This document shows positions 1 through 64,000 of a stretch of 64,000 nucleotides of DNA, in pieces (within the stretch, counting starts at the first letter, position 1; the number at the start of each line of letters is the position of its first letter). The stretch comes from a bacterium (GTDB lineage Bacteria > Patescibacteriota > Minisyncoccia > Phycocordibacterales > UBA5272), in NCBI GenBank assembly GCA_043765155.1, contig JAYUJP010000001.1, forward strand, positions 19,268 to 83,267, read 5' to 3'. A model generated the notes under the pieces. That model did no database searches and was not told the DNA's origin. It saw nothing but the letters and a program-made list of their open reading frames with translations. Both the position numbers and the translations under genes were made by a program.

Positions 1-1084
1 CCGTATACATCAGGAAGAGGACACGGCTAAGAGCGATCATGAAAAAGGAGGCTATACTCTACTTGATTTTAACCGTGCCGCAGTGCCGCTAATGGAGCTA
101 GTGACTGAGCCGATAACTTATACTAGTAAAGAAGAGGCGGCAAGTAAGTCAGCAGACTTTGGCAAGGCTTTGCAAAGGTTACTTAGAACCCTAGAAGTTA
201 GTGACGCTAATATGGACAAGGGGCAATTAAGACTTGAGGCAAATATTTCAATAACTCTAGACCCGAAAAAATTTGGTACCAAATGCGAAGTTAAAAATCT
301 TAACTCATTTAACTCGGTAGAAAAAGCCATTATCTATGAGGTTAATAGGCATACCGACATGCTAGCGAGAGGCGAGACTATAATCCAAGAGACACGCGGC
401 TGGGATGAAAACAAATTAGAAACATTTTCACAAAGGAAAAAAGAAAATGCTCATGATTATAGATATTTCCCTTGCCCTGATCTTCCTAAAATGTACCTGC
501 ATGAGATGTTCGACCTAGAGCAGATGAAAAAGGATTTGCCAGAATTACCCGAGGCAAAGAAGCTTAGATTAGAATCATATGGTATTAATGAAAAGCAAGT
601 AACTGGATTGCTTGATGATATAGAGATGGGTAAATATTATGACTCTGCCTGTGCTGATTTAAATAATACAGAAGATAAGAAAACTTTGGCTAATTATCTA
701 CTTGGTGATGCGGCTGGTTTTATGTCAAAAGATACTAACCTAAAGTTACCAGCTCCTAATAATCTTGCAAAGATAATTCTAATGATATCTGAGAGTAAGC
801 TGTCGAGCCGCGGAGCAAAAGATTTACTGCTCAATATAATGGGTGATGACGTAGCTGATTCAGAATTAGAAACTCGCGCAAAAGATTTGGGACTAATACA
901 AAATTCTGACCCAGAAGCTACGAAAAACATAGTGATGAAAGTTATAGAGCAAGATGCAGAAAAATGGGCTGAGTACAAAGCTGGAGCTGACAAGCTTGAA
1001 ATGTACTTTGTGGGTAAATGCATGAAAGAGGCAGCCGGCAGCGGTAATCCAAAAGTCTTTATAGAGATAATAAAAAGTATCTAG
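1..1084 (+). CDS. gatB: Asp/Glu-tRNA(Asn/Gln) amidotransferase subunit B, C-terminal part. The gene starts upstream of the window: the frame is open from position 2 and reads ...YTLLDFNRAAVPLMELV.
   Basis: It has the GatB motifs LLDFNRAxVPLxE and LEANISI/RxEANISI and a C-terminal GatB/YqeY-like domain. The ORF track ORF at 83..1084 is in the same frame. Confidence 0.85.
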   Translation, partial: RIHQEEDTAKSDHEKGGYTLLDFNRAAVPLMELVTEPITYTSKEEAASKSADFGKALQRLLRTLEVSDANMDKGQLRLEANISITLDPKKFGTKCEVKNLNSFNSVEKAIIYEVNRHTDMLARGETIIQETRGWDENKLETFSQRKKENAHDYRYFPCPDLPKMYLHEMFDLEQMKKDLPELPEAKKLRLESYGINEKQVTGLLDDIEMGKYYDSACADLNNTEDKKTLANYLLGDAAGFMSKDTNLKLPAPNNLAKIILMISESKLSSRGAKDLLLNIMGDDVADSELETRAKDLGLIQNSDPEATKNIVMKVIEQDAEKWAEYKAGADKLEMYFVGKCMKEAAGSGNPKVFIEIIKSI

Positions 1085-1097
1085 ATTTAATATTAAT

Positions 1098-1128
1098 AAA
1101 GCGGCACCTTCGGTGCCGCTTTATTTTA
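1098..1128. terminator. GC-rich hairpin (aaaGCGGCACC-ttcg-GGTGCCGCttt) flanked by an A-tract and a T-tract. It is a bidirectional intrinsic terminator between gatB and the convergent membrane-protein gene.
   Basis: Perfect 8-bp GC stem with a TTCG loop and a T-run downstream. It lies between convergent genes. Confidence 0.6.
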
Positions 1129-1701
1129 TATTATCTCCACACTTTTTACACTTTTTCTATATTTCCAAAGGAGAGTTAATCCAAAGGTAACAGTTACAAA
1201 TATAACTACAAATTTATATCTTATCCATACATCTGGTGAGAAATTTCTACGTATATACTCATTGGTGACACCAAAAGTAATTAGAAAGGTGGCCCAGTAA
1301 TACGAAAGATGCACCCATGTCTGTATATCAAGGTCAAATATATGCCCAAAGAATTTTTTTATGATGGGTATTCTCATAATACCTGTTATAAGTATAGTTG
1401 TGCCTAATGCTATATCATAAAAAGTGTCACGCATCTGCACATAAATAGGATCCCTGAGCAATAATGTTAAGCTCCCGAAAAATGTAGTCTCAAGGCATAT
1501 AAAAAGAGCTATATAAGGCAGTCTCTTTTCTTTGTGAAAAGTGTAAAAAGTAAAGCTAATAGTCGCTACAATAAGTAAAAATGTTGAAGTGTAAAAGTTT
1601 TTAGTTATCTCAAAAGTGGCCAAAAATATAAATATCGGAATAAATTCAAATAGGCATTTTATTATTAGTTTTGAATAATGTATTATATTTTTTTTGTTCA
1701 T
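1126..1701 (-). CDS. Polytopic inner-membrane protein, 191 aa. It may belong to the intracellular septation protein A (YciB/IspZ) family.
   Basis: Five to six predicted TM helices and a basic C-terminus. Length and hydropathy pattern are consistent with YciB. The family assignment is tentative. Confidence 0.4.
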   Translation of the reverse strand: MNKKNIIHYSKLIIKCLFEFIPIFIFLATFEITKNFYTSTFLLIVATISFTFYTFHKEKRLPYIALFICLETTFFGSLTLLLRDPIYVQMRDTFYDIALGTTILITGIMRIPIIKKFFGHIFDLDIQTWVHLSYYWATFLITFGVTNEYIRRNFSPDVWIRYKFVVIFVTVTFGLTLLWKYRKSVKSVEII

Positions 1702-1762
1702 ATTTTCTATTATTAATTAACACTTTTGTGTTATAATTTATATTACATTATATAATAAAAAC

Positions 1763-2479
1763 ATGAAAAAAGATATACTAAAAAATATTTCGATATTAAT
1801 AGGAGCGACAATAATAGGGCTCAGCATACTTGGGGGATTTTATTTAAATAATAAAATGGGAAATAGTGGCAAAAATGACTTTGTTGATCCTGATTCGTTT
1901 TTCTCAGGACGAGAATTTAAAAAAGAGGAATTTCTGATTGGCAGCGGAAGCAAAAAAGTAATCTTGCTAGAATACTCTGATCTTGAGTGTCCATTTTGCA
2001 AAAAATTACATATAGATACAATGCAAGAAATATATAAAAATTATGGCTCAAAAGTAGACATAGCATTTCGTCATTTCCCCCTACCTTTTCATAAAAAGGC
2101 TAAGACAGAGGCTACAGCCACACTTTGCGCCCGTGATATTGGCGGTCAACAGGCTTACAAAAATTATATAGGTAAAATATATGAAAAAACTCAAGGCAAT
2201 GATAGCCTAGACCTAAATACTTTGCCTGATATAGCAAAAGAGATAGGGTTAAATGTTACCAGCTTTAACTCTTGTATGAGTAATGCTAGTAGCTCAGAAA
2301 CAAAATTAGCGTTAATAGAATCGGATATACAAGATGGTATATCAGCCGGAGTAGAAGGCACACCAAATGTATTTGTACTTATCAAGGATGGACAGGATTA
2401 TAAAAAGTTCACAATTATAAATGGCGCAAGAGATTATAAATATGTCTCAAAGGTTATAGATCAAGCTTTGAAGCAATAA
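1763..2479 (+). CDS. DsbA-family thiol:disulfide oxidoreductase, membrane-anchored, with a CPFC active site.
   Basis: N-terminal TM/signal anchor, and the thioredoxin-fold CxxC motif ECPFCKK followed by a DsbA-like helical insertion. Confidence 0.7.
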   Translation: MKKDILKNISILIGATIIGLSILGGFYLNNKMGNSGKNDFVDPDSFFSGREFKKEEFLIGSGSKKVILLEYSDLECPFCKKLHIDTMQEIYKNYGSKVDIAFRHFPLPFHKKAKTEATATLCARDIGGQQAYKNYIGKIYEKTQGNDSLDLNTLPDIAKEIGLNVTSFNSCMSNASSSETKLALIESDIQDGISAGVEGTPNVFVLIKDGQDYKKFTIINGARDYKYVSKVIDQALKQ

Positions 2480-2505
2480 GACTTTAAGAATTAAAGCTTA
2501 GCTAA

Positions 2506-2540
2506 ATAGCGCCGCCCTACGGGCGGCGCTATTTATTTGT
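2506..2540. terminator. Intrinsic terminator hairpin (AGCGCCGCCC-tac-GGGCGGCGCT) followed by a T-tract.
   Basis: Perfect 10-bp GC stem followed by ATTTATTTGTT. It lies downstream of the DsbA-like gene and, on the other strand, of rpiB. Confidence 0.6.
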
Positions 2541-2571
2541 TACTTATTTTTTGTATTTCTTTATATACTTT

Positions 2572-3072
2572 TTATCTTTCTATATTCTCCACTCTTTTGG
2601 CATGCTTACCCCCAGCAAAATCTGTTGAGAAAAATATCTCTATAGCTTTTTTGCATTCATCTATATCTAAAAATCTAGCCCCAAAAGAGATACTGTTGGC
2701 ATTGTTATGCTCGCGGCCTAATTTTATAATATCAAGATTACCGCCATAATATGTAGTACATCTAACTCCTTTGTACCTATTCATGACTATCGCTTCGCCC
2801 TCTCCGCTACCGCCAAATACAAAGGCTACACTTAGAATGTCGTTCTCAATATCATCAGCGAGTGCCCCGCCAGCTTTGTGTATATAATCAGTATAATCAT
2901 CAAGCTCATTATATACATGTGAGCCCATATCTATAATTTCAAAATTAGACCCCCTATTTTCACTTTTAAATTCACCCTCAAGATATTTCTTAATTTCACT
3001 TTTCATCTCAAGTCCCGCATGATCACAGGCCAGATATATATTTTGTATATTATTTGAATTTAAATTATGCAT
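2572..3072 (-). CDS. rpiB: Ribose-5-phosphate isomerase B (RpiB/LacAB family).
   Basis: N-terminal LACDHAG motif and a conserved central GGSGxGE-like motif (FGGSGEGEAI). The length of 166 aa is typical. Confidence 0.8.
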   Translation of the reverse strand: MHNLNSNNIQNIYLACDHAGLEMKSEIKKYLEGEFKSENRGSNFEIIDMGSHVYNELDDYTDYIHKAGGALADDIENDILSVAFVFGGSGEGEAIVMNRYKGVRCTTYYGGNLDIIKLGREHNNANSISFGARFLDIDECKKAIEIFFSTDFAGGKHAKRVENIER

Positions 3073-3120
3073 ATCTTTTATTTACTACTTATCAACTTGA
3101 TTCTAATTATTTTAAAATAT

Positions 3121-4305
3121 TTATAATAACTTAGCGACTTTTTCTGCATGCATAACAAGGGTATTAGTATATCCCATCTCATTATCATACCAGCCCAAAA
3201 CTTTTACTAGGTTACCGCCAACTACGCGTGTCATCTTGAGATCCGCGATGCTGGCAAAATGTGATCCCTGTATATCACTACTCACTAGCTCCTCATCACT
3301 AGCATCAAAAATATTCTTCCATTTATCCTGCTTTGCAGCATCTCTTAAGATATTATTAATCTCCTCTGTACTAGTTTCCCTTTTGGCGATAAAGGTAATA
3401 TCAACAATGGACCCCGCTGCTACCGGTACACGCATCGCTATACCGTCAAATCTGCCGTCCAGCTGCGTAAATACCTTACCCACAGCAATAGCAGCCCCAG
3501 TGCTACTTGGTACTATATTCTGCGCTCCTGCTCTACCCTCTCTATAATCTTTTTTATTTGGACCGTCTACAATAGACTGGCTTGCTGTATAGGCATGCAC
3601 AGTATTAAGCATTGCCTTTTCTATACCAACAGTAGCGTCGAGTATGGCGATAAGCGGTGATGAGGCATTAGTGGTGCATGAGGCATTAGACGTTATGTCA
3701 CATACGCTAAGCTTGTTTTCGTTTACAGACATGAGCACAGTCTCGCCCATAACTGACTTATCCTCGCCTGCCTTGGCCGGAGCCGAGATTATCACCCTTT
3801 TCGCTCCGCAGATGATATGAACTTTTGCCTTGTCATAACTTGTAAATAGTCCAGTGCTCTCGATAACAATATCAATATTCAAGTCCTTCCAAGGTAGCAG
3901 TAATGGATCTCTCTGTGACAGGAATTTAATTTTCTGGCTACTATCTTTTGTTTTTTTGTCAGGGCTTGCATTTACTTCTACCTTACTTGCGCCGCCTTCG
4001 GCGGCGCTGCTCTTAATTATTAGATATTTCTCCGTCTCACTCACCTCTTCTATCTCCACCTCAAAATTACTCCTCTTATATACTGTGTCATACTTAAGCA
4101 GGTAGGCCATATTATGTATATCACCTAGGTCATTCACAGCGACAACTTCAAAGTTTTCATTTGCTAATGACATTTTTAAAAATGCTCGGCCTATACGCCC
4201 AAATCCGTTGATAGCAACTCTTTTTTTATCTTGAGTTTTTATTTCTTCTTTATTTTCTTCCCCCATAATTAGCGCACTATTTTTTATACTATTTAAAATA
4301 TTCAT
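3121..4305 (-). CDS. gap: Glyceraldehyde-3-phosphate dehydrogenase with a lineage-specific insertion of about 45 aa and an N-terminal extension.
   Basis: NAD-binding motif INGFGRIGR, catalytic-Cys motif ASCTTNA, and a C-terminal WYDNE motif. Confidence 0.85.
   Translation of the reverse strand: MNILNSIKNSALIMGEENKEEIKTQDKKRVAINGFGRIGRAFLKMSLANENFEVVAVNDLGDIHNMAYLLKYDTVYKRSNFEVEIEEVSETEKYLIIKSSAAEGGASKVEVNASPDKKTKDSSQKIKFLSQRDPLLLPWKDLNIDIVIESTGLFTSYDKAKVHIICGAKRVIISAPAKAGEDKSVMGETVLMSVNENKLSVCDITSNASCTTNASSPLIAILDATVGIEKAMLNTVHAYTASQSIVDGPNKKDYREGRAGAQNIVPSSTGAAIAVGKVFTQLDGRFDGIAMRVPVAAGSIVDITFIAKRETSTEEINNILRDAAKQDKWKNIFDASDEELVSSDIQGSHFASIADLKMTRVVGGNLVKVLGWYDNEMGYTNTLVMHAEKVAKLL
3989..4007. 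repeat. Perfect GC-rich palindrome (GCGCCGCC-ttcg-GCGGCGC) embedded in frame inside the gap-specific insertion. It resembles the terminator stems of this genome.
   Basis: It has the same stem family as the intergenic terminators at 1.1, 2.5, 9.0, 11.0 and 50.3 kb. It encodes AAEGGAS within gap. Confidence 0.5.
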
Positions 4306-4423
4306 ATTTTTTACTTAGTTATATTATAGCAGAAATTTAACTTAAAATATCACAAATAAAAACCTTTTCCACAAGATAATAAAAGCTAATAATATTATAT
4401 GGATCTTATGGAATATATTATTA

Positions 4424-5020
4424 TTAATTTATGTATATTATTTCTTCTCTCAGTGCTCCTAAAGGCGCTTCAACATGAACTATTTTTTGAATCATTTTGT
4501 ACTTTAAAGCTTCTTGGGCCGATATTGTTGTGCCAGTTTCCATCATAGATTTAACTTTTTTAAGTGATATATTTGATTTTTCAGATACAAAATATGCTAT
4601 TCTGCTATTGTTTGTTTTTATAGCTGACAACTGATCTTTAAGAGCTTTTTCATCAAAATTACCAGAAACAGAAGCTCCGTGAAGATAAAATTTTGCATAA
4701 GACTCAGCGGTTCTTTCTTTAGCAGACATGTATATAACATTAGCTATAGAATCTATATGGTTTGTAGCATGTATAGCTATGGGAATTCTAGAATTTTGTA
4801 TTATTGAAGCAATAAGAAATCCGTCATATATACTACCTCCAAGTGAAGAAAATATTATTACAATTTTACTAACTGCGATACCTTCTATATTAATACTTTG
4901 AATAGCATTTACTAACCTTAATGTTGATGGCTGATCTATATCAGAAAGCTGAGTGTAGAACTCGTCATTCTTTGCTTTGTTAGCACTACGAAGGTTTTTA
5001 TTTGAAGATTTACTTTGCAT
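4424..5020 (-). CDS. ClpP/crotonase-fold serine-peptidase-like protein (peptidase S14-like) with a divergent active-site region.
   Basis: FSSLGGSIYDGFLI aligns with ClpP NSPGGxITAGMAIYD. The Ser and His regions are only partly conserved (HIDSIA, FYLHGAS). Confidence 0.45.
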   Translation of the reverse strand: MQSKSSNKNLRSANKAKNDEFYTQLSDIDQPSTLRLVNAIQSINIEGIAVSKIVIIFSSLGGSIYDGFLIASIIQNSRIPIAIHATNHIDSIANVIYMSAKERTAESYAKFYLHGASVSGNFDEKALKDQLSAIKTNNSRIAYFVSEKSNISLKKVKSMMETGTTISAQEALKYKMIQKIVHVEAPLGALREEIIYIN

Positions 5021-5040
5021 ACTTTTATTTCCAAAAGGTG

Positions 5041-5111
5041 CGGGCCCACAAGGAATCGAACCTTGACCAACGGATTTGGAGGCCGTCGTACTACCACTAT
5101 ACTATAAGCCC
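5041..5111 (-). tRNA. tRNA-Trp (anticodon CCA).
   Basis: The minus-strand sequence GGGCTTA...GTAT/GTAC D-arm...ACGGC-CTCCAAA-TCCGT...CAAGG-TTCGATT-CCTTG...TGGGCCC-G folds as a cloverleaf. The T-loop GGTTCGATTCC is present. The plus-strand ORF at 5002..5190 is spurious. Confidence 0.8.
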
Positions 5112-5266
5112 TAAAATGTTACTAAAAATGCGAACAGGATTCCCCATTCCTACAGACACACCGCTAAGCATGCACTTTTTAAGCTTGTGACTTAAAAAGA
5201 AAGTTTAACATTTTCAGTAACATATACATTATAACATAATATCCTAAAATAATAAAAGCTACATAT

Positions 5267-5298
5267 TAAAAGCTGGTCGCGAAGCGACCAGCTTTTAA
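5267..5298. terminator. Intrinsic terminator hairpin (AAAAGCTGGTCGC-gaa-GCGACCAGCTTTT) downstream of rpmG.
   Basis: 13-bp stem. U-tracts are present on both strands. Confidence 0.55.
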
Positions 5299-5325
5299 TA
5301 TGTGTTTTTGCAAAAAGGTTATATA

Positions 5326-5481
5326 TTACTTCTTGGCCTCTTTAAAGTTAACATGCTTACGTAGTTTTGGATCATATTTCTTAAGCTCTATCTTGCGAGT
5401 TACTTTCTTCTTATTTTTGGTAGTGTATATTGTAGTACCTGTTGCCTTATTTATTATTTTTATCAATCTATCTTGTGACAT
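5326..5481 (-). CDS. rpmG: 50S ribosomal protein L33 (51 aa). It was missed by the ORF track, which has a 60-aa cutoff.
   Basis: Manual translation gives MSQDRLIKIINKATGTTIYTTKNKKKVTRKIELKKYDPKLRKHVNFKEAKK. This matches the L33 signature (YxTxKNKxxxPxKLELKKYDPxxRKHVxxKE). It lacks the zinc-binding Cys residues (C-minus type). Confidence 0.8.
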   Translation of the reverse strand: MSQDRLIKIINKATGTTIYTTKNKKKVTRKIELKKYDPKLRKHVNFKEAKK

Positions 5482-5548
5482 ATATTTATTGTGTGCTGTG
5501 AATTTAGTCCTTGTATTATACTATAATTTTTATACTTTTGCAATTGTA

Positions 5549-7516
5549 TTATTTTACCAGCTCATAGTCTATAACACGCATCTCCAAGTTAGCGCTTTTG
5601 ACCCTTATTTTTAGCTTATCACCTATACGAAATATCTGCCCTGATCTCTCACCTACTATCGCATTTTTCTTTTCGTCATAATCATAAAAATCATTACCTA
5701 GGTCGCGTAGCCTTATCATACCTTCACATTTTGACTTTTTATCCTGAGCATACACCCCAAACTTTGTGACTCCAGACAGAACCCCCTCAAATACTTGCCC
5801 TATACGCTCGCTCATATACTCCACCTGCTTATACTTGATACTACCACGCTCGGCATCACTGGCCTCTTTTTCTCTATAACTTGCGTGTATACATAATTTT
5901 TCTAGTGCCATACGCTCCTCCTCTTTTGGCAGGTCACCGGTGAGTATTCTCATCAACAGTCTATGGGTGAGCACATCAGGATATCTTCTTATCGGTGAGG
6001 TAAAGTGTGAATAATGCTCAAAAGCGAGCCCATAATGCCCGACATTATGAGTGCTGTATATCGCTTTTTGCATAGATCTTGTTATATTACTCTGCAGTAA
6101 TTCTTTTTCTGGGCGACCCTCCATTCTGGTGAGTAAGTCATTGAGATCTTTGGATGGTATTGCGCCGTCGATAAATTTAACTTTTTCTCCTATGCCTTTT
6201 ATAAAAAGATCAAGGTCATGCATCTTATCAGCGTCAGGCTTATCATGTATACGATACACACATAGCGGCTCCTTTAGATCTTTTTGGCTACTTGTTATAA
6301 ATTCTGAGACTTTTCTATTAGCGAGTAGCATCAGCTCCTCGATCAGCTTATGAGTGTCACCACGATGCTTTACATATACGTCTACAGGCTTACCATTTTC
6401 GTCCAGCTTGAACTTTACCTCTTCACTATCAAGTATAAGCGCGCCGGCCTCTAATCTTTTGGCAAATAATTTTTTGGCTATTTTATTAAGAGTGTTTAGC
6501 TCTGTACTATGTAGCCCGTTTGTGTCCATACTCTCTTGAGCATTCTCATATGAGAATCTTTTGGCGCTACATATAACGCTACGTCCATACCACTCATCAT
6601 ATATTTTGCCATCCATATCAATGGTAAATACAGCTGACATTACTAGTCTGTCTTTTGCTTCTACTAATGAGCATAGATCATTTGAAAGTTCTTCGGGTAA
6701 CATAGGTATACATCTGTCCACCAGGTACACGCTGGTCTCACGCTCTATAGATTCATCATCTAGGGCCATGCCTGGGCGCACATAATGCGACACATCAGCT
6801 ATGTGGACACCGACTTCTAATTTTAAAATATTCCCCTCATTATCTTTTTCTATAACTTTATAGCTAATAGCATCGTCAAAGTCTTTTGCATCCACTGGGT
6901 CAATAGTAAAGGTTAGTACGTCACGAAAATCTCGCCTGCTACTTTTCTCCTCTTCTGTTATACCGTGTACACTTATTTCCCTCGCTTCTTTTTGTACTGA
7001 CTCATTATGCTCATCTGAGAATCCTTTTTCTATAGCATAAGCTAACATCTCGGCATTATTTTCACCAGGCTTACCCAGGTTTTTGACTACACGGCCAAAA
7101 GCAGTATCTCCGTCCACCCACTCGACTATTTCGACGGCGACTTTGTTATTTTCATCAGCTCCAAGAGTAGCGCCTTTATCAACGTAAATTTTTACATAAT
7201 TTTTGCTATCATGTGGGGCAAAAATATAATACTTATCATCTTTACTTTCTAGCTCAGTATTTATTATTAATTTACCAGCATGGGCGCGCTTACTTTTATT
7301 TATAACTGAGATAACTTTACCATAATAACCATCCTCATCTTTGCCCGATATCTCGACTAACACTCTGTCACCTTGCATCGCTCTATTTAGATATTTGTGC
7401 ATTACAAATACGCTCTCATAGTCGAGCTCGGGCATTTTTATATATGCATCACAACCTGATTCATTTGCTTTCGTCAGAGTCACCTGCCCCTCATATCTTT
7501 TTCCATCTAGATTCAT
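5549..7516 (-). CDS. rnr: Ribonuclease R / RNase II-family 3'-5' exoribonuclease with a C-terminal S1 domain.
   Basis: N-terminal cold-shock/OB region, a central RNB catalytic domain (DxxDxDDA-like VDAKDFDDAIS) and a C-terminal S1-like segment. Confidence 0.85.
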   Translation of the reverse strand: MNLDGKRYEGQVTLTKANESGCDAYIKMPELDYESVFVMHKYLNRAMQGDRVLVEISGKDEDGYYGKVISVINKSKRAHAGKLIINTELESKDDKYYIFAPHDSKNYVKIYVDKGATLGADENNKVAVEIVEWVDGDTAFGRVVKNLGKPGENNAEMLAYAIEKGFSDEHNESVQKEAREISVHGITEEEKSSRRDFRDVLTFTIDPVDAKDFDDAISYKVIEKDNEGNILKLEVGVHIADVSHYVRPGMALDDESIERETSVYLVDRCIPMLPEELSNDLCSLVEAKDRLVMSAVFTIDMDGKIYDEWYGRSVICSAKRFSYENAQESMDTNGLHSTELNTLNKIAKKLFAKRLEAGALILDSEEVKFKLDENGKPVDVYVKHRGDTHKLIEELMLLANRKVSEFITSSQKDLKEPLCVYRIHDKPDADKMHDLDLFIKGIGEKVKFIDGAIPSKDLNDLLTRMEGRPEKELLQSNITRSMQKAIYSTHNVGHYGLAFEHYSHFTSPIRRYPDVLTHRLLMRILTGDLPKEEERMALEKLCIHASYREKEASDAERGSIKYKQVEYMSERIGQVFEGVLSGVTKFGVYAQDKKSKCEGMIRLRDLGNDFYDYDEKKNAIVGERSGQIFRIGDKLKIRVKSANLEMRVIDYELVK

Positions 7517-7648
7517 ATTTTTATTAATTTTAATTTTTTGTTATTTTTTATATAAAATTACTTATTTATATAATTCATTTACTTACTTCATTATAACATA
7601 AAAATAACAAGAAAATATAATTGGATTTTAATATAGAATATTTGACTT

Positions 7649-8953
7649 TTAATTACTATTTTTAATTTCTAATTTATTTTTCTTTAAAAAATCTAATCTA
7701 CTCAAAATTACAAGCAAAATAACCTGAGAAATACTGCTCATAAGATAGGCTTTTGCCAAAAAAGTATAGTCATAGCCCATCTTATAAAAATAAGTTAGTG
7801 ATACGCACAATATGGCAAAAGAAAAGACTTGTATCATGGTTATAAGCTTAACCCTATGCATGGCCATCATGGCCCTAGCATAATACTGTTCCAAATTTAA
7901 AAAAGGTATGGCGAGTATAAGTATGTAAAACAGCTCTAGCACTTGCTTATTGTCATTATATATAATCTTTACTATAAATGGTGCAAACACAAAAGCAAGC
8001 ACGCAGAATAAAATAGAAAATACAAATATCTCAATAGTATTTTTCTTAACTTCTTTTTTAAGTTTTTCATTTTCTCCTTTTTCAAAATATTCAGAAAGTA
8101 TGGGGAAGCTAGCAACCGAGTAACTTGTCGCAAAAAACTGTACCGCCATATTAACAAGATTAGTCGCAAAAGTAAAAACTGATATAACTCCTACCCCCAA
8201 AAATCCTGCAAATATAGTAATTATAAATTGCTTGAGGCTCAGTATAATAAAAGCTGCGCTACGCCATAACGCAGTAGGTGCTATATTTTTTATATAAGAA
8301 AAGTTAAAGTATACTAAATTTATATCTATCTTATTCTTAAATATAAAAATAGAATTAATAAAAAGATGCATCAGAGCTCCAAGTAATACTCCATATGCTA
8401 GGCCATACACACCATAATTTTTGTAAAAGAAAATAATACCTATTATAATACCAGCATTATAAAACACTGGCGCCATGGCATAATACAAAAAGTTTTTGTA
8501 AGTCTGAGCCACGCATACTAACAAGTTAGAGATTCCTAGCATTATAGGCTGTATTAACATTATCTTGGACAAGTGTGAAAGAGTGGCGAGATTCTCAGCT
8601 GAAAAAGCGGGGAATAATTTGTGTAAAAATAAGTCGAGAGTGAGTATTATAATAATAGAAAATAAAGTCATGGCACCATTAAAAAACACAAATAGTGAAG
8701 CTAACTTTTTCTCAAATTCCGCCTTATCATTTTTGACAAGTGATGAAGTTAAAAATGGCACCACGATAGTTATACCCACAAAAGATACAAATATAGCCAT
8801 TATGAGATCTGGTATTTTAAAGCTGGCATTATAAATATCTAAAAGTGCGCCCACCCCAACAATAGATATAAGTAGCTTATCACGTAGCACCCCAAGTGCC
8901 TGCGAGATAATAGTAAAAAAGGCTATTATAAATGTATTTTTGTAGAGATTCAT
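7649..8953 (-). CDS. murJ: Lipid II flippase MurJ/MviN-family membrane protein (short form, 434 aa).
   Basis: N-terminal ALGxxRDxLxxxxxGxGxxxDxYxxAFKIP motif and about 12 TM helices. Confidence 0.65.
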   Translation of the reverse strand: MNLYKNTFIIAFFTIISQALGVLRDKLLISIVGVGALLDIYNASFKIPDLIMAIFVSFVGITIVVPFLTSSLVKNDKAEFEKKLASLFVFFNGAMTLFSIIIILTLDLFLHKLFPAFSAENLATLSHLSKIMLIQPIMLGISNLLVCVAQTYKNFLYYAMAPVFYNAGIIIGIIFFYKNYGVYGLAYGVLLGALMHLFINSIFIFKNKIDINLVYFNFSYIKNIAPTALWRSAAFIILSLKQFIITIFAGFLGVGVISVFTFATNLVNMAVQFFATSYSVASFPILSEYFEKGENEKLKKEVKKNTIEIFVFSILFCVLAFVFAPFIVKIIYNDNKQVLELFYILILAIPFLNLEQYYARAMMAMHRVKLITMIQVFSFAILCVSLTYFYKMGYDYTFLAKAYLMSSISQVILLVILSRLDFLKKNKLEIKNSN

Positions 8954-8995
8954 ACTTAAAATTAATTCTAATATATATTATATCATAAAATATTA

Positions 8996-9040
8996 ACAGG
9001 CGCCCGCTTCGCGGGCGCCTGTTAGGGATTTATTTGTTTT
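8996..9040. terminator. Intrinsic terminator hairpin (AACAGGCGCCCGC-ttcg-GCGGGCGCCTGTT) downstream of the ABC exporter gene on the minus strand.
   Basis: Perfect 13-bp GC stem. Confidence 0.5.
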
Positions 9041-9064
9041 CGTTTTTATTTATAATATACTTTT

Positions 9065-10858
9065 TCACTTCAGCTCCTGATGTTGTATCAGGTCTTGATA
9101 ATGACTAGAACTTTCTAATAATTCCAAGTGGGTGCCGTTCGCTACTACTTTCCCCTTGTCCATGACAAATATAATATCACTATCAATTATTGTTGATAAC
9201 CTGTGGGCGATGATAATAGTTGTTCTGCCCTTGCTCACATTATCTATCGCCTCTTTTATATACTTTTCATTTACAGTATCGAGTGAGCTCGTCGCCTCGT
9301 CAAATATAAGTATAGACGGATTTTTAATTATAGCCCTAGCTATACCTATACGCTGACGCTCACCGCCTGAGAGCTTGATGCTGCGCTCGCCTATTTCTGT
9401 CTCAAATTTTCGTACGCCAAGCCTATGATAAAATTCATCGATACGTGCCAGCTTTGATATTTCTTCTATCTTAGAATCTATAACTTGTTCTTTTTCCAAT
9501 TCTTTTAAAACTTTTTCGTCCACTCCAAATAAAATATTATTTTTGACAGTGTCGTCAAAGAGGTCAACATGTTGCTCTACATATCCTATATGTTTACGCA
9601 GATCACCCGCGTCTATGTCTTTTAACTCTACACTATTTATTTTTATCCCAGAATAATTCTCTCCCTCTTCACTTTTATTATTTAGATTATTATAATCATA
9701 AGCTCTGAGTAGTAACCTCGTAATGGTAGTCTTACCTGATCCAGAGTGTCCGACAAAAGCAACCTTACTACCTTGTGGTATTTTTATATTTATATTATTA
9801 AGTACATTACCTTCACTCTTTGGATATTTAAAACTCAAATTTTCAAACACTATATCCCCGTCGACAAATTTTGTATCGCTCTCCTCCTGAAAATCTGGCT
9901 CCTTATCAATAATTTCTAAGTATTTATCCAGCTCAACAAAACGAAGAGGTATTTGCCTCAAAGCTTTGATAACAGAAAAAATATTATTATATGCATCATT
10001 AATCCACATCCATATAGCATAGATGGCACCAATGGTTAAGTTGCCAAGAGAGGCTAAAAATATTATAAGTATTGTACTGCCAGTCTTACTGACAGAAAAA
10101 ATAAACCATCTTTTATGTGCATGTGAGACACTTTTTGTCCATGTAAAAATTTTATAATCTATAAAAACTTCTCTATTTTTAAGATATTTTTTAAGATAAA
10201 CTTTTTCAACGGCTAAGTTTTTCACTAATAGAAGATGCTGAAATATCTCTGATCTTATTTTTCTTTGCGTATCCCAATTATCCATATCTTTTTTAATAAA
10301 AGGCCTATGATATCTAGCAAAATAGCCGCTCCACAAAATAACCAGCATTAATGTCCCCGCACACCAAGCAGCTATAGTAACTGAATAAAAAGATATAGCA
10401 GCCAAAGAAAAGATTATTTGTGTAAAAGTTGGAAAAATACTTAAAATAAAGCTTGTTACTATATTTTGCACTGCACTCTCGCCTCTGTTAACGACTTGTA
10501 ATTTTATCGCACTATGATCTTCTACATATTGACTAGGGTTTAGTTTAAAAATATTTTTAAAAGAATATTCCTCAAGATGTTGCTGTATTCTAAAATCTAA
10601 ATTATCTTGTGCGTGTTTATCTGAAAAATAACTCACTATAATTAGTATACCCTGAATCACAAGCCATGAAAATATAAAATAATAAGCTAAATTAAAATCC
10701 TTGTTAACAATTTTGTCTAAAATTTTAGAAATTATAAAAACCATTAAGACACCGATTGCTTGCTGAAATATAGTAGAAATTAATTGTATATAAAAATCTT
10801 TATGGAAAGGCTTTAAAAGTTTCCACAATCGCCAAGTGGTTATAAGGTATTTTTGCAT
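9065..10858 (-). CDS. ABC exporter with fused permease and ATPase, MsbA/multidrug-exporter type.
   Basis: Six-TM domain followed by Walker A GHSGSGKTT, the ABC signature LSGGERQR and Walker B ILIFDEATS. Confidence 0.85.
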   Translation of the reverse strand: MQKYLITTWRLWKLLKPFHKDFYIQLISTIFQQAIGVLMVFIISKILDKIVNKDFNLAYYFIFSWLVIQGILIIVSYFSDKHAQDNLDFRIQQHLEEYSFKNIFKLNPSQYVEDHSAIKLQVVNRGESAVQNIVTSFILSIFPTFTQIIFSLAAISFYSVTIAAWCAGTLMLVILWSGYFARYHRPFIKKDMDNWDTQRKIRSEIFQHLLLVKNLAVEKVYLKKYLKNREVFIDYKIFTWTKSVSHAHKRWFIFSVSKTGSTILIIFLASLGNLTIGAIYAIWMWINDAYNNIFSVIKALRQIPLRFVELDKYLEIIDKEPDFQEESDTKFVDGDIVFENLSFKYPKSEGNVLNNINIKIPQGSKVAFVGHSGSGKTTITRLLLRAYDYNNLNNKSEEGENYSGIKINSVELKDIDAGDLRKHIGYVEQHVDLFDDTVKNNILFGVDEKVLKELEKEQVIDSKIEEISKLARIDEFYHRLGVRKFETEIGERSIKLSGGERQRIGIARAIIKNPSILIFDEATSSLDTVNEKYIKEAIDNVSKGRTTIIIAHRLSTIIDSDIIFVMDKGKVVANGTHLELLESSSHYQDLIQHQELK

Positions 10859-10961
10859 AATTATATAATATTATAACACAAAACAAAAACTTACTTGTTT
10901 TCGTTTTTTATTCAGTCTTTAGATTGTCAGATTTGGATATATTTCTAATGCTAGTCAATTA

Positions 10962-10988
10962 AAAAGCGGCGCCATAGGCGCCGCTTTT
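10962..10988. terminator. Intrinsic terminator hairpin (AAAAGCGGCGCC-ata-GGCGCCGCTTTT) at the 3' end of rnpB.
   Basis: Perfect palindrome flanked by an A-tract and a T-tract. Confidence 0.6.
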
Positions 10989-10991
10989 CTC

Positions 10992-11312
10992 ATCTGTCCC
11001 ATAAGCCGAATTCTGTTCTGCGTCTTTTATAAAACACATACGTAGATATTTATCTTGCTTGTATGTTACCATACAAATCTTTGCGACGACTCTGGCATAC
11101 AATAAAGTTACCAGCACGGTCTTGCACATATGTAAGTATTTAGCCGTTTCAGCCTAACTAAATAGGATCGTTTCTGTTCGCAACTCGCGTGTTACCACGT
11201 ATGGGTGTTACCCATTACACTTGTATACAATAAGTAAAACTATGTGTTCGGACTTTCCTCACTACCTAAAATAAATTTTAAGCTAGCGCATCTACTTGTT
11301 ACAGCTTATATA
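10992..11312 (-). ncRNA. rnpB: RNase P RNA, bacterial type A-like, compact at about 320 nt.
   Basis: The minus strand contains GAGGAAAGUCCGAACAC (P4 5' strand). It contains GGGUAACACCCAUACGUGGUAACACGCGAGUUGCGAACAGAAACGAUCC and GUGCAAGACCGUGCUGGUAAC. Its 3' end, ACAGAAUUCGGCUUAUGGGACAGAUGAG, matches E. coli ...ACAGAACCCGGCUUAUCGGUCAGUUUCACCU. The 5' AUAAGC pairs with the 3' GCUUAU to form P1. Confidence 0.75.
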
Positions 11313-11370
11313 ATATAGCATATATCAAGATAAAATAAAATACACTAATCACTTTCAAAAGACAATAAAA

Positions 11371-11994
11371 TTAAAAGCTCACCTCGTCTCCGACTTTTAT
11401 ATTTAAGTCTTTTACTTTGCCAGAATTAATCTCTAAAACATATTTTGCTGGATTTTTATTACTCACAGTATTTGGGTAACTAGAAACTTTTACATTTTCA
11501 AATATATCACTTATTATTTTTCTAGTTTTTACTTCTCCTGTTACGTTATCTTTTACCATCTCTTCTTTTATGTACAAAATATCAAGATTATAATTCATAT
11601 CCTTCATCCAAAAGCTATAAATATCTTCTGTATCAAAAATAAATAACATAGCACATTTATCACATAAACTTTTTGTATTGCTGAGTCCATTTCTCCTAGA
11701 CTCATTTGTATCTGCTATTTTTAAATTAAAATTAGTAATAACTTTGTTGTCTTGTTGTGAAATTATATTTAAATTTTTATCATAAGAATATTCTATATAT
11801 TTTTTACTCATACTATTATCTTTATTTTTATTTATATCTAGATGAGCTAAATTATAATACACACCAATAATTATAAACAAAGTGATAACAGCGAAAAATA
11901 AAGACTGTAAAGAATTAGCTTTAGAAATATTTCTTATTTTTGACTCTTCTATTTTTGATGCAATCTCTTGATTATTATCCATGTTTGTTTTCAT
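11371..11994 (-). CDS. DUF192-domain protein (COG1430-like), membrane-anchored.
   Basis: N-terminal TM anchor. The C-terminal region has the DUF192-like pattern (LFIFDTEDIYSFWMKDMNYNLDILYI). Confidence 0.5.
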   Translation of the reverse strand: MKTNMDNNQEIASKIEESKIRNISKANSLQSLFFAVITLFIIIGVYYNLAHLDINKNKDNSMSKKYIEYSYDKNLNIISQQDNKVITNFNLKIADTNESRRNGLSNTKSLCDKCAMLFIFDTEDIYSFWMKDMNYNLDILYIKEEMVKDNVTGEVKTRKIISDIFENVKVSSYPNTVSNKNPAKYVLEINSGKVKDLNIKVGDEVSF

Positions 11995-12196
11995 TTATAA
12001 AATATAACATAAAATACTTTTATTATATAGTCAATATAGTCACAAAATATGCGTAGAACTGGGGATAACTCGTTAATATCTGTAATAATAAAATATAAAA
12101 TAATATATAATTATAAGTGGACCTGCTCTATGTTGTTGTGATTATAAATTAAAAACTAAAAGTTTTAATATTTACTTAAAAAATATTATAAAAAAT

Positions 12197-12625
12197 ATGG
12201 CCAAAACAAAATTCGAAGTATATAAAGATAATAAGGGTAATTATCGCTGGAGACTACTTGCTCAAAATGGTGAGCCGGTGGCATCAAGCGGCGAAGGGTT
12301 TAAGGAAAAGAGAACAGCTATGAACGCTGTAAAGAAATTAAAAGAATGGGCTAATACCGAGACAATCCTGGATCTGGAAAAAATGAAAGAGGATGCTATT
12401 AAGCAAAAAGCAAAAGATACCAAAGCTAAAACTGCAGCAAAACCTACTGCAAAAACATCAACTAAAAAAACTGTAGCAAAGCCAGCTTCTAAAAAAGTAG
12501 CAGCGAAACCTGCGGCAAAAAAAGCTAATACAAAACCTGCTGCTCCAGCTAAGAAAACTGTAGCAAAGCCGGTGCAAGCAAAGGAAGTGATAAAAGAAGT
12601 AGTAATATCTAAGACTGTTATCTAA
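12197..12625 (+). CDS. YegP/DUF1508-domain protein fused to a Lys/Ala/Pro-rich histone-H1-like tail.
   Basis: N-terminal FEVYKDNKGNYRWRLLAQNGEPVASSGEGFKEKRTAMNAVKKLKE is a YegP repeat. The C-terminal 70 aa are AKPAAKK-type repeats. Confidence 0.6.
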   Translation: MAKTKFEVYKDNKGNYRWRLLAQNGEPVASSGEGFKEKRTAMNAVKKLKEWANTETILDLEKMKEDAIKQKAKDTKAKTAAKPTAKTSTKKTVAKPASKKVAAKPAAKKANTKPAAPAKKTVAKPVQAKEVIKEVVISKTVI

Positions 12626-12735
12626 TATTGATTCTGAGTAAAGGTGTTAACCAAATATTCAAAAAATAAAATCTCTTATAACTTAAGAGGTTTTATTTTG
12701 TTTAACTAATTAAAATTTATTTAAATTAGCGACCT

Positions 12736-13620
12736 TTAATTTAAAATATCTGAAATATTTATACCGTAATCCTTAAATATACTGTAGGTTATTTTACCAT
12801 CATGATAATCAGGCTTTATACTAGCATTTACTAATTTTAGATTTTTATTTTTGTCTAATACAAAGTCAATTTTTATAAGATTTTCTAATATGTGATCTGA
12901 GATTTTTCTAGCCTCATTTTGAATAATATCTTTTTCTGTTTGAGATAAAAAATTAGCACTAATATACTTTCTATAACCATTTTTATTATCAATATTGTCA
13001 AAAGTTTCTACTATAGGTGTCATATACAATTCCTCTCCTCTGTAATTTTTGATAGCTATTATTGTATACTTTTTACCTCTTGTATGTGTATCTAAAATAA
13101 TATCATCACCTATCGCGTGTGAAGTATTTATATGTTCAAATGCCTCTTGATAATTATAAGTTAAAAGATTGGGTATAGACTTTTTAGATGCTTTTAATAT
13201 TATCGGCATATGCATAGTTCTCCACATATCATATAATGTGCTTCTTATGTTCTTATCTTCTTTTTGTACTATGTTATACTCTGGATGATTTACTCCTACT
13301 TGAAAAATAGTTTTTCTAAAGTTGTCAGTATCCAAATCATTTGCAAAGAGAATCTTGAGTCCTAGGTTTCTGGCTAGTTTATGATGAGTATCTCGCCCAA
13401 TATAGTCATGGGTTGTATCTATAAGTATATCTGAGTGGGAGAAAATTTTGTGTATATCAGTTTTTATTTTGGATTCAAATATATTGCCATCTATGTCAAC
13501 ATAACAAAATCTAATTTTGTTATGAATATTTTTATCTGCATAATCCATATAAATAGCTCTGGCATTTTTTTCAGAGTTTGAGGCTTTTATTTTACCACCG
13601 TAAAGTATTATTATGCTCAT
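12736..13620 (-). CDS. ddl: Divergent D-alanine--D-alanine ligase-like ATP-grasp enzyme.
   Basis: N-terminal IIILYGGKIKASNSEKNA matches Ddl IAVLxGGxSxExEVS. The C-terminal KIDFVLDKNKNLKLVNASIKPDYHDGKITYSIFKDYGINISDIL matches Ddl RIDxxLDxxGxxYLLEANTxPGMTxxSLxPxxAxxxGxSFxxLV. Confidence 0.55.
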   Translation of the reverse strand: MSIIILYGGKIKASNSEKNARAIYMDYADKNIHNKIRFCYVDIDGNIFESKIKTDIHKIFSHSDILIDTTHDYIGRDTHHKLARNLGLKILFANDLDTDNFRKTIFQVGVNHPEYNIVQKEDKNIRSTLYDMWRTMHMPIILKASKKSIPNLLTYNYQEAFEHINTSHAIGDDIILDTHTRGKKYTIIAIKNYRGEELYMTPIVETFDNIDNKNGYRKYISANFLSQTEKDIIQNEARKISDHILENLIKIDFVLDKNKNLKLVNASIKPDYHDGKITYSIFKDYGINISDILN

Positions 13621-13720
13621 ATTTTTATAAAATATATTTCTAATAATATTATAGCATGCAAAATATTATTTTTGATATACTTGTCTACAGCGTGTGCACA
13701 TAATATCTTTTTATAAAAAT

Positions 13721-13749
13721 AAGAAGCGCCTGCTATGCAGGCGCTTCTT
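13721..13749. terminator. Intrinsic terminator hairpin (AAGAAGCGCCTGC-tat-GCAGGCGCTTCTT) downstream of nrdB on the minus strand.
   Basis: Perfect 13-bp stem with A/T tracts on both sides. The plus-strand ORF at 13735..14205 overlapping nrdB is spurious. Confidence 0.5.
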
Positions 13750-13784
13750 ATTTTTACTATTATTACTTTTTATTTCTATCTCGC

Positions 13785-14891
13785 TTACCAGTCTAGACTT
13801 CCTCCTGTCTTATACTCGGTAACTCTTGTCTCAAAGAAGTTCTTCTCTTTTGAAAGGTCTACTGCCTCACTCATCCAAGTAAATGGATTATGTGAACCGT
13901 ATAATATTGGTAGCCCTACTCTCTGTAATCTCCTGTCTGCAATATGCTCGATGTATTGCTTGAATCCCTCTGCATTGAGTCCAAATATTCCTTTTGGAAA
14001 TACGTCCTGCGCAAAAGTGTATTCTAGCTTAACCGCCTCATCAATAAGGGCGATAATACGAGCTTGGAATTCTGCTGTCCATAATTCTGGCTGCTCTTCT
14101 TTTATAGTATTAATCATATCTATACCAAAGTTAAGATGCTGGCTCTCGTCACGCATGATATATTGTATCTGCTCAGCGCTACCTGGAAGTTTATTTTGCC
14201 TTTGAAATCCAAACATAACTGCAAAGCTTGAATAAAAGAATATACCCTCGAGTATTAGTGAGAACACACAAATATTTTCTAAGAACTTTTGATCAGCTTC
14301 AAATGTACCAGTCTTAAAGTTAGGGTTAAGTACACCGTCGTTAAAACTTAAAACAAATTTATCTTTGTTATATATAGCGTCCACCTCACGGTACATATTA
14401 AATATCTCTGGACCATCAAGGCCGAGTGACTCTACGATGTACTGATAAGCCTGAGTATGTATAGCCTCTTCATAGGCCTGCCTTAATAGATACATACGCG
14501 CCTCAGGACTTGTGATGTGTTTATAGGTCGCTATAACTAGGTTATTAGCGGCTATCGAGTCAGCAGTCGAGAAGAATCCTATTACCATTTTAAGAGCATG
14601 CCTCTCATCATCGGTAAGTACATCTTTACTTTTCCATTGCTCTATATCTAGCTGCATACTTATCTCAGTAGGTAGCCAGTGATTCTGATTACCAGCATTG
14701 TATGCATCCCAAGCAAAAGTATGCTTGAGTGGATGTAGCTGTATCACATCGGCATTTTTACCATTAATCATACGTCTATCATTAATAGATACACGCCCTG
14801 CATCACGGTTAAGACTCTGAGCTATCTCCGCGTCATGTAAACTACTTACTAATACTATATTATCACTTGTTTTTGTTAATGTATCTTGCAT
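13785..14891 (-). CDS. nrdB: Class I ribonucleotide reductase small (beta, R2) subunit.
   Basis: Ferritin-like di-iron motifs (EEAIHTQAY, EGIFFYSSFA, RDESQHLNF), a conserved radical-site region and a C-terminal tail. Confidence 0.85.
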   Translation of the reverse strand: MQDTLTKTSDNIVLVSSLHDAEIAQSLNRDAGRVSINDRRMINGKNADVIQLHPLKHTFAWDAYNAGNQNHWLPTEISMQLDIEQWKSKDVLTDDERHALKMVIGFFSTADSIAANNLVIATYKHITSPEARMYLLRQAYEEAIHTQAYQYIVESLGLDGPEIFNMYREVDAIYNKDKFVLSFNDGVLNPNFKTGTFEADQKFLENICVFSLILEGIFFYSSFAVMFGFQRQNKLPGSAEQIQYIMRDESQHLNFGIDMINTIKEEQPELWTAEFQARIIALIDEAVKLEYTFAQDVFPKGIFGLNAEGFKQYIEHIADRRLQRVGLPILYGSHNPFTWMSEAVDLSKEKNFFETRVTEYKTGGSLDW

Positions 14892-15191
14892 ATTTTTAAC
14901 TAATTTTAATTATTTTATCTCTTAAATTTTATTAATTTTTGTTAAGACTTGGTTAGTCTTTGTATAACTTTATTATAACAATTTTTATTAATTTTTGACA
15001 TGACTTTTCCACAAGAGAATACTCATTAAGTATCATGGTTTACGTCTTCACTTTTCCAAAAAACCCTTATTATATTGAGTGTAAAATGCTATTGACTTAT
15101 AAGTCATAATAGTATATTATTTATATATAGCTTTTGAATTTCCACAAGCTTAAAGTTAAACAAATTGGCAATAAGCCAGAAAGGTTCCTAA

Positions 15192-15521
15192 GTGTTCTCT
15201 TGCAAAATTTTAGCTATTTTTGTAGCTGTATCTGCTCTTTTATCACCGCTACAAGCTGAAGCCAGAAAACCCTTTTCAGGGTTTAAAAAACCTCGCCCAG
15301 CAACTGTACAACAAGCGCCGAGGGCTGCGCAAATTCCAGATCAACCTTCTCAGCCGGGGCTCGGGCGTATGGCAGTCGAAGGTGTGGTGTTGGGTGCTGC
15401 TGTTGGTGCAGGTGCAACCGCTGGATCAATGGCAGCTCGTGACATCTATAACGGTGTCGTAGGTAAAAAAGTGGAGTGCGTCAAAGCTCCAGATGGGACA
15501 ATCACTTGTCCTGAAAAATGA
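15192..15521 (+). CDS. Small secreted protein with a glycine-zipper segment and two C-terminal Cys. It is Ala/Gly/Pro-rich, which makes it locally GC-rich.
   Basis: Signal peptide MFSCKILAIFVAVSALLSPLQAEA, the glycine zipper GVVLGAAVGAGATAGSMA, and a C-terminal CxxxxxxxxC. Confidence 0.45.
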   Translation: MFSCKILAIFVAVSALLSPLQAEARKPFSGFKKPRPATVQQAPRAAQIPDQPSQPGLGRMAVEGVVLGAAVGAGATAGSMAARDIYNGVVGKKVECVKAPDGTITCPEK

Positions 15522-15745
15522 CATTCAACCGCTCGAAAAAATTTTATTTCTTTCTAGCAAAAAGCCAGACTTAACATCTAGTTTTTTTATTTGCAAAAAT
15601 AGATTTAATATGATATATTATTCTTGTAGCACTGACGACAGGAAATAACAATTTGTTGATCGGCTTTGCTGCGGGTATCGCAAGATATACTAATGGGGGA
15701 AACTTTTAGAGTAATCTAATAGAGCCGTCCCCTCTGTGCTACAAA

Positions 15746-15776
15746 TAAAAAACTTACCTTACGGTAAGTTTTTTAT
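15746..15776. terminator. Intrinsic terminator hairpin (AAAAAACTTACC-ttac-GGTAAGTTTTTT) immediately downstream of the nrdA-linked hypothetical gene.
   Basis: Perfect 12-bp stem with symmetric A and T tracts. Confidence 0.6.
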
Positions 15777-15778
15777 TT

Positions 15779-16180
15779 TTAAGAGTTCGGATGGTAGCTG
15801 ACTACTTCTAAATGTTTTTCAAATCTTTCAAAGATTACACGGACGGATCTCATATTTAGGTGTCTCAAATCTTTTTTAATCTCTATTCTATTTTCTCTAT
15901 TATTTGAATACTTAAGGCTGTCAAGATTTTCTATAGAGAAAATTAGGACATTTAACATCTCTATGATTTTATCCAACGTATACTCTTCGTTATGATTCTT
16001 AAGAAAAGACTCTTTTCTACTTTCTACAAAATGCTTTAAGGACTTATTAGAAAAATAAACTTCATAACTTTTATTTTCTATAGCTACCAAACATACGTAG
16101 TTTTTGCAACTTGGTTCATTTATTTTTTCATTATATTGCAAGAAAAAATAATCTTTTGCTTTGTCTATTATTTCTTGCAT
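15779..16180 (-). CDS. Hypothetical protein of 133 aa, probably co-transcribed with nrdA.
   Basis: ORF with coding-like composition, 23 bp downstream of the nrdA stop on the same strand, followed by the terminator. No recognisable family. It is not NrdI-like. Confidence 0.45.
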   Translation of the reverse strand: MQEIIDKAKDYFFLQYNEKINEPSCKNYVCLVAIENKSYEVYFSNKSLKHFVESRKESFLKNHNEEYTLDKIIEMLNVLIFSIENLDSLKYSNNRENRIEIKKDLRHLNMRSVRVIFERFEKHLEVVSYHPNS

Positions 16181-16203
16181 ATATTTTTTCTAATCAGCTT
16201 TTC

Positions 16204-19176
16204 CTACTGGCACCCATCACATGTAGACTCGGGAGCTACTGTTATGTTATAGGCTGTTTTTGTTGCCGGCGCTGCACCCATATTGTATACTGCGGGCTGC
16301 GCAGGGTTAACCGTACTTGAGTTATTACTTGAAGCGGCGCTACTCATGCTTATCGGCTCTGGAGCTGCAGATATATTCATGGCTGATATTGGTGACGCTA
16401 CTGGACCAGGTATTTTTGTATCATTCATAATACCTACTACTGGATTATCAAGAGGTGTTGTATTTTTACTATCTCTCTTGTGTGTAGCTCCAAATTCTGC
16501 GCTGCTAACTGTACTCTTCTCAACCTGACTTGCTCCTAGTGAGCGGAGATAATAGGTAGTCTTGAGTCCCATTTTCCATGCGTACTCGTATATACTAGCC
16601 AAATCTTTTCCACTTGTACCTGCATAATATATATTGAGTGACTGTGACTGATCTATCCACTTTGCCCTATAGGCCGCAGTTCTGATTAGCCATTTTGCGT
16701 CTATTTCAAATACCTCTTTGTATTTATCTTTTAAGTCCTGAGGTACTGTTGTTATATTTCTAACACTACCATCATTATACTTTAGCTGGCCCATCATTTC
16801 ATAATCCCAAAGATTTCTAGCCTTTAAATCTTTTACAAGATATGGATTTATAACTATAAAGTCACCGTTCATATTTGCCTTTACGTATATATTTTTATAT
16901 ATTGGCTCTATACATGGTATTGACCCGACGATATTTGATATAGTCGCTGTCGGAGCTACTGCCATACAGTTACTGTTACGCATACCATAATTTTTAACAT
17001 TTGCCCTAACCAGTGACCAGTCAAGCTTACCCTCTTTTGAGACGTCGATATGCTCACCGCGTGACTCCTCGAGTAGCCTTAGCGTATCTTGAGGCATCAT
17101 ACCCCTATCCCATTTACTACCCTTATAACTCTCATATGCTCCGCGTTCTTTTGCCAGCTCGCTACTTGCGAGTATTGCATTATAAGATATAATCTCCATA
17201 CTCTCGTCTGAGAATATTACCGCTTGCTCACTATCAAAATTAATATTTAACTTGTATAGTGCGTCATGGAAACCCATCACTCCAAGTCCGACCGGCCTAT
17301 GTCTAAAGTTAGAATTTTTAGCCTCAATGGTTGGGTAAAAATTAATATCTATCACGTTATCGAGCATACGCATCGCGGTCTTAATAGTACTAGCGACTAG
17401 GTCCTTGTCGAGAGCGCCGTTTATAATATGCGCTTCATAATTAAATGAACCCAAATTACATACTGCGGTCTCCTCTAGGTTATTATTAAGAGTAATCTCT
17501 GTACACAGATTAGAATTACGCACTATACCGGCATGATCCTGAGGTGATCTTACATTTGATGGGTCCTTAAAAGTAATCCAAGGATGCCCTGTCTCAAATA
17601 GCATTGTTATCTGCTTTTTCCAAAGATCGCGCGCCTTCATCTCTTTGAATAATTTTATCTCACCAGCTTTCGCCTTAGCTTCATAAGCTATATAATTATT
17701 TTCAAAGTCCTTACCATAACTCTCGGTTAATAGTGGCACCTCTTCTGGTGAAAATAGTGTCCAGGCTCCGTCCTCACGCACACGCTTCATAAATGTATCT
17801 GAGATCCATAATGCAGTATTCATGTCATGTGTCCTACGTCTCTCGTCTCCAGTATTTTTACGTAGCTCAAGGAACTCCTCCACATCTAGATGCCAATTCT
17901 CAAGATACACGCACGCCGCCCCTCTTCTTCTGCCTGATCTATTAATAGCAACTGTCGAGCTGTCAGCTATTTTTAGAAAAGGTATAATACCATTACTCTT
18001 GATACCTGACCCCTTAACTAGTGCTCCGCTCGCACGTACATTGGTCCAATTAGTTCCTATACCGCCGGCCCATTTAGAGAGCTGTGCATTGTCCCCATAT
18101 ACTTTGTATATACTCTCCAGATCATCTCCAACACTATTTAGATAGCAAGATGATAGCTGTGGGTGATGTGTACCTGCATGAAATAATGTAGGTGATGATG
18201 GTACAAACTTCATAGTGGACATAACATTATAGAACTCTACAGCTTTTTCATTTTTATTTTCCGCTTTTTCTGATATAGCTAGGCCCATAGCTGTTCTCAT
18301 CCAGAAACCCTGAAGATCCTCAAGTATACGCCTAGTATCATTTGTATCCCTGACAAAATATCTCTCGTACAGTGTCTGCGTACCCATATACATCATAAGG
18401 TCATCACGCTTATAGTCCATAGCGTCTACTATCTTTTCTAGGTCAAAGTCATTCATTCTTGGATCTATATAACCCTTCTCTATTCCAAATTTTAAATTCT
18501 TGTTAAAAGATTGACGTAGAGAGCTATGTAGCTTATTATGATCTTTTATTTTTTCACCAACATGCTCAGCATACACGTCACGCATAAGTAATCTTGATGC
18601 TACATAACTATAAGCCGGGTCCAACTCTATCATTGAGCGCACTATCATAACTACTAGCCTAGCTAATTCTTTTGTGGTTATACCATCATGAACCTCCAGC
18701 TTTATCTGTGATATTATCTTTTCTATGTCTATCTCTTTTTCAAATCCGCCCACCACATAACCTAGTGACTTTCTCATTTTCTTTTCTGAAAAGCCCTGCA
18801 TTCTGCCATCACGTTTTGTTACCTTAAGCGCGCTCTCTTCTAATTTTTCTAGGTCCTCTAGCTTTTTCTCATCACGTATTTTCTGATGCTCATATCTGTA
18901 TATAATGTATTCCTTAGCTACATCAAAAAATCCTGCACTCATTATGTGCTTCTCGACAAGGTCCTGCACATGCTCCACACTAGGAGTATATTCCTCACGT
19001 GTCATAGCCTCAAGCTCTAGCTCTTTTTGTACTAGCTCACTAATATGCTTAGATACTTGCGCGTGCTCATCACGAGTGATTTGTATAAAAGCTTTCTTAA
19101 CTACATTTTCTATTTTTGACATTTCAAATGGGACTACTTCATTATTTCTTTTTTTGATAAAAGTTAAAGGATTCAT
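16204..19176 (-). CDS. nrdA: Class I ribonucleotide reductase large (alpha) subunit. It has an N-terminal ATP-cone and a C-terminal low-complexity tail of about 110 aa ending in CDGCQ.
   Basis: N-terminal ATP-cone (VVPFEMSKIENVVKKA...). Catalytic-core motifs include NLCTEI, PTATIS and SCYLNS. The C-terminal CxxC redox pair is present. Confidence 0.9.
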   Translation of the reverse strand: MNPLTFIKKRNNEVVPFEMSKIENVVKKAFIQITRDEHAQVSKHISELVQKELELEAMTREEYTPSVEHVQDLVEKHIMSAGFFDVAKEYIIYRYEHQKIRDEKKLEDLEKLEESALKVTKRDGRMQGFSEKKMRKSLGYVVGGFEKEIDIEKIISQIKLEVHDGITTKELARLVVMIVRSMIELDPAYSYVASRLLMRDVYAEHVGEKIKDHNKLHSSLRQSFNKNLKFGIEKGYIDPRMNDFDLEKIVDAMDYKRDDLMMYMGTQTLYERYFVRDTNDTRRILEDLQGFWMRTAMGLAISEKAENKNEKAVEFYNVMSTMKFVPSSPTLFHAGTHHPQLSSCYLNSVGDDLESIYKVYGDNAQLSKWAGGIGTNWTNVRASGALVKGSGIKSNGIIPFLKIADSSTVAINRSGRRRGAACVYLENWHLDVEEFLELRKNTGDERRRTHDMNTALWISDTFMKRVREDGAWTLFSPEEVPLLTESYGKDFENNYIAYEAKAKAGEIKLFKEMKARDLWKKQITMLFETGHPWITFKDPSNVRSPQDHAGIVRNSNLCTEITLNNNLEETAVCNLGSFNYEAHIINGALDKDLVASTIKTAMRMLDNVIDINFYPTIEAKNSNFRHRPVGLGVMGFHDALYKLNINFDSEQAVIFSDESMEIISYNAILASSELAKERGAYESYKGSKWDRGMMPQDTLRLLEESRGEHIDVSKEGKLDWSLVRANVKNYGMRNSNCMAVAPTATISNIVGSIPCIEPIYKNIYVKANMNGDFIVINPYLVKDLKARNLWDYEMMGQLKYNDGSVRNITTVPQDLKDKYKEVFEIDAKWLIRTAAYRAKWIDQSQSLNIYYAGTSGKDLASIYEYAWKMGLKTTYYLRSLGASQVEKSTVSSAEFGATHKRDSKNTTPLDNPVVGIMNDTKIPGPVASPISAMNISAAPEPISMSSAASSNNSSTVNPAQPAVYNMGAAPATKTAYNITVAPESTCDGCQ

Positions 19177-19550
19177 ATTTTTTTGTAAATTGTTTTTATA
19201 ATAATTTGACTATAAACTTGGCAGTTTCTAATATTAGTATATTACTACAAAAAATAGATAACTTTACAACACTTTTTGCGTATGTAAATAGTATTTTAAT
19301 CAAAACAAAAATAACTTTAACATGGGTACTAATAATGTCAAATAAAATACGCAAAATATTTTAAAATAAAGCTTAAAATAAACTTCTAAGCATAAATTAA
19401 ACTATTTTTTAGCAAAACATAATGTATATTTTGAAAAGTTATAGGATTATAAAAGTTATACACAGAGAAAATATTAAGTTGCTATTTTTATATATCTGTG
19501 TTATTATTTTATTGGATTTTGAATTTTTAAAATTTTAAAGGGAAAGTCAA

Positions 19551-20036
19551 ATGGGTAAAAAAGTATCAGCATACACCAAGCAAATGAAAATACTGTTAGG
19601 TGCTAACTCAGAACTAACAGCTAAAAATAAGCGCATGCAAAAAATAATTAATGATTTTCAAGAATCTGTCGCAAATCTTATGTCTAATCTGGACCATGAG
19701 ATATATCTTTTGAATGTTGAACCTGTAAGTAACGCACTTTTAAGCAGGCAGATAAAAGATTTGTTAACTTTAAATGTTGAACCTATAAGTAACGCACTTT
19801 TAAGCACGCAAATAAAAGATTTGGTAAATATAGAAGTTAGAACAAAAAACTGCCTGCGCGGCGATGGTATACATTTTGTGGGTCAATTAGTGCCCCTTAC
19901 GGAAAATAAACTTTTAAGAATACAACATTTTGGCCCTCAGTCTTTACATAGACTAAACAAAATTCTTGCTTTGCATAACCTAAGCCTAGGTATGAGTGTA
20001 GGCGACTGGGAACCACCACAAGAACAAAAAAATTAA
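19551..20036 (+). CDS. Orphan RNA polymerase alpha-subunit C-terminal-domain (alphaCTD)-like protein with an N-terminal coiled-coil region and an internal 20-aa duplication.
   Basis: The C-terminal IEVRTKNCLRGDGIHFVGQLVPLTENKLLRIQHFGPQSLHRLNKILALHNLSLGM matches the alphaCTD pattern (LSVRSxNCLKxxxIxxxGDLVxxTExELLxxxNxGxKSLxEIxxxLxxxGLSLGM). Confidence 0.55.
   Translation: MGKKVSAYTKQMKILLGANSELTAKNKRMQKIINDFQESVANLMSNLDHEIYLLNVEPVSNALLSRQIKDLLTLNVEPISNALLSTQIKDLVNIEVRTKNCLRGDGIHFVGQLVPLTENKLLRIQHFGPQSLHRLNKILALHNLSLGMSVGDWEPPQEQKN
19713..19832. repeat. Tandem direct duplication, 2 x 60 bp at about 90% identity, inside the alphaCTD-like gene.
   Basis: aatgttgaacctgtaagtaacgcacttttaagcaggcagataaaagatttg... 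is repeated as aatgttgaacctataagtaacgcacttttaagcacgcaaataaaagatttg... The protein repeat is LNVEP(V/I)SNALLS(R/T)QIKDL. Confidence 0.7.
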
Positions 20037-20123
20037 GCAAAATTTTCTGTGTTAGTCTCTGAAGATATAGAAAACACCTAGACCTGTAGCATTACTATGT
20101 TACGGGTTTTTATTTTATTATTT

Positions 20124-21422
20124 TTATTTTTTTATAAAATTATCAGCCCTCTTTTCTTTGTGATACTTGATCGCGAATCTATGAGCTTCAGAGTTAGCGA
20201 GTATTATGGACTTTTTGAGTCTCTCTATTTCTATTTTTGTCTTGGCTATATTTGTAGACTCTAGGCCGAGTACCTCACGCGCTTTGTGCTTGTCATCTTT
20301 TACAACGCTACAAGTAGCTACTAATATATTCATACTCGCGAGCACCTTTTCGCCAATATTTTTCTGACCCTCTCCGCCGTCAAATACAACCAAGTCAGGC
20401 GTAGGCCACTCAGTATGTTTGAATCTCCTTTTCATCAGCTCGACTATACCAGCATAATCATCATTAACATTTTCAACCAGCTTAAACTTTCTATACTCAG
20501 CTATATCTTTTTTACCCCCGGTTACAACGGTCATAACCCCAACACGCGCAGTGCCTGACATATGAGCTACGTCATAGGCCTCAATACGAAAATCTTTACC
20601 CTTAAAGTCCACTATCTCCTCATCCTTGATCAGCGACACGTCACGTATATGATCTAGAGCCCATAATGTGTTTCTCATTTTAGCCGCCATTTCAAAGTTC
20701 TCCTTTTTAGCATAATCCTCCATATCACTTTTTACATCTCTTTTAATTTTGGACATATTGCCCTCAAAAAGATCCTTGATATGCTTGATATTTTTTTTAT
20801 AATCTTCTTTTTTAATTAGTCCTACGCAGCATCCAGGACATAATCTTATCTGCGCGTTAAAACAAGGCTTGCTCATACCTATCTCACATCTATCACGAAA
20901 AGGGAATATCTTCCTTATTATTTTTATCGCGTCTTTTATTTGCATTCCATTTGTAAATGGACCATAAACTTTATCGACTTTTTCTATATTACCACTTGTG
21001 GCCTTTTTGCTAGCTACAAATCTCTTTTCATAATCACGTACGCGCATAGTCAGCACACGTGGATAATCCTCCTTGGTTATAACTACGCAGGTGTATGTCT
21101 TATTATCTTTTTCTTTGGTGTTAAATACTGGCTGATTTTTTTTGATCAGCTGATTCTCGAGCAGTAACGCCTCTAGCACGCTACTAGTAACCTGATAAGT
21201 CACATGTTCAGCAGCTAGCACCATGTTAACTATTTTTAATCCTCTGGTTTCTGAGATATCTTTTGCAAAGTAACTTTTTGTCCTGTCACGCAGATTAGTC
21301 GCCTTACCAATATACAAGATATTACCCAGATTATTATTAGCTTCATTTTTGTCCCCATCTCTAAAAAAGTACACTCCTGGTAGCTCGGGTAAATCTAATT
21401 TTTCTAGGTCTATCTTTTTCAT
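20124..21422 (-). CDS. uvrC: Compact UvrC-like excinuclease: GIY-YIG, UvrBC-interaction and RNase-H-like endonuclease domains, with no C-terminal (HhH)2.
   Basis: GIY-YIG at the N-terminus (LPELPGVYFFRD...ILYIGKATNLRDRTKSYF). EMAAKMRNTLWAL is a UvrBC-like motif. RIEAYDVAHMSG and LVVFDGGEGQ mark the UvrC endonuclease domain. At 432 aa it is about 170 aa shorter than the roughly 600-aa typical UvrC. Confidence 0.7.
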   Translation of the reverse strand: MKKIDLEKLDLPELPGVYFFRDGDKNEANNNLGNILYIGKATNLRDRTKSYFAKDISETRGLKIVNMVLAAEHVTYQVTSSVLEALLLENQLIKKNQPVFNTKEKDNKTYTCVVITKEDYPRVLTMRVRDYEKRFVASKKATSGNIEKVDKVYGPFTNGMQIKDAIKIIRKIFPFRDRCEIGMSKPCFNAQIRLCPGCCVGLIKKEDYKKNIKHIKDLFEGNMSKIKRDVKSDMEDYAKKENFEMAAKMRNTLWALDHIRDVSLIKDEEIVDFKGKDFRIEAYDVAHMSGTARVGVMTVVTGGKKDIAEYRKFKLVENVNDDYAGIVELMKRRFKHTEWPTPDLVVFDGGEGQKNIGEKVLASMNILVATCSVVKDDKHKAREVLGLESTNIAKTKIEIERLKKSIILANSEAHRFAIKYHKEKRADNFIKK

Positions 21423-21596
21423 TTTTTTGGTTATCTTAAAATTAAAACTTGTGTATAATCTTAATCTATGTTACTTGTTATTATATAACATTTGTGTTAT
21501 AATAACAACTTCTCTAAGCAAATTGTAAATCTGAGGCATACTGTCAAAAGATACAATTATAAGACTTTTTGAAAAACAAAAAAGAGGAAGTAAATT

Positions 21597-21755
21597 ATGA
21601 GTTCTTTAGGTTTTAACTTTGCAGTGACTGGGTACTTTTGTGCACAGCTAATAACTGCGTTATTCAGGAGTGAAGTTGCCAAAAACAAAATAGAAAGAGA
21701 AAGAAAAATTGACGCTAGGGTTTTAAAATCCTGGCCTGGGCAATTATCTAACTAA
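21597..21755 (+). CDS. Possible small protein of 52 aa, hypothetical.
   Basis: ATG preceded by aagaggaag. It translates to MSSLGFNFAVTGYFCAQLITALFRSEVAKNKIERERKIDARVLKSWPGQLSN. It lies in a cassette with the next small ORF. Confidence 0.25.
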   Translation: MSSLGFNFAVTGYFCAQLITALFRSEVAKNKIERERKIDARVLKSWPGQLSN

Positions 21756-21770
21756 AAACGGAGACAAGAA

Positions 21771-21965
21771 ATGAGTGTTGAACAAAAACAACCCGAGAAT
21801 CTTCATAGTCAACAAGAAGAAGCAAGAACTAATCCTTGGAATCAAGGAAATGTGCGGCTTCATCAGCCCGGTGTGAATTGGATGAGAAAAGAGCCTCCCG
21901 GCATTCCACATTATCCGCCAATAGGCCTCAGCAGACATGCTATGGGGGATAATTACCACCGCTGA
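21771..21965 (+). CDS. Hypothetical Pro/Gly-rich small protein of 64 aa.
   Basis: RBS-like ggagacaagaa precedes the ATG, and a terminator follows. No known family. Confidence 0.3.
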   Translation: MSVEQKQPENLHSQQEEARTNPWNQGNVRLHQPGVNWMRKEPPGIPHYPPIGLSRHAMGDNYHR

Positions 21966-22004
21966 ACTCAATTTTGTAACTTTTAGTTACAAACCCAAAC
22001 AACA

Positions 22005-22046
22005 ACCGCCCGCAATGACAAAAGTCATAGCGAGCGGTTTTTTTAT
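22005..22046. terminator. Intrinsic terminator (AACCGCCCGC..tgacaaaagtca..GCGAGCGGTT followed by TTTTTTT).
   Basis: Imperfect GC stem with an internal mini-palindrome followed by a 7-T run. Confidence 0.55.
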
Positions 22047-22067
22047 TGCTAATTTTTATCACCTAAA

Positions 22068-22111
22068 AGCACATATTAAAACTTCTTAAAAGTTCTAATA
22101 TGTGCTATAAT
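22068..22111 (+). promoter_or_regulatory. Candidate operator-promoter. Inverted repeats of 15 bp (AGCACATATTAAAAC / GTTCTAATATGTGCT, 14 of 15 matching, 9-bp spacer) overlap an extended -10 (TGcTATAAT).
   Basis: The palindrome lies about 100 bp upstream of the 105-aa ORF. TATAAT is at 22106..22111 and is preceded by TGn. Confidence 0.4.
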
Positions 22112-22211
22112 TTTATCTTGTTAATCCACACCGAAAAGTAAAAGATTGGCAAAAGGCGTTACAAGCTAAATGCTTGTAATTCGTTCAACAAAAAAGGAAA
22201 TAATTTAATTA

Positions 22212-22529
22212 ATGGCAATCGAAACTAAAAAAGTCGCTCTTTCAAAAAAGCTTTCAGAGGTGTACAAAGATTTTGCTAAATATGTAACGGAAATGATAAC
22301 CGGCTTACAGGAAAAAGGCAGATTGCAAAGATCTCTGGCTCGCGGGGAAAGAGTAAAGATATTGGCTAATATGACAAAAATGCATGACAAACTCTGCAAA
22401 GCTTTTAAGGAAAAGTATCCTGAGGGGTTAATGCCTTTGACAAATGTTCAAAGGTTCTATCAGGAAGTTATTTTCCCCAAAGTCTTTATTGTTGTTGGCG
22501 CATCACCAAGAATAAGCGCAAGGTATTAA
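22212..22529 (+). CDS. Hypothetical protein of 105 aa.
   Basis: ORF with RBS aaaaggaaat and a downstream terminator. No recognised family. Confidence 0.45.
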   Translation: MAIETKKVALSKKLSEVYKDFAKYVTEMITGLQEKGRLQRSLARGERVKILANMTKMHDKLCKAFKEKYPEGLMPLTNVQRFYQEVIFPKVFIVVGASPRISARY

Positions 22530-22561
22530 ACTGTAAAAATTTATCTAAAATCAAAATTAAA

Positions 22562-22598
22562 ACGCGGCACATGCAAATGTGACCGCGTCTTTTATTTA
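22562..22598. terminator. Intrinsic terminator hairpin (ACGCGGCACAT-gcaa-ATGTGaCCGCGT followed by CTTTTATTT).
   Basis: About 11-bp stem with one bulge, and a T-tract. Confidence 0.55.
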
Positions 22599-22634
22599 TA
22601 ATATTACTATATAATTAATTTTAAAATATATTAA

Positions 22635-22955
22635 TTATATGGACAGGGTTTCAGCTATTTCTCTTGCTAACTTTTGGTTATTTTCTTTATTTACTGATCT
22701 TAGTAAATCCTTAACTAGCTCAATAACTTTCTCTTTACTTTTATTATCGTATACGTCTATTAAATTATACAATCTTAGAAATTCTCCCTTAGAGTAATCA
22801 AAAGGTAAGCCGGACTTGTTAAAAGCCTGATCTAATAAATTGCTTTTTTCTGGATCAAGTGTATCTAAGCATAATTCTAATCCCTGTTCCGGGCTTTTAG
22901 CTTCTTCAGGTTTTTCATCTGGGACTGAGTTTGAGTTTATATTTTCTTGATTCAT
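22635..22955 (-). CDS. Hypothetical acidic protein of about 106 aa. The likely start is MNQEN.... The longer 131-aa ORF overlaps the peroxiredoxin gene.
   Basis: ORF downstream of the peroxiredoxin gene on the same strand. The internal ATG start avoids a 17-nt overlap. Confidence 0.4.
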   Translation of the reverse strand: MNQENINSNSVPDEKPEEAKSPEQGLELCLDTLDPEKSNLLDQAFNKSGLPFDYSKGEFLRLYNLIDVYDNKSKEKVIELVKDLLRSVNKENNQKLAREIAETLSI

Positions 22956-23013
22956 ATGTTTATTACTTTTAAAATTATCTCTACTGTATAATTCTAAAAA
23001 TTTAATTATAATT

Positions 23014-23775
23014 TTAGATCTTACCAACAAGGTCCACCCCTGGAGTTAGTACGTCGTCACCTGGTTCCCATTTTGCAGGACATACATTAGCACCGTTTTC
23101 ACGGACAAATTTGGCCGCTTGTAACTTTCTATATAACTCCTTTGCATTACGCCCTATGCCATTGTCATTGATCTCTATAATACGTAATACTCCGTCTGGA
23201 TCTATTACAAATGTACCGCGCATGGCCATGCCTTCGTCCTTTACTAGCACATTATAATATCTTGCTAGCTCATGAGTAGTATCAGCAAGCATAGGGAAAT
23301 TAATTTTCTTTATAGTATCACTAGCGTCATGCCATGCCTTATGCGCGTACACGCTATCAGTCGATATAGCTAACACCTCAGCACCGAGGGCCTTGAACTT
23401 TTCATAATACTCAGACATATCCTCAAGCTCAGTAGGACATACAAAAGTAAAGTCAGCTGGATAAAAAAACAATACCACCCACTTATCAGCATAATCTGAG
23501 AGCATTACGTCTTTTATTTTACCTTCATGAAAAGCTTGTAAGCTAAAATCATCTACATTTTTACCTATAGTAACTGTCTCACTGGCCATGTCACTGTAAA
23601 AAGAATTCTGATTAAGACTTTTCATACAAGCTCCCCCATTTTGACATGGACAATCTTCACATCCCTGGCCGCAGCAGCCTCCATTTGCTCCGCATGTATT
23701 ATTTCCACACATATTCATATTATCATCTTCTCCACTTGTGTTATTCATGTTATCATTTTTTTTAAAGCCGAACAT
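23014..23775 (-). CDS. Typical 2-Cys peroxiredoxin (AhpC/Prx1 family) with an N-terminal Cys-rich extension of about 50 aa, which is unusual.
   Basis: The peroxidatic Cys motif FTFVCPTE and the resolving Cys VCPAKW are present. The N-terminal MCGNNTCGANGGCCGQGCEDCPCQNGGAC carries 9 Cys in 30 residues. Confidence 0.8.
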   Translation of the reverse strand: MFGFKKNDNMNNTSGEDDNMNMCGNNTCGANGGCCGQGCEDCPCQNGGACMKSLNQNSFYSDMASETVTIGKNVDDFSLQAFHEGKIKDVMLSDYADKWVVLFFYPADFTFVCPTELEDMSEYYEKFKALGAEVLAISTDSVYAHKAWHDASDTIKKINFPMLADTTHELARYYNVLVKDEGMAMRGTFVIDPDGVLRIIEINDNGIGRNAKELYRKLQAAKFVRENGANVCPAKWEPGDDVLTPGVDLVGKI

Positions 23776-23831
23776 ATTTTTAGTTTTAGATATTATCTGT
23801 TAATATATATATTATAACACATAATACTATT

Positions 23832-25013
23832 ATGCAAAACGTAAATAAAAATGACAACGAAAAAGACTTGGCAAAAATAATAATAGTAATTGGCCCAACG
23901 GCAAGTGGTAAGTCAGACTTAGCTGTTAGCATTGCAAAAGAGATACAAGAAACTGGATACGCAACTATTGAGAAACTAGATTCTAGAAATAAAATATATA
24001 AAAAAGTATTTTTTGATAAAAAAGAATGCGTAATAATCTCAGCTGATAGCAGGCAGATATATAAACACTTAGATATTGGATCTGGTAAGATCACAAAAGA
24101 AGAAATGCAAAATATTCAACATTTTGGACTTGATATAGTTGAACCTAAGTATAACCTAATAGAAAATATAGCTAATAAAAGTACTTTAGAAATGAGAAAT
24201 GAAAATGAATTAAATGCAGAAAAAAAAGACGAAGAAAAAAATAAAATAGAAATATATAAAAACTTCACAGCTGCAGATTGGCTTAGATACGCTACAGATA
24301 AAATAGACAATATAATAAATGAAAACAAGATACCTATAATATGCGGTGGCACTGGGTTATATGTAGACGCCCTACTGTATGGACTAGATGATAATCCAGA
24401 GCCGGATTATATTTTTAGGAAAACTCTCGAAAACAAAACTACAGAAGATATAAAAGATATGATAAAAGAAAAGCTAGCTGAGCAAGATGACTTAGATTAT
24501 TTTTATAATCTTAATAATAGCGAGCAAAATAATAGAAATAGACTTATAAGAAAATTAGAGCTGCTTAACTCAGGGCATAAAATAAAAAATACAGATCTAG
24601 ATAACTCAAAACGAACCCTAAGATATAATGCAGAATTTATTATATTAGAACCAGAATTAGATACTTTACAAGAAAAGATAAAGTTAAGATTAGAAAAGAG
24701 ACTAGGTTTAAATGAAAAAGAAAATAATATAAATAATAGCGCCGCAAGCGTAGCTTGCGGCAGAGAAAGTGAAAAGAATTTAATAGAAAACATAAACTCT
24801 AGCCCATTAATATCAGAAATCAAAGGCCTAATAGAAAATAAAAAAGCAGATCCAAAGTGGTTAATGTCGCTAGGATTAGAATATAAATATGTCACTGAGT
24901 ACGTACTGGGGCAAATAAGTTTTGAGGAGATGGTTGATATCTTAAATATAAAAATATTTCAATATGCCAAAAGGCAAATCAAGTGGAATAGGAGATATGA
25001 GGGACTAAAGTAA
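23832..25013 (+). CDS. miaA: tRNA dimethylallyltransferase (isopentenyl-tRNA transferase) with low-complexity insertions.
   Basis: P-loop GPTASGKS and the motif SADSRQIYKxLDIGSGKIT are present. The C-terminus is MiaA-like. Confidence 0.8.
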   Translation: MQNVNKNDNEKDLAKIIIVIGPTASGKSDLAVSIAKEIQETGYATIEKLDSRNKIYKKVFFDKKECVIISADSRQIYKHLDIGSGKITKEEMQNIQHFGLDIVEPKYNLIENIANKSTLEMRNENELNAEKKDEEKNKIEIYKNFTAADWLRYATDKIDNIINENKIPIICGGTGLYVDALLYGLDDNPEPDYIFRKTLENKTTEDIKDMIKEKLAEQDDLDYFYNLNNSEQNNRNRLIRKLELLNSGHKIKNTDLDNSKRTLRYNAEFIILEPELDTLQEKIKLRLEKRLGLNEKENNINNSAASVACGRESEKNLIENINSSPLISEIKGLIENKKADPKWLMSLGLEYKYVTEYVLGQISFEEMVDILNIKIFQYAKRQIKWNRRYEGLK

Positions 25014-25406
25014 GATCTCAATAAGAGGTCTAGTTACAAATTCTCTCTCATATATTTTTGGATGTGGTATTTCTAACTTTTCAGTTTTAATTTTTAGATT
25101 ATTAAAAAATAAAATATCTATGTCTATTATCCTTGGACCGTTACTCTCTTCCCTTACTCTACCCATCTCACTCATTATGAGTTCTATTCTGTCTAAAAGT
25201 TCAAAGTGATCTAAACTAGTATAGGCTATACACACAGCATTACAAAAGTCAGCCTGGTCTAGCTTATACATTGGCTTTGTAATATAAAAACTAGAAACTT
25301 TTTCTACTTCTCCAATCTTCTCACTTATCAGCTCTACAGCTTTATTTAAATTTAAATTAATATCTCCCGTATTACTACCCAGTGCCAAGTATACTTTATT
25401 TTGCAT
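25005..25406 (-). CDS. folK: 6-hydroxymethyl-7,8-dihydropterin pyrophosphokinase (HPPK).
   Basis: VYLALGSN...RIIDIDIL is the HPPK signature. Confidence 0.8.
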   Translation of the reverse strand: MQNKVYLALGSNTGDINLNLNKAVELISEKIGEVEKVSSFYITKPMYKLDQADFCNAVCIAYTSLDHFELLDRIELIMSEMGRVREESNGPRIIDIDILFFNNLKIKTEKLEIPHPKIYEREFVTRPLIEILL

Positions 25407-25410
25407 ATTT

Positions 25411-25788
25411 TTAATCTCTTGTTAATTTTAAATTAATACCAACTTCGCAGTCTTTTAATAATTTACTTTTCATGATTGACAGCTCTACACTTTCTCTATT
25501 TTCACAATCTGATAATATTTTTTGACAGATTTTATAAGCTAAGTGCTCTATGGTATTTTTCGTCTCTGCGTGAAATATTTTTATTATCTCCTCTCTTATC
25601 TCGGCGTAGCATTTGTTGGCTGGTAGCTTATCAATATCCGCATAATCACTTTCAAATTTTGTCTCGACTATAACATTAACTACAAATTCTTGAGCTTCTA
25701 TTTTCTCTATCGGCAAAAGCCCGTGCTTGGCTATTATTTTAAAATCTTTTATTATTAGTTTATATATCATATTCTTTTTTTGTTTCAA
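25411..25788 (-). CDS. folB: Dihydroneopterin aldolase.
   Basis: Length of 125 aa and the FolB-like core (IKDFKIIAKHGLLPIEKIEAQEFVVNV). It lies within the folate operon. Confidence 0.7.
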   Translation of the reverse strand: MKQKKNMIYKLIIKDFKIIAKHGLLPIEKIEAQEFVVNVIVETKFESDYADIDKLPANKCYAEIREEIIKIFHAETKNTIEHLAYKICQKILSDCENRESVELSIMKSKLLKDCEVGINLKLTRD

Positions 25789-25864
25789 TTTTATTTTTTC
25801 TTATTTTCTACTCCTATTACATTTTTACCCCTTTTATCTTTTACATTATTTAAATCTTTATTTT

Positions 25865-27487
25865 TTACAAACCATCCCCATAACTGTTTATTAATTTTTG
25901 ATAATCTTCAGGATTTTTGGTATATTGCCTAAATCCAAGTGAGATTCTACTTTCACCCTCTTCTAATTTTTTTATATAATGTATAGGCCGCTGTTTTATG
26001 TTCATAAAGTCATAACCGCGCATGAGTATAATATCTCCAGGGCTTGCTTGTATATATTTTTCTCCATTACACTCCCTATCTTTTGCGATATAGAATTTTG
26101 AATCTCCTTCGATCAGCATCACAGCTACTAGCCCGACAAACCCTTTTTGATCCTGATGCGGTGGTATGGAAAATTTATCTTCGTTTTTATTCTCGTAACC
26201 CTGCTCTTTTTTTAATTTATTTTCTAGTGGTATGATTTTGTTTAAGTTATTATTTTCTTTTTTATGATTACCATAATCCTGCAATATTACATTATCAAAT
26301 TTTACTTTATCTAGATTATACTTTTCTAATTCACAATTTAAATTGTATTCTATATGATTTTTAAGATCCTCAAAAAAGTTTTTATTTATAAAATTAGTCT
26401 TTTGAAAAAAGTTTTGATATATAGCTCCTATTGTCGGCGAGCTGGTCATACCTATTCTGCTCTCTCTTTTAATTATTTTTAGAATATGAGATATTTTATC
26501 TCTGGCATTTTCTATATTTTTTAATTCTTCATCCTCTTCTTGATTTATTTTTAAAGTAGTTACCCCAATATTAACATCAAGTAATTCTCGCACATTCTGC
26601 TCAGTGATTTTGTACTTAAAATTAGAAAATATATCTAGACTATTTTCTGCATCACACATTTCTTTGTAATATTTTATATTATGAGTTCTAAATATTATAT
26701 TGTTACTTTTATTTTTAATAAAAGCGTGCATTATACTAGTTATATGATCGGCTTCTTTTACGTCATTGTCTCCTGTGATATTTCTTAAGAATTTCTTCCT
26801 AGATATGCCAATTAGCAGTTTAACACTAGGATATTTTTGATTTATTATTTTCATAATATAATCTAACTCTCTTAATATTTCTAGATTATCTTTTTCCCTT
26901 TTTGAAAATCCAATACAAGGGTCTATTATTATTCTATTATTTTCTATACCCAGACTTTTTAAGATATCAATCTTATTGTCGAAGTATTCTATAAGCTCAG
27001 ACACCATATCGTCATAATCATACTTAGAGTGTGTGGTTTCAAATTCTCCCTTAATATGACCTATTATGTATTTTATATTTTTATACTTAGATATAAGCTT
27101 AAACATTTTATGGTCTAGCTCACCACCAGAAATATCATTAACAATATCAGCTCCGCACTCTATGGCAACTTTTGCAACCTCACTTCTAAAAGTATCTACT
27201 GAGATTTGATACTCTAGATTATTAATTTGTCTATATTTTGCTAGAAACTTTACAGCTTTTCCTATTAACTCTTTTTCTAACTCTACAGATATAAGCTCAG
27301 CTTTATGATTAGTCGCTTGGGCGCCTATATCTATAATATCTGCTTTATATTTTATCGCTTCTTTTATTTTCATCTCTAAATATTCATAGCTAGCGTCACC
27401 CTTTTCACTAAAGCTACTTTCTGTAAGATTAATTATATACATAGATATATTTTTAATGTCTAGGTTTTTTATATTTTTTTCTATCAT
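25865..27487 (-). CDS. folP: Dihydropteroate synthase (first 290 aa or so) fused to a C-terminal AlkB-like Fe(II)/2-oxoglutarate dioxygenase domain.
   Basis: DHPS motifs are DIIDIGAQATN and ISVDTFRSEVAKVAIECGADIVNDISGG. The C-terminal HQDQKGFVGLVAVMLIEGDSKFYI...ASPGDIILMRGY...RPIHYI parallels AlkB HQDKDE...VSLG...LxHGDxxVxGG...HGV (HxD...H triad). Confidence 0.75.
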   Translation of the reverse strand: MIEKNIKNLDIKNISMYIINLTESSFSEKGDASYEYLEMKIKEAIKYKADIIDIGAQATNHKAELISVELEKELIGKAVKFLAKYRQINNLEYQISVDTFRSEVAKVAIECGADIVNDISGGELDHKMFKLISKYKNIKYIIGHIKGEFETTHSKYDYDDMVSELIEYFDNKIDILKSLGIENNRIIIDPCIGFSKREKDNLEILRELDYIMKIINQKYPSVKLLIGISRKKFLRNITGDNDVKEADHITSIMHAFIKNKSNNIIFRTHNIKYYKEMCDAENSLDIFSNFKYKITEQNVRELLDVNIGVTTLKINQEEDEELKNIENARDKISHILKIIKRESRIGMTSSPTIGAIYQNFFQKTNFINKNFFEDLKNHIEYNLNCELEKYNLDKVKFDNVILQDYGNHKKENNNLNKIIPLENKLKKEQGYENKNEDKFSIPPHQDQKGFVGLVAVMLIEGDSKFYIAKDRECNGEKYIQASPGDIILMRGYDFMNIKQRPIHYIKKLEEGESRISLGFRQYTKNPEDYQKLINSYGDGL

Positions 27488-27709
27488 ACTTTTTATATTT
27501 TATTACTTATATTTATTACTAGTTACTCTTTTGTAAATATATTATAATCTTTCTAAAAATAAAATAAAAATAATTAATAAAAAATACAAATAAACTATAT
27601 ATAATATGATTAAAACAGAACTTATAATAATATTCAGAAGAGTTGAATAAATTATAAAAAATAAAGTATTTGTGTTATAATTAGTTTAATAAATACAGCA
27701 AGTAAAATT

Positions 27710-28450
27710 ATGAAGGAAAAAATTTTAATAGAGATGATAGAAAATATGGGGCTAACAAATAAGGAGGCAACTCTCTATTTTAATCTTTTAAAACTTAAAA
27801 AGGCTACTGCGTATGAGCTAGGTAAGAATATTAACTCTATATCTAACGCCTATAATATACTTAACTCTCTGCAGAAAAAGTCGCTAGTGACTAAAGTCAA
27901 AATTAAGAATAAAACTATTTATACCGCCAAAAGACTGGAGGAATTTATAGCTGAAAAGCAGGATATGAGTAATATAATTTTTAAAAATATATTAAGCTTA
28001 TACCAAAAAGTAAATACAGGTAACGACACTAATATAAAAATATGGTCCGACTCTAAAAATACAAAAGAAGCCATACTTTATGGGCTAAGCGGCCTCACTG
28101 ACAAAAAATTATACTGCGTTTATCCGTCCAGAGCCAAGCTATCAATCTCGCCTGCCGAGTCAGTTTATATTTTTACTAATAGGTATATACATGAACTAGG
28201 TATCAAAAAGATTATACTTTCTGAAAAGAAAGTGCGCGAAGAATATACTCTTGCTGACAAAGAGTTCGGATTTGAGCGCTACACTAGTGATAACAAAATA
28301 CTAGAGAAAATATCTGACGCCAAGACTGGATTTGAAATAGCTGAGAATAGGTTTATAAAAATATACTTTTATTCTGAGGGGCTTATTATCTGCATAGAAA
28401 ACAAAAATTTGGCTAACATATCTCTAGAGATACTTAGAGGATCATATTAA
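27710..28450 (+). CDS. TrmB-family winged-HTH transcriptional regulator.
   Basis: The N-terminal LGLTNKEATLYFNLLKLKKATAYELGKNINSISNAYNILNSLQKKSLV matches the TrmB HTH pattern. Confidence 0.5.
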   Translation: MKEKILIEMIENMGLTNKEATLYFNLLKLKKATAYELGKNINSISNAYNILNSLQKKSLVTKVKIKNKTIYTAKRLEEFIAEKQDMSNIIFKNILSLYQKVNTGNDTNIKIWSDSKNTKEAILYGLSGLTDKKLYCVYPSRAKLSISPAESVYIFTNRYIHELGIKKIILSEKKVREEYTLADKEFGFERYTSDNKILEKISDAKTGFEIAENRFIKIYFYSEGLIICIENKNLANISLEILRGSY

Positions 28451-28467
28451 AAATACTGACTGGGTTT

Positions 28468-29232
28468 TTAAATATTTTCGCTCAGATATTTTTCTAAGAC
28501 GGGCATAATATTCTCTGAGATTATCTTTTCATAACCTGATCTATTTGGATGTATGCCGTCACTAGTATTATATTTTTCAACTTTGGCTACACCTTTTAAA
28601 AAGAAAGGTACTAATGGCGCATCATACTTTTGAGCTAGCTCAGGATATATGGCATCAAAATCATTTTTGTATTTGAGGCCATAACTAATTACCGACTCCA
28701 TGCCGAGTATTATAACTTTTTGATTATTATCTTTGAACTTTTTCAAAATAGAATCCAGATTATTCTTAGCCACATTAGCATCAGTGCCCCTGAGCATATC
28801 ATTGGCTCCGAGGCCAAGCAAGATGAGGTCAGGCTTTTGCTCCAATATAAAATCAACTCTATCAAGCCCTCCAGAAGTAGTCTCGCCCGAGACACCCATA
28901 TTTATAATTTCAAAATTTACATCTTTTTTATTTTTAAAATTACTATTAAGGATTTCTTCTAAAATACTCGGGTAACTATCTTTTAATTCTACCCCATAAC
29001 CAGCTGTGAGTGAGTCACCAAAGGCTACTATTTTAAAATTTTTAATACCTGACTCTGTACTGCTGCTATTACTCAGATTTGCATTTAAATTTGTATTTAC
29101 ATTTTTCTCTTTGCTATTTTGCATACTTTCTTTTTGAGCATTCTTATTATAAAAATAAAATAAAACACCAGAAATTATTATGATCAAGACAATAGAACAA
29201 ATGATAATTTTTACAAAATTAGTATTTAACAT
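28468..29232 (-). CDS. SGNH/GDSL hydrolase (lysophospholipase L1 / TesA-like), membrane-anchored.
   Basis: Block I GDSLTAGYG, block III GANDM and block V DGIHPN are present, with an N-terminal TM. Confidence 0.75.
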   Translation of the reverse strand: MLNTNFVKIIICSIVLIIIISGVLFYFYNKNAQKESMQNSKEKNVNTNLNANLSNSSSTESGIKNFKIVAFGDSLTAGYGVELKDSYPSILEEILNSNFKNKKDVNFEIINMGVSGETTSGGLDRVDFILEQKPDLILLGLGANDMLRGTDANVAKNNLDSILKKFKDNNQKVIILGMESVISYGLKYKNDFDAIYPELAQKYDAPLVPFFLKGVAKVEKYNTSDGIHPNRSGYEKIISENIMPVLEKYLSENI

Positions 29233-29269
29233 AATATAATCTTAACACAAATATGTTATAATTTGAAAC

Positions 29270-29941
29270 ATGATAAAAGTACAAAATATTAGCAAAGCTT
29301 ATAATGTAGACGGGCAAAAAATAAGTATTTTAGAAAATATAAACCTAAATATAAATTATGGTCAAAAAGTTGCAATAATTGGTGCGTCCGGCTCGGGCAA
29401 GTCTACTCTACTCTCTATAATATCAGGACTGGACAGGCCTACGTCTGGTGACATTTTGTATGACGATGTTGATATTAACACTATGGATGAGGCCACTATA
29501 TCTAATTTTCGAAATAAAAAAATAGGAATAATATTTCAAGCTTTCGAATTAGTACAATTTTTTACAGCTTATGAGAATGTAATGCTCCCGCTCTCTATAC
29601 GCGGCAAAAGCCGAGATAGGAGGGTTGTAGATAAATTATTTGAAGATATAAATCTAACCCATAGAAAAGATAATTTGCCCTCAGCTCTCTCGGGCGGCGA
29701 GCAGCAGAGAGTTGCCATAGCAAGAGTGCTCGCTTCTGGATGCGATATTATATTTGCCGATGAGCCGACTGGTAACCTAGACTCGATTAATGGTAAAAAA
29801 GTTTTAGACCTATTGCTGCAAAGCGTAAATGAAAATAAGAAAACTCTTATTATAATTACTCATGATATGAATATAGCCAAGCAAATGGATATTATATACG
29901 AGATCAAAGATGGCAAAGTTAATATTTTAGAAAATAAGTAA
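29270..29941 (+). CDS. ABC transporter ATP-binding protein (LolD/MacB-type).
   Basis: Walker A GASGSGKST, the signature LSGGEQQRVAIAR and Walker B IIFADEPTGNLD. Confidence 0.85.
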   Translation: MIKVQNISKAYNVDGQKISILENINLNINYGQKVAIIGASGSGKSTLLSIISGLDRPTSGDILYDDVDINTMDEATISNFRNKKIGIIFQAFELVQFFTAYENVMLPLSIRGKSRDRRVVDKLFEDINLTHRKDNLPSALSGGEQQRVAIARVLASGCDIIFADEPTGNLDSINGKKVLDLLLQSVNENKKTLIIITHDMNIAKQMDIIYEIKDGKVNILENK

Positions 29942-30039
29942 AAATTATAGCTTATAAATTTATTTTAATTAAATTACCCAGTAGGCGATTCTGCTGAACC
30001 GAAAAGAAAAACTACAAATTTAAAAACCAAAACAAAAAC

Positions 30040-32586
30040 ATGCTTACCTATTTTATAAAAATTATTTTCAAAAGATCTTACAAATATTTACTCCTAACTT
30101 TTTTTAGTATTGTGGTAGGAGCTTTTTTATTTGGCGCATCGGTATCACTGTCACGTAGTATTTCTAACTACTTTATAACCGAAGGCAAGACCTTGATTGG
30201 AGGCGACATAGTTATCTCAGGAGCTACAAAGCTTAACCTAAATAGCTTAGAATTTTCAAATGATATCAACTTGCAAAATATCATAAAAAAGTTTTCAATA
30301 ATAAGTCAGGAATACTCCCTGCAAGGCGTATTTAAAAATAAAAACAGTAGCTCGACCTCGCCAGCAAGCATAAGAGTGGTACAGGACTCTTTTCCGCTGT
30401 ACGGGGAAGTGTTAACTAATCCAGCACCATTTGATCTTTTTAATATTTCTAAAAATGACGCAGAAAATATTAATAATACAAGCTATATATATGCTGAACA
30501 AAGCTTTTTGGATAAAATAGATGCAAAGGTGGGAGAAGAGATTATTTTGGGTGATGCTAATTTTAAAATAAAAGGAATACTTTTAAAAGAGCCTGATAGC
30601 ATATCTTTTGGGATTTCATTTACGCCAAAAGTTATAATATCAGAAAGAGACTTTGTTAAAAGCGGCATAGACTTTAATCAGAGTAGAATTAATTATAAGA
30701 CACTAATCAAGCAAGATAATAATAAGCTCACAAAAGAAGACAGAGATTATCTTGAGTCTTTTGTTAAGGATAAAAAGCTCAGATATGATGACTCAACTAA
30801 TGGGCCCAATAATTTTGTACGTGGACTATCCAGTGTCGAGAGCTTTGTCGGTATAGTCATAGCTATCGCATTATTTTTGGTGGTAGTTAATATTATCGCT
30901 AATCTAACTTATATAATATCCAAATTTAAAAAGACTATCGCTATAATGAAAACTTTTGGTATGCCTAGCCGCAGCATACAGATTATATACGGATTTATGC
31001 TTGGTGTTATAGGACTCACTGCGGGTGCTATTGGCTCACTATTTGGGGCTTATGCTTCTAATTATTCGCTAACTTATATCAAGGCGTATACGGATACCAG
31101 TATAGGAGACATAAATATTTTACCTGTTACTGTTGTTGGCGGCATAATAGGGTTTCTAATTATACTAGCAGCCGCCCTTCCATTTTTCAGCTCTATCAAA
31201 AATATCTCACCCAAAGAGTTACTATTAAGCGCTAAGATTAATGACATAGATAACAATAAAAATCAAAACAAATACAAAAATCTATATAAGTTGCTGCGCT
31301 TAATCTTATTATATTTGCCAATACCAATAATATTAACAGCTTCTCTCTATATACTCTCTTCTAATATAAGCTTGGTCTTTTATAGTATGCTGGGCCTAAT
31401 AATATGTTTTGCATTATTTATGTTAGTGTCATATTTTATAATAAATATATTGTACAAAAATAGAAAATATTTTCCATTTATAATACAAAGTAGCGTCGCC
31501 TCTTTAAAATGGAGAGGATTAGAATCTGTTGTTATAGCTGCCTCGATCATGACTGCATACTCTGGAGTATTTATAGTCTCAACTATCGAGGAGAATATAG
31601 TAGTTAATATACAACAAAATGTCTCAGCCAAAGCTCCCTCTCTGTACCTTGTTGATATATCCAGGACTCAGATACAAGATATTAAAAATATAGCTGGCGA
31701 GACTTTTGTAGAGTACCCCATAATACGCGGCAGACTACTCGAGATTAGCGGAAAAGATATAACCTTATCAGGTGATCCGGGACTCACCAGAGAGTTCAAC
31801 ATGACCTATAGGTCCAAGCTTATAAACGAAGAAAAGATAGTGGCTGGCTCTTGGCATGGTGATAATATTATAAATTCTGTCTCTATAGATGACTCTTTTG
31901 CCAAAGAGATTGGGGACGTGAAGCTCGGTGACAAAGTCAAAGTCTTTATACAAGGCTTAACTGTTGAGGCTACTATTACGAGCATAAGAACTACAGACAG
32001 GTCAAGCGGTACTCCGTTTTTCTACTTGGTATTCTCGCCTGATTTACTTTCTAGATTCCCCTCTTCTTATTTTGCTACAGCTAATCTTAATAAGGAGGAT
32101 ATAAAAAAAGTTGAGCAAGAACTAGGCAGCAAGTATCCAAATGTGATACCGATACAAACAGGCAAAATATTAGACACAGTTAGCAGCATAGTGGATAACA
32201 TAGTCTTGGCCTTAAAAGTTCTCGGTCTACCTAGTATAATATTAGGGCTCATGCTGGTACTAGTCATGACTAGTCAGTCCCTGTATGAGAGGCGCGGTGA
32301 CATACTTGTACTGCGCGCTTTTGGACTAAGATCCAAAAATATAAAGTATCTATTTATACTTGAGATGGCAGGCCTAATATTAATAGCCTCAATAATAGCC
32401 TATATGGTCGCCAATATATTAGCTTACGCTCTTAATTACTTTTTATTTAATTTTGAGACTTTTGTATTTAGCTATACCCCGCTAATTATAAGTAGCGTAA
32501 CCATAATAATAGTGAGTATTTTTGCTCTCATATTATCCAGAACTATTACATCTTCTAGCTTGCGAGATCTACTATCGGAGAAGTAA
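30040..32586 (+). CDS. FtsX-family ABC permease with two FtsX (4-TM) modules and large extracytoplasmic domains (YbbP/MacB-like).
   Basis: At 848 aa it has two blocks of four TM helices separated by soluble domains. It lies adjacent to the ABC ATPase. Confidence 0.75.
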   Translation: MLTYFIKIIFKRSYKYLLLTFFSIVVGAFLFGASVSLSRSISNYFITEGKTLIGGDIVISGATKLNLNSLEFSNDINLQNIIKKFSIISQEYSLQGVFKNKNSSSTSPASIRVVQDSFPLYGEVLTNPAPFDLFNISKNDAENINNTSYIYAEQSFLDKIDAKVGEEIILGDANFKIKGILLKEPDSISFGISFTPKVIISERDFVKSGIDFNQSRINYKTLIKQDNNKLTKEDRDYLESFVKDKKLRYDDSTNGPNNFVRGLSSVESFVGIVIAIALFLVVVNIIANLTYIISKFKKTIAIMKTFGMPSRSIQIIYGFMLGVIGLTAGAIGSLFGAYASNYSLTYIKAYTDTSIGDINILPVTVVGGIIGFLIILAAALPFFSSIKNISPKELLLSAKINDIDNNKNQNKYKNLYKLLRLILLYLPIPIILTASLYILSSNISLVFYSMLGLIICFALFMLVSYFIINILYKNRKYFPFIIQSSVASLKWRGLESVVIAASIMTAYSGVFIVSTIEENIVVNIQQNVSAKAPSLYLVDISRTQIQDIKNIAGETFVEYPIIRGRLLEISGKDITLSGDPGLTREFNMTYRSKLINEEKIVAGSWHGDNIINSVSIDDSFAKEIGDVKLGDKVKVFIQGLTVEATITSIRTTDRSSGTPFFYLVFSPDLLSRFPSSYFATANLNKEDIKKVEQELGSKYPNVIPIQTGKILDTVSSIVDNIVLALKVLGLPSIILGLMLVLVMTSQSLYERRGDILVLRAFGLRSKNIKYLFILEMAGLILIASIIAYMVANILAYALNYFLFNFETFVFSYTPLIISSVTIIIVSIFALILSRTITSSSLRDLLSEK

Positions 32587-32708
32587 GGTTTTAAAAAAAT
32601 AAAATACCCAGACAGAAATAAAAGCCATCTCAAGCTTAATCTGGTGTTTTTGTAGTTGAAATAAAAACTAAATACCAATTTTCTACGCAGTAACTTACTT
32701 ATTACCAA

Positions 32709-33845
32709 TTAAATATTAAGATCAATATCTGGTATATTCCCGTACCACTTTAATGCATTTTGTATTCCTTCATGCAAAGAGTCGTCTGGTAAAACAAACT
32801 TTACAAACTGAGGAGCTTGAGAAAGAATTTCATTGCCACCAGCATTTTTTTCTTGATCGTAATGGTAAGAATGATTAGTAAAGAATATAAAATTATAATC
32901 TGATTTATTATTTACTGAGATGATTTTATTTTTCCGCTTAGCATTTTTTATAATGTCTTTAACCCAAGGAACATCTTCCATTCTTGACTTATTTTCTAAT
33001 GGACTATTAATATCAATAAAAATAATATATGGCATTAAACCACACTCTTCTTTTTCCAAAGCACTTGTTAAAAGCCCCTGAATATCACCTTTTTTTGACT
33101 TATACATATCAAGTATACCTAATTGATTTAACACTCCCTTACGATGCCTACTCTTTGCTTCAACTCCTATTTTCGTGCCACTAACTTGATGCTCGGCAAT
33201 AAATTCGCAATGCTTAGCGGTTGAATTATCTATCCAAGTTATATTAAACCCCAGTCTAGCAATAACTGCAGCAATCATTATCTCATATCTGACTCCTTGA
33301 TATTCATTAGTATTTTTTAATCTTTGAATAAGCTTATCTGGGATATTAGATACATGATCAAGAGTAAAAATGTCAAAAGCTAAAGAGTAAATAGATTTTA
33401 TATAGCCATTTGGATTTGTAGAATAAACACCTTCTCTTACTTTTACACCATTAAAAATAGCAGACCCTTTAAGCTTTATAACCTCTGTAAAAGCTTTCTC
33501 TAAAAAATTAAGTTCTTCTTTTTTATATTTAATTTCATTTAACCATTCTGGTCCTAGTTTTTCTAAAAGTATAAAAATACAAAAATCACTAAATGTTTCA
33601 TGTTTATTGTCTCTTTGGTAGATTCTATTTTTAATAGCCCATATTTTTTTATCTTTGAAGATAATAGGATTAACATAGTTAACGTAAATACCAACCTCTT
33701 TTAATTTATTATCTTTAAGTTCTTTTTTTGCAAGCATTTGTAGTGCCATATGACTAATACTTTCTTTTTTCATGAGGCAACACTTTTTATATTTCTTACC
33801 ACTAAAACAGTAACATTTTTCATTTCGACCTATTTTATTATTCAT
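32709..33845 (-). CDS. SEC-C-motif (zinc-binding) protein with a putative C-terminal PD-(D/E)xK nuclease-like core.
   Basis: N-terminal NEKCYCFSGKKYKKCC is the SecA-C-terminal metal-binding motif. RYEIMIAAVIARLGFNITWID...KIGVEAKS fits E...hhhD...hExK. The nuclease call is inference. Confidence 0.45.
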   Translation of the reverse strand: MNNKIGRNEKCYCFSGKKYKKCCLMKKESISHMALQMLAKKELKDNKLKEVGIYVNYVNPIIFKDKKIWAIKNRIYQRDNKHETFSDFCIFILLEKLGPEWLNEIKYKKEELNFLEKAFTEVIKLKGSAIFNGVKVREGVYSTNPNGYIKSIYSLAFDIFTLDHVSNIPDKLIQRLKNTNEYQGVRYEIMIAAVIARLGFNITWIDNSTAKHCEFIAEHQVSGTKIGVEAKSRHRKGVLNQLGILDMYKSKKGDIQGLLTSALEKEECGLMPYIIFIDINSPLENKSRMEDVPWVKDIIKNAKRKNKIISVNNKSDYNFIFFTNHSYHYDQEKNAGGNEILSQAPQFVKFVLPDDSLHEGIQNALKWYGNIPDIDLNI

Positions 33846-33916
33846 TTTAGTTACATTACAATCTATACAATTTTTTTAAGCTAAATCCTCAACAGTATCA
33901 AAAATATTATGATTGA

Positions 33917-34648
33917 CTATTCTATTCCAAAACTTTTTTTTAATTTTGCAATATCTGCTGGATTTTCAAATTCCTTCCTTTTTTGTTCTTCTTCTGCCTT
34001 TTTAATTTCATCTCTTAGGATCTCAAAATCTTTAATCCAAGCACCTTCAATAAAAGCATCTACGGAGTTTGGGTAATACTCAGTACCCCATTCCTTCTCG
34101 GAAAGACTTTCACTTACATGCAAAACTTTTTCTTCATTAAGAAACATTTCTAGGTCTCCCCAGTAGCTGTCTTCATGGTTACCTGTTGAATGGATAAATT
34201 TATACTCTCTTCCGTTCATCATTAAAAGAATACACTCTTCTCTACTTTGCTTTTCGTCAACTTCTTTTGCCTCAGTAACTATCGTAGGCACTGAGTCTCT
34301 TGGAGTATGTCTAATCCAGCTTGGGTAATAGCGTATAGAATCGTGATATAAAGCATCAACAAGTTGTGGTATACCAGACTTCATAGCTTGATCCTTTTTC
34401 TTTTCAGCAAGGTCTCTGATTCTCTCTGCTTCACTTTGTACGGCATTATTAATCGCCTCTCCTGAAGGATAGTTTTCTTTGCAAGGCTCTTCTTTTTTAG
34501 AGATTAAGTCTTTCTTTCTGTTACGTGAAAAAATCCAACCAATAAAGATAGCTCCCCAAAAACTCCATCCATTACCAGCCTTTAAAATCCAATAAAAAAT
34601 AAAGAAGAATGCCAATGATATTGCTAACCACTTTATATTTATATTCAT
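33917..34648 (-). CDS. Hypothetical membrane protein (2 N-terminal TM plus a soluble domain).
   Basis: Hydrophobic N-terminus (LAISLAFFFIFYWIL, FWGAIFIGWIF). No family recognised. Confidence 0.4.
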   Translation of the reverse strand: MNINIKWLAISLAFFFIFYWILKAGNGWSFWGAIFIGWIFSRNRKKDLISKKEEPCKENYPSGEAINNAVQSEAERIRDLAEKKKDQAMKSGIPQLVDALYHDSIRYYPSWIRHTPRDSVPTIVTEAKEVDEKQSREECILLMMNGREYKFIHSTGNHEDSYWGDLEMFLNEEKVLHVSESLSEKEWGTEYYPNSVDAFIEGAWIKDFEILRDEIKKAEEEQKRKEFENPADIAKLKKSFGIE

Positions 34649-34790
34649 AATTATTATTCTATGTTAAAAAATAACGAAGATTTTTATATTTTACAATGCG
34701 TTATCCGTTTAATTTGGTGCTTGGACTGGCTAGTAGTCCTGACTGGCTCCGCACTTGGGACGATGTCCGAAAAGCAATTATAGAAAATAA

Positions 34791-36113
34791 TTAAATTTCA
34801 AAAAAGTAGTAAGCTGGTAAATATAGGTTATCATTTCTTTCTTCTTGAAAATTAAAGGGGTCATTTATAAAAAAAGGAGTACTCCTCATTTCTTTATACT
34901 CGTCTAAGTTTTTAGCAAATTTCAAATGAATGACTCTTGTCTTTGCGACTTTATTTTCTTCACCAAGAATATATAATATTTCGTTAGAATACCTTTTATG
35001 ATCGCCTCCTGATATTAAAATTGCTCTATTTATCTCATCGTTAGAAGAAATATATCCACTTTCAATAATGCTTTTAATACTGCTATAATTTCCTGTTTGA
35101 ATACTCTGAGGCGAATATCTTAACAATTCAACAGCAACACATATTATTGGATTTGGCTCTAGGTCTCTTAATTTTAAAGACACGTAGCTCTGATTTGCAA
35201 TCCTAAGAGCAAGTTTTAATTTACGCATAGTAAATCCAGAGTAATTTCTAAACATTGCCGATATTAGATCTTGTAATATTATTAACTGCGCTTCATTTTT
35301 TAATTCAAAAATATCAGATAAAAATCCATTCAGGTTACTAACTTTATTTTTATAAAAATGAATATAATCCATACATTTAAAGTAAACCTCCTGTGTATTA
35401 ATATTTTCGTAGCTTTGTGTAGAAACTGGAACAATTGCAATAATCTGCTTATTCAATTCTGGTGATTTTATGAATTGTTTAAATGTCTCTAAAAAATAAA
35501 ATCCTCCTTGACCAGCTCTATCTATATCTTCTAGTACAAAAATAATTTTTTTCTTATTGTTATTCTCAAGTAATTTTAGAAAAATATCTTGCATCTCAAA
35601 AACTCTTGTGGCGGGAGTTTTGTCTATAATATCTTTTGACTTAGCTCCAACTATAGCGGTTAATGTTTTTATTATTAAACCAACACTTGGTGAAATTGTA
35701 CTAATTAATTCCGCGCCTGAATTTATAATATCGCTAGTAATTCCAATATTTGTCTTTTTACTATCGTCTGAATTACCGTCTAGTTTACACTTAATCTCTT
35801 TCTCTTTCCCGAACTGTTTTGCTGTAGCTAAAATTAGACCATCCCACAACTCTCTTTTATCTGGAAACTGCCAGGCGTCAAAGTCTACCCAGTACTCTTC
35901 TTCCTTTTTATCTTCTCTTTTATTTTTTACACTTTCAATTAGACTACTTTTCCCAATACCATAATCACCCACAATACCCAAAATAACAGAATTATTAAAA
36001 GTGTCAATTTTTTGACATAATTCTGAAATTGGAATTTGATTTTCCATCCGATCTTCAGTAGAAATCTTTTCTTCTAGTAGCGAGATATTTTTAATGAAGC
36101 CTTTAGTTTGCAT
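34791..36113 (-). CDS. KAP-family P-loop NTPase.
   Basis: Walker A GDYGIGKSS is followed by the KAP-specific YWVDFDAWQFPDKRELWDGLI (FNAW...W). Walker B is KKIIFVLEDIDRA. Confidence 0.6.
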   Translation of the reverse strand: MQTKGFIKNISLLEEKISTEDRMENQIPISELCQKIDTFNNSVILGIVGDYGIGKSSLIESVKNKREDKKEEEYWVDFDAWQFPDKRELWDGLILATAKQFGKEKEIKCKLDGNSDDSKKTNIGITSDIINSGAELISTISPSVGLIIKTLTAIVGAKSKDIIDKTPATRVFEMQDIFLKLLENNNKKKIIFVLEDIDRAGQGGFYFLETFKQFIKSPELNKQIIAIVPVSTQSYENINTQEVYFKCMDYIHFYKNKVSNLNGFLSDIFELKNEAQLIILQDLISAMFRNYSGFTMRKLKLALRIANQSYVSLKLRDLEPNPIICVAVELLRYSPQSIQTGNYSSIKSIIESGYISSNDEINRAILISGGDHKRYSNEILYILGEENKVAKTRVIHLKFAKNLDEYKEMRSTPFFINDPFNFQEERNDNLYLPAYYFFEI

Positions 36114-36544
36114 GTGTAAATTTTATTAAGTTATTTTTTGCTGGTATTAATATTTAGCAATTTTATTAAATTATATTTTACCATAAAAAGAATTTTTATT
36201 CAGTTTAAAATAGTAAACTTTTAGTACTGAAAGTAACTTAAATTTAATTACCCACCCCCTTAAACCTCCTATAATAGATCAAATACTCTATCGTATATAT
36301 AACTTAAATCACTTTTGCAGTACCTCTAAAAACCTGTGAAGCTGGGGTTTATGTAGTTTGTATCAAATACACAAAATAAGAGGCTCTTTTCTGCGTAATT
36401 TTTTGATTTAGGCCATGTTTTTACTTGTCACTCTTTGCTATGTCATTTATCTTTGAGGCATGCATGGTATTAAGCTTCTCTCTCAGATTTCTTATACGTA
36501 TTATTTGTTTTATTTTTTCTTGCATATATTATTTTTTTCTTATG

Positions 36545-37222
36545 TTATATGTTTTTAGCTTCCTGTTTTGTATCTCCGTTACAAGTATTCGCTGACCAAA
36601 AACCAAGCTTATTATTTCTAGCAAAAACTTCTGCCTCTTTATAATCTTTTTGATATTTATATGGTAGATTGTAGGTGTATTCGTGTGCGTATCCATCCCT
36701 AATCATTTTCTCTTGATAAGAAGTTCCATTTTCAAGAAAGACATATCTTAAGAGTCTATTATACTTATCTCTTTCACCTTGGCTTGGGTCTACTTCAAGA
36801 TACACTTGTTTATCCCCTAGAAGTTCTGTAGCTTTTTTAGATGCTTCTTTAGCGAAGCATTGAACTGGTTTTCTTGGGTCTTTTGTTTCAGGTGTATCAA
36901 TACCAATTAAACGAATAGTGATGGACTCACCATCAACTAATACTTTAATAGTATCCCCATCTACAACATCTAAAACTTTATAGAGTGTAGAAGTAGATGT
37001 TTTAATTTCTTTTACTTCAATCTTAGGCGTGTTTATGATGTTTTGACTAGGTATCTGGGTAGTTATTTTCTCCTCCGATGTTTTTATGATTGGCTTATTT
37101 ATAGATATATAAAAAACTAAAAAAGTTGATATAGCTAAAATAATAAGTAATAAGTCAGCTATTGTAATTTTATGTTCAAGAAATTTTTTAATCATATTAT
37201 TTTCTAGGCATTCTACCTCCAC
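36545..37222 (-). CDS. Secreted or membrane-anchored staphylococcal (micrococcal) nuclease homologue (SNase/thermonuclease).
   Basis: VVDGDTIKVLVDGESITIRLIGIDTPE...RDKYNRLLRYVFLENG...GFW contains the SNase catalytic and Ca-binding motifs. There is an N-terminal TM. Confidence 0.75.
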   Translation of the reverse strand: MEVECLENNMIKKFLEHKITIADLLLIILAISTFLVFYISINKPIIKTSEEKITTQIPSQNIINTPKIEVKEIKTSTSTLYKVLDVVDGDTIKVLVDGESITIRLIGIDTPETKDPRKPVQCFAKEASKKATELLGDKQVYLEVDPSQGERDKYNRLLRYVFLENGTSYQEKMIRDGYAHEYTYNLPYKYQKDYKEAEVFARNNKLGFWSANTCNGDTKQEAKNI

Positions 37223-37895
37223 TGTCTAGACACTCTTCTTTACTTGCATAAGCGGTAAAGTTCTGTGTTTTATAATAATAAGTTCCTCCTTTTGGATGAC
37301 ATATACCTGTTCTGCTTTTCTTTATAGGTGGATTTTCTTGGTCAATTTCTTCGACATTACCTATTTTATTGTCTGTAAGCTGCCTTGCATTCCCTACATT
37401 AGAGTTGTTATCAACTACGTTGCTTGTAGGCTTAGTTCCTGTAAGGTTAAATAATGATATGCCAAAAACAGTAATTAGTATCGCCGCAATGATAGATTTT
37501 TTACTAAATTTAGAAAGTATATTATTTACTATATCTTTTTTAATTGTATATTTCCCGTTTTCAAAAATTAAATCTTTAGGAGTTTTATTAAATTGTTTTG
37601 CAAGTATAAGATACGAAAAATACAGCTTGCATCTTTCTATTTCTTGGTCAGTTATATTTTTAAGCCCGCTAATTTCTAATCTTTCTCTGAAAGAGGCGTC
37701 ACCTCCGAACCCTCTAAACAATACCTTAAAGAGTGCTTTTATAAAAATACTTCTCCCTTTTTCTTTACTCTCTAAGCCAAAGATGGATTGCATTTCCAAT
37801 GCTCCAGCATCAATATCCGTTTCACCATTTGGTAAGTGAGTGGACTCTATTTTTTCATATATTTTTTTAGTAGTAGTTATTTTTTCTTCTTCCAT
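37197..37895 (-). CDS. Hypothetical protein with an internal TM and a Cys-containing C-terminal domain.
   Basis: ORF overlapping the SNase gene start by 26 nt, on the same strand. The C-terminus is GICHPKGGTYYYK...EECLDSGGRMP. Confidence 0.4.
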   Translation of the reverse strand: MEEEKITTTKKIYEKIESTHLPNGETDIDAGALEMQSIFGLESKEKGRSIFIKALFKVLFRGFGGDASFRERLEISGLKNITDQEIERCKLYFSYLILAKQFNKTPKDLIFENGKYTIKKDIVNNILSKFSKKSIIAAILITVFGISLFNLTGTKPTSNVVDNNSNVGNARQLTDNKIGNVEEIDQENPPIKKSRTGICHPKGGTYYYKTQNFTAYASKEECLDSGGRMPRK

Positions 37896-37946
37896 AAATT
37901 TTTATATTGTTGAGATTTGTTAAAAATACTTATTTGGTTCGTGTAT

Positions 37947-38291
37947 TTATTGTTGGCTTTCTTTATAATCTCTATAATTTTCTCTTTCCGTATCATACAT
38001 AACTTCAATCGTGTTTTTATTTGCCTCATCTACAACCTTGGTTAAATCTGAACAGATCTTTTTGCTATTGTATTTAATAACTTCTAATTCTTTGTTTTTA
38101 TTAAAATAATCTTCACACGGAGAAGTAAAGAAGTCCCCGTCCTCTGTGTTAGTTAAGTAATGCTTAACAGTTTCTATCTCTTTATCTTTTTGTATAAAGC
38201 TAAGAAAAGCTAAAAACAAGAGCGCAAAAAGCACCATCGTTACAAAGGGGTGTCTTTCGGAATAGCTCATAATTTTATTATTTGTGTTCAT
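37947..38291 (-). CDS. Hypothetical small membrane-anchored protein.
   Basis: N-terminal TM (FVTMVLFALLFLAFLSFI). Operon position. Confidence 0.35.
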   Translation of the reverse strand: MNTNNKIMSYSERHPFVTMVLFALLFLAFLSFIQKDKEIETVKHYLTNTEDGDFFTSPCEDYFNKNKELEVIKYNSKKICSDLTKVVDEANKNTIEVMYDTERENYRDYKESQQ

Positions 38292-38296
38292 ATAAA

Positions 38297-38599
38297 TTAA
38301 CTAAAAGAGCTTACTATTATTTTAGATAAGGTAGCTAATATAGATATCACTAAGCCAGATACTAACCACCAGTCCTGAGACTTTAAGTTATTTCTTGTCA
38401 AAAGAAAAGCTATAGGATATACGGGTAAAGCAAATATGACTCCACCAAAGACATAAGCAACAAAAGACCCTATAGATCCCACAGAAATAGGCCCACCCAA
38501 AATTATAAGATAGGCACCGAATATGGCACTTATTAAGATAAGTTTTAATATAATATTATTTTTTCTTATAAAGCTATCAGATACTACGTTATTTTTCAT
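38297..38599 (-). CDS. Hypothetical small integral membrane protein (3 TM).
   Basis: Hydrophobic through most of its 100 aa. It is the first gene of the co-directional cluster. Confidence 0.35.
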   Translation of the reverse strand: MKNNVVSDSFIRKNNIILKLILISAIFGAYLIILGGPISVGSIGSFVAYVFGGVIFALPVYPIAFLLTRNNLKSQDWWLVSGLVISILATLSKIIVSSFS

Positions 38600-38864
38600 A
38601 TATTTATATATTATTTATTAAGATTTGCTTACTTAATACGAAACAAAATAAGCACCCCAGTAAGGTGCTCACAAACCAATAGACTTGCTACTGATATGTT
38701 TCCTTACATAGGATGCCTATGTTGGACACATCAATAGCACTAAATAGACACTTTTTAAAGTGTAGTCTTGTTGGTTTATGAGCATATATATTATAACATA
38801 ATTTACTAAAATTTACCCCTCTCACACCCTCTCATAAAATGAGAAAAAATGGTAAAATATAAGT

Positions 38865-39689
38865 ATGGTAAAAATTAAGACTAATTCAATTTTTGCTCTA
38901 TCAGAAGTTTTACAGTACATATCTTATTCAATTCATGATAATATATACAAAAAAGATGACCCAGTAAATTATAGCTACTGGGGTGTAGCTTTCAGTAATA
39001 CCTATAGAGATCTAAGAATAAATAACAGGGAAGTTCTGAGTGGTTACAGTTTTGAAAGCGACGTAAATAATTTAGCTATTAATTCAGTAAAAACTACAGA
39101 GATAGATTTTTTTAGAAATATTTTTAATATTATTTTTACTCTTGAGGAAAAAGGGTTAATCGAAAACTCAGATATTTTTATCGGCACTATGCTTGCCTGG
39201 TTCTTAGACCCAGTAAGATCATTTTATACAAAAATACAAAGAGAAGGTGCTCTCAATGCTATAAATTTGATTTTAGATAGGTATTACTGGGTTATAAAAT
39301 ATAGTAATTCTAGAAAAAAATATATATTTGAAAGACAGGTAATGGTTGCTTCGGTAGATAAAGATGCTATTTATATTAATAACGAGAGGGTTTTTATAAC
39401 TAAAGGACACCTTAAATACAAAAAAGATAATGATGAAATTGAGAAAATTAAAACTAAGCCAGCAGATATAAAAATACTTATTTTTTTAATTAGCTCAGGT
39501 AAAGCAAATATTAATAATTGGTTTAAGATTAAAGATTTGGCAACAAAATTGGGTTTAAAAGCTGGAACAGTCTCTAACTCCTTTTCTTCTTTTAGAGGAA
39601 TTTCTAAAATTATTAAAAGTGATCTTTTTGAAGATCGTGGGATAGACTCCAAAGGTAAAGATTTTAGGATAAATCCAAAAGTTTTATAA
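38865..39689 (+). CDS. Hypothetical protein with a possible C-terminal winged-helix. Candidate island regulator or replication protein.
   Basis: It is the only plus-strand gene between the minus-strand cluster and the recombinase. The C-terminal KIKDLATKLGLKAGTVSNSF is HTH-like. Confidence 0.35.
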   Translation: MVKIKTNSIFALSEVLQYISYSIHDNIYKKDDPVNYSYWGVAFSNTYRDLRINNREVLSGYSFESDVNNLAINSVKTTEIDFFRNIFNIIFTLEEKGLIENSDIFIGTMLAWFLDPVRSFYTKIQREGALNAINLILDRYYWVIKYSNSRKKYIFERQVMVASVDKDAIYINNERVFITKGHLKYKKDNDEIEKIKTKPADIKILIFLISSGKANINNWFKIKDLATKLGLKAGTVSNSFSSFRGISKIIKSDLFEDRGIDSKGKDFRINPKVL

Positions 39690-40116
39690 GCATGCTCATC
39701 AGCTCCTTCACCAATTTTTAGTGAAGGTATATTTTGACGTAAAATAGTAAAGAGTATATTTTTTAATAACCAGTAAATTTTCTTATAATATAGGTAAATT
39801 TTTTCTTTTTACAGAACCCATTTTTATAATGGGTATTTTTGCTTGACAAGATATGTTGATGAATGAGTTAAAAGAAGAGTAATAAGTTAAATATAAATAT
39901 TACAGTTAAAAATACAGGTAAATAAAAACCTACGTCTATCTTTATCAAATCTATGTAGCAGTAACATTTCTAGTAAAGTCTACAGACTTACTCTTAATAT
40001 TACCGCCAGAAATAATTATACAAGAAATTAGATAGTAATAGTAAAAAGTTTATTTTTCATTTACCTTAACTGTGAGTTACTTACTTTTTCTTATTATAAA
40101 AAGCCCCCAACACATA

Positions 40117-40266
40117 CATGCAATTATCAGCAAAAGCAATTCAAGATCTAAGAATTGAGCTTCGTAGAAACTACGGCGCTAGTGTTGATATTGCTTTAGA
40201 CAATGAGGAAGTTAACAGGGTGGGTGTTCTAATGCTTAATCTTGTCGCTTCTAAATTATGTGCATA
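40117..40266 (+). CDS. Possible small ORF of 49 aa in the 1.1-kb non-coding stretch.
   Basis: Translation: MQLSAKAIQDLRIELRRNYGASVDIALDNEEVNRVGVLMLNLVASKLCA. No clear RBS. Confidence 0.2.
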
Positions 40267-40966
40267 GTGGTGTCCTTGGTCAAAAAATGTTTTTTATTTA
40301 TTCCCAAAAAGTTGAGGAGGCAAAAAAGACCTCAACATATCAAAAAGAGATATAGTTAGCAAAATATAACCGCAGTCTCGTATTTTGTATCAGAAAACAC
40401 TATATCAGTAAAACGCAGACTACGCTAGAAACTATTACTTGATTATCTGATTTTACAAAACCAAGTTCAAACTTATACAACGGCTCCAAAAGTGATACTC
40501 TTCAGAGTAAATAGAGGGGGATTAAATAAAAAATTACATAATATGATATAAACTTACTTTCAACATGTAAGCAGGTTGCCTTTTCTTACCAACTCACCAA
40601 ATGTGATAAACAAAACAAGGAAAATATGTACAAAACAAGAAAACAACACAAATCAAAAATGCTTGAGTTAAGAGCAGATAAGTTACTAAAAAATACAATC
40701 ATTAAAAATAACACAAAATATGAAAACAAGATACGTAAAAGTTAAACAATTATACACTCAAGAATATTTAGATAGCAAATTACCTGTTATCAAATTCTAG
40801 AGTTTGTGATAAAATAAATAAGCTACACCAGATCCAAAAATAATTCATAAAATCATCTAAAATATTTGTGAATAAAAACGAGGCAACGATGCGGATCCGG
40901 TGTAGCAACTTAATCTCAAAATATCGCTGCCTCATTTTTGTTTATAAACTAACTAATAAAAATAAT

Positions 40967-42670
40967 ATGTACGAAATAAATTATGGTGAACTTAAGGCAG
41001 TGAATTATAATCGTAAATCTTCTGAGTCAGAAGAGAAGCAAATACTATCTATAGACTCTCAGATTGATGAAAATAAAAAGATAGTGAGTCAATTGGGTGT
41101 TAAAAGTCTTGATATTCTGAGGGAGTCAAAGTCTGGTAAGATGTCAAATAAGAGACCAATCTTTACTCAAATGATTAAAGATATTAAGGATGGTAAGTAC
41201 GATAGCATTGTATGTTGGAAACTTGATCGTCTGGCTCGTAACATGATTGATGGCGGGGTTGTAATGGACATGTTACAGCGTGGGACTATCAAGTGCATAA
41301 TCACTCCTAGTAAGATTTATCATAGCAGCGAGAATACTCTATTACTCTCTGTTGAGTTTGGTTCTGCTAACCAATTCGTGCGTGACCTATCTGTAAATGT
41401 TAAAAGGGGTCAGACTAAGAAAGCGTCAATTGGGTTACCTCATGGTGTCGCTACACTTGGATTTTTAAATGACAGAGCGGGAGAAAAAGGAAATAAAAAA
41501 TGGCTTGTGGACGAAGATAGGCTATGGAAAATTCAAAAACTATTTGAAATGTTTTTAACTGGTAATTACTCGGCTAGCAGACTCTATGAATATGCCATAA
41601 ATGAGCTAAAATTGACTACAGTTAAGAGGAAAAGAACTGGGGGTAACAATATAGCTTTGTCTAGAATATACGATATATTTAAAGATCCCGTGTATGCTGG
41701 ATACTTCTTTTACGATGAGCAGAGATATGAACTAGATAAAAATTTACCCAGAATAATATCAGAGGCAGAATATGAAAAAGTAAAAAGTCTCTTATCAAGA
41801 AAAAATATACCTAAAACTCAACATCATAAACCTGTATACTCTGGCTATATATCTTCTCCCCTTGGGGAATATATTGGCGGAGATATAAAAAAGCAACTTA
41901 TTTGTGATTGTAAGTTCAAATTTGCTTACTCTAAAAGAGAAACCTGTCCTAAATGTCTTGTTGAGATAAGTAAGCTGTCGAACCCAAAGTTTTTAGAATA
42001 TAGAAAGTATATAAACATAAAAAGAAAGAAAGCTAAGATCCTAGATAGAACCATAAAAGTAAAATCTATAGAAGAGTCTTCTATAGATAGTCAGCTGTCT
42101 AATCATATTGAACAGAGTTTATTTTTTGCAGACGAGGTTCTTGGGTGGGCTAAAAAATATATACATGAATTAGAAAACATAGAAATGAGAAACAAAATTC
42201 TCTTTGAGAGAAATAAAGAAAGCAGGAAAATAGAGTTATCTGATAAAAAGTCAAAAATGAGAAGCAGGCTCTATGAAAATCAAATTACTAACAGTGAGTA
42301 TGGCGAAGATCTGATTAAATTAGAAAAAGAATATTCTGATACAAAAGAAGAAATAGGCGACGCAAAGATAAACTGGATTGATAAGCTAGATAAAATTATA
42401 TCAGTAAGTAAAATTGCAAGGGACACTATCCTCAATGGAACCTATAATGAAAAAAGACAACTACTTTCAGACTTTAGTCCTAACCTAGTCTGGGATGAAG
42501 AAAAACTCTTAATTAACAATAATTATTTGATAAATAAAATTATTGTGGCCATAAAAGTCTCAAATCAAGAATTTGCAAAGTACGAACCTAATTTAAGCTT
42601 TGATATACAAGGCTTAAATGAAAAAACACCCCTTAAAAGAGATGATTTTTCTATTATGCTCCGTGAGTAG
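40967..42670 (+). CDS. Large serine recombinase with resolvase/invertase catalytic domain, recombinase domain and a C-terminal zinc-ribbon/coiled-coil. The likely start is MYEINYG. The longer ORF from 40868 is probably not translated.
   Basis: The catalytic N-terminus AVNYNRKSSESEEKQ...SIDSQ (Ser nucleophile region) and DSIVCWKLDRLARN are present. CPKC marks a zinc ribbon. The stop codon overlaps tRNA-Asn. Confidence 0.8.
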   Translation: MYEINYGELKAVNYNRKSSESEEKQILSIDSQIDENKKIVSQLGVKSLDILRESKSGKMSNKRPIFTQMIKDIKDGKYDSIVCWKLDRLARNMIDGGVVMDMLQRGTIKCIITPSKIYHSSENTLLLSVEFGSANQFVRDLSVNVKRGQTKKASIGLPHGVATLGFLNDRAGEKGNKKWLVDEDRLWKIQKLFEMFLTGNYSASRLYEYAINELKLTTVKRKRTGGNNIALSRIYDIFKDPVYAGYFFYDEQRYELDKNLPRIISEAEYEKVKSLLSRKNIPKTQHHKPVYSGYISSPLGEYIGGDIKKQLICDCKFKFAYSKRETCPKCLVEISKLSNPKFLEYRKYINIKRKKAKILDRTIKVKSIEESSIDSQLSNHIEQSLFFADEVLGWAKKYIHELENIEMRNKILFERNKESRKIELSDKKSKMRSRLYENQITNSEYGEDLIKLEKEYSDTKEEIGDAKINWIDKLDKIISVSKIARDTILNGTYNEKRQLLSDFSPNLVWDEEKLLINNNYLINKIIVAIKVSNQEFAKYEPNLSFDIQGLNEKTPLKRDDFSIMLRE

Positions 42671-42730
42671 GGATCGAACCTACGACCAATTCCTTAACAG
42701 GGAACTGCTCTACCGCTGAGCTATCACGGA
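42659..42730 (-). tRNA. tRNA-Asn (anticodon GTT).
   Basis: The minus strand reads TCCGTGATAGCTCAGCGGTAGAGCAGTTCC-CTGTTAA-GGAATTGGTCGTAGGTTCGATCCCTACTCACGGA+G. The cloverleaf has a GGTTCGATCC T-loop. The 3' 12 nt overlap the recombinase stop. Confidence 0.85.
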
Positions 42731-42820
42731 ATATCAGACATCTGTGTTTTTATAAATAAATACGCAGAATGTTTGATACAGGTATTATACTTTATTTCGC
42801 CACTTTTTGCAAATATATTT

Positions 42821-43687
42821 TTATATGTTTTTGATAACTTGCAATATTGGATTATCAGCTTTTATTGTGAATGCTGCAGCATTTTTATGTCCTCCTCCGC
42901 CATGCTTTATTGCTATAACACTTACATCAAAATCAGCAACTGACCTCAGGCTAATCTTCCACTTATTATCAACATATTGATATATTATAGAAAAGCTATT
43001 TGTCTTTTTAGCTAACTCATGACCTAGCTCGCTTTTTATCTCGCTCGGAGCATTAACTGCGTACACCTGATGCCCTTCAAAATCTATAAGCTCTGCTCTC
43101 TCTATATATCTTTTTATATTACCTTCTCTAGAATCATGTAGCGCCTGACCTATTTTTTTTATTCTTTCAAAATTATTAGTATCTTCTAATTCTTTTACTA
43201 TCTCGTCTATCATTTGTATACTTAGATCCTTATCGCCTTTATATATATAGGCATTTATATACTTATAGTCAGGCATTTTGTTAGTCCAAGTGTCACTATC
43301 TGATATATACTGTATAACTAGTGGCATTTCTAATTCTGGGTAAAAATAATTCCAAGCTAGCGCGCAGCCAGAAATACCTTCACCGTATACATGATTGTGT
43401 ACGCTCTCAATATTTTCTTTTGCTCCAACATGATGGTCTAGTATAACTAGTTTTTTACATTTACTTTCCAGACCTAAAAGTATTTCTTTTGTAAAAGAAA
43501 AGTCCACTATATATATTTCTTTTTCTGATAATTCTGTATCAGAGAGACTGGAAATATTAATTGGCAAATTTTTCCAATCATCACAAGCGATATATTCTGC
43601 ATCATTACTATATTTCTGAAAACATACCCACGCCGAAGCCATGCCGTCCATACAATTTTTATGATATATAATTATTGTATTTTTCAT
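42821..43687 (-). CDS. DHH-family phosphoesterase (NrnA-like nanoRNase / pAp phosphatase) with DHH and DHHA1 domains.
   Basis: DHH motif ILDHH. Aspartate motifs are CMDGMAS and DFS. DHHA1 GGGH is near the C-terminus. Confidence 0.7.
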   Translation of the reverse strand: MKNTIIIYHKNCMDGMASAWVCFQKYSNDAEYIACDDWKNLPINISSLSDTELSEKEIYIVDFSFTKEILLGLESKCKKLVILDHHVGAKENIESVHNHVYGEGISGCALAWNYFYPELEMPLVIQYISDSDTWTNKMPDYKYINAYIYKGDKDLSIQMIDEIVKELEDTNNFERIKKIGQALHDSREGNIKRYIERAELIDFEGHQVYAVNAPSEIKSELGHELAKKTNSFSIIYQYVDNKWKISLRSVADFDVSVIAIKHGGGGHKNAAAFTIKADNPILQVIKNI

Positions 43688-43707
43688 AATTTACTTTTAT
43701 TTAACCT

Positions 43708-43783
43708 TGGTGCCAAGACCCGGGCTCGAACCGGGGACCCCTTCCTCTTCAGGGAAATGCTCTACCAACTGAGCTATCTTGGC
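43708..43783 (-). tRNA. tRNA-Phe (anticodon GAA) with an encoded CCA.
   Basis: The minus strand reads GCCAAGATAGCTCAGTTGGTAGAGCATTTCC-CTGAAGA-GGAAGGGGTCCCCGGTTCGAGCCCGGGTCTTGGCACCA. Confidence 0.85.
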
Positions 43784-43885
43784 TTACTTTTACACTTTTA
43801 ATTATAACACAAAAGCATAAAAAGTAAAAACCTATTCAAAACAGATAAAAGCAGTAAAGTTTAATCTAAAATAGCTTAAGTGTAA

Positions 43886-44206
43886 CTACTTATTGAAAAA
43901 AGATTTTATAACGTCTAAAAAGTTTCTGATGGCTTTTGTCTCAGGCAATTGACCTCCAACAGTGTTAAGATTATTGTTTACATTAGTAATAGCATTTTGA
44001 AGACTGCTAAAATTTTCAGTTATTTTTAGCATATACGGCTGAGCGTAATAATACACTCCAAGTAGAGTTCCGATTATAAACAACCAGTACAATATACGCA
44101 TAAAGTTAGCGATGCGTTCACGGCGTAGAAGTGAGCGCAGTATCTCGTTGTTCTCTTGTATCATTTCGTACATCTCGTCTAATTTTTCTTGGTTAGTTTG
44201 TGACAT
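43886..44206 (-). CDS. Hypothetical small membrane protein (1 TM).
   Basis: ORF with a central hydrophobic helix (ILYWLFIIGTLLGVYYY). No family recognised. Confidence 0.35.
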   Translation of the reverse strand: MSQTNQEKLDEMYEMIQENNEILRSLLRRERIANFMRILYWLFIIGTLLGVYYYAQPYMLKITENFSSLQNAITNVNNNLNTVGGQLPETKAIRNFLDVIKSFFNK

Positions 44207-44298
44207 GATTATTTTTGTTTGTCTAAAAAATATTTTATATTATTTTTATAAATTTATATGTTTCTAATTATATCACAAATATGTTAAAATAGAATAAC

Positions 44299-44370
44299 GC
44301 CCTTGTAGTTAAATGGATATAACTGCTCCGTCCTAAGGAGTTATTGTGGGTTCGATTCCTGCCGAGGGCA
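44299..44370 (+). tRNA. tRNA-Arg (anticodon CCT).
   Basis: GCCCTTGTAGTTAAATGGATATAACTGCTCC-GTCCTAA-GGAGTTATTGTGGGTTCGATTCCTGCCGAGGGCA. The acceptor stem has one G-U pair. Confidence 0.75.
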
Positions 44371-44440
44371 CAAAAAATAAACGAAGTGTTTTTAAAAGTC
44401 TCAATTATCCCCACCAATAAAATAAGCCCGATTATTTTAT

Positions 44441-44692
44441 TTGCAAATGAGACGTATTTATGATATTATACTAGGTATGCAATCTCTTATTTTAGCTGCA
44501 AACATAGTACTATCAGTCCTGCTTATCATACTAGTACTAATGCAGCGCGCAAATACTGACGCCGGCGGAGCTTTCTCATCAGAAAGTGTTGGCACATTTA
44601 AAAGACGTGGAGCCGAAAGTCTAATCTACAAATCAACAATTGTAGTATCTATACTTTTTGCTGCGTCACTATTAGCGCACGCATTGTTGTAA
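44441..44692 (+). CDS. secG: Preprotein translocase subunit SecG.
   Basis: The first TM is followed by LMQRANTDAGGAFSSE...FKRRGAESLIYKST and a second TM. This is the SecG pattern LLQxGKGGGxxxxFGG...RG. It lies after the tRNA cluster. Confidence 0.65.
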   Translation: MQMRRIYDIILGMQSLILAANIVLSVLLIILVLMQRANTDAGGAFSSESVGTFKRRGAESLIYKSTIVVSILFAASLLAHALL

Positions 44693-44726
44693 GCTTTAAT
44701 TAAAACAGGAGAATACATTTCTCAAA

Positions 44727-46493
44727 ATGCTTTTAAATAAAGAAGTTTTTAACTCAAAAAGTAATATTAAGAAGTTTCTAATAGTATTAAAAACACTAAC
44801 ACCAGAAAAATCTTTTTATTTTTACTTGTCACTTGTATTCATGCTGATACTTGGATTTTTTGCTATTTCTATTTTTCTAAAAAAGAATTATACCAAAGAG
44901 TCACCTCAGCATAATCAAGTATTAAATGTATACTCAGACGAAAAAGTCAAAAACTTTACTCCTCTTTTTGCTGAGTCAAAAACTGAAAAAATAATATCAG
45001 GACTACTATTTGCTGGGTTAATAAAAAATAACGGAGACTATTATACCATGGACTTAGCAGAGTCTATATATATAAGCGATAGCGGACTAGATATAAAAAT
45101 ACAATTAAAAGATAACTCGAAATTTTCAAATGGAGAAAAGATAACTACTGATGACATTATATATACTTACAAATTGATGCAGAGTTTTGATATAGATAAC
45201 AAGGATAGAGTCAAATATGAAGGATTATCTTTTGAAAAAGTCGATGATTTCAATATGAATATTGCTCTCAAAAAGAGTTACTCGCAAGTTAATAAGCTTT
45301 TGACCCTGGGTATAATAAGTAAAGATCAATATATAGGCGAGAAAATCGGTGACTTTGTTATATCTGATAAAAACTTGAACCCAATATCAAGCGGTCAATA
45401 TACTGTTAATAGCGTCTCTAATCTTAATGGTGTAATAGGAAATATGTCTCTTAAAAATAATAATAAATATTATAACCTTTCTAATTTTGGCAATATTAAT
45501 TTTTATACAGAAAAGTTAGAATCTGACAAAAGTATTATAGACTCATATGTAAAAGGTAATTCTATAGATATTATTCTGAGCGGCGCTTATTCTGAATATC
45601 TAGATACTACTATATATGATACTAAAAGCTATAACACTACTGTAGTCAATAATATATTTCTTAATCCTAGTAAAAATGATATTTTATCCAAAAAGATAAA
45701 TAGAGAATATCTTTATAAAAATATAAATAGGGACTATATAGTCAAAAATATATTAATGAACAATGCTGATACGTCTTTTGATATTATGCCTAATTCTAAA
45801 AATATAAACCCTCTTACTGAGGTGGATATAGAGAAAACTTCTCTTAAATTTACTGATAAGACTTCTATAGCTAGTTCTGGTACTAGCACAGAGCCTCAAA
45901 CGTCCGCTCAGCCTAATGCTAATCTTGTAACATCTATAAAGCTAACATTTTTAAATACCGATACCAATCAAAAGATTTATAACTACTTGCAGCAGACTTT
46001 TATTAAAAATAGTATAAATATAATTAGCGTGCCGGTCAATCAAGATACACTTCAGAGTATAATCAAAAATAGAGACTTTGAAATGCTTATGACCAATATA
46101 AGTATAGAAGATGTGTCTAGCCTATATTCATTTTTGCATTCTTCTCAGAAAAACGCTCCAGGCCTAAATATTACAAATTATATTAGCAAAACTTTTGACA
46201 AAAATATAGAAGTATTAAGGTCAGCGACCAACACAATAGATATAAATAATTCGTTAAGTAGCTTAAGGCAAGAATTTTATGAAGAGTATCCATATATACC
46301 GCTCTACTCAAAGACAAATAAGGTAAATATTACAAAAGAGCTAAAAACAAATACGGAAAATAACACAAGTAATGGCAATGAAGAAAATATATTAAAAAAC
46401 ATAAGCGCAGATTATAAAGAAACAGAATATCTGTACACTTTTTTAGAAAAATATAGAAATATTATTATCAAAGTTAACAAGATAATACATTAA
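44727..46493 (+). CDS. Membrane-anchored family-5 solute-binding protein-like (OppA/DppA-like) extracytoplasmic protein. It has no adjacent permease genes.
   Basis: The N-terminal region LFAESKTEKIISGLLFAGLIKNNGDYYTMDLAESIYISDSGLDIKIQLKDNSKFSNGEKITTDDIIYTYKLMQ fits the SBP_bac_5 N-terminus pattern. The rest is divergent. Confidence 0.45.
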   Translation: MLLNKEVFNSKSNIKKFLIVLKTLTPEKSFYFYLSLVFMLILGFFAISIFLKKNYTKESPQHNQVLNVYSDEKVKNFTPLFAESKTEKIISGLLFAGLIKNNGDYYTMDLAESIYISDSGLDIKIQLKDNSKFSNGEKITTDDIIYTYKLMQSFDIDNKDRVKYEGLSFEKVDDFNMNIALKKSYSQVNKLLTLGIISKDQYIGEKIGDFVISDKNLNPISSGQYTVNSVSNLNGVIGNMSLKNNNKYYNLSNFGNINFYTEKLESDKSIIDSYVKGNSIDIILSGAYSEYLDTTIYDTKSYNTTVVNNIFLNPSKNDILSKKINREYLYKNINRDYIVKNILMNNADTSFDIMPNSKNINPLTEVDIEKTSLKFTDKTSIASSGTSTEPQTSAQPNANLVTSIKLTFLNTDTNQKIYNYLQQTFIKNSINIISVPVNQDTLQSIIKNRDFEMLMTNISIEDVSSLYSFLHSSQKNAPGLNITNYISKTFDKNIEVLRSATNTIDINNSLSSLRQEFYEEYPYIPLYSKTNKVNITKELKTNTENNTSNGNEENILKNISADYKETEYLYTFLEKYRNIIIKVNKIIH

Positions 46494-46512
46494 TAAAATA
46501 ACAATCAAACAT

Positions 46513-48258
46513 ATGCAAAAATTTGGAAGAAGTAACTTTAAACAAAACACAACATTAGTCGACACAAAAAGATCGGCTCATATATCAAACATAAAAGATG
46601 GTGACTACAGGATAATCAATCTTGGTGGTACTGAGGAGTGCGGCAAAAATATGACGCTCATAGAGTATAAAAACAGTATACTAATCATAAATGCTGGTGC
46701 CCAATTTTCAGCTAGCTCAATGCCTGGTGTTGACTTTATAATACCAAATATAAAATATCTCGAGGAAAATAAAGACAAGATAAAAGGTGTAATATTTACA
46801 ACTAGTACTCTGGAGTATAGCGGAGCCTTTCCTTTTATAAATGAAATGTTAAATTTTCCGCGCGTATATGGTAGACATTTTACAAATACACTTATACAAA
46901 AAAGAATTGAGAATAAGGGGCTAATCTGCAAGAACGACTTTATACCTGTAGAGGATAATATATCTCTGAATATTGGTGACTTTAAAGTTAGATTTTCAAA
47001 TACTCAGTCCTCTACTCCAGACTCTATGAATATATCTATAGAGACTATAGAAGGTGATATCACTTATATGAGTGACACAAAGCTAGATAAGAATAATGTA
47101 AAAAATCTTGAGACTTTGCCTAATTTTGAAAATAACACTAAGACACTTTGCCTTATTGCTGACTCACTTAATAGTGAAGTAGGGATAAGTGAATTTGAGC
47201 TGTCTGACACAAAAGAAAAACTTAAGAAAGTATTTGCTGAGACCAAAAATAAAATATTTATAACTACTTTTGCTAATAATATATATCATATTATTAAAAT
47301 AATAGAGCTAGCCAAAGAAATGGGAAAGAAAATAATATTAGACAGCAAAACAGTAGAAGAAAATATATCTAGCGCCCAAGAGATTGGACTTATAGGTAAA
47401 ATAGATGACGTAGTCATAGATATACTTGAAAAAGATAAACATAAATCAAGTGACCTTATATATATAGTAACAGGCGAAGAAGGACGTGAGATGGATACTA
47501 TACTCAAAATAGTCGAGACTGATTACAAGGGTATCAAAATCGAGGACGGTGACATAGTAATAATGGCAACACACCCTATTATACATAATCAGCGTGCAGC
47601 CCAGAACTTAAAAGATGGACTGTCACGTGCCGGAGCTGATACTATACATTATAAGTATAGCGATATACTTATAACTCAATCAGGTAGCGGCGAGGACCTA
47701 GCCAAGATACATCGTGCCCTTACACCAAAATTCTTTATACCTATGGCTGGTTGTCACTATATGTTACGCGTACATGCTGATATAGAGAGAAGACTAGGAA
47801 CCCCTGAAAACCATATCATAATACCTGATAATGGTATGATAATCGAGATACGTGATAACTGTCAGCGTATATCTAACACCCGTGAAAAAGTAGATACCGA
47901 GGTTGTAGTAGTGGATGGGAACAAAATAGGTAAGCTGCATAATGTGGTACTAAAAGATAGAGAAATACTAGGAGCCCAAGGAGTATTCTTTATAATATCA
48001 CTCATAGACATGCGCGGTCATAAGCTGAAAAAAGCTCCGGACCTAGCAACGCGTGGATTTGTATTTTTAAAAGAGTCACAAGAATTATTAGTCGGCGCTC
48101 GTGACATGTCCAAAAATATAATCGAGGAATATCTTTATAAAAATAATCACATAGAAATAGACGACATAAAGGAGGCTCTGCAGTCACAAATAGCCAAATA
48201 CCTTATGCTAAAAACAGCTAAGCAGCCAGTCGTAATACCTATAATTATAAGAGTCTAG
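46513..48258 (+). CDS. RNase J paralog (metallo-beta-lactamase/beta-CASP fold) lacking the canonical metal-binding motifs. Probably catalytically inactive.
   Basis: It aligns along its full length to the downstream RNase J. HGHLDH is replaced by TTSTLEY, HTGD by YMSDT, and SGHA by SGSGED. The TDST-like motif is ADSLN. Confidence 0.7.
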   Translation: MQKFGRSNFKQNTTLVDTKRSAHISNIKDGDYRIINLGGTEECGKNMTLIEYKNSILIINAGAQFSASSMPGVDFIIPNIKYLEENKDKIKGVIFTTSTLEYSGAFPFINEMLNFPRVYGRHFTNTLIQKRIENKGLICKNDFIPVEDNISLNIGDFKVRFSNTQSSTPDSMNISIETIEGDITYMSDTKLDKNNVKNLETLPNFENNTKTLCLIADSLNSEVGISEFELSDTKEKLKKVFAETKNKIFITTFANNIYHIIKIIELAKEMGKKIILDSKTVEENISSAQEIGLIGKIDDVVIDILEKDKHKSSDLIYIVTGEEGREMDTILKIVETDYKGIKIEDGDIVIMATHPIIHNQRAAQNLKDGLSRAGADTIHYKYSDILITQSGSGEDLAKIHRALTPKFFIPMAGCHYMLRVHADIERRLGTPENHIIIPDNGMIIEIRDNCQRISNTREKVDTEVVVVDGNKIGKLHNVVLKDREILGAQGVFFIISLIDMRGHKLKKAPDLATRGFVFLKESQELLVGARDMSKNIIEEYLYKNNHIEIDDIKEALQSQIAKYLMLKTAKQPVVIPIIIRV

Positions 48259-48307
48259 GCTTTTAAATTATTATAAAAATTTATAAAAAAATATTAATAG
48301 AAAAAAT

Positions 48308-50236
48308 ATGCAAAATAACAACAATAAAAATAGTGGCGGATCATATCAAAACAAAAGGCCTGTAGCAGCTCCAAAAAGATTTGAATCAAAAGGTAGCTAC
48401 CCAGCGACTACACCAAAATCAAGTATGCCAAAATCAAATGACATATTAGATGGTATACAGAGAAAAGATTTTAAATCAAAAAGAGATAAAAAAATAGTGC
48501 AGCCAGTATTTGAAATGAAAATGGGTGAAGCAAATGAGACCGCTAATATACCACCTCTTGCTGATGGTGACATACGTATCATACATCTGGGCGGTGTAGA
48601 AGAGATTGGTAAAAATATGTCCATAGTCGAGTATAAGGATACTATTGTAGTTGTAGACTGTGGTATACAATTCTCAGAAGCTTCGACTCCAGGTATAGAC
48701 TTTATACTTCCTAATACCAAGTATCTAGAGGAGAGAAAGGACAAAATTAAAGGTGTATTTATAACTCATGGTCACCTAGACCATATTGGGGCTATACCCT
48801 ATATTATGCCGCGTATTGGTAACCCTAATCTTTATACTAGGAACTTTACTAGCCTAATGATAAGAAAAAGACATGAGGAGTTCCCATATCTTGATCCGCT
48901 CAAAATTAAAATTGTAGAGAAAACTGACGCCATAGATCTTGGTGGTCTTAAGGTTAGCTTCTTTGGAGTGTCACATGCTATACCGGACTCTATGGGTATC
49001 AGAATAGAGACACCGTACGGTGATATAGTTCATACAGGTGACCTGAGACTCGATCATGAGGCCGGCGTACCTAGCGAGCGTGAGCTAAAAAGCTTTGCTA
49101 GCTTTAACGAGAGAAAGACACTATTACTTATGACCGACTCGACTAATTGTGAGAATCCTGGATTTTCTATTTCTGACTCTATTGTGTATAGAAATATAGA
49201 AACTGCTATACGTGATACTAATGGTAGGCTTATAGTCTCTACTTTTTCTTCACAGGTTGAGCGTATGTTATTTATGCTAGAATGCGCCGAAAAATATGGC
49301 AAAAAAGTAGTAGTCGAAGGTAGAAGTATGAAAACAAATGTCGAGGTTACTAGACTTGCTGACATGATGAAAATAAAACCAGAGACTATTATACCAATAG
49401 AAACTATGGATAATTATCCGCCTAATAAGTTAGTCTTGATGGTAACAGGAGCTCAGGGTGAGGACTTTGCGGCACTGGGTCGTATAGGTCTCAAGAATCA
49501 TAAATATATCAAGTTATCTAAATACGATACTATACTTATGAGTAGCTCAATAGTGCCAGGTAATGAAAGGCCCGTACAAAAGTTAAAAGATAATCTCTCA
49601 AGACAAGGGGCGCATCTTATACTCTATAATACAAGCGATATACACTCTTCAGGTCACGCTAATGCTGACGAGCTAGCGTGGATACACAAGGCTATTAACC
49701 CTAAATTCTTTATACCGGTACACGGATATCATTATATGTTAGCAACACATGCTAATATAGCGATGAAGACTTTAGGTATACCAAGAAAAAGCGTAGTTAT
49801 ACCTGATAATGGTATGGTTATAGAAATAAGGGACAAGGGTGAGACCATAACTCATCTAAAAGAATACGCTCCTCGTGACCTACTAGTTGTAGATGGTACT
49901 AGTGTGGGTAAAATAGCCGACGTCATCATCAAAGATAGGCAGAATCTAGGTGATGAAGGTGTATTCTCAGTTATAGTGCTCATCGACTCGTTTACAAAAA
50001 GATTAAAGAAATCTCCAGACATAGCCTCACGTGGGTTCATATATTTAAAAGAATCTCAGGAGCTACTATTTCAAGTGCGCGAAGAGATAAAGCAAATATG
50101 TGAAAAATATCTACGTGAAAATGCCACCATCAACACTGATGACTTGCGTGCTATCTTAAAACTAAAAGTTCAAGAAATGCTAGTTGACGCTACTGCAAAG
50201 AAGCCGGTAATAATGCCAATTATTATTACTATTTAG
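48308..50236 (+). CDS. rnj: Ribonuclease J (5'-3' exo/endoribonuclease) with a Lys/Ser-rich N-terminal extension.
   Basis: Motif 2 HGHLDHIG, HTGDLRLD and the beta-CASP motifs TDSTN and SGHAN. The C-terminal domain is present. Confidence 0.85.
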   Translation: MQNNNNKNSGGSYQNKRPVAAPKRFESKGSYPATTPKSSMPKSNDILDGIQRKDFKSKRDKKIVQPVFEMKMGEANETANIPPLADGDIRIIHLGGVEEIGKNMSIVEYKDTIVVVDCGIQFSEASTPGIDFILPNTKYLEERKDKIKGVFITHGHLDHIGAIPYIMPRIGNPNLYTRNFTSLMIRKRHEEFPYLDPLKIKIVEKTDAIDLGGLKVSFFGVSHAIPDSMGIRIETPYGDIVHTGDLRLDHEAGVPSERELKSFASFNERKTLLLMTDSTNCENPGFSISDSIVYRNIETAIRDTNGRLIVSTFSSQVERMLFMLECAEKYGKKVVVEGRSMKTNVEVTRLADMMKIKPETIIPIETMDNYPPNKLVLMVTGAQGEDFAALGRIGLKNHKYIKLSKYDTILMSSSIVPGNERPVQKLKDNLSRQGAHLILYNTSDIHSSGHANADELAWIHKAINPKFFIPVHGYHYMLATHANIAMKTLGIPRKSVVIPDNGMVIEIRDKGETITHLKEYAPRDLLVVDGTSVGKIADVIIKDRQNLGDEGVFSVIVLIDSFTKRLKKSPDIASRGFIYLKESQELLFQVREEIKQICEKYLRENATINTDDLRAILKLKVQEMLVDATAKKPVIMPIIITI

Positions 50237-50264
50237 TTAACAGAAACAAAAATTAAAAGTAGGA

Positions 50265-50295
50265 AAGCGCCGGCTACGCCGGCGCTTTTATATGT
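50265..50295. terminator. Intrinsic terminator hairpin (AAAGCGCCGGC-tac-GCCGGCGCTTT followed by TA).
   Basis: Perfect 11-bp GC stem downstream of rnj. Confidence 0.6.
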
Positions 50296-50323
50296 TATAA
50301 TATTAGTAAGTATAAAATAAAAT

Positions 50324-51493
50324 ATGTCCTCAGAAATAAAAAAGAAATTATTAGTGGTCGGATTCTCAATCTCAATGCTCTACGCCCTCTACTTTGCGAT
50401 GCCGCTATATCTTAACTCTAGCGTGCTGAGTATATATTTTAGCTCCAGTAATGTATCTATAATATTTGCGGTATCTGCGCTGGTGGCCCTCATTACCAGT
50501 CTTTCTCTTGCCAAGTTTATAAGAAAGCTACATAGCCATACCTTCGCCATTTGTGTTATATTTGTTGGATTTTTTGCTACTCTTGGTCTTGGATATTTTG
50601 AGAATATTTATCTGATTCCAGTATTATTTGCGTTACATTTTTCAACCTCTATATTACTTCTTAACATAATCAATCTTTTTATAGAAGAGTTCACCGAGCG
50701 TGATAATGAGGGATCTACTCGTGGTATATTTTTGACTATGATAAATGCTGGTATACTAATATCTCCCCTCATAGCGGGTCAAATACTCAGCGCCTATGGC
50801 TATAAGTGGGTTTATATAGCTTCCGCGCTCATGCTTATACCTGTAGCTTATCTGATACGTCATTATTATGCTAATATTCCGGACCCAATCTATAAGAATG
50901 TAAATATGAGTATGGCTCTAGATCAAGTTAGGAGAAATAAAAATCTGTACGGCATAATGCTAGCTACTTTTTTGCTTGAGTCATTTTTTACAATGATGGC
51001 CATATATGCTCCGCTATACCTCATGATGAATACCACGATAACCTTGGCACAATATATAGGCATCATAATACCTTTTGCGCTCATTCCTTTTGTGTTGTTA
51101 CCATATGAATTAGGGTATCTGGCCGACAAAAAATTTGGTGAAAAAGAGATGCTAATAACTGGTCTTGTTATTATTATAGCCTGCTCACTACTCTTTCCAT
51201 TTTTGATGACAAGTAGTATTTTTTATCTTTCTATATTCTTATTTATCTCTCGCATTGGAGCCGCCATGGTCGAGACTATGTCACATACTTATTTTTACAA
51301 AAAAGTAAAAGTTGAGAGAGTTTCTGTTATAACTTTATTTAATAATGTTAGGACACTCGCTTATATTATCACACCTATAGTAGGCGGCCTAATCATAGCC
51401 CTAGCCGGTAACATGATGTATGTTTTTGTAGTTTATGCTATAATATCTTCTCTAATCTTGATAAAAGTATCTAAAATAAAGGATACCTTATAA
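50324..51493 (+). CDS. MFS-type transporter (12 TM).
   Basis: Twelve hydrophobic helices in a 6+6 arrangement with a central loop. Confidence 0.6.
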   Translation: MSSEIKKKLLVVGFSISMLYALYFAMPLYLNSSVLSIYFSSSNVSIIFAVSALVALITSLSLAKFIRKLHSHTFAICVIFVGFFATLGLGYFENIYLIPVLFALHFSTSILLLNIINLFIEEFTERDNEGSTRGIFLTMINAGILISPLIAGQILSAYGYKWVYIASALMLIPVAYLIRHYYANIPDPIYKNVNMSMALDQVRRNKNLYGIMLATFLLESFFTMMAIYAPLYLMMNTTITLAQYIGIIIPFALIPFVLLPYELGYLADKKFGEKEMLITGLVIIIACSLLFPFLMTSSIFYLSIFLFISRIGAAMVETMSHTYFYKKVKVERVSVITLFNNVRTLAYIITPIVGGLIIALAGNMMYVFVVYAIISSLILIKVSKIKDTL

Positions 51494-51531
51494 TCCTACT
51501 ACGCTAAAGCTACGCAGGACAAGAAAAAAAT

Positions 51532-52608
51532 ATGAAAGACCTAGAATCAAAAAAAGAAATAACAAGAGAAAATCTACTCATAAAAGCTGAAAAGAATATA
51601 CAAGATATTTTAAATATCTGTATAAAGCATAATACAGAAACTAATAACCCTGAGCATAAAAATAAAGCTCTTGTTATATATGATACTGATTATCAGCTGA
51701 CAAATATACTCACAGGGACTTATAAAAAGATTTTGCCCGACGCGACTTTTATCGAGTTCAAAGATGATAACAAACAAGAAATAATTAACTCTTTTGACAC
51801 CATGAATCCTGGTGACCTTGTAGTTATGCTACAGAGCACCAACTTTTTGCTCAATGAGTTTCGTATAAGACTACACCTTTTTAATAAAAACTTAAAAGTC
51901 GTCGAGCATATGCATCTAGAGCGTAACACTCCTGATCAGTGGGAGACATACATAGACTCGCTTGCTTATGATACATCTTGGTATCCAGTTGTTGCACCCG
52001 CTCTCAAAAATAAATTAGATAATTCTAAAATTTTAAATATAGTAACCGGAGCATCAGAGTCTGACACTGCCCTATTAACAATATCTGGCCCACTAGAGGA
52101 TGCTAAGCTTAATATTGGAGATTATACCGGTATGAATAATGTTGGCGGTACATTCCCGATTGGTGAGGTCTTTACCGAGGTGCAGAATTTTGAGGATATG
52201 AACGGTGAAGTATATATATATGCCTTTGCTGATAGTGATTTTAATATTAGCATGCATGAGCCGTTCAAAATCATAATAGAAAATGGACTAGTCACAGGCT
52301 ATGGCGATAATGCGCCTACTAGCTTTATTAATATATATAATCAGGTAAGTGGTCACGAGCGTCCGCTAATACGCGAAGTTGGTTTTGGTCTTAACAAAGC
52401 TATAACCAAGGAGAAATATCTCAATGATATCACCGCCTTTGAGCGTATACTAGGCTCACACCTTTCACTAGGTGAAAAGCATAGTGTCTACAAAAAAGAA
52501 GGTATGCAAAGTAAAAAGACAAAGTATCATGTGGACCTATTTCCTGCTATTATCTCAGCTGAGGTTAATGGTGAAGTTATTTTTAAAGACGGGAAATATG
52601 TGCTGTAG
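51532..52608 (+). CDS. Peptidase M29 (aminopeptidase T/S)-like protein.
   Basis: GTFPIGEVFTEV resembles the M29 NIPxGEVFTAP motif. The C-terminal KTKYHVDLFP...DGKYVL resembles M29 SMVHVDWM...G.W. Confidence 0.5.
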   Translation: MKDLESKKEITRENLLIKAEKNIQDILNICIKHNTETNNPEHKNKALVIYDTDYQLTNILTGTYKKILPDATFIEFKDDNKQEIINSFDTMNPGDLVVMLQSTNFLLNEFRIRLHLFNKNLKVVEHMHLERNTPDQWETYIDSLAYDTSWYPVVAPALKNKLDNSKILNIVTGASESDTALLTISGPLEDAKLNIGDYTGMNNVGGTFPIGEVFTEVQNFEDMNGEVYIYAFADSDFNISMHEPFKIIIENGLVTGYGDNAPTSFINIYNQVSGHERPLIREVGFGLNKAITKEKYLNDITAFERILGSHLSLGEKHSVYKKEGMQSKKTKYHVDLFPAIISAEVNGEVIFKDGKYVL

Positions 52609-52637
52609 ATTGTATTTTAAATATATTGTACTAATTA

Positions 52638-53414
52638 CTAAATAGCAGCATCATTTTTTATATTCATTTGAGCTTTGTACTTCTCAATAATTTCAGGATA
52701 TTTACCCTCTTTACACTCAGATATAAACTTATTCATACTTTCAGAATCTTTGAACCTCATATAAGTCAAAGCATCCTGGCACACAAAATTTATATCTAAT
52801 TTTCCAGATGTTTTAATATTTATATCAAATGTTTTGAGAGGGTTTGATTTTACAATACTCTGAGCCTCCTGATATCCTTGACTATAGTCAAAATCCCAAC
52901 GAGGCGGTAAAGCAAATACGTAAATATTATTTCTCCCTAACTCACTAGCAGCAAATGGTGCAGCTGATACAGAAAAATTGCCAGCAGTATAAGAAATCCA
53001 CTGATTGATACTAAATACAAGAACAGGAATATCCTCATACGGTAAAGCAGGAGTCCAGTTTGGATTTCTTATTAAGAATTTAGGGCCCATCTGCTTAGTA
53101 CTAGTAGCTTTTAATGAGTTTCCTTCCCAAGTACTACTTACAACTGAATACCCTTTCCAGCTGTCAGGCATAAAAAAGTTAAAACCGAGATTTTGATTGC
53201 TGTATACTACAGGATTATTAGAATTTTCACTAGTAGAAGAGGCATTATTATTAGAAATTGGAATATTAGCAGGTAACACATTTTTATTTTTGAAGTACTG
53301 CAAATATAGAATAGATCCCAGCGTGACAACAATTACTAAAGTTAATAGGTAAATTATTTTATTTTTGTTCATATATTTAATTGTAGCACAAAAATAAAAT
53401 TTTTTGTCAAGCAT
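52638..53414 (-). CDS. Hypothetical secreted or membrane-anchored protein.
   Basis: N-terminal TM anchor (IIYLLTLVIVVTLGSILYL), then an Asn/Ser-rich linker and a globular domain with Cys pairs. Confidence 0.4.
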   Translation of the reverse strand: MLDKKFYFCATIKYMNKNKIIYLLTLVIVVTLGSILYLQYFKNKNVLPANIPISNNNASSTSENSNNPVVYSNQNLGFNFFMPDSWKGYSVVSSTWEGNSLKATSTKQMGPKFLIRNPNWTPALPYEDIPVLVFSINQWISYTAGNFSVSAAPFAASELGRNNIYVFALPPRWDFDYSQGYQEAQSIVKSNPLKTFDINIKTSGKLDINFVCQDALTYMRFKDSESMNKFISECKEGKYPEIIEKYKAQMNIKNDAAI

Positions 53415-53508
53415 CTGCTAAACTTGTGTTTTATAATACAATTATTAAAAAATAAGAAACAAAAATATTTTGAGTATATAGGTAAAATATAGTATAATTT
53501 ATAATAAT

Positions 53509-55089
53509 ATGAAGACGCTGTACTGGCACAAAAGAGATTTTAGACTGATTGACAATGATGTTTTGCATAAACTAGAGGATAATTCTACTGAGTTTATCCC
53601 TTTTTATATCTGGGAGGACTTTTTGATCAACACTTATCAAATGTCAGGTATGCATAAGCATGTAGCGTTACAAGTAATAACTTCGACTAGGGAGCATTAC
53701 AAAAAATATGACGTGCAGCTACTTGAAGTAGCTGGCGATATAATATCTTTTCTAAAAGTGATGAAGGAGATATATAATTTTGACGCCCTATACTCTCACA
53801 TGGAGCATGGCACTACTGACACTTATGAGCGTGACCGCGAGGTTAACAAATGGTGTGATGCAAATAATGTTAAGCGTACCCAGCTCGCCCCCTCCTCTGT
53901 CGTTCGCGGTCTTGAGATGCGTAAACATAGGGAAAAATATTGGCATAAGTATATTAATAGTGCTACCAATACTATTAACAAGCTTGTAACAGTGTCTAAT
54001 AATGAGTATAAAAATATTGAGAATAATTTAACTCCGTTTATACTGGCCAAAGAAAATCTTTATAAAAATATTAGCAAAAGTAGCTCAGAGAATAATTTTG
54101 ATAATATGCTCGCCCCAGTTACCGAAAAGAATGCCCATCTCACTCTTAGGGACTTTTTAAAGGTGAGGAGTCTCAAATATCGCGGTAGCATTTCTTCTCC
54201 AAATACTGCGCTCATTTACGGCTCTAGGCTTTCAGCTCACTTGGCCTGGGGCACTATTTCATTACGTTATATTTATAGAGAGACAAATAAAATAATGGCA
54301 GAGTTAAAAAGATCTATTGACCTTGGTATAAATACGCAAAGTGACAAAAGACAAGTCCAGTCACTACGCGGCTTTTTATCTAGGCTACACTGGAGAGATC
54401 ACTTTATCCAAAGGTTAGAGACTAATAGCTCAATGCCTTGGCGCGCCCTTAATCCAGTTTTTGAAAATATAGAATATGTCCAAGGAAAAGAGAAGGAAAA
54501 AAGGCTAACAGCTTGGCTCACAGGTACTACGGGCGAGCCGCTAGTTGACGCCTGCAGGAGATGTTTGAGGCAGACTGGATTTGTTAATTTTAGAATGCGG
54601 GCCATGTGCGTATCTTACGCTTATTATGCACTCCATATCGACTGGCGTGATATTGGGTTCACTCTTGGCCCTATGTTCTATGATTATGAACCTGGTATAC
54701 ATTGGTCACAGGTGCAGATGCAGGCGGGAGTTGTGGGTATCAATGCCCTACGTGTATATAGCCCCGAAAAGCAAATGCTGGACCAAGATCCTGAATGTAT
54801 CTTTATCAAGAAGCATATCCCTGAGCTTAGCTCATTTACAAGTACCGATATACATAATTATAAGAAAAATAAGCTAGGCGACTATCCAGCTCCGATAGTA
54901 GACTTTTTAGCCTCGAGTAAGATAATGAAAAAGACTATGTATGACCTCAAGAAAAGCACTGAGAATAAAATAGAAAAAGAGATGGTCCTGGCCAAGCATG
55001 GTAGTACGGTGTTCAAAAAACCTTTTAAGAAAAAAGACAAAGGTATCGTGAAGAAAGATGATAGACAAATGAAGTTACTAGAAGATTAA
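53509..55089 (+). CDS. Cryptochrome/photolyase-family protein (FAD-binding DNA photolyase).
   Basis: N-terminal LYWHKRDFRLIDNDVL matches LxWFRRDLRLxDNxAL. The C-terminal TGEPLVDACRRCLRQTGFVNFRMRAMCVSYA...IDWRDIGF...YSPEKQ...HIPEL is the photolyase FAD-binding domain signature. Confidence 0.75.
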   Translation: MKTLYWHKRDFRLIDNDVLHKLEDNSTEFIPFYIWEDFLINTYQMSGMHKHVALQVITSTREHYKKYDVQLLEVAGDIISFLKVMKEIYNFDALYSHMEHGTTDTYERDREVNKWCDANNVKRTQLAPSSVVRGLEMRKHREKYWHKYINSATNTINKLVTVSNNEYKNIENNLTPFILAKENLYKNISKSSSENNFDNMLAPVTEKNAHLTLRDFLKVRSLKYRGSISSPNTALIYGSRLSAHLAWGTISLRYIYRETNKIMAELKRSIDLGINTQSDKRQVQSLRGFLSRLHWRDHFIQRLETNSSMPWRALNPVFENIEYVQGKEKEKRLTAWLTGTTGEPLVDACRRCLRQTGFVNFRMRAMCVSYAYYALHIDWRDIGFTLGPMFYDYEPGIHWSQVQMQAGVVGINALRVYSPEKQMLDQDPECIFIKKHIPELSSFTSTDIHNYKKNKLGDYPAPIVDFLASSKIMKKTMYDLKKSTENKIEKEMVLAKHGSTVFKKPFKKKDKGIVKKDDRQMKLLED

Positions 55090-55119
55090 AATTTGATATA
55101 TAAAAGTAGAGTATTTAAC

Positions 55120-55578
55120 TTAAGAATTAATAATTTTTATAAAGTTTTTAAAGTCTACATCTTTTGCTGCGGGGTCCAAATTTAACTTTTCAAAGTCGCC
55201 AATTTTGTCATTGATATAACTGATATGTAAGTGTTCTGGCTTATAATAAGCCACCTTATCTGTGTCACCGTAAAATTCTCTTACTATAACCATTAGCTGA
55301 TTAGTCCCAAATTCTTGCTTAAATTTACCCTTAATATACTCATGAATAGTTTTCCACTCCTGCCACTCATCCACAGACATGTCAGTAATTTTTAGCATAT
55401 GTCTATTTGGTATTAACATTGTGTGATATTTATAATATGGGGCAATATTAAATATCCATTTAAAATATTTAAATTTTTTTATTATAATCTGCGTGTCTGA
55501 CTCACAAAATCTACAAGATATATTTTTTATTTCTTCTAGATGATTTTTATACTCTTCTCTTGATAATAATTTTTGCAT
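55120..55578 (-). CDS. HIT-like (histidine triad) / GalT-like nucleotidyl hydrolase-transferase.
   Basis: CRFCE zinc motif at the N-terminus. TMLIPNRHM matches HxLVIPKRH. The histidine triad is EHLHISYI. Confidence 0.5.
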   Translation of the reverse strand: MQKLLSREEYKNHLEEIKNISCRFCESDTQIIIKKFKYFKWIFNIAPYYKYHTMLIPNRHMLKITDMSVDEWQEWKTIHEYIKGKFKQEFGTNQLMVIVREFYGDTDKVAYYKPEHLHISYINDKIGDFEKLNLDPAAKDVDFKNFIKIINS

Positions 55579-55689
55579 TTTGCTGGCATCCTTGAGCTAG
55601 AATCGTTATCGATCAAGCCTTGTAAAGGTATTTTTAGTACTTTCATTATAGCATTTCGACAGTCTTTGAGCATCTATTTAGACATTAAA

Positions 55690-56631
55690 TTATTTTTCTG
55701 GCTCAATAATATCGTTTATACTTAATGGCTCCACACCTTGCTGATTAATTTGCTTTGGTATGTGCAAAAATCTTTTGTAAGTAGTAACTATTTGTTTGAG
55801 TGTCTGATAAGATCTAACATCTCGAACCACTTCTTTACCAGTATCATGGTCAGTCGGTTTTAGTATTTTTTTATACATTAGAGAAAGTAATGGGGAAGGT
55901 AGAGCGCATGTAATAGAAGTACTCTTTTGATAAACAATAGGTTGACCTGTTTCAGTCTTTGCTAACATTTTAGATTCTGAGAATCCACCCCAAAGTATAG
56001 CAACAACCTTTCCATTTTCTGGATTAAATATAGGCGAACCGCTTGAACCGCCATGAGTAACTGCTTCTACCCATATTTCATGAGGATTTTCACATACAAA
56101 AGGAAGTATCGCGCTTACAATACCTTTTTGTAGTACAGGTGTAAGACGATGAATCCATCCCCCATTAGTTCTAAGTGTATTTGTTCCCATCGGAAATCCT
56201 GAAATTAATACATTATCACCTTCTTCCACTGTTAATGTTTCCTCAATCTCAACAAAAGGCAAGCCTTTGGCTTTTACATAAATAGCTCCAACATCTGGTA
56301 TATCTTCGCCGTAGTTTACAGCACCGTCTATAGCCTTCTCAATTTTGCTTGTTGTGAATGCTTCAACTTCAAGGGGGATCAGTACCATGCCTTCATTGGG
56401 TATGTTATGAAAAAGAATTACTCTTATGGGTATAGCGCTAGGCTCGTCTTTTCTTCTTGGAAGAGTTTCAATAGCTTTTATGACGTGATTGTTTGTAATA
56501 ATTATTCCATCTTCGTGAACAATAAAACCAGTTCCTATAATATCTGGGAAGTCAGGATTTTTAGATAGCTTTGATACAATAGCTACTACGGCAGGTTTTA
56601 CTTTTTTATATATTTCTGACGGTTTACTCAT
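55690..56631 (-). CDS. Trypsin-like (S1/chymotrypsin-fold) serine protease with no signal peptide and no PDZ domain.
   Basis: His region GTGFIVHEDGIIITNNHVI. Ser region GGSSGSPIF. Confidence 0.7.
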   Translation of the reverse strand: MSKPSEIYKKVKPAVVAIVSKLSKNPDFPDIIGTGFIVHEDGIIITNNHVIKAIETLPRRKDEPSAIPIRVILFHNIPNEGMVLIPLEVEAFTTSKIEKAIDGAVNYGEDIPDVGAIYVKAKGLPFVEIEETLTVEEGDNVLISGFPMGTNTLRTNGGWIHRLTPVLQKGIVSAILPFVCENPHEIWVEAVTHGGSSGSPIFNPENGKVVAILWGGFSESKMLAKTETGQPIVYQKSTSITCALPSPLLSLMYKKILKPTDHDTGKEVVRDVRSYQTLKQIVTTYKRFLHIPKQINQQGVEPLSINDIIEPEK

Positions 56632-57295
56632 ATACTTCTTTCATTAAATTTTTTATATTTTCAAAAGCATCTTCATAATCAAAATCAAGTAGTTTTTTAT
56701 AAACAGTGTCATAGGACTTAAAGTCAGATTCTTCACTCGCTGTTTTTAAATGGGTAACATTGTGTCTCAATTCAATGAAATCAAGAATCTTTAACCAATA
56801 TGCAAGATTACCTACCACAATACCAAGAACACTTTTTATTTTCTCTTCGACACTTAACTTTTTTTCTATTTTTTCTTTTGAAATAAAAATACCTGGCTTT
56901 TTTTCGTAACTAATGTCCTTCGGAATTTTCTGGTTAACCAGGGCTTCAAGAGCAGAGTATGCATAGATGAGAAAACTTATCATTTCAAAAATAAGGTCAT
57001 TATTTTTGAACATTTGACCTTCTACTATTACAGCATGTTTTTTAATGGTATCTAAAGATTTTTTAGCGCCATACAAATAAAACTCGATAGGGTTTGGTGC
57101 TATAAACATTATCTGCCCATATTTTTGGGTTTCAATCATATGATTAATGTTTAGCTTAAAACCCTTTTTGTGAAAGTGTTCACCCTGAAAGTCTTCAAGT
57201 GCTTCGGCTTCGTATAAAGGAGAAACATCATTAATGTCACCAACCTCTAAATTAATTTTTCTGGGAACCCATTTAACGTTTAAAGTATCTTTCAT
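56624..57295 (-). CDS. Hypothetical protein of 223 aa, translationally coupled to the trypsin-like protease (8-nt overlap).
   Basis: Its stop overlaps the protease start. No TM. No family recognised. Confidence 0.45.
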   Translation of the reverse strand: MKDTLNVKWVPRKINLEVGDINDVSPLYEAEALEDFQGEHFHKKGFKLNINHMIETQKYGQIMFIAPNPIEFYLYGAKKSLDTIKKHAVIVEGQMFKNNDLIFEMISFLIYAYSALEALVNQKIPKDISYEKKPGIFISKEKIEKKLSVEEKIKSVLGIVVGNLAYWLKILDFIELRHNVTHLKTASEESDFKSYDTVYKKLLDFDYEDAFENIKNLMKEVYE

Positions 57296-57322
57296 TTTAG
57301 CTATATTTGAGCTAGCTCAATC

Positions 57323-57396
57323 TGGCTGCCAGGCTTGGACTCGAACCAAGATAATATCCTTCAGAGGGATGTGTCCTACCATTAGACGATCTGGCA
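57323..57396 (-). tRNA. tRNA-Gln (anticodon CTG) with an encoded CCA.
   Basis: The minus strand reads TGCCAGATCGTCTAATGGTAGGACACATCC-CTCTGAA-GGATATTATCTTGGTTCGAGTCCAAGCCTGGCAGCCA. There is one A-C mismatch at the base of the acceptor stem. Confidence 0.7.
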
Positions 57397-57475
57397 ATTT
57401 TGTTCTTATATTATATCACATTTTTGCAACATTTTCTATACCAAATATAAAGCTTGTAAAATAATATAGTATGCA

Positions 57476-57516
57476 AAAACACTAGCCGCAAGCGAAGCTT
57501 GCGGCTAGTGTTTTTG
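57476..57516. terminator. Bidirectional intrinsic terminator (AAAAACACTAGCCGCAAGC-gaa-GCTTGCGGCTAGTGTTTTT).
   Basis: 19-bp perfect stem with A/T tracts on both sides. It lies downstream of ftsX on the minus strand. Confidence 0.6.
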
Positions 57517-57600
57517 TGATTGTATTACTTTTTTATTTATCTCACTTTTTTATTTAAAATTTTTCTAATTTAGATTTACAAAAATTATTTATTTAATTTC

Positions 57601-58518
57601 CTAAACATTCAGATACTTTCTCACTGCGAGCATCGAAGAAATCATGGATACTAGTATACCCGAGATACACAATATTATAAATATCTGAACTATGTTTTCC
57701 TTGTAATATTGCAGCATATCAAAGCCTACAAAAAAATCAATAGTCTTGTCCCTAACCCAAGAGACTATAGGATACATTATTATAACTGACACCAGGCTAG
57801 CTATAACACCGTATATCGCGCTCTCAACTATAAATGGACCCCTAATGTACATATTACTAGCTCCTACTAGCTTCATGACTGATATCTCCTCCCTATAGGT
57901 AAATATCGCAAGTCGTACTGTGTTATATATTATCATAATAGACATAGCTATAAATACTAATACTACCAGCACTCCAAAGCTCTCGACTCCGCGTATTATA
58001 TTGTTAAGCTTGGCTATGCTCTCCTTTATATCTGTATAATTTATCTTGTCTATGGCCGCAAAGTCGTCCCCAAGTATCTTTTCTTCATTAATCTTTGATA
58101 TTATGTTTTCATATTCTAATGTGTCCTTGGCTATGACTGAGAATGACGCGCCAAATGGATTAGTACCCAGCTCACTTATTGACGCCAGAGTATCTGGATC
58201 ATTTTTATATGCCTCTTTAAAATTATTAAGAGTATCCTCTTTGGTTATATAGCTTACCTCTTTTACATTGCTGAGCTGAGTTAGCTTTTGCTTGATATTT
58301 AAAATAGAAACGTCCGTTGCCTCGCTCTTAAGATATATGGTTATATTAACTTTCTTTTTGATTTCTAATACGCTGTATTTAAATAGAGCCTCAACGAGAA
58401 ACATATTAGCTATGATTGTAAGCGTGACTACAAGTATAAAAATACTCGCTATAGAAATAGTTTTATTCCTATAAAATCCCTGAAAGCCTGCGGTAAAAAT
58501 TCTTTTTAATAAGTTCAT
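57601..58518 (-). CDS. ftsX: Cell-division ABC transporter permease FtsX.
   Basis: One TM, a periplasmic domain and three C-terminal TM. It lies downstream of ftsE. Confidence 0.75.
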   Translation of the reverse strand: MNLLKRIFTAGFQGFYRNKTISIASIFILVVTLTIIANMFLVEALFKYSVLEIKKKVNITIYLKSEATDVSILNIKQKLTQLSNVKEVSYITKEDTLNNFKEAYKNDPDTLASISELGTNPFGASFSVIAKDTLEYENIISKINEEKILGDDFAAIDKINYTDIKESIAKLNNIIRGVESFGVLVVLVFIAMSIMIIYNTVRLAIFTYREEISVMKLVGASNMYIRGPFIVESAIYGVIASLVSVIIMYPIVSWVRDKTIDFFVGFDMLQYYKENIVQIFIILCISGILVSMISSMLAVRKYLNV

Positions 58519-58553
58519 ATATTTTTGGTTTACAATTTATATCTTGTTATGTT

Positions 58554-59231
58554 TTAGATGCTGTATTTGCCATGCTTATCATCACGGGCGACTCTACCCT
58601 TTTCCATCGTGATTACTCTCTTGCCTAGATTATCTATTACTCCCTTGTTGTGTGTTGTTAATATTACTGTAGTACCTAGATCATTAATCTTTTTAAATAT
58701 CTGAACTATATCATAAGTATTAACGGGATCAAGATTACCTGTAGGCTCGTCGGCGATTATTATCTCAGGCCTATTGACTATTGCCCTCGCTATCGCAACT
58801 CTCTGCTTTTCGCCGCCTGATAGCTCATGCGGAAATGAGTGCATACGAGACTTAAGATCTACAAGGTCAAGGACGTGGGGTACGTCAAGCTTTATCTCGT
58901 GGTCACTTTTACCTGCTGCCTCCATAGCAAAGGCTATGTTCTCATAGGCGGTTCTATTTGGGAGTAATCTAAAATCTTGAAATACGACGCCAATCTTGCG
59001 CCTATAATCATTGAGTAATCTACCTTTAAGGTCATGTATCACGTCGTCATGAAAAGAGACTTTTCCATTGGTTGGCTTTTCTTCAGCTAGCATTAGCTTG
59101 ATAAGGCTAGTTTTACCAGCTCCTGAGTGACCCACTATACTTACTAGCTCACCTTTTTCTATCAATATATTTATAGAGTCTAATATCTTATGACCTCTAT
59201 ACTCTTTGTTAACATTTTCAAACTGTATCAT
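58554..59231 (-). CDS. ftsE: Cell-division ATP-binding protein FtsE.
   Basis: Walker A GHSGAGKTS, the signature LSGGEKQRVAIARAI, Walker B IIIADEPTGNLD, and a length of 225 aa. Confidence 0.85.
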   Translation of the reverse strand: MIQFENVNKEYRGHKILDSINILIEKGELVSIVGHSGAGKTSLIKLMLAEEKPTNGKVSFHDDVIHDLKGRLLNDYRRKIGVVFQDFRLLPNRTAYENIAFAMEAAGKSDHEIKLDVPHVLDLVDLKSRMHSFPHELSGGEKQRVAIARAIVNRPEIIIADEPTGNLDPVNTYDIVQIFKKINDLGTTVILTTHNKGVIDNLGKRVITMEKGRVARDDKHGKYSI

Positions 59232-59322
59232 AAATATAATTATAGCATTTTTATAAGATTTTATAAAAAGTTGTTAACAAAATATTTATTATTTGTTAAT
59301 TATTTTATAAATTTAAAATATA

Positions 59323-60144
59323 TTAAAACTGATTAACAACGCGAAGGTCACCGGTATAAAGCAGTCTTATATCATCTATGCCCCACTTTAGCATGGCCAG
59401 CCTATCTATACCACAGCCAAAAGCAAATCCTCTGTACTCGTTTGGACTTATGCCGCAGCTCTCTAGAACTTTTGGATTCACCATACCAGCTCCGCCAATT
59501 TCTATCCAGCCGGCACCTCTACATACGCTACACCTATCTCCTAAATCATCTTCTAAAGTTTTTTCTTCCCCGCTGTCCTCTTTTTTTAAATAACCAGTAC
59601 CAGAACATTTAAAACATTGCATATCAACTTCATTGCCAGGCTCGACAAAAGGGAAATAAGAAGATCTGAGTCTTATCTTTAATTCTTTTTCACTTTCGAA
59701 AAATTCTGTAAAAAATTTCTGCATCACACCTATCATCATGGCTAAGCTCGCATCTTTTGCAACATACAATCCCTCTACTTGGTGGAATTGCGCCTCATGA
59801 GTAGCATCAGTTGCTTCATTTCTAAAAACTTTTCCAGGGCAGCATATAGCAATCGGAAATGGGCCACCAGCAGCTACAACCTTTTCCATGGTTCTGATCT
59901 GCATATTGCTGGTATGGGTACGTAGCACATAACCAGCTTCTTCGCTGTATTTATTTTGTGTCTTGATATCTTTTATCCAAAAAGTATCCTGCATGTCTCT
60001 AGCTGGGTGATTTTTAGATATATTAAGTGCGTCAAAATTATGCCATTCATCGTCAAGCTCAGGACCTGAGACAGTATCAAATCCCATATTTGAAAATATT
60101 TTGGATATCTTGTCTATTGAGATTGTTATAGGGTGTGAGTGCAT
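59323..60144 (-). CDS. pheS: Phenylalanine--tRNA ligase alpha subunit (short form) with a CxxC...CxxC insertion.
   Basis: Class II motifs LRTHTS, FRNEATDATH and GFAFGCGIDRLAM are present. The insertion is QCFKCSG...CSVCRG. Confidence 0.8.
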   Translation of the reverse strand: MHSHPITISIDKISKIFSNMGFDTVSGPELDDEWHNFDALNISKNHPARDMQDTFWIKDIKTQNKYSEEAGYVLRTHTSNMQIRTMEKVVAAGGPFPIAICCPGKVFRNEATDATHEAQFHQVEGLYVAKDASLAMMIGVMQKFFTEFFESEKELKIRLRSSYFPFVEPGNEVDMQCFKCSGTGYLKKEDSGEEKTLEDDLGDRCSVCRGAGWIEIGGAGMVNPKVLESCGISPNEYRGFAFGCGIDRLAMLKWGIDDIRLLYTGDLRVVNQF

Positions 60145-60190
60145 GATTTATTTTTATAATTATTTTTAATAGTATTTATTGTCTTGAAGT

Positions 60191-60601
60191 TTAAACTTTC
60201 AAAAGATCTTTGCTTTTTATACTTTCTATCTTAACTCTTACCATTTCTACAAACTTTTTCCTAAAACCATAAGCGGAGGTTATGTCTTTTTTAAGAAAAT
60301 CTTCTCTAAGACTTAATTCCAAAAAGTCTATATCATTTATTTTTGACACCCTCTCTATTTTTGAAGCCCTATCTACACCATTTTCTACTACTCCATTAGA
60401 CCTTTTTATTTCCCCCATTTTAAAAGCAATCAAAGTTAAGTCTTTTAGTTTTTTTGCAGTTGTGATATATAAACACTTTTCTATATCAGACATTTTTCTA
60501 AAGTCCTTTAGTACTGATGAGGTTGTGGGTTCCAAAAAGCTAGATCCTGGTACTGAGTTTTTAAAGTTTGAAACCGGTACAGAATGAGAGAAATTTTTCA
60601 T
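60191..60601 (-). CDS. Hypothetical protein. The likely start is MKNFSHS.
   Basis: ORF downstream of pheS on the same strand. No family recognised. Confidence 0.3.
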   Translation of the reverse strand: MKNFSHSVPVSNFKNSVPGSSFLEPTTSSVLKDFRKMSDIEKCLYITTAKKLKDLTLIAFKMGEIKRSNGVVENGVDRASKIERVSKINDIDFLELSLREDFLKKDITSAYGFRKKFVEMVRVKIESIKSKDLLKV

Positions 60602-60698
60602 ATTTATATTTAATTTATCATAATTATAACAAAATAAAATTATAAACACTATACTTTACAAGTATATATTTGTATTTTATAAATTATTAGATTCTATG

Positions 60699-62015
60699 TT
60701 AGACTTTGTTGTCTTGTATCTGCCATTTGTTCTCACTATTAAATAGAAACTTATACACTGCTATAAAAAGAAACAGCGGAGCTACAAAAGGATATACAAA
60801 AACATAAACAAAGAAATTAACTAAAATAGGGTTCTTGTTATTAGCCATTTTACGAGATGTTACTAACACTATGCCAAGTATTGTAAATATAAAAATACTT
60901 TGTACCAAAAATATATCTGTAGTTATATAAAATGGATCAAAGTTAAGATTGTTTATACTCGGCAAAATAAGACCTAGAGCATAATAATTTTCTATTTTTA
61001 AATACCATAACTGTAATGTTTTTACAACAGTAAAAGTTACAGCATATAGAACGTAAAATACGAATACAGCCGCGACTGGTAACGTGAACATTCCAAAATG
61101 TCCATATTTCTTTTTGAAAAACATTTCTCTATAATCCCAAGCATTCTCTAGGAATCCCCTTATCCATCTTACTCTCTGTTTTAAAAGTCCTCTGAGTGTA
61201 TCTGGGCCCACTGTATAGACATACGCTTTGTGGGCATTGGCTATCTTATAATGATTTTTATGTAGTCTTAGAGTCATCTCAAAATCTTCTGCATTATGAG
61301 CTGACTTATAATCACCTAACTCATCAAATACACTCTTTTTAAATACAGAAAATGGTCCAGGCATAACCTGTATAGCGTCTATAGCACTATAGGCTTTGCG
61401 CCAAAATATACTTAGCATGTACTCTACCACCTGAGCGCGCTGCCATATAGTGCGCACGTCACGCAGCTGCATACAGCTAGCAAGAGCCTTTATATTACTA
61501 TCTTTAAAATATTGAGCCGCTATGCTCATAGCATCAGTATGTAGGGTCGAATCTACATCAAGGCAGGCGACTAATTCTGTGTTTACATGCCTAAGGCCCG
61601 TATTCATTGCGTGATGTTTACCTTGCTTTGATTCAAAAATATATTTTATCCTTGTATCTAAATCTTCTAAAATAGCACCTGTGCTAATATCTTTTTTGTA
61701 CATAAAGCTTTCAACTATTTCTCTTGTATTATCAGTACTATTATTATCAAGATAGAATATTTCTATTTTATCTTTTGGGTAACTTAAATCTTGTATCGAT
61801 TTGATTGTGGTTGCTATATTTTTGCTTTCATTCCAACCAGGAAGCAAAAATGTTACACTTGGAAAATAGTCTTGGGCTATGTCTTCCTCATTATCCATTT
61901 TCTTTTTATTAGAAAGAAAATTATATAACATAAATACCTGAAAATATATAGACAAAAATATAAATGGATACAATAAAAACTCAAAAAATTTGTCTATATT
62001 ATCTAAAAAAATCAT
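60699..62015 (-). CDS. Membrane-integrated family-2 glycosyltransferase, a processive synthase type (cellulose/PNAG/hyaluronan-synthase-like).
   Basis: N-terminal TM, a GT2 DxD region (FYLDNNSTDNT, ACLDVDS), the QxxRW motif QRVRWIRG, and C-terminal TM helices. Confidence 0.75.
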   Translation of the reverse strand: MIFLDNIDKFFEFLLYPFIFLSIYFQVFMLYNFLSNKKKMDNEEDIAQDYFPSVTFLLPGWNESKNIATTIKSIQDLSYPKDKIEIFYLDNNSTDNTREIVESFMYKKDISTGAILEDLDTRIKYIFESKQGKHHAMNTGLRHVNTELVACLDVDSTLHTDAMSIAAQYFKDSNIKALASCMQLRDVRTIWQRAQVVEYMLSIFWRKAYSAIDAIQVMPGPFSVFKKSVFDELGDYKSAHNAEDFEMTLRLHKNHYKIANAHKAYVYTVGPDTLRGLLKQRVRWIRGFLENAWDYREMFFKKKYGHFGMFTLPVAAVFVFYVLYAVTFTVVKTLQLWYLKIENYYALGLILPSINNLNFDPFYITTDIFLVQSIFIFTILGIVLVTSRKMANNKNPILVNFFVYVFVYPFVAPLFLFIAVYKFLFNSENKWQIQDNKV

Positions 62016-62056
62016 ATTTTTATCTCTTGTCTTATCTAATTTTTAGAAAAATAATA

Positions 62057-62803
62057 TTACTTTTTTATTTTAATATTTTTATTAATAGTTGAAGTAGAAG
62101 ACGTAGCGTCCAAAGTAGAAGTTGCTTGCTTTAAAGTACTTGGCAGCAAATCTTTTAACTCAGTAAGATTCTTGAGGTCATAATAAGCCCTATCTTCTAC
62201 TACCAGCACCGGGAATGTACTAGTTGAATTTATCTTGTATATTGCCTTAAGTGTTTTAACTGGGCCCAGATCTATATCATAATCAAAAGTATATACGCGT
62301 AGCTCTGGATATATATTACGTAGCTCAGAGAGTATGGCTGCCTGCTTACCGCAATCTTCACAAGTAGTTTTGCTTGGATACATGTATATCATAAATATTG
62401 GCTTTTTACTGTTACCACATTTATCTGCTATTTTTTTACCTATAATATAATCTTTTATCTGCAGTAATGAATAATACTTTTTAAGATAAGTTACTTGCTC
62501 ATTATTATAACCCAGCTCTCTTTCTGCATAAGTTAGCTTATCGCCTAATTCTCCTATTTGAGCTGCTACTGGGTTAAAATTTTCATCACTACAAGATATC
62601 TCCTTTAAAAGAAATTGTGTTTCGTTCGAGAGTAAATCAACCGCTATACTATCACTAATATTATTTATACTCTTAACTTTTTTGTCCGAAAAAAAATTAG
62701 ATACATAAAATGCCGTAGCAAATATTGATATTGTTATTATAAGAGAAACTATATACCTACTATAATCAAATTTCATAAGATGTATTTCTATTTGTTGAGC
62801 CAC
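62057..62803 (-). CDS. Membrane-anchored thioredoxin-fold protein with a CxxC motif (TCEDCGK).
   Basis: N-terminal TM. The CxxC and the downstream FPVLVV are consistent with a thioredoxin-like fold. Confidence 0.4.
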   Translation of the reverse strand: MAQQIEIHLMKFDYSRYIVSLIITISIFATAFYVSNFFSDKKVKSINNISDSIAVDLLSNETQFLLKEISCSDENFNPVAAQIGELGDKLTYAERELGYNNEQVTYLKKYYSLLQIKDYIIGKKIADKCGNSKKPIFMIYMYPSKTTCEDCGKQAAILSELRNIYPELRVYTFDYDIDLGPVKTLKAIYKINSTSTFPVLVVEDRAYYDLKNLTELKDLLPSTLKQATSTLDATSSTSTINKNIKIKK

Positions 62804-62870
62804 CTGTCAGGATCGAACTGACGACCTACTGATTACAAATCAGTTGCTCTACCAACTGAGCTAAGGTGGC
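62798..62870 (-). tRNA. tRNA-Thr (anticodon TGT).
   Basis: The minus strand reads GCCACCTTAGCTCAGTTGGTAGAGCAACTGA-TTTGTAA-TCAGTAGGTCGTCAGTTCGATCCTGACAGGTGGCT. The acceptor stem is perfect. Confidence 0.85.
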
Positions 62871-62902
62871 TTACTTTCTAAGCTATTTGTTCAAATATTA
62901 TA

Positions 62903-63286
62903 TCACAAATTACTGTCAGAATCAATCTCTTTTTTAAACTTTTTAAGATCTTTCCAAAAAAATTTTACATAGCTTTTATTTTCTATAGATGCCTCTAAAA
63001 AGCTATTTATAAGCTTTTTATACCATGACCCAAATAAGCTCTGCATTATATTTATAAACTTTATAAAAAGTAACGCAAGATAATGAGTCAAGAATCTATA
63101 TACTCTGTTTAACTTTTTTAAGTAGAATTTTACTAGAACTTTTATAGTATTTCTAAAATTTTCATAAGAATTATACTTTTGACTTATTGCATAATCTGTT
63201 CTGGATAGATATTTATAATGCATAATCAAAACATATATTACGTATATACTTAATGTTGCTATTATAAATAAAAGAGCGTAGAGCAT
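62903..63286 (-). CDS. Hypothetical small membrane protein.
   Basis: ORF with an N-terminal TM (LLFIIATLSIYVIYVLI). Weak support. Confidence 0.3.
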   Translation of the reverse strand: MLYALLFIIATLSIYVIYVLIMHYKYLSRTDYAISQKYNSYENFRNTIKVLVKFYLKKLNRVYRFLTHYLALLFIKFINIMQSLFGSWYKKLINSFLEASIENKSYVKFFWKDLKKFKKEIDSDSNL

Positions 63287-63305
63287 GTGCGTATCTTATA
63301 TAAAA

Positions 63306-63746
63306 CTATATAGAGTATCTTGTGATACTATTAAGTTTTACATTCTCGCCAAATTTTTGCACAGCCTGATTGATATAATCTTGTACTGTTATGTCGTTGT
63401 TTTTGACATAAGCTTGGGTTAGGCATTCCTCCAAAGTTTCTGGAGCTACGGCACATACATGCATCGCAATATCACTCGCTACTGTTTTAAATTCTGGGTT
63501 ATTAGCTACAAAGTCAGTCTCACATCCAAGAGAAATTATTGACCCCATAAGAGCTGTCGAATGTACATAGCTAGCTACTACTCCGCATGATACTTCTCTG
63601 TCAGCTTTTTTCTCAGCCTGCGCCGCACTATATTCTTTTAACTTTGATCTTGCTTGTTCTATGTCTCCATTAACTTCATCAAGAGCTTTTTTAATCTGGG
63701 CAAATGATAAACCTGTTTCTTCGCGCAGTAATTTTAAATTGTCCAT
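63306..63746 (-). CDS. tsf: Elongation factor Ts (short form).
   Basis: N-terminal LREETGLSFAQIKKALDEVNGDIEQA is an EF-Ts UBA-like motif. GCETDFVANN is the EF-Ts core. It lies downstream of rpsB. Confidence 0.7.
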   Translation of the reverse strand: MDNLKLLREETGLSFAQIKKALDEVNGDIEQARSKLKEYSAAQAEKKADREVSCGVVASYVHSTALMGSIISLGCETDFVANNPEFKTVASDIAMHVCAVAPETLEECLTQAYVKNNDITVQDYINQAVQKFGENVKLNSITRYSI

Positions 63747-63788
63747 ATTCTATTATTATGATTAATTTTTAAATTTTATCTTTAATAA

Positions 63789-64000
63789 TTACTTATTAAA
63801 AATGGTCTTGATATGCTCAAGCATGGCTCTTGCAACCTGAGGAGCTGCATCATTACAAACTACAGGGTAATCTATAACTTTTATATCTGAGTCAGTATTA
63901 CATAGTGCAACTACTGGTATACGCATTCTAATAGCCTCATCAACACACATCCACTCCTTTTTAGAGTCTATAACAACAAGTGCTGCTGGTAATCCGTCAA
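63789..64000 (-). CDS. rpsB: 30S ribosomal protein S2, C-terminal part. The gene continues beyond the window end.
   Basis: The translation ...DALFVIDSKKEWMCVDEAIRMRIPVVALCNTDSDIKVIDYPVVCNDAAPQVARAMLEHIKTIFNK matches S2 (PxxxxVxDxxxExxAVxEAxxLGIPVxAxVDTNxDP...IPxNDDAxRSI). Confidence 0.75.
   Translation of the reverse strand, partial: DGLPAALVVIDSKKEWMCVDEAIRMRIPVVALCNTDSDIKVIDYPVVCNDAAPQVARAMLEHIKTIFNK

Follow-up and report, generated by a model that had tools for sequence, protein, structure and literature searches.

The window, a stretch of 64,000 nucleotides, encodes a 161-residue protein that carries a true C-terminal domain of the RNA polymerase alpha subunit (alphaCTD) and is not RpoA. 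It is a further member of a catalogued and functionally unstudied class of orphan-alphaCTD proteins, from which it is set apart by three features: a predicted coiled-coil N-terminus, a fixed duplication of the arm that opens the domain and a fast turnover of the N-terminal sequence. The gene and the parts of its product are as follows:

19551..20036, + strand: orphan alphaCTD gene, a complete ORF with an ATG start, stop codon included, product 161 aa
19551..19718, + strand: long amphipathic helix (residues 1-56), a predicted parallel coiled-coil dimerisation module
19713..19772, + strand: repeat copy 1 (residues 55-74, LNVEPVSNALLSRQIKDLLT), an extra tether segment, predicted helical
19773..19832, + strand: repeat copy 2 (residues 75-94, LNVEPISNALLSTQIKDLVN), the N-terminal arm of the alphaCTD fold
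19833..20018, + strand: alphaCTD helix-hairpin-helix core (residues 95-156), identified by PF03118, PDB matches and Foldseek, with the C-terminal signature VGDWEPP

An alphaCTD detached from RpoA

The preliminary description of this DNA proposed that the C-terminal part of the protein has the fold signature of an alphaCTD and that the alphaNTD is missing; both proposals hold. PF03118 (RNA_pol_A_CTD), the sole Pfam match in the 161-aa protein, covers residues 81-139 with 46.9 bits against a gathering threshold of 23.8 (E=2.3e-12). With few exceptions, the chains recovered by a phmmer search of the whole PDB are RNA polymerase alpha subunits; the best matches, at about E=1e-12, are the alphaCTDs of Caulobacter (9ZUM) and E. 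coli (1COO, 3K4G, 1LB2), with much weaker scores for Firmicutes alphaCTDs (about 25 bits versus 51). An AlphaFold model built on a 56-sequence alignment (mean pLDDT 80.5, as compared to 37.6 in a single-sequence run) folds residues 95-150 into a compact helical domain (pLDDT 82-87). Foldseek places this domain on the alphaCTDs of E. coli, Vibrio and Caulobacter in the PDB, with an rmsd of 0.7-1.5 Å over 67-78 residues, a target-normalised TM score of 0.88-0.96 and 36-40% identity; a Caulobacter alphaCTD solved with AT-rich DNA bound is among the nearest structural matches. Residues 79-156 are a true alphaCTD, and structure prediction, which had been recommended as a check on the fold, yields an alphaCTD-like model.

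Upstream of this domain, nothing of RpoA is recognisable. Neither of the alphaNTD domains, PF01193 (RNA_pol_L) and PF01000 (the insert), has a Pfam match in the window protein, and when a profile of the small family is compared to the RpoA profile by hhalign, residues 79-160 only are aligned, to RpoA columns 246-326 (E=4.5e-35): homology to RpoA is confined to residue 79 onward. The NCBIfam rpoA models give at most 67 bits where cut-offs of 228-523 apply. The best rpoA equivalog, NF003513, reaches 67.2 bits (cut-off 302) and TIGR02027 45.2 bits (cut-off 227.8); NF005841 (PRK07758), a model of a 95-aa hypothetical alphaCTD-like protein, also stays below its cut-off, with 22.4 bits against 115.

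Residues of the DNA- and protein-contact surfaces

Positions in the window protein are converted into E. coli alpha numbering by adding 168. The '265 determinant' of E. coli alpha consists of R265, N268, C269, G296, K298 and S299, whose roles are established by E. coli alpha genetics; R265 is the key residue for DNA contacts in the minor groove. By alignment, five of these six residues appear to be kept (R97=R265, N100=N268, C101=C269, G128=G296 and S131=S299), and in the DNA-binding hairpin K297 and K298 appear to be replaced by P129 and Q130, respectively. N294 is replaced as well, by H126, and changes are found at four more contact positions of the E. coli subunit: E261 (N93), V287 (N119), E288 (K120) and R317 (S149).

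No member of the orphan family departs from R97/R265 or C101/C269, and most keep G128/G296; the positions that contact activators in E. coli (the 261 and 287 determinants) show no conservation. The N268 position is taken by G in P0048, the ortholog from a sister species described below. Given this glycine and the P129/Q130 pair in the window protein, DNA binding of the UP type could be weak or altered.

The N-terminal helix

The N-terminus, earlier characterised as coiled-coil-like, lives up to that label: AlphaFold predicts a single helix at residues 2-56 (pLDDT 79-95), and one continuous heptad register, running from residue 1 to residue 75, has hydrophobic residues at 16 of its 21 a/d positions and Asn at a-positions 19, 26 and 61. 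The 3.5-residue hydrophobic periodicity is matched by 0.15% of shuffles (p ~0.0015). A heptad pattern of this kind is the signature of a parallel coiled coil, and the helix formed by residues 1-56 may dimerise. Searches outside the species found no homologue of the N-terminal 56 residues.

NCBIfam alignments of two small relatives (P0127 and P0048) and a visual similarity in two others (P0108 and P0190) gave a first hint that the helix might derive from the last helix of the alphaNTD. Such an origin was rejected: in hhalign comparisons to RpoA, the family, and likewise P0108 and P0190, align over the alphaCTD only.

A fixed duplication of the alphaCTD arm

Two in-frame direct repeats of 60 bp with about 90% identity had been reported in the linker. 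Tandem Repeats Finder recovers them at 19709-19827 (period 60, 2.0 copies, 91% matches, no indels, score 203); read in frame, the 2 x 60 nt occupy 19713-19832 at a spacing of 60 and are identical at 54 of 60 positions (90%), the six differences comprising four nonsynonymous and two synonymous ones. Only half of the array belongs to the linker. Copy 1, modelled as a helix at residues 59-73 (pLDDT 63-70), is an added tether, whereas copy 2 belongs to the alphaCTD as its N-terminal arm: HMMER and hhalign align it to the start of the RpoA domain, 'PILLRPVDDLEL' in E. coli (approximately residues 249-262). The first 20 residues of the domain have been duplicated, with the proximal copy serving the fold and the distal copy 1 forming an extra tether.

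The alleles are those of a 90%-identity cluster that holds seven distinct variants, each full-length at 161 aa. Inspection of these related alleles, the check that had been advised for the repeat, revealed two copies in all seven and no copy-number variant. Residues 102-156 are identical throughout, and within copy 2 the variants differ at just two positions, 79 and 94; copy 1 is the most variable part of the protein, with seven variable positions. The contrast between a variable copy 1 and a near-invariant copy 2 fits the division into tether and arm. At one repeat position, the two copies agree within each allele, reading A in the window gene and G in L001, a shared state that hints, if only weakly, at exchange between them.

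The exact 161-aa protein is encoded on eight contigs from at least six samples, as judged by contig names, and the styles of these names (k141_, scaffold, Logan) suggest that several assemblers were used. A collapsed or expanded repeat produced by assembly can be dismissed with near certainty. Nothing was found in its favour, the identical product recurs on these eight independently assembled contigs, all seven variants have 161 aa, the copies are distinguishable at six positions, and the array, 120 bp long, would fit within a typical short read.

The ortholog of the sister species has no such duplication. Together with the two copies in seven of seven variants, this absence dates the duplication after the split of the sister species and identifies it as a lineage-specific change, now fixed at two copies, rather than an ongoing polymorphism. 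The earlier suggestion of 'recent duplication or slippage' is therefore upheld as to the origin of the repeat in this lineage, and is at odds with its present fixed state.

The locus and its expression signals

The gene lies in a cellular genome. The window contains nrdAB, gatB, pheS, GAPDH, RNase R, murJ, folBKP, miaA and ahpC, along with ftsX, two RNase J genes, a photolyase gene and six tRNA genes. The alphaCTD gene is located between nrdA and a uvrC-like gene, outside the ribosomal-protein/rpoA/rplQ cluster; an hmmsearch of the six-frame translation of the 64-kb window found neither rpoA nor a second alphaCTD. The immediate neighbours are housekeeping genes, with no prophage context, and no PHROG matches were obtained for the window protein or its relatives. 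Species-representative genomes yielded no close relative of the window protein and, in a separate search, no copy of the window's exact tRNA-Thr. Homologues of the UvrC-like protein mostly have 403-433 aa; the two that carry organism names are assigned to a 'Patescibacteria group bacterium' (65% identity) and a 'Candidatus Parcubacteria bacterium' (57%), and from these two names the host is taken to be a Patescibacteria/Parcubacteria-like bacterium. The flanking genes and the candidate expression signals are listed here:

16204-19176, - strand: nrdA, with ATP-cone and RNR domains, divergent from the alphaCTD gene
19479..19507, + strand: sigma-70-like promoter TTGCTA-17-TATTAT with a TG extension, from a consensus scan, ~44 nt upstream of the ATG
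19537..19546, + strand: purine-rich Shine-Dalgarno-like stretch AAAGGGAAAG, its GGG 8 nt before the ATG
20080..20119, + strand: intrinsic-terminator-like hairpin and T-run, in the gap between the alphaCTD gene and the uvrC-like gene facing it
20124-21422, - strand: uvrC-like gene, 432-aa product, convergent with the alphaCTD gene

As stated previously, the alphaCTD gene and nrdA diverge from an AT-rich region; this region measures 374 bp (19177-19550) and has a GC content of 18.7%, compared to 32.9% in the whole window (the genome has ~33%). Scans of these 374 bp returned no pattern match to NrdR boxes and no Rfam match to an RNA element at E<=1. The putative promoter and the 5' UTR form a block that is ~84-90% identical in the sister species (L008), in which the surrounding intergenic DNA is unalignable, and AAAGGAAA of the Shine-Dalgarno-like stretch is conserved there too. 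At the other end of the gene, a terminator scan found one candidate where 0.2 would be expected, and L008 has a GC hairpin and T-run of its own at the same place. The ORF that is intact in seven variants, the constraint on the domain and on copy 2, the conserved promoter and the terminator together indicate that the alphaCTD gene is functional.

A fast-evolving gene in a variable slot

Change within the species is concentrated in the N-terminal half. Between the window gene and the 94%-identical L001 allele, codons 1-94 differ by 12 nonsynonymous and 5 synonymous changes, codons 95-156 by no nonsynonymous and one synonymous change. A rough dN/dS of ~0.76, estimated from the 12/5 counts, suggests nearly neutral evolution of the N-terminal half within the species; the pattern would also fit arms-race selection or a partly dispensable module.

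Most neighbour genes of L008, from uvrC to a GDSL lipase gene, follow the order of the window; the folBKP-trmB block is missing from L008, and a 319-aa gene is inserted upstream, giving the order nrdA, 319-aa gene, alphaCTD gene, uvrC. The conservation of the products ranges widely: 97% amino acid identity for UvrC (87% at the nucleotide level) and for AhpC, 72% for MiaA and 59% for the GDSL lipase. P0048, the 137-aa ortholog, is encoded at the same position and in the same orientation as the window gene. Just past the start codon, identity between the two genes is lost, and it returns with the EVRTK motif; the C-terminal 78 residues are 51% identical, and the R265 equivalent is residue 97 in the window protein versus residue 76 in P0048. 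The N-termini are unalignable (Smith-Waterman z=0.6); heptad periodicity is present in both.

In relatives with 66-80% UvrC identity, uvrC and nrdA adjoin and the orthologous gene is absent. The slot between them is empty in L013 and L017 and holds an ORF of 56 aa in L015 and of 76 aa in L018; these ORFs were considered as homologues of the coiled coil and rejected (Smith-Waterman z <=1.8). An ortholog in the same slot is found only in the sister species. With this distribution, a slot that is empty or unrelated in other relatives and the fast divergence, the alphaCTD gene is an accessory gene that is confined to this lineage, evolves fast and occupies a variable slot.

The wider orphan-alphaCTD family

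A HMMER search of 1.84 billion cluster representatives returned 2804 proteins at E<=0.001. The best 150 of the 2804 are dominated by non-RpoA multi-domain proteins with 2-12 tandem alphaCTD copies; metagenomes contain non-RpoA alphaCTD proteins by the thousand. Small single-domain relatives (P0048, P0108, P0190 and P0127) share a GDWxPP motif at the C-terminus, in the form VGDWxPP except in P0127, and the small orphan relatives lie in chromosomal surroundings that differ from one another. In a neighbour-joining tree of the domain, built from a short alignment with long branches and an RpoA sample without verified Patescibacteria RpoA, the window protein is grouped with P0048 (99% bootstrap), and these two join P0108 and P0190 in a 'VGDWxPP' clade (96% bootstrap) apart from 30 RpoA alphaCTDs. 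P0169 has the same helix-plus-alphaCTD layout as the window protein and is nested inside canonical RpoA; this placement suggests that the architecture arose more than once. Significant heptad periodicity recurs in P0048, P0127 and P0169, small helix-plus-alphaCTD proteins of unrelated bacteria.

Similar proteins are encoded by phages, with examples of 111-140 aa that have an N-terminal helix. In IMG/VR, three phage contigs encode 133-252-aa proteins made of an N-terminal helix and an alphaCTD, two of which adjoin an Erf-like annealing protein (recombinase) or a DNA polymerase. Among the predicted phage protein structures in BFVD are several alphaCTD-annotated proteins of 111-139 aa from uncultured Caudovirales, and Rhodococcus phage Finch and Mycobacterium phage Mithril are represented there by alphaCTD-annotated proteins too. 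A tblastn search of deposited phage genomes gave only six weak matches: three fall within rpoA genes annotated on large records that look bacterial, and others are to the same Salmonella alphaCTD (one) and to an unannotated 4.5-kb record (one). A scan of JGI metagenomes found no close family member, its matches being mostly canonical RpoA of ~325-350 aa, with some longer ORFs and contig-end fragments. In the literature searched, the function of orphan, stand-alone or mimic alphaCTD proteins is not the subject of any paper, and nothing relevant turned up under the sample accessions.

What the protein might do

The reading that we tentatively favour, while giving it a little less than an even chance, is a coiled-coil dimer with two tethered alphaCTDs that binds AT-rich DNA and perhaps competes with the alphaCTD of RNA polymerase. 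Dimerisation through residues ~1-56 would create a 'mini-alpha dimer' (mini alpha2), in which two alphaCTDs are flexibly tethered and the surface that binds the beta and beta' subunits is lacking. The equivalents of R265, N268, C269, G296 and S299 would contact A/T-rich DNA via the minor groove, and the duplication, which makes each tether 20 residues longer, would give the two DNA-binding heads more reach and spacing. The protein could be nucleoid-associated or regulate transcription, perhaps competing for UP-like sites with the alphaCTDs of the polymerase itself. The two functions put forward in the preliminary description, a regulator that binds UP elements and an RNAP decoy, are still plausible. 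In a genome with 33% GC, 'AT-rich DNA' names no specific target.

Alternatively, the domain might work through proteins. As an interaction decoy, it would titrate activators that dock on the alphaCTD, sigma region 4 or NusA-like factors, modulating transcription in its own cell or, in a variant of this scheme, in a partner or host cell. Either form is unlikely, though worth keeping in view. The loss of K297 and K298 from the DNA-contact hairpin weakens the case for DNA binding, and the phage counterparts sit beside an Erf-like recombinase or a DNA polymerase in replication/early-gene modules, a setting typical of factors that manipulate host transcription; a hypervariable N-terminal module beside a conserved domain points the same way. 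Against a decoy, R265 is invariant in this family and the known protein-contact determinants show no conservation. There is no candidate partner, and the gene resides among housekeeping genes, with neither a prophage nor PHROG matches.

A more elaborate and rather improbable scheme links the two modes of action: a conflict-driven alphaCTD mimic, from an orphan-alphaCTD lineage shared with phages, would keep a constant head for binding DNA or factors and swap or rapidly diversify its N-terminal coiled coil, allowing a Patescibacteria episymbiont, or a genetic element inside it, to hijack or block transcription by occupying UP-like sites or by sequestering factors that bind the alphaCTD. If this scheme were true, it would reveal a natural class of 'anti-alpha' regulators without a characterised precedent.

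It is improbable, too, that the gene is a functionless or decaying remnant of rpoA or of a mobile element in which the duplication reflects neutral slippage. A remnant would account for the patchy distribution, the fast divergence and the near-neutral N-terminal half, but not for an ORF that all alleles and the sister species keep intact, for an invariant alphaCTD protein sequence, for constraint on copy 2 and not on copy 1 or for a promoter block conserved within otherwise unalignable intergenic DNA. Moreover, the domain falls into the distinct orphan 'VGDWxPP' clade (96% bootstrap), unlike a recent fragment of rpoA.

A split alpha subunit is very improbable. According to this model, the organism's RpoA has no CTD or a degenerate one, and the window protein supplies the alphaCTD in trans; two alphaCTDs tethered to a dimerisation module would reproduce the geometry of the alpha2 dimer, and the 64-kb window offers no rpoA for comparison. 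An essential polymerase part would hardly be missing from relatives with 66-80% UvrC identity, or be 51% identical in one part and unalignable in the other between two species that share 97% identity in UvrC and AhpC, and the N-terminus has no detectable similarity to the alphaNTD.

Comparison with known systems

UP-element DNA and many activators dock on bacterial RNA polymerase at the alphaCTD, the classic site for such contacts, and a free-standing, dimerising alphaCTD would be a simple natural tool to compete with or to mimic this docking point. The locus is a compact test case: it offers a single domain, orthologs with and without the 20-residue duplication and conserved expression signals, and biochemistry on the window protein would inform on the whole orphan-alphaCTD class. 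Beyond its value as a test case, the gene is an ordinary lineage-specific accessory gene.

The nearest known counterpart is the alphaCTD of RpoA itself. The E. coli structures (1COO, 3K4G, 1LB2, 3N97) have the same fold as the window protein, which appears to keep the equivalents of R265, N268, C269, G296 and S299, and in the alpha2 dimer, too, a flexible tether connects the domain to a module that dimerises, an arrangement that is predicted for the window protein. By contrast, the window protein has no alphaNTD and hence no interface for assembly with beta and beta', its K297 and K298 equivalents appear as P and Q, conservation is lacking at the 261 and 287 determinants, and its gene is a fast-evolving accessory gene outside the rpoA operon. 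In databases, its closest kin are filed as 'DNA-directed RNA polymerase subunit alpha C-terminal domain-containing protein', a category of non-RpoA PF03118 proteins from bacteria and phages. Like the window protein, these are short, end in an alphaCTD and lack the alphaNTD; the closest of them are P0048, P0108 and P0190. Most non-RpoA PF03118 matches from metagenomes differ from it in having 2-12 alphaCTDs or TPR domains, whereas the window protein combines one domain with a predicted heptad coiled coil and a 20-residue duplication.

Leucine-zipper and other DNA-binding proteins with parallel dimeric coiled coils likewise place a heptad helix with Asn at a-positions beside a DNA-binding module, and by analogy a coiled coil in this position suggests a dimer with two DNA-binding heads. 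The connection between the two parts is different: in leucine zippers the basic helix is continuous with the zipper, whereas the head of the window protein is a globular helix-hairpin-helix domain held on a tether.

Variable gene content next to nrdA

Related genomes carry different genes in the slot between uvrC and nrdA (window 19177-20123): the slot holds the orphan alphaCTD gene in the window and an alphaCTD gene plus a 319-aa unknown gene in the sister-species locus L008, is empty in the relatives L013 and L017, and carries unrelated ORFs of 56 aa in L015 and 76 aa in L018. Approximately 340 bp located 5' of nrdA (window 19177-19531) align at ~71% identity with L015:4757-5095, from a relative without an alphaCTD gene. 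The similarity suggests that the stretch is a long conserved leader or promoter region of nrdA. Neither an Rfam family nor an NrdR-box match was found in 19177-19531.

On its other side, the slot is bordered by a UvrC-like gene:

20124-21422, minus strand, UvrC-like protein of 432 aa with GIY-YIG, UvrC_M and RNase H-like domains

A C-terminal helix-hairpin-helix pair is missing from this protein, and its TIGR00194 score falls slightly short of the cut-off (269.6 vs 285.45). The short form looks typical of the clade, since most of the 120 best UvrC-like homologs listed, with the two named Patescibacteria/Parcubacteria ones among them, are 403-433 aa long.

Within the alphaCTD gene, the two 60-bp repeat copies share a substitution at one position: at column 30 of alignment A1 (window 19742 and 19802), both copies have A in the window allele and G in the L001 allele, which hints at gene conversion between them.

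Other features of the window

The region 32709-42730 may be an integrated element or a defence island at a tRNA gene:

32709-33845, SEC-C-motif protein, upstream of the recombinase
34791-36113, KAP-family P-loop NTPase, upstream of the recombinase
40868-42670, plus strand, large serine recombinase, its 3' end inside tRNA-Asn
42658-42730, minus strand, tRNA-Asn, overlapping the end of the recombinase gene

Further along lie two tandem RNase J paralogs:

46513-48258, plus strand, first RNase J
48308-50236, plus strand, second RNase J

The first matches only the beta-CASP and C-terminal domains in Pfam and may be catalytically degenerate, since a metallo-beta-lactamase Pfam match is absent from it.

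alphaCTD proteins in phages and metagenomes

Small proteins (111-252 aa) that combine an N-terminal helix with an alphaCTD are encoded by predicted phages, both on IMG/VR contigs (L023:3542-4300, L024:3812-4234 and L025:351-752) and in BFVD (A0A6J7WD60, A0A6J5MNY7 and others). None of these phage proteins matches a PHROG family via its alphaCTD; a gene for an Erf-like recombinase or for a DNA polymerase lies next to two of them. Among metagenomic cluster representatives found with HMMER, P0003-P0030 include large proteins in which the alphaCTD recurs many times in tandem; examples are P0003 (1031 aa, 12 matched stretches) and P0004 (1788 aa, 7 stretches), and some proteins of this kind, P0141 and P0181, also carry fused TPR repeats.

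Follow-up and report, generated by a model that had tools for sequence, protein, structure and literature searches.

The gene at positions 23014 to 23775 of the minus strand in our window (the whole 64,000-nucleotide stretch of DNA that was analysed) encodes a 253-amino acid polypeptide composed of four parts: a variable leader, a conserved Cys-rich module, a fast-evolving flexible linker, and a complete AhpC-type 2-Cys peroxiredoxin, with the ATG-to-stop open reading frame filling these coordinates exactly (Table 1). By composition and by analogy with other redox proteins, the Cys-rich module may well serve as a tethered, oxidant-responsive metal-thiolate mini-domain on the peroxiredoxin, and this is the reading that we favour, if tentatively.

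Table 1. Features of the peroxiredoxin gene and its divergent neighbour, in window coordinates.
Feature	Position	Strand	Remarks
miaA (tRNA isopentenyltransferase)	23832..25013	+	IPPT 1.4e-45; divergently transcribed
Promoter-like site TTTGCA-16 nt-TG-n-TATAAT (extended -10)	23811..23838	-	Would serve the peroxiredoxin gene; consensus match only
Start codon ATG (M1)	23773..23775	-	Preceded by CTAAAAAT; AAAAAT-ATG context
Variable leader, residues 1-22 (MFGFKKNDNMNNTSGEDDNMNM)	23710..23775	-	Asn/Asp-rich, 27% GC
Cys-rich module, residues 23-50 (CGNNTCGANGGCCGQGCEDCPCQNGGAC)	23626..23709	-	8 Cys; family motif CG-x(3-6)-CCGxxCxDCPCxNGxxC
Linker, residues 51-67 (MKSLNQNSFYSDMASET)	23575..23625	-	Fast-evolving
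AhpC-type typical 2-Cys peroxiredoxin core, residues 68-253	23017..23574	-	Pfam, NCBIfam and PDB matches; stop codon 23014-23016
Active-site motif PADFTFVC (PxxxTxxC)	23437..23460	-	Peroxidatic C113 codon 23437-23439
Conserved active-site Arg, R186	23218..23220	-	Invariant in the homologue alignment
Resolving Cys, C232 in VCPAKW	23080..23082	-	V231, C232, P233, A234 and W236 invariant

The initial annotation had called the core a textbook AhpC peroxiredoxin, and this assignment held, with both FTFVCPTE (residues 109-116, including the peroxidatic C113) and VCPAKW (residues 231-236, including the resolving C232) present. Pfam AhpC-TSA matched residues 70-198 (1.9e-42) and 1-cysPrx_C (PF10417) residues 221-245 (1.7e-06), while the NCBIfam AhpC model TIGR03137 aligned with residues 69-253 over model positions 3-187 of 187, scoring 267.6 bits against an equivalog cut-off of 272. 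A PDB sequence search matched 1we0 AhpC (3.8e-59, residues 70-253), and an AlphaFold2 model of the core gave a target TM-score of 0.90-0.94 against Salmonella AhpC. Among 21 aligned homologues P106, F109, F111, V112, C113 and R186 were invariant, with T110 nearly so. Sequence and model both identify the core as a standard typical 2-Cys peroxiredoxin of the AhpC/Prx1 subfamily, and from its sequence and fold we infer peroxidase activity and assembly into a decamer, an (alpha2)5 ring. Classical AhpC proteins are 186-187 amino acids long, have no N-terminal extension and are usually encoded beside ahpF. Compared with those of Salmonella/E. coli and Amphibacillus xylanus (1we0), the window protein has the same fold, PxxxTxxC motif, Arg, resolving Cys in VCP and C-terminal LVGKI, at 44-51% identity, but carries a 67-residue N-terminal extension and has no ahpF nearby.

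Evidence from codons, promoter and start position, and conservation shows that the Cys-rich segment is translated from the first ATG (23775) as one polypeptide with the peroxiredoxin, and the alternative raised in the initial annotation, of an internal Met start behind an untranslated segment, fails. The orthologues retain a single open frame throughout, with indels of whole codons, and across six orthologue DNAs the invariant Cys, Gly, Pro and Gln codons vary at third positions only, all synonymously. We place the start at M1 because of this synonymous-only variation, the conserved promoter and start, and module conservation at the level of the core. The promoter-like site gave 10 of 12 consensus matches plus the TG in a consensus scan, and it overlaps the 5' end of the divergent miaA coding sequence. 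L045, a close relative, has a near-identical promoter, and its ATG, behind the same 5' leader, occupies the homologous position; L043 has a TGcTATAAT box at the same distance and begins ATGTTTGACAAATTTAAAAAA (MFDKFKK), where the window protein has MFGFKKN. Among the window's genes an A-rich context of the AAAAT type is recurrent directly 5' of the start, and Shine-Dalgarno-like motifs are rare (4 of 52). Furthermore, the identical protein is encoded on eight contigs, with the long open reading frame chosen by gene callers. A lipoprotein or secretion signal was ruled out, as the N-terminus is not hydrophobic, and with no signal peptide the protein is therefore expected in the reducing, metal-buffered cytoplasm.

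Within the first 50 residues we counted eight Cys (C23, C28, C34, C35, C39, C42, C44 and C50), rather than the nine originally reported, while the CGxxTCG-type spacing was found as described, in the strings CGNNTCG and GGCCGQGCEDCPCQNGGAC. The local GC richness was also borne out, the module codons, at 50% GC, exceeding the window (32.9%), the AhpC core (40%) and the leader (27%). Cys accounts for 29% of the module (8 of 28 residues), with CC, CxC, CxxC and CxxxC all falling within 17 residues, and there are no aromatic residues (F, Y or W). Given a Cys background of 0.84% (145 of 17319 residues) in the window's other 51 large open reading frames, a 28-residue stretch with eight or more Cys has a probability of 6e-11 per position, and the runner-up in the window, with five Cys in 28 residues, is the known UvrC Cys cluster.

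Across 13 orthologues, C34, C35, G36, C39, C42, P43, C44 and N46 are invariant, and C28, G29, D41, G47 and C50 nearly so. The module is kept in frame with 65-78% identity, comparable to the core (59-81%), while the linker retains 0-29% and in several orthologues gives way to, or is enlarged by, additional Cys clusters. In the 90%-identity cluster all eight Cys are retained in the six full-length members as flanking residues vary. The leader is in frame but indel-prone across relatives; inside the same cluster it shows the polymorphisms D8N, M10I and G15V, and the P0132 protein (from L045) is 19 residues shorter, beginning MCGEDNNVCG. Since module identity matches that of the core and linker identity does not, and since the non-Cys residues G36, D41, P43, N46 and G47 are also conserved, the module appears to be a discrete functional domain, as strongly conserved as the catalytic core.

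The protein is one of a small set of orthologues from uncultured, AT-rich bacteria that, judged by named relatives and genome style, are probably Patescibacteria. Orthology is established by conservation of the divergent miaA neighbour, and the same IPPT-peroxiredoxin arrangement is seen in the contigs of P0002, P0014, P0006, P0007 and P0132. The gene is flanked by miaA and small hypothetical genes, both here and in five orthologous contigs. Motifs for ahpF, trxB and trxA were absent from the 64-kb window and from beside the gene in the five orthologous contigs, as was any open reading frame in the 64-kb window combining CxxC with an FAD motif. Of the 120 closest homologues, 91 have shorter acidic Cys-rich tails, those with names being Patescibacteria, and 22 have no tail Cys. 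Orthologue tails contain 5-19 Cys, and the close relatives P0012 and P0008 have almost none. Among 98 tails, Cys counts were odd in 58 and even in 40, with a mode of three and no preference for even numbers; 75 of 78 tails were net negative, with a composition of 16% C, 12% G, 11% E, 9% N and 8.5% D. No core residues were found to co-vary with tail presence. By these comparisons, the long module is the elaborate end of a wider habit of short acidic Cys-rich tails in this AhpC clade.

The long motif itself, CG-x(3-6)-CCGxxCxDCPCxNGxxC, was found solely in front of this peroxiredoxin. When the module profile was run exhaustively with HMMER against 1.84 billion representatives, one true member was returned, the peroxiredoxin P0124. 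The other six matches were long proteins aligned through many repeated stretches, and the three sequences inspected were eukaryote-type EGF repeats with only PCQNGGxC in common. A tail-alignment search of a 5.8-billion-protein index gave no match at E<=0.01 or E<=10, despite the same profile scoring true members at 43-65 bits locally. When metagenome contigs were searched with a degenerate DNA pattern for CCGxxCxDCPCxNG, a single locus was detected, L038 (the contig of P0009), and the long motif is rare in that collection. Likewise, of the 31 AhpC loci that a full-protein scan of genome contigs identified, not one carried the long motif; Cys tails of the short kind occurred only in L001, L003, L008 and L023, all Patescibacteria-type records, and the DPANN archaeal relatives had no such tails.

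We also compared the module with described families. Searches of five tails against Pfam and NCBIfam at E<=10 produced no family match save one weak, chance match to a bacteriocin model, and the Cys spacing gave no confirmed match to a known Zn, Cu or Fe-S motif. In the full-length AlphaFold2 model, pLDDT was below 50 for residues 1-64, and when the tail was modelled alone the module had a mean pLDDT of 48.6, with no confident apo fold. EGF-like domains are extracytoplasmic, with six Cys in three disulfides and a C-x-C-x(5)-G-x(2)-C signature; this assignment was rejected, as ~10 residues (PCQNGGxC) are shared and the rest of the signature (Y.C.C..G[FY].G..C) is absent, along with any signal peptide, and seven Cys are conserved. 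A RiPP or SCIFF-like precursor was also rejected, there being no family match and no radical-SAM or other maturase neighbour, and the segment being fused upstream of an enzyme.

The term "metallothionein-like" in the initial annotation stood in part. Metallothioneins have 15-30% Cys, with CC, CxC and CxxC motifs and no aromatic residues, and the module agrees in composition with fungal Cu-thioneins and bacterial SmtA/BmtA, having ~30% Cys, all three motifs, Gly/Asn/Ser-type fillers, no aromatics and no predicted metal-free fold. It may also resemble the small fungal Cu-thioneins that have seven Cys. On the other hand it matches no curated metallothionein family (Pfam, E<=10), is joined to an enzyme instead of standing alone, and is acidic where metallothioneins are usually Lys/Ser-rich.

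In a literature search of incomplete coverage, Cys-rich tails on bacterial AhpC were not described and the Entamoeba peroxiredoxin EhPrx (Eh29, P19476; 29-kDa) was the only such case. Both EhPrx and the window protein are typical 2-Cys peroxiredoxins extended at the N-terminus by a Cys-rich segment, which in EhPrx spans roughly 40 residues. The EhPrx core is reported to be 52% identical to human PrxII (PMC4009108), and an approximate EhPrx sequence, partly checked against PMC5493030, likewise had its best match in Prx1/Prx2. Its host is an anaerobe or microaerophile, and its extension is flexible and possibly ring-central (PMC13532219, PMC4009108, PMC5493030), with flexible residues 1-23 as a candidate explanation for extra density at the centre of the decamer ring (PMC13532219). 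However, the EhPrx tail is Lys/Glu-rich and partly helical, with CC and CCC runs (..NQQKECCKK..QEKECCKECCCPRI), while that of the window protein is Gly/Asn/Asp-rich, with another Cys pattern, and precedes an AhpC-type core. As tail composition, Cys pattern and core type (Prx1/Prx2-like versus AhpC) all differ, the two tails are analogous and were probably acquired independently.

A functional parallel is offered by bacterial Trx2 (TrxC), whose N-terminal Zn finger contains two additional CXXC motifs, and in which mutation of the Zn-binding Cys does not eliminate reductase activity (PMC8615215). Both are thiol-redox, oxidative-stress enzymes with an additional N-terminal Cys-rich extension, metal binding being the feature of Trx2, but the Trx2 finger has four Cys in two CXXC, whereas the module has seven or eight with other spacing and a single CxxC (C39-C42). 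With that spacing, and no zinc-ribbon or zinc-finger family match, assignment as a Trx2-type zinc finger was rejected and the resemblance is functional only.

On the reading that we favour, the module would be a metal-thiolate mini-domain, with Zn(II) the most likely ion and Cu(I) or another thiophilic ion possible, that would take up its fold only with metal bound and be tethered by the linker close to the peroxiredoxin ring; by analogy with the Entamoeba enzyme it may point into the ring lumen. Core chemistry would proceed as usual, with C113 oxidised to a sulfenic acid, then joined in a disulfide to the partner subunit's C232, and finally re-reduced by an external thiol reductant. The module would be an oxidant-sensitive accessory and not the turnover reductant: peroxide stress would oxidise its thiolates and release metal, altering module conformation, partner binding or oligomer state, much as has been proposed for the bacterial Trx2 Zn finger and Hsp33. 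It may also buffer the thiophilic metal.

Metal binding is favoured over a disulfide knot or nucleophilic relay because Cys makes up 29% of the module in CC, CxC, CxxC and CxxxC arrangements, because no confident apo fold is predicted and tail Cys counts show no preference for even numbers, because the tails are acidic and lie outside the Trx-fold context of known relay modules, and because the protein should remain in a reducing, metal-buffered cytoplasm. Several observations count against it. No curated metallothionein or zinc-finger family is matched, and the tails have an acidic character that is unusual for metallothioneins. The range of tail Cys numbers, with near absence in P0012 and P0008, would also fit a bulk thiol property, and a low pLDDT would be obtained for a permanently disordered tail too. 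With no core residues co-varying with the tail, nothing in the enzyme points to a surface for docking, and placement in the ring lumen follows a eukaryotic enzyme of the Prx1 type, where it is itself only tentatively assigned.

The main rival to metal binding is a built-in thiol relay or capacitor, which was also the first suggestion of the initial annotation and which we consider possible, if doubtful. Tail Cys would here act on the C113-C232 disulfide, reducing it either in cis or from across the ring; each subunit would gain several extra peroxide turnovers, or electrons would be passed on from some donor, where a minimal genome encodes few reductases. Fusion of a reductant module has precedents in Prx-Grx hybrids and in the AhpF N-terminal domain, which share the idea of an appended thiol module, but these are Trx/Grx folds with a single CxxC, none of which is detectable in residues 1-67, and not unstructured Cys/Gly/Asp-rich segments. 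The flexible linker of ~17 residues would be long enough to reach the active site, and a variable, often large number of tail Cys (3-19) would suit a stoichiometric thiol pool; against this, the strict G36, D41, P43, N46 and G47 and the exact spacing exceed what such a pool needs, and nearby acidic residues would be expected to raise thiol pKa, which is unfavourable for thiol-disulfide exchange. The lack of ahpF, trxB and trxA signatures in the regions searched speaks for a relay. None-the-less, a capacitor must still be recharged by some reductase, and CPR genomes are reported to keep oxidative-stress enzymes in almost all MAGs (PMC9166423), which leaves the lack of a partner unproven.

An Fe-S site is decidedly unlikely. 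Ligands such as C35-x3-C39-x2-C42 with C44 or C50 could hold a [4Fe-4S] or [2Fe-2S] cluster for O2 or peroxide sensing, or for electron transfer from a ferredoxin-type donor, and the CxxxCxxC spacing, the acidic, ferredoxin-like composition and the lack of a predicted apo fold would all be compatible with this, as would the probable anaerobic life of these organisms, since Fe-S proteins are common in anaerobes (PMC5220378). However, no Fe-S family model in Pfam or NCBIfam was matched, the 3-4 Cys of short-tailed relatives lie in CCGGC-type runs too tight for a single-chain cubane, and a cluster so close to where peroxide is reduced would be easily destroyed.

We give still less weight to a disulfide staple or EGF-like knot, in which intra- or inter-chain disulfides would lock dimers or decamers in the manner of the Prx4 N-terminal region. 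The module profile does match EGF repeats through PCQNGGxC, and in other peroxiredoxins the oligomer interface is influenced by N-terminal extensions (PMC13532219), but the similarity is short and lacks the EGF signature, seven conserved Cys and the 58 of 98 tails with odd counts are unlike paired disulfides, and the cytoplasm expected for a protein with no signal peptide is reducing. Finally, a functionless low-complexity appendage, or a mis-called start with M51 as the real one, is very improbable and largely refuted by the codon, start and conservation evidence: tails are often gained, lost and resized, with tail Cys missing from 22 of 120 homologues and no co-varying core position, and a GGGGGAG run lies 5 nt 5' of the M51 codon, but that run encodes the conserved NGG in a window where Shine-Dalgarno motifs are rare, promoter and start position are conserved, and the module has core-level identity, synonymous-only codon variation and eight Cys retained between variable flanks.

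A more elaborate reading, which we regard as unlikely, is that the modules of all ten subunits converge in the ring lumen as a shared metal-thiolate or Fe-S assembly, or as a pool of ~80 thiols, and so constitute a self-contained electron store or redox sensor with which a minimal-genome Patescibacterium could withstand peroxide bursts in the absence of a dedicated reductase. If this were true, the short CCGGC-type tails seen across the clade would represent a simpler form of such a store or sensor.

Few antioxidant enzymes have been studied as closely as the peroxiredoxins, whose reduction and regulation are central to their biology. The module family described here matches no described family and comes from hosts that cannot yet be grown alone and about whose redox biology very little is known. 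A seven-Cys module with conservation at the level of an active site has become fixed in one lineage, providing a bacterial counterpart to the still-unexplained Cys-rich tail of the Entamoeba peroxiredoxin. This conservation, the absence of the module elsewhere among 1.8 billion representative proteins and the occurrence of tails throughout an AhpC clade of uncultured, genome-reduced bacteria together point to an undescribed accessory function.

The core of the protein (residues 68–253) is a full-length AhpC-type typical 2-Cys peroxiredoxin. Pfam matched AhpC-TSA (1.9e-42, residues 70–198) and 1-cysPrx_C (residues 221–245), while the NCBIfam AhpC model TIGR03137 aligned over positions 3–187 of 187 with 267.6 bits, slightly lower than its equivalog cut-off of 272. 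The closest solved structures were AhpC of Amphibacillus, E. coli and Salmonella (3.8e-59 and below, query 70–253), and superposition of the AlphaFold2 core model with Salmonella AhpC gave a target TM-score of 0.90–0.94. The active site is formed of PxxxTxxC (P106..T110..C113) and R186, with the resolving C232 within VCP, and across 21 aligned homologues C113, R186 and C232 never vary and T110 hardly does. All features tested place the core in the typical 2-Cys AhpC/Prx1 subfamily, in line with the textbook AhpC/Prx core of the initial annotation. Judged from its residues, it holds all parts for the standard cycle, in which C113 would be oxidised to a sulfenic acid, form a C113–C232′ disulfide and be reduced by an external thiol protein.

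Features of the window discussed in the text
Feature	Position	Strand	Description
DsbA-like protein	1763–2479	+	Thioredoxin_4 1.1e-14, DSBA 1.5e-10; CPFC active site
GC-rich stretch	21550–22050	both	~500 nt separating uvrC from the small ORFs
Terminator-like hairpin	~22005–22045	+	GCCCGC...GCGAGCGG, then T-run
Small ORF	22212–22529	+	105 aa
Small ORF	22635–22955	-	106 aa
Peroxiredoxin ORF	23014–23775	-	ATG to stop, 253 aa
DCPCQNGGAC	23626–23655	-	residues 41–50
In-frame indel	23710–23775	-	MFGFKKNDNMNNTSGEDDNMNMCG...; 19 codons, just past the start codon
miaA	23832–25013	+	393 aa
Dihydropteroate synthase gene	25865–27487	-	540 aa

Ahead of the core lies an N-terminal extension of 67 residues, which includes a Cys-rich module at residues 23–50 (CGNNTCGANGGCCGQGCEDCPCQNGGAC). 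The Cys cluster proposed for the first 50 residues is therefore present, although with 8 Cys and not 9. The module is 29% Cys, with CC, CxxxC, CxxC and CxC all within 17 residues, and its Gly, Pro, Asn and Asp turn-formers are conserved. Against a Cys background of 0.84% in the window's other large ORFs, the chance of 8 Cys in 28 residues is ~6e-11 per position, and the second-densest stretch in the window, the UvrC cluster, has five. The local GC richness also held, with module codons at 50% compared with 33% for the window. AlphaFold2 gave no confident tail structure (pLDDT <50 over residues 1–64 of the full-length model; mean 48.6 for the module alone), and no signal peptide was found on the protein.

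Sequence comparison shows that the extension is translated, starting at the first ATG. The motif CG-x(3-6)-CCGxxCxDCPCxNGxxC lies directly upstream of the core, in a single frame throughout, in 13 clusters among the 120 best homologues, with C34, C35, G36, C39, C42, P43, C44 and N46 invariant and C28, G29, D41, G47 and C50 nearly so. Six orthologue DNAs encode these invariant positions with differing synonymous codons (TGT/TGC, GGA/GGT/GGC/GGG, CAA/CAG, CCA/CCT), a hallmark of selection acting on the protein. A close relative from the same 90%-identity cluster (locus L045, protein P0132) has the same promoter-like TTTGCA-16-TGTTATAAT, shares the 5′ leader ...CTAAAACTAAAAAT and has its ATG at the homologous position. 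As P0132 is nonetheless 19 residues shorter, with the N-terminus MCGEDNNVCG (L045 3001–3030), residues 2–21 of the window protein are an in-frame lineage-specific expansion. The N-terminus of a more distant orthologue (L043, MFDKFKK) resembles that of the window protein (MFGFKKN). A Shine-Dalgarno-like motif precedes only 4 of the 52 large ORFs in the whole window, which suggests that the organism initiates translation independently of such motifs; an A-rich AAAAT-type context is typical before its gene starts, and M1 has the same. The G-run upstream of M51 codes for the conserved NGG. A start at an internal Met, which would have left the extension outside the protein, is thus ruled out by the in-frame motif, synonymous codons, orthology, promoter and start conservation, and start context.

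Among full-motif orthologues, identity to the window protein was 65–78% in the module (residues 28–50) and 59–81% in the core, but 0–29% in the linker (residues 51–67), consistent with a discrete domain under selection, carried on a freely evolving tether. In several orthologues further Cys clusters replace the linker, giving tails of 5–19 Cys, and within the window's 90% cluster the six full-length members all retain 8/8 Cys while neighbouring residues differ. Across the 120 closest homologues, Cys ahead of the core numbered at least two in 91, at least three in 78, at least five in 24 and none in 22, and most tails are of a short M-x(4-8)-CCGGCE type. Tails consist of 16% C, 12% G, 11% E, 9% N and 8.5% D, and 75 of 78 carry net negative charge. 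Cys per tail has a mode of 3, and even numbers are not preferred (58 odd, 40 even). No core alignment columns were found that separate tailed from tail-less proteins. Named tailed relatives are Patescibacteria (Paceibacterota, Parcubacteria, Lloydbacteria, 'Patescibacteria group'), and Cys tails were absent from the DPANN archaeal relatives found in GTDB genomes. Together with the 33% GC and the scarcity of Shine-Dalgarno-like motifs, the named relatives suggest that the window itself comes from a Patescibacterium.

Neither Pfam nor NCBIfam returned a family for the module, not even at E≤10. Using HMMER we searched 1.84 billion representative proteins, clustered at 50% identity, with a module profile that scores true members at 43–65 bits. 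Of seven matches, one was a peroxiredoxin with the same module (P0124) and six were long proteins aligned via many repeated stretches, while a DNA pattern for the motif matched one metagenome contig. Among these representatives the module was thus seen solely ahead of this peroxiredoxin. Residues 41–50 look enough like the opening half of a eukaryotic EGF repeat (C..PCQNGGxC) for the profile to draw in EGF-repeat proteins, as the three long matches inspected (P0125–P0127) all are. Only PCQNGGxC is common to both, so an EGF domain identity was rejected and we judge the likeness to be convergent.

No ahpF, trxB or trxA signatures were detected within the 64-kb window or adjoining the gene in orthologous contigs, and the sole Trx-fold CxxC ORF detected in the window encodes the DsbA-like protein. 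In all contigs recovered miaA adjoins the peroxiredoxin gene divergently, which indicates that the relatives are true orthologues. The window's miaA product is longer than those of orthologous contigs (277–328 aa), and its IPPT match in three stretches points to an Asn/Glu/Lys-rich insertion of roughly 60–90 residues. Orthologous contigs differ in the gene 3′ of the peroxiredoxin (AAA_28 in L036, TM2 in L039, hypothetical genes elsewhere); in the window, the two small ORFs there had no significant Pfam family.

Beyond these ORFs, a stretch with GC above its flanks and only short, implausible ORFs outfolds its shuffles (z -2.9 on the plus strand, -2.4 on the minus) and is closed by a terminator-like hairpin. 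It had no Rfam match at E≤1 above chance level, no tmRNA and no tRNA, identical copies occur only in same-species contigs, and the stretch could represent a structured RNA not yet described. In the dihydropteroate synthase, Pterin_bind is confined to residues 16–256 and the C-terminal ~280 residues had no Pfam match at E≤0.1. By eye these show an HxD...H...RxS pattern (PPHQD, PIHYI, SRISLGFR) that recalls 2OG-Fe(II) oxygenases, and the gene may be a novel fusion inside the folB-folK-folP cluster.

We infer a metal-thiolate mini-domain, with Zn the most probable metal, because of the Cys density and spacings of the module, its conserved turn-formers, the lack of a predicted apo fold and the cytoplasmic location implied by the missing signal peptide. 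Tentatively, it would serve as an oxidant-sensitive accessory and not as a turnover reductant, acting through metal release, a conformational or oligomer switch, or metal buffering. A thiol relay or capacitor is unlikely, as the acidic surroundings of the tail Cys and the lack of a Trx fold speak against a nucleophilic relay and favour metal-thiolate binding. An Fe-S site appears improbable, and a disulfide staple or EGF-like knot more so, since odd Cys counts do not suit paired disulfides, which again favours the metal-thiolate mini-domain. A functionless tail or wrong start is very improbable. The initial description as metallothionein-like stands for composition, although no curated metallothionein family matched.

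Precedents for the module are the N-terminal Zn finger of Trx2 and the Cys-rich tail of an Entamoeba peroxiredoxin. A partly verified sequence of the latter enzyme best matched Prx1/Prx2. The finger of bacterial Trx2 carries two extra CXXC, and the enzyme keeps its basal activity without it (PMC8615215); the tail of the window protein is not a Trx2-type finger. In the Entamoeba peroxiredoxin, the flexible first 23 residues of the tail may account for extra density at the decamer centre (PMC13532219). This tail is Lys/Glu-rich, ..KECCKK..KECCKECCCPRI (PMC5493030), on a core with a reported 52% identity to human PrxII (PMC4009108), and is thus analogous and not homologous to that of the window protein. 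The Entamoeba case was the only Cys-rich N-terminal region on a peroxiredoxin described in the searchable literature. The enzyme itself is ordinary, and its Cys-rich appendage, which is genuine, translated and highly conserved, is undescribed; with a function that we infer, it is directly testable and moderately surprising to peroxiredoxin specialists.

Follow-up and report, generated by a model that had tools for sequence, protein, structure and literature searches.

A probable large serine recombinase element inserted in tandem at the tRNA-Asn gene of a Patescibacteriota bacterium

Introduction

Islands and prophages placed in tRNA genes by tyrosine integrases (P4-like) carry 15-50-nt direct repeats of the 3' part of the tRNA, and the insertion positions of these enzymes within tRNA genes were reportedly sorted into sublocation classes by Williams in 2002. 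Integration by tyrosine recombinases may also affect a coding sequence: the SSV1-type archaeal recombinase has its attP within coding sequence, so that int is cut into two large pieces on integration, and in mycobacteriophages with integration-dependent immunity the repressor loses a degradation tag. Among the serine integrases, those of TP901-1, A118 and SPbeta have directionality factors of about 60 aa.

A 2020 paper stated that no report existed of serine integrases targeting tRNA genes (PMC7192596). For the LI integrase, the zinc-ribbon-domain motif is shifted by 5 bp between attB and attP (PMC3783163). The tycheposons of Prochlorococcus are described, in the accessible part of their report, as small cargo-carrying integrative elements that target tRNA genes, many with their own primase and helicase; 27 of 937 have a large serine recombinase, the rest overwhelmingly tyrosine recombinases, and this part of the text makes no mention of an attP inside an integrase ORF or of a terminator-mimicking arm (10.1101/2020.12.28.424599).

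This study analysed a 64,000-nt stretch of a bacterial contig (the window), in which a large serine recombinase (LSR) gene runs into a tRNA-Asn gene (Table 1). As a whole, the locus is best explained (probability roughly 0.85) by a 7.9-kb LSR integrative element at 34746-42663, inserted in tandem at the end of tRNA-Asn. This reading draws on the observed anatomy, att sites, family-wide conservation, hairpin covariation, tandem arrays and a relative's circular form.

Like the large serine integrases of phages and other elements (Listeria A118/LI, SPbeta SprA, TP901-1, Bxb1, phiC31), the enzyme combines Resolvase and Recombinase domains with a Cys4 zinc ribbon, and its family has short att sites whose common core is very small; as for LI-type integrases, the zinc-ribbon-domain motif sits 5 bp further from the centre of attP than from that of attB (PMC3783163). 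Unlike the phage enzymes, to which it is only distantly related in sequence, it has a tRNA target, an attP inside the integrase ORF, a terminator-coding arm and hosts in the candidate phyla radiation. The locus shares with P4-like tyrosine islands an int that abuts the tRNA 3' end, element sequence that preserves tRNA function and tandem accretion at one tRNA, whereas the enzyme family and chemistry differ, the shared sequence is no more than 4-6 nt and the crossover is placed at the discriminator. As in SSV1 and the mycobacteriophages, attP lies in coding sequence and integration alters the encoded protein, but here a serine recombinase would exchange only the last 13 codons. So far as the available text on tycheposons goes, the element resembles them in being small, cargo-carrying and tRNA-targeting, and differs in its phylum and from their overwhelming use of tyrosine recombinases.

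Results and Discussion

The true start of the recombinase gene is the ATG at 40967, giving a protein identical to database protein P0001 with matches to the Pfam domains Resolvase (2.6e-16) and Recombinase (8.4e-08). Alignment with homologues, of which 743 were found, revealed invariant R16 and S18 as well as four invariant cysteines (C313, C315, C327 and C330). The nearest solved structures are SPbeta SprA and the TP901-1 integrase, the best PDB match (E ~6e-10) covering the N-terminal half only. The preliminary description had a large serine recombinase running into the 3' end of tRNA-Asn, and this was confirmed: the stop codon TAG (42668-42670) gives an overlap of 12 nt by Rfam coordinates or 13 nt by ARAGORN coordinates.

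Table 1. Coordinates of the features discussed, numbered from the first letter of the window.
Feature	Position	Strand	Basis and remarks
SEC-C-motif protein	32709-33845	-	Pfam SEC-C (PF02810); outside current element
243-aa protein	33917-34648	-	Outside current element
Recombinase remnant ..FNLVLGLASSPDWLR	34684-34751	+	Last ~20 codons, second-type (507-aa class); attL left arm
attL (left junction)	34746-34775	+	P' consensus match
attL core GCTCCG	34746-34751	+	Same as attR core
P' half-site CACTTGGGACGATGTCCGAAA	34752-34794	+	Family P' consensus, 4 mismatches; encodes TWDDVRKAIIENN + stop
KAP-family P-loop NTPase, PifA/QatA-like cargo	34791-36113	-	Pfam PF07693 2.6e-09; PADLOC PifA 2e-10
Staphylococcal-nuclease-like protein, membrane-anchored, cargo	36545-37222	-	Pfam SNase (PF00565) 3.2e-24; PADLOC candidate SNc+LTD 2.7e-45
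Three small cargo proteins (232, 114, 100 aa; membrane or Cys-containing)	37197-38599	-	ORFs; co-directional
274-aa protein, C-terminal winged helix	38865-39689	+	AlphaFold2 pLDDT 86
Conserved 49-aa protein (c1 family)	40118-40267	+	tblastn; alignments
Large serine recombinase, integrated form	40967-42670	+	567 aa; Pfam
Intrinsic terminator of tRNA-Asn, element-borne (P arm)	42621-42657	-	Terminator scan
attR core GCTCCG	42658-42663	+	Complement of tRNA acceptor positions 69-72 + discriminator + next base
tRNA-Asn(GTT)	42658-42730	-	ARAGORN; Rfam 42659-42730, 69.7 bits; intact
tRNA-Phe	43708-43783		ARAGORN; past tRNA-Asn
tRNA-Arg	44299-44371		ARAGORN; past tRNA-Phe

The same overlap of tRNA-Asn by a homologous recombinase is seen in 25 related loci of the Paceibacteria, and 80 of 120 homologue clusters end in the tRNA-truncated form (..MLR[GE]). 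Recurring in 25 loci, where recombinase identity is only 38-56%, the overlap lies far beyond chance. The small genomes of the candidate phyla radiation are tightly packed and a compositional break, the mapping of which had been suggested, is absent (GC of 0.27-0.35 inside the element vs 0.25-0.41 in the rest of the window, with no informative break), as would suit convergent genes that overlap by chance, in a variable region of the ordinary sort where no site-specific recombination takes place. That account was rejected, its probability being negligible, on family-wide data: the 25 loci, a strand- and position-specific att motif with no hits in shuffled sequence, the 5-bp attB/attP offset, tandem arrays and a circular form.

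The att motif was identified by searching the window and 79 loci for the P' consensus GCTCCGAACGTGGGAGGATGTTCGAA with up to six mismatches and with shuffles as a control. All 31 matches precede a recombinase and share its strand (shuffles, 0), implying element sizes of 3.6-11.5 kb, the upper bound being set by the 10-kb upstream flank examined. The window match, at position 34746, is nearly identical to the junction that follows the recombinase in another locus (L005). The window's attL and attR both contain GCTCCG; family-wide, the common sequence is reduced to GCTC(C), with a core of GCTC(C/G), and in one locus (L002) to GCTC alone. We infer that the crossover, together with its exact dinucleotide, falls within GCTC, and a crossover at this extreme 3' end of the tRNA would leave almost the whole tRNA as host DNA. 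The T-loop motif TCGAA is offset from the core by 16 in 25 tRNA junctions vs 21 in 34 P' sites, and the window tRNA-Asn forms a B' half-site with TCGAA 16 nt from the core G. This 5-bp displacement, towards the core in the tRNA relative to P', is what would be expected of LSR attB and attP sites. In other loci, native B arms resemble decayed P arms and some 'attL' sites are not assignable with certainty.

With P' at 34746-34775, the element is predicted to span 34746-42663 and not the island of about 10 kb (32709-42730) first proposed, inside which attL lies. The accompanying expectation of a 10-25-nt direct repeat of the tRNA-Asn 3' segment was modelled on tyrosine integrases, and no such repeat was present beyond the GCTCCG common to attL and attR. 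A single island formed by classic tRNA-Asn integration, with its repeat decayed, would agree with the accessory appearance of every gene in 32709-42670, and the genes at 32.7-34.7 kb could be mobile too, no boundary having been detected to their left, with 32587-32708 and the rest of 20-34.7 kb free of att-like sites. It is nevertheless quite improbable given the specific att site within it, a recombinase remnant left of 34746 that marks the end of another unit, and the absence of any direct repeat of the tRNA 3' half both in the window and up to 10 kb upstream in 23 related loci.

This remnant is 73% identical over 33 aa (tblastn, E 8e-11) to the intact 507-aa recombinase of L044 (4739-6262), a second-type gene that occupies the equivalent position ahead of a P' site of this kind. 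Since what adjoins attL on its left is the 3' part of a recombinase of a second type, the locus is read as a tandem array, and the SEC-C and 243-aa genes, located left of both attL and the remnant, probably belong to an older, decayed neighbour element. No unoccupied tRNA-Asn site turned up among close relatives of the window organism; a single such relative was detected (L089, 99.5% identical), and it has this element and block too. Relatives with a 64%-identical flanking protein differ in synteny. The preliminary description would have been contradicted by the whole block occurring in all close relatives with neither an att repeat nor a compositional break; the sole near relative does have the block, but an att pair is present.

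Comparison of the two junctions suggests that integration also modifies the recombinase. Its final codons in the integrated form (L-R-E-stop) are read from tRNA DNA, and the P' half-site translates to a detached recombinase tail. Joining the P arm of the window to its P' restores an ORF ending in ..SIMLRTWDDVRKAIIENN and a stop, which matches the tails of non-integrated or tandem copies (L005, ..MLRTWDDVRTDILERK; P0098 and others). From these sequences, attP is predicted to sit within the last codons of the recombinase gene, and integration to trade a 13-aa tail for tRNA-encoded codons. The same segment contains the terminator of tRNA-Asn, a hairpin (42644-42627) and U-run antisense within the last ~15 recombinase codons. 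Across 31 sequences, 97.2% of the hairpin is paired, with compensatory changes in 7/7 pairs (shuffles, 0/500), and pairing is found in 211/217 cells on the tRNA strand vs 170/217 on the other. The P arm is dual-coded, for the tRNA-Asn terminator and for the recombinase C-terminus (..NEKT..F.PVFSTMLR). In the window, the hairpin is weaker than the family mean (-12.2 vs -16.6 kcal/mol) and the key P' motif is substituted (GTCCGAAA in place of GTTCGAA). As far as present-day activity can be judged from these two features, the window copy may be immobilised.

In related loci, chromosomal synteny right of tRNA-Asn is conserved in many cases, and the cargo left of the recombinase varies (restriction-modification genes, Fic, prim-pol, KAP). 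Tandem arrays occur in L036, in the order recombinase, 7.7 kb, recombinase, tRNA-Asn, and further in L044/L027. Two contigs from separate sequencing runs (L102 and L103) are circular permutations of each other, 100% identical, with a terminal overlap of 23 nt that closes a circle of 7,771 bp; it has an intact attP inside a 572-aa recombinase gene, and it has an AAA_25 gene that shares 54% identity with the one preceding the integrated L017 recombinase. These contigs show a free circular form of a family member; neither an attP nor a circular form of the window element itself was seen in public contigs. Three contigs (L027, L038, L046) begin or terminate precisely within the core, which is what a sampled population with coexisting alternative junctions would yield. 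Together with the overlap in 25 loci and the att pair, the circle upholds the original proposal of an element integrated at tRNA-Asn by the adjoining serine recombinase.

Stacked P' sites, two or three of them 0.4-1.6 kb apart, are present in many loci (L002, L004, L006, L007, L027/L044, L035), and 4 of 5 metagenome matches to the P-arm+P' junction have no intact recombinase upstream. Both would be compatible with a resident, domesticated recombinase serving as an integron-like platform, at which recombinase-less units bounded by P-arm-like and P' sequences are stacked at the tRNA in trans. The short units equally well represent decay of older elements, the recombinases at this tRNA are very diverse (the 38-56% identity above, several types), the circular form bears its own recombinase, and upstream cargo moves with the recombinase (the same element is in L027 and L044), making such a platform highly unlikely. 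Serine integrases are typical of temperate phages, and Phage_rep_O-like or prim-pol genes occur in some relatives; the chance that the element is a prophage or phage satellite in tRNA-Asn is nonetheless very remote, as the sizes of these elements are small, neither the window element nor the scanned representative cargo of relatives yielded a capsid, portal, terminase or tail gene, and an IMG/VR scan gave only recombinases of 23-26% identity.

The gene content of the preliminary description (SEC-C, KAP NTPase, SNase and small proteins) agreed with Pfam. A homologue of the KAP NTPase, 39% identical, is cargo of the L035 element, and the three small proteins, annotated as genes in public contigs, had no Pfam match. 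This cargo of KAP NTPase, nuclease and small membrane proteins probably serves in anti-phage defence. The winged-helix C-terminus suspected in the plus-strand gene was corroborated by its AlphaFold2 model; Foldseek matches of this 274-aa protein cover only the C-terminal ~75 aa and are to wHTH regulators, and its homologues form only 11 clusters among 1.84 billion representatives. Its gene is the positional equivalent of a plus-strand gene of ~240-300 aa that opens the conserved core in most family members, consistent with a regulator or replication initiator. The 1.1-kb stretch left of the recombinase, initially taken as non-coding, contains the conserved 49-aa gene, which lies upstream of and adjoining the recombinase in at least 22 related loci (tblastn). 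Its product, with no Pfam, PHROG or PDB match, is a candidate recombination directionality factor, such as those of TP901-1, A118 and SPbeta, or a regulator. The window element has no recognisable gene for replication or transfer.

Conclusions

In the proposed mechanism, the LSR would recombine two sites: an attP embedded in the final codons of the recombinase gene, and an attB composed of the very 3' end of tRNA-Asn and the downstream terminator. Crossover in GCTC, spanning the discriminator and acceptor end, would keep the tRNA nearly all host-encoded, with the P arm supplanting the tRNA 3' trailer with its own terminator of A-run, hairpin and U-run. The P' arm, whose T-loop-like TTCGAA is set 5 bp further out from the core than its tRNA counterpart, would move to attL on integration and carry the last 13 recombinase codons with it, so that the integrated enzyme would end in tRNA-encoded codons with its stop in the T-stem. 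Later elements would enter the same tRNA end and build up tandem arrays. The window would hold a decayed older member of such an array, of which there would remain a ~70-nt remnant of its gene for a different recombinase and perhaps the SEC-C and 243-aa genes. The element belongs to a family that is widespread in the Paceibacteria (Parcubacteria, candidate phyla radiation) and apparently so far undescribed.

A tRNA-terminated serine recombinase family

The window enzyme is a divergent large serine recombinase whose best solved relatives are SPbeta SprA and TP901-1. The resolvase-type catalytic domain (Pfam PF00239, 2.6e-16) matches those of both relatives and is accompanied by a Recombinase domain (PF07508, 8.4e-08). 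In a 26-sequence alignment (A1), residues Y14, R16, S18 and R88-R91 are invariant, as are the four cysteines of the Cys4 (C313, C315, C327, C330), and a Lys/Glu-rich stretch after the zinc ribbon suggests an inserted coiled coil.

The gene closes with CTC CGT GAG TAG, codons complementary to the tRNA-Asn discriminator, its 3' acceptor strand and the opening bases of its T-stem; with the TAG at 42668-42670, the ORF therefore enters the tRNA 3' end by 12-13 nt. This overlap, already noticed in the preliminary description, is real and is a family trait: a scan of species-representative genomes gave 79 family loci, and tRNA-Asn(GTT) follows the recombinase core on the opposite strand, in the register of the window, in 25 loci. 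A total of 743 recombinase homologues were detected, most of them about 560-565 aa long and about 50% identical, with annotations as Parcubacteria, Nomurabacteria or Paceibacterota; the genome of the window has a low GC content (about 32%). The conserved C-terminus ..F-S-T-M-L-R is encoded by TTTTCTACNATG followed directly by CTCCGN, the usual stop of integrated-form recombinases is the TAG of the T-stem, and a tRNA-truncated C-terminus was seen in 80 of 120 homologue clusters. Across the family loci, gene content is variable to the left of the recombinase, and conserved chromosomal genes lie to the right of the tRNA in many. The gene list to the left of the window recombinase agrees with that drawn up from the sequence alone, and tRNA-Phe and tRNA-Arg lie within 1.7 kb of tRNA-Asn (ARAGORN). 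The window also encodes two adjacent RNase J paralogues (beta-CASP and RNase_J_C domains), the first of which shows no match to the metallo-beta-lactamase families that the second matches.

Distant relatives in Gottesmanbacteria (L050, L051) overlap tRNA-Met likewise, and one in an Altimarinota genome (L053) overlaps tRNA-Arg; these recombinases are about 30% identical and end within the tRNA 3' end on the opposite strand. This suggests a broader clade targeting tRNA 3' ends beyond the users of tRNA-Asn, and the targeting habit seems older than the tRNA-Asn specificity.

In some loci, a group I intron (Rfam RF00028, 68-79 bits) splits the anticodon loop of the tRNA beside the recombinase, and such intron-split tRNAs are missed by ARAGORN. 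Two loci in which the contigs end (L041, L028) probably have the same intron, a minus-strand ORF in the L002 intron may encode a homing endonuclease, and tRNA-Asn introns seem common in this group. The junctions of L002, L041 and L028 had been considered as attP sites with a crossover in the anticodon loop; this was rejected, L002 having a group I intron in its tRNA.

Positions of features in the window and in related loci (L numbers)
Feature	Locus	Position	Strand	Remark
tRNA-Asn(GTT)	window	42658-42730	-	ARAGORN; Rfam 69.7 bits
Recombinase ORF	window	ATG 40967 to TAG 42668-42670	+	core module; 567 aa, identical to database protein P0001
274-aa winged-helix protein	window	38865-39689	+	core module
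c1, 49-aa protein	window	40118-40267	+	core module; no ~80-100-aa counterpart in window
39-aa ORF	window	40626-40745	+	
RNase J paralogues	window	46513-48258; 48308-50236	+	
tRNA-Met	L050	11686-11756		recombinase target
tRNA-Met	L051	11680-11750		recombinase target
tRNA-Arg TCG	L053	11657-11733		recombinase target
Group I intron	L002	11714-11999	-	5' exon ~12279-12316
Group I intron	L031	8272-8497	-	
Group I intron	L052	11735-11920	-	
Stacked P' sites	L002	1207/2801/3499		
Stacked P' sites	L004	94/877		
Stacked P' sites	L006	239/731		
Stacked P' sites	L007	324/1070		
Stacked P' sites	L027	2/797		
Stacked P' sites	L035	4171/4609		
T-arm fragment	L039	2245-2275		
T-arm fragment	L007	~11025-11094		
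Aberrant recombinase end	L012	~11650-11715		
Aberrant recombinase end	L035	~8670-8768		
LOOT RNA	L002	6028-6153		
LOOT RNA	L041	6680-6800		
LOOT RNA	L036	289-408		
LOOT RNA	L012	8422-8547		
LOOT RNA	L044	8314-8431		
LOOT RNA	L027	2093-2210		
LOOT RNA	L022	8193-8316		
LOOT RNA	L018	3585-3709; 13285-13410		

Attachment sites and limits of the element

Recombinase copies without an adjoining tRNA read on as ..MLR-TWDDVR.., with the DNA GCTCCG-NAC-NTGGGANGATGTTCGAA. A copy of this sequence type, here called P' for the arm detached to attL, lies in the intergenic gap of the window that separates the 243-aa gene from that of the KAP NTPase (34746-34775); its in-frame translation there is LRTWDDVRKAIIENN followed by a stop. 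With up to 6 mismatches allowed, the P' consensus gave 31 matches in the window and the 79 loci, 100% of them on the recombinase strand and upstream of the recombinase, and 0 in shuffles; the distance to the recombinase end was 3.6-11.5 kb, the upper value being limited by the 10-kb upstream flank examined. With the P' motif at 34746 and GCTCCG at both ends, the window element thus spans 34746-42663. The mobile element proposed to be integrated at tRNA-Asn is borne out by its two ends (attL 34746, attR 42658), and the extent of about 10 kb first assigned to it (32709-42730) is replaced by one of 7.9 kb. These ends are hybrid and the target is intact (tRNA-Asn, 69.7 bits), with the trailer and terminator supplied by the element. 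The predicted junctions are ...GATGATTTTTCTATTATGCTCCGCACTTGGGACGATGTCCGAAAAGC for attP and ...GGCTAGTAGTCCTGACTGGCTCCGTGAGTAGGGATCGAACC for the vacated site.

In L002, attL reads GCTCCG and attR reads GCTCGG, and the GCTC that alone is common to them would place the crossover at the boundary between discriminator and trailer; the predicted 2-bp staggered crossover thus appears narrowed to GCTC. The T-loop motif TCGAA is offset from the core G by 16 nt in 25 tRNA junctions (B', the tRNA-Asn half-site) and by 21 nt in 34 P' sites. For LI integrase, the zinc-ribbon-domain motif of attB is 5 bp closer to the site centre than its attP counterpart (Rutherford et al., PMC3783163); by this rule, the half-site on the tRNA side is of the B' kind and that of the detached arm is of the P' kind. 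Additionally, a second tail class (..D-[EK]-F-R-T..W) also encodes TTTCGAAC, and the sharing of this sequence by different tail peptides indicates that the conserved thing is the DNA motif and not the peptide.

The second att repeat that the preliminary description had missed was sought as a direct repeat of the tRNA 3' segment, and none was found in the window with up to 3 mismatches, by general repeat finding over 25-46 kb, or with 25-40-nt probes in 24 loci. The att sites follow serine-integrase rather than tyrosine-integrase logic. The compositional profile of the window, suggested as a further guide to the limits, shows no usable break. In two other loci (L012, L035), family recombinases end ..FSTFDAYPF and ..FSTIDVYPI, respectively, with neither MLR and tRNA nor a P' site; the DNA there is TTTTCTACCATTGATGTGTACCCC, the arm diverges directly after the T-run, and these ends may represent another target site or a rearranged junction.

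A probable terminator encoded antisense to the recombinase

The P arm, on the element side of attR, lies within the recombinase gene, the final ~20 codons of which hold GAAAAAAC, a stem of 7 bp with its loop and return strand, and TTTTTTCTAC. Across 31 sequences aligned without gaps, 97.2% of the hairpin cells are paired and compensatory changes occur in 7 of 7 pairs; these values were matched by 0 of 500 shuffles, and sliding of the partner lowered pairing to 31-43%. The hairpin is better formed on the tRNA strand (211 of 217 cells paired, 45 G-U included) than on the recombinase strand (170 of 217), with mean folding energies of -16.6 vs -10.0 kcal/mol. A simple terminator scan independently reports the hairpin and T-run at 42644-42627 on the minus strand, and native left arms at other loci have a hairpin and T-run directly against GCTCCG. 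We infer that the element replaces the native tRNA-Asn terminator by a mimic, such that the tRNA's own terminator would be swapped for one lying antisense in the C-terminal codons of the recombinase. Unusual overlapping constraints fall on the same bases, namely those of the recombinase C-terminus, the tRNA acceptor end and the antisense terminator.

Circular form and mobility

Two contigs, L102 and L103, obtained in separate sequencing runs, encode a 572-aa homologue with the full tail (P0098); the contigs are circular permutations of each other and 100% identical. The terminal overlap of 23 nt in L102 gives a 7,771-bp circle with attP intact within the recombinase gene; its genes include DUF5659 and AAA_25, the AAA_25 protein sharing 54% identity with the product of the gene that precedes the integrated recombinase of L017. 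Permuted contigs could in principle also arise from a tandem duplication, and a free circle is the simpler reading of the pair. Three further contigs start or stop exactly in the core, as expected of a sample that contains alternative junctions side by side. None of 14 full contigs tested gave a terminal overlap, and a metagenome scan for attP junctions gave 5 matches, mostly without a recombinase.

No attP form or circle of the window's own element was found in public contigs, and no empty tRNA-Asn site for the window species was found among relatives of the flanking protein. A pattern scan of GTDB species genomes returned no relative of this flanking DHH protein, and its homologues come only from the same strain (L089, occupied) or from a different synteny (64% identity). 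In the P' site of the window, the key motif carries a T-to-C substitution, and the hairpin of the window copy is weaker than the mean of the family; this copy may no longer move.

Tandem arrays and the left flank

Tandem arrays provided substitute boundary evidence for the element. The order in L036 is a recombinase, 7.7 kb, a second recombinase, and tRNA-Asn with conserved chromosomal genes; L044 has, directly against the P' site of an element also present in L027, an intact recombinase of 507 aa that ends in ..LELASSPNWLR. The left arm of the window attL, ..NLVLGLASSPDWLR, is 73% identical over 33 aa to this 507-aa recombinase (E 8e-11), and as the end of a recombinase of the L044 type it makes the window a two-unit array, the older unit being without its recombinase. 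Leftovers of this older unit may include the genes for the SEC-C and 243-aa proteins; its left end was sought and not found.

Upstream of one recombinase in each of six loci, two to three P'-type sites are stacked 0.4-1.6 kb apart, and could be relics of decayed elements or small recombinase-less units. L039 and L007 have extra, partial T-arm fragments of tRNA type next to the recombinase/tRNA junction: in L039, GCTCCCCACATAGGGATCGAACCTA lies just past the tRNA 5' end, and in L007 a break behind the T-stem interrupts the 3' part of the tRNA and a second T-arm follows; both are rearrangements at the hotspot.

Core module and cargo

Most elements share a plus-strand module made up of a fast-evolving gene of ~240-300 aa, sometimes a gene of ~80-100 aa, c1 of ~50-60 aa and the recombinase. 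For the 274-aa protein of the window, a set of 1.84 billion representatives contains only 11 clusters of homologues, and in its AlphaFold2 model (pLDDT 86) only the C-terminal ~75 aa match known folds, those of winged-helix regulators. It is the sole product of the window element that could fill a replication role (initiator, primase or helicase). The 49-aa c1 protein has no match in Pfam, PHROGs or PDB, profile searches included, and a word-indexed homologue search returned only 2 proteins; its size and position make it a candidate directionality factor. A second conserved small protein, c2, is absent from the window and has no match in Pfam or PHROGs. The 39-aa ORF between c1 and the recombinase is called as a gene in public contigs, and over its first 23 residues it shares 78% identity with part of L040.

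At a permissive threshold, Rfam found no RNA family except tRNA in 32.5-42.8 kb. In other recombinase loci, LOOT RNA (Rfam RF03000, 51-95 bits) was detected and, with one exception, precedes the recombinase; L022 and L027 have it divergent and just upstream of the ~240-300-aa core gene. The window element has none, and no described function of this RNA was found; it may serve the elements that carry it in regulation or replication.

The window cargo includes a KAP NTPase matching PifA/QatA models (2e-10), an SNase with a membrane anchor, which fits a PADLOC candidate model (2.7e-45), and small membrane proteins; no complete known defence system was found in the window, and the defence function of its cargo is putative. 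By reading of the sequences, restriction-modification and Fic genes appear to be present in related elements. L104 has a Pfam-annotated pair of DNA methylase and NgoFVII-type restriction genes, and relatives carry prim-pol (PF09250), AAA_25 or Phage_rep_O-like genes (Pfam). In two elements with full-tail (attP-form) recombinases, L087 (986-5596, minus strand) and L101 (7547-8560, minus strand), very large surface/cell-wall proteins are encoded, one of them 1536 aa long and made up in part of the domains Beta_helix, Big_7 and PG_binding; the cargo thus extends beyond defence genes. A prophage was considered and rejected, as no virion structural or packaging genes were found by Pfam in the nine window ORFs or by Pfam and PHROGs in representative cargo proteins of related elements. 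The IMG/VR scan gave no close relative and returned distant recombinases only.

Relation to known systems and possible role of the tail exchange

Targeting of tRNA genes is characteristic of tyrosine integrases. The tyrosine recombinases include the SSV1-type archaeal integrases, with attP within the integrase ORF, and those of certain mycobacteriophages, with integration-dependent protein truncation. The window family resembles the former in having attP inside the integrase ORF and the latter in the truncation of the protein upon integration, but differs from both in being a serine recombinase. Its unusual features are the tRNA target, attP within the recombinase ORF and the dual-coded terminator arm, and literature searches returned no description of this recombinase-element family in Patescibacteria.

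In a survey, 4.9% of serine-integrase elements lay at t(m)RNA genes, a use called unreported and needing proof (Mageeney et al. 2020, PMC7192596). Tycheposons are the closest functional analogue, being small, replicative, tRNA-targeting and cargo-carrying, and 27 of 937 use a large serine recombinase (10.1101/2020.12.28.424599).

The free-form recombinase carries a 13-aa tail (..MLR-TWDDVRKAIIENN), and the integrated form ends in tRNA-encoded codons beyond the terminator hairpin within the ORF. For the window enzyme, the attP form would be 579 aa long, against 567 aa when integrated. This exchange of the C-terminus might act as a built-in state switch, in which the free form would be the integration-competent enzyme and the integrated form would be weakened, or would need the 49-aa partner for excision. 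Such a switch would be analogous to integration-dependent immunity, but on the serine integrase itself. If this is true, then together with the stacked P' sites, tRNA-Asn would form, throughout Patescibacteria, a self-regulating platform at which defence cargo accretes; the whole reading, weakening or partner dependence and platform included, is doubtful, and we give it roughly one chance in five. What is proposed of directionality control, of the effect of the tail swap and of the mode of cell-to-cell transfer in the family is inferred.

Conclusions

Serine integrases are the main tools for large-DNA insertion, and tRNA genes had been deemed to be essentially a tyrosine-integrase target. In the present case, the tRNA 3' end is used by an entire clade, comprising hundreds of homologue clusters; its half-sites can be read straight from genomes, and dozens of natural attP/attB/attL/attR sets are available from the data. 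The family offers a clear case of the attB/attP 5-bp rule built upon the universal T-loop, which may explain the retargeting of sister clades to tRNA-Met and tRNA-Arg. Additionally, for bacteria of the candidate phyla radiation, which are difficult to engineer, vector design could plausibly start from an integrative element this small, for which a circular form and a defined chromosomal site are at hand. For the biology of these organisms, the finding identifies a main route by which reduced candidate-phyla-radiation genomes acquire genes of predicted defence function.
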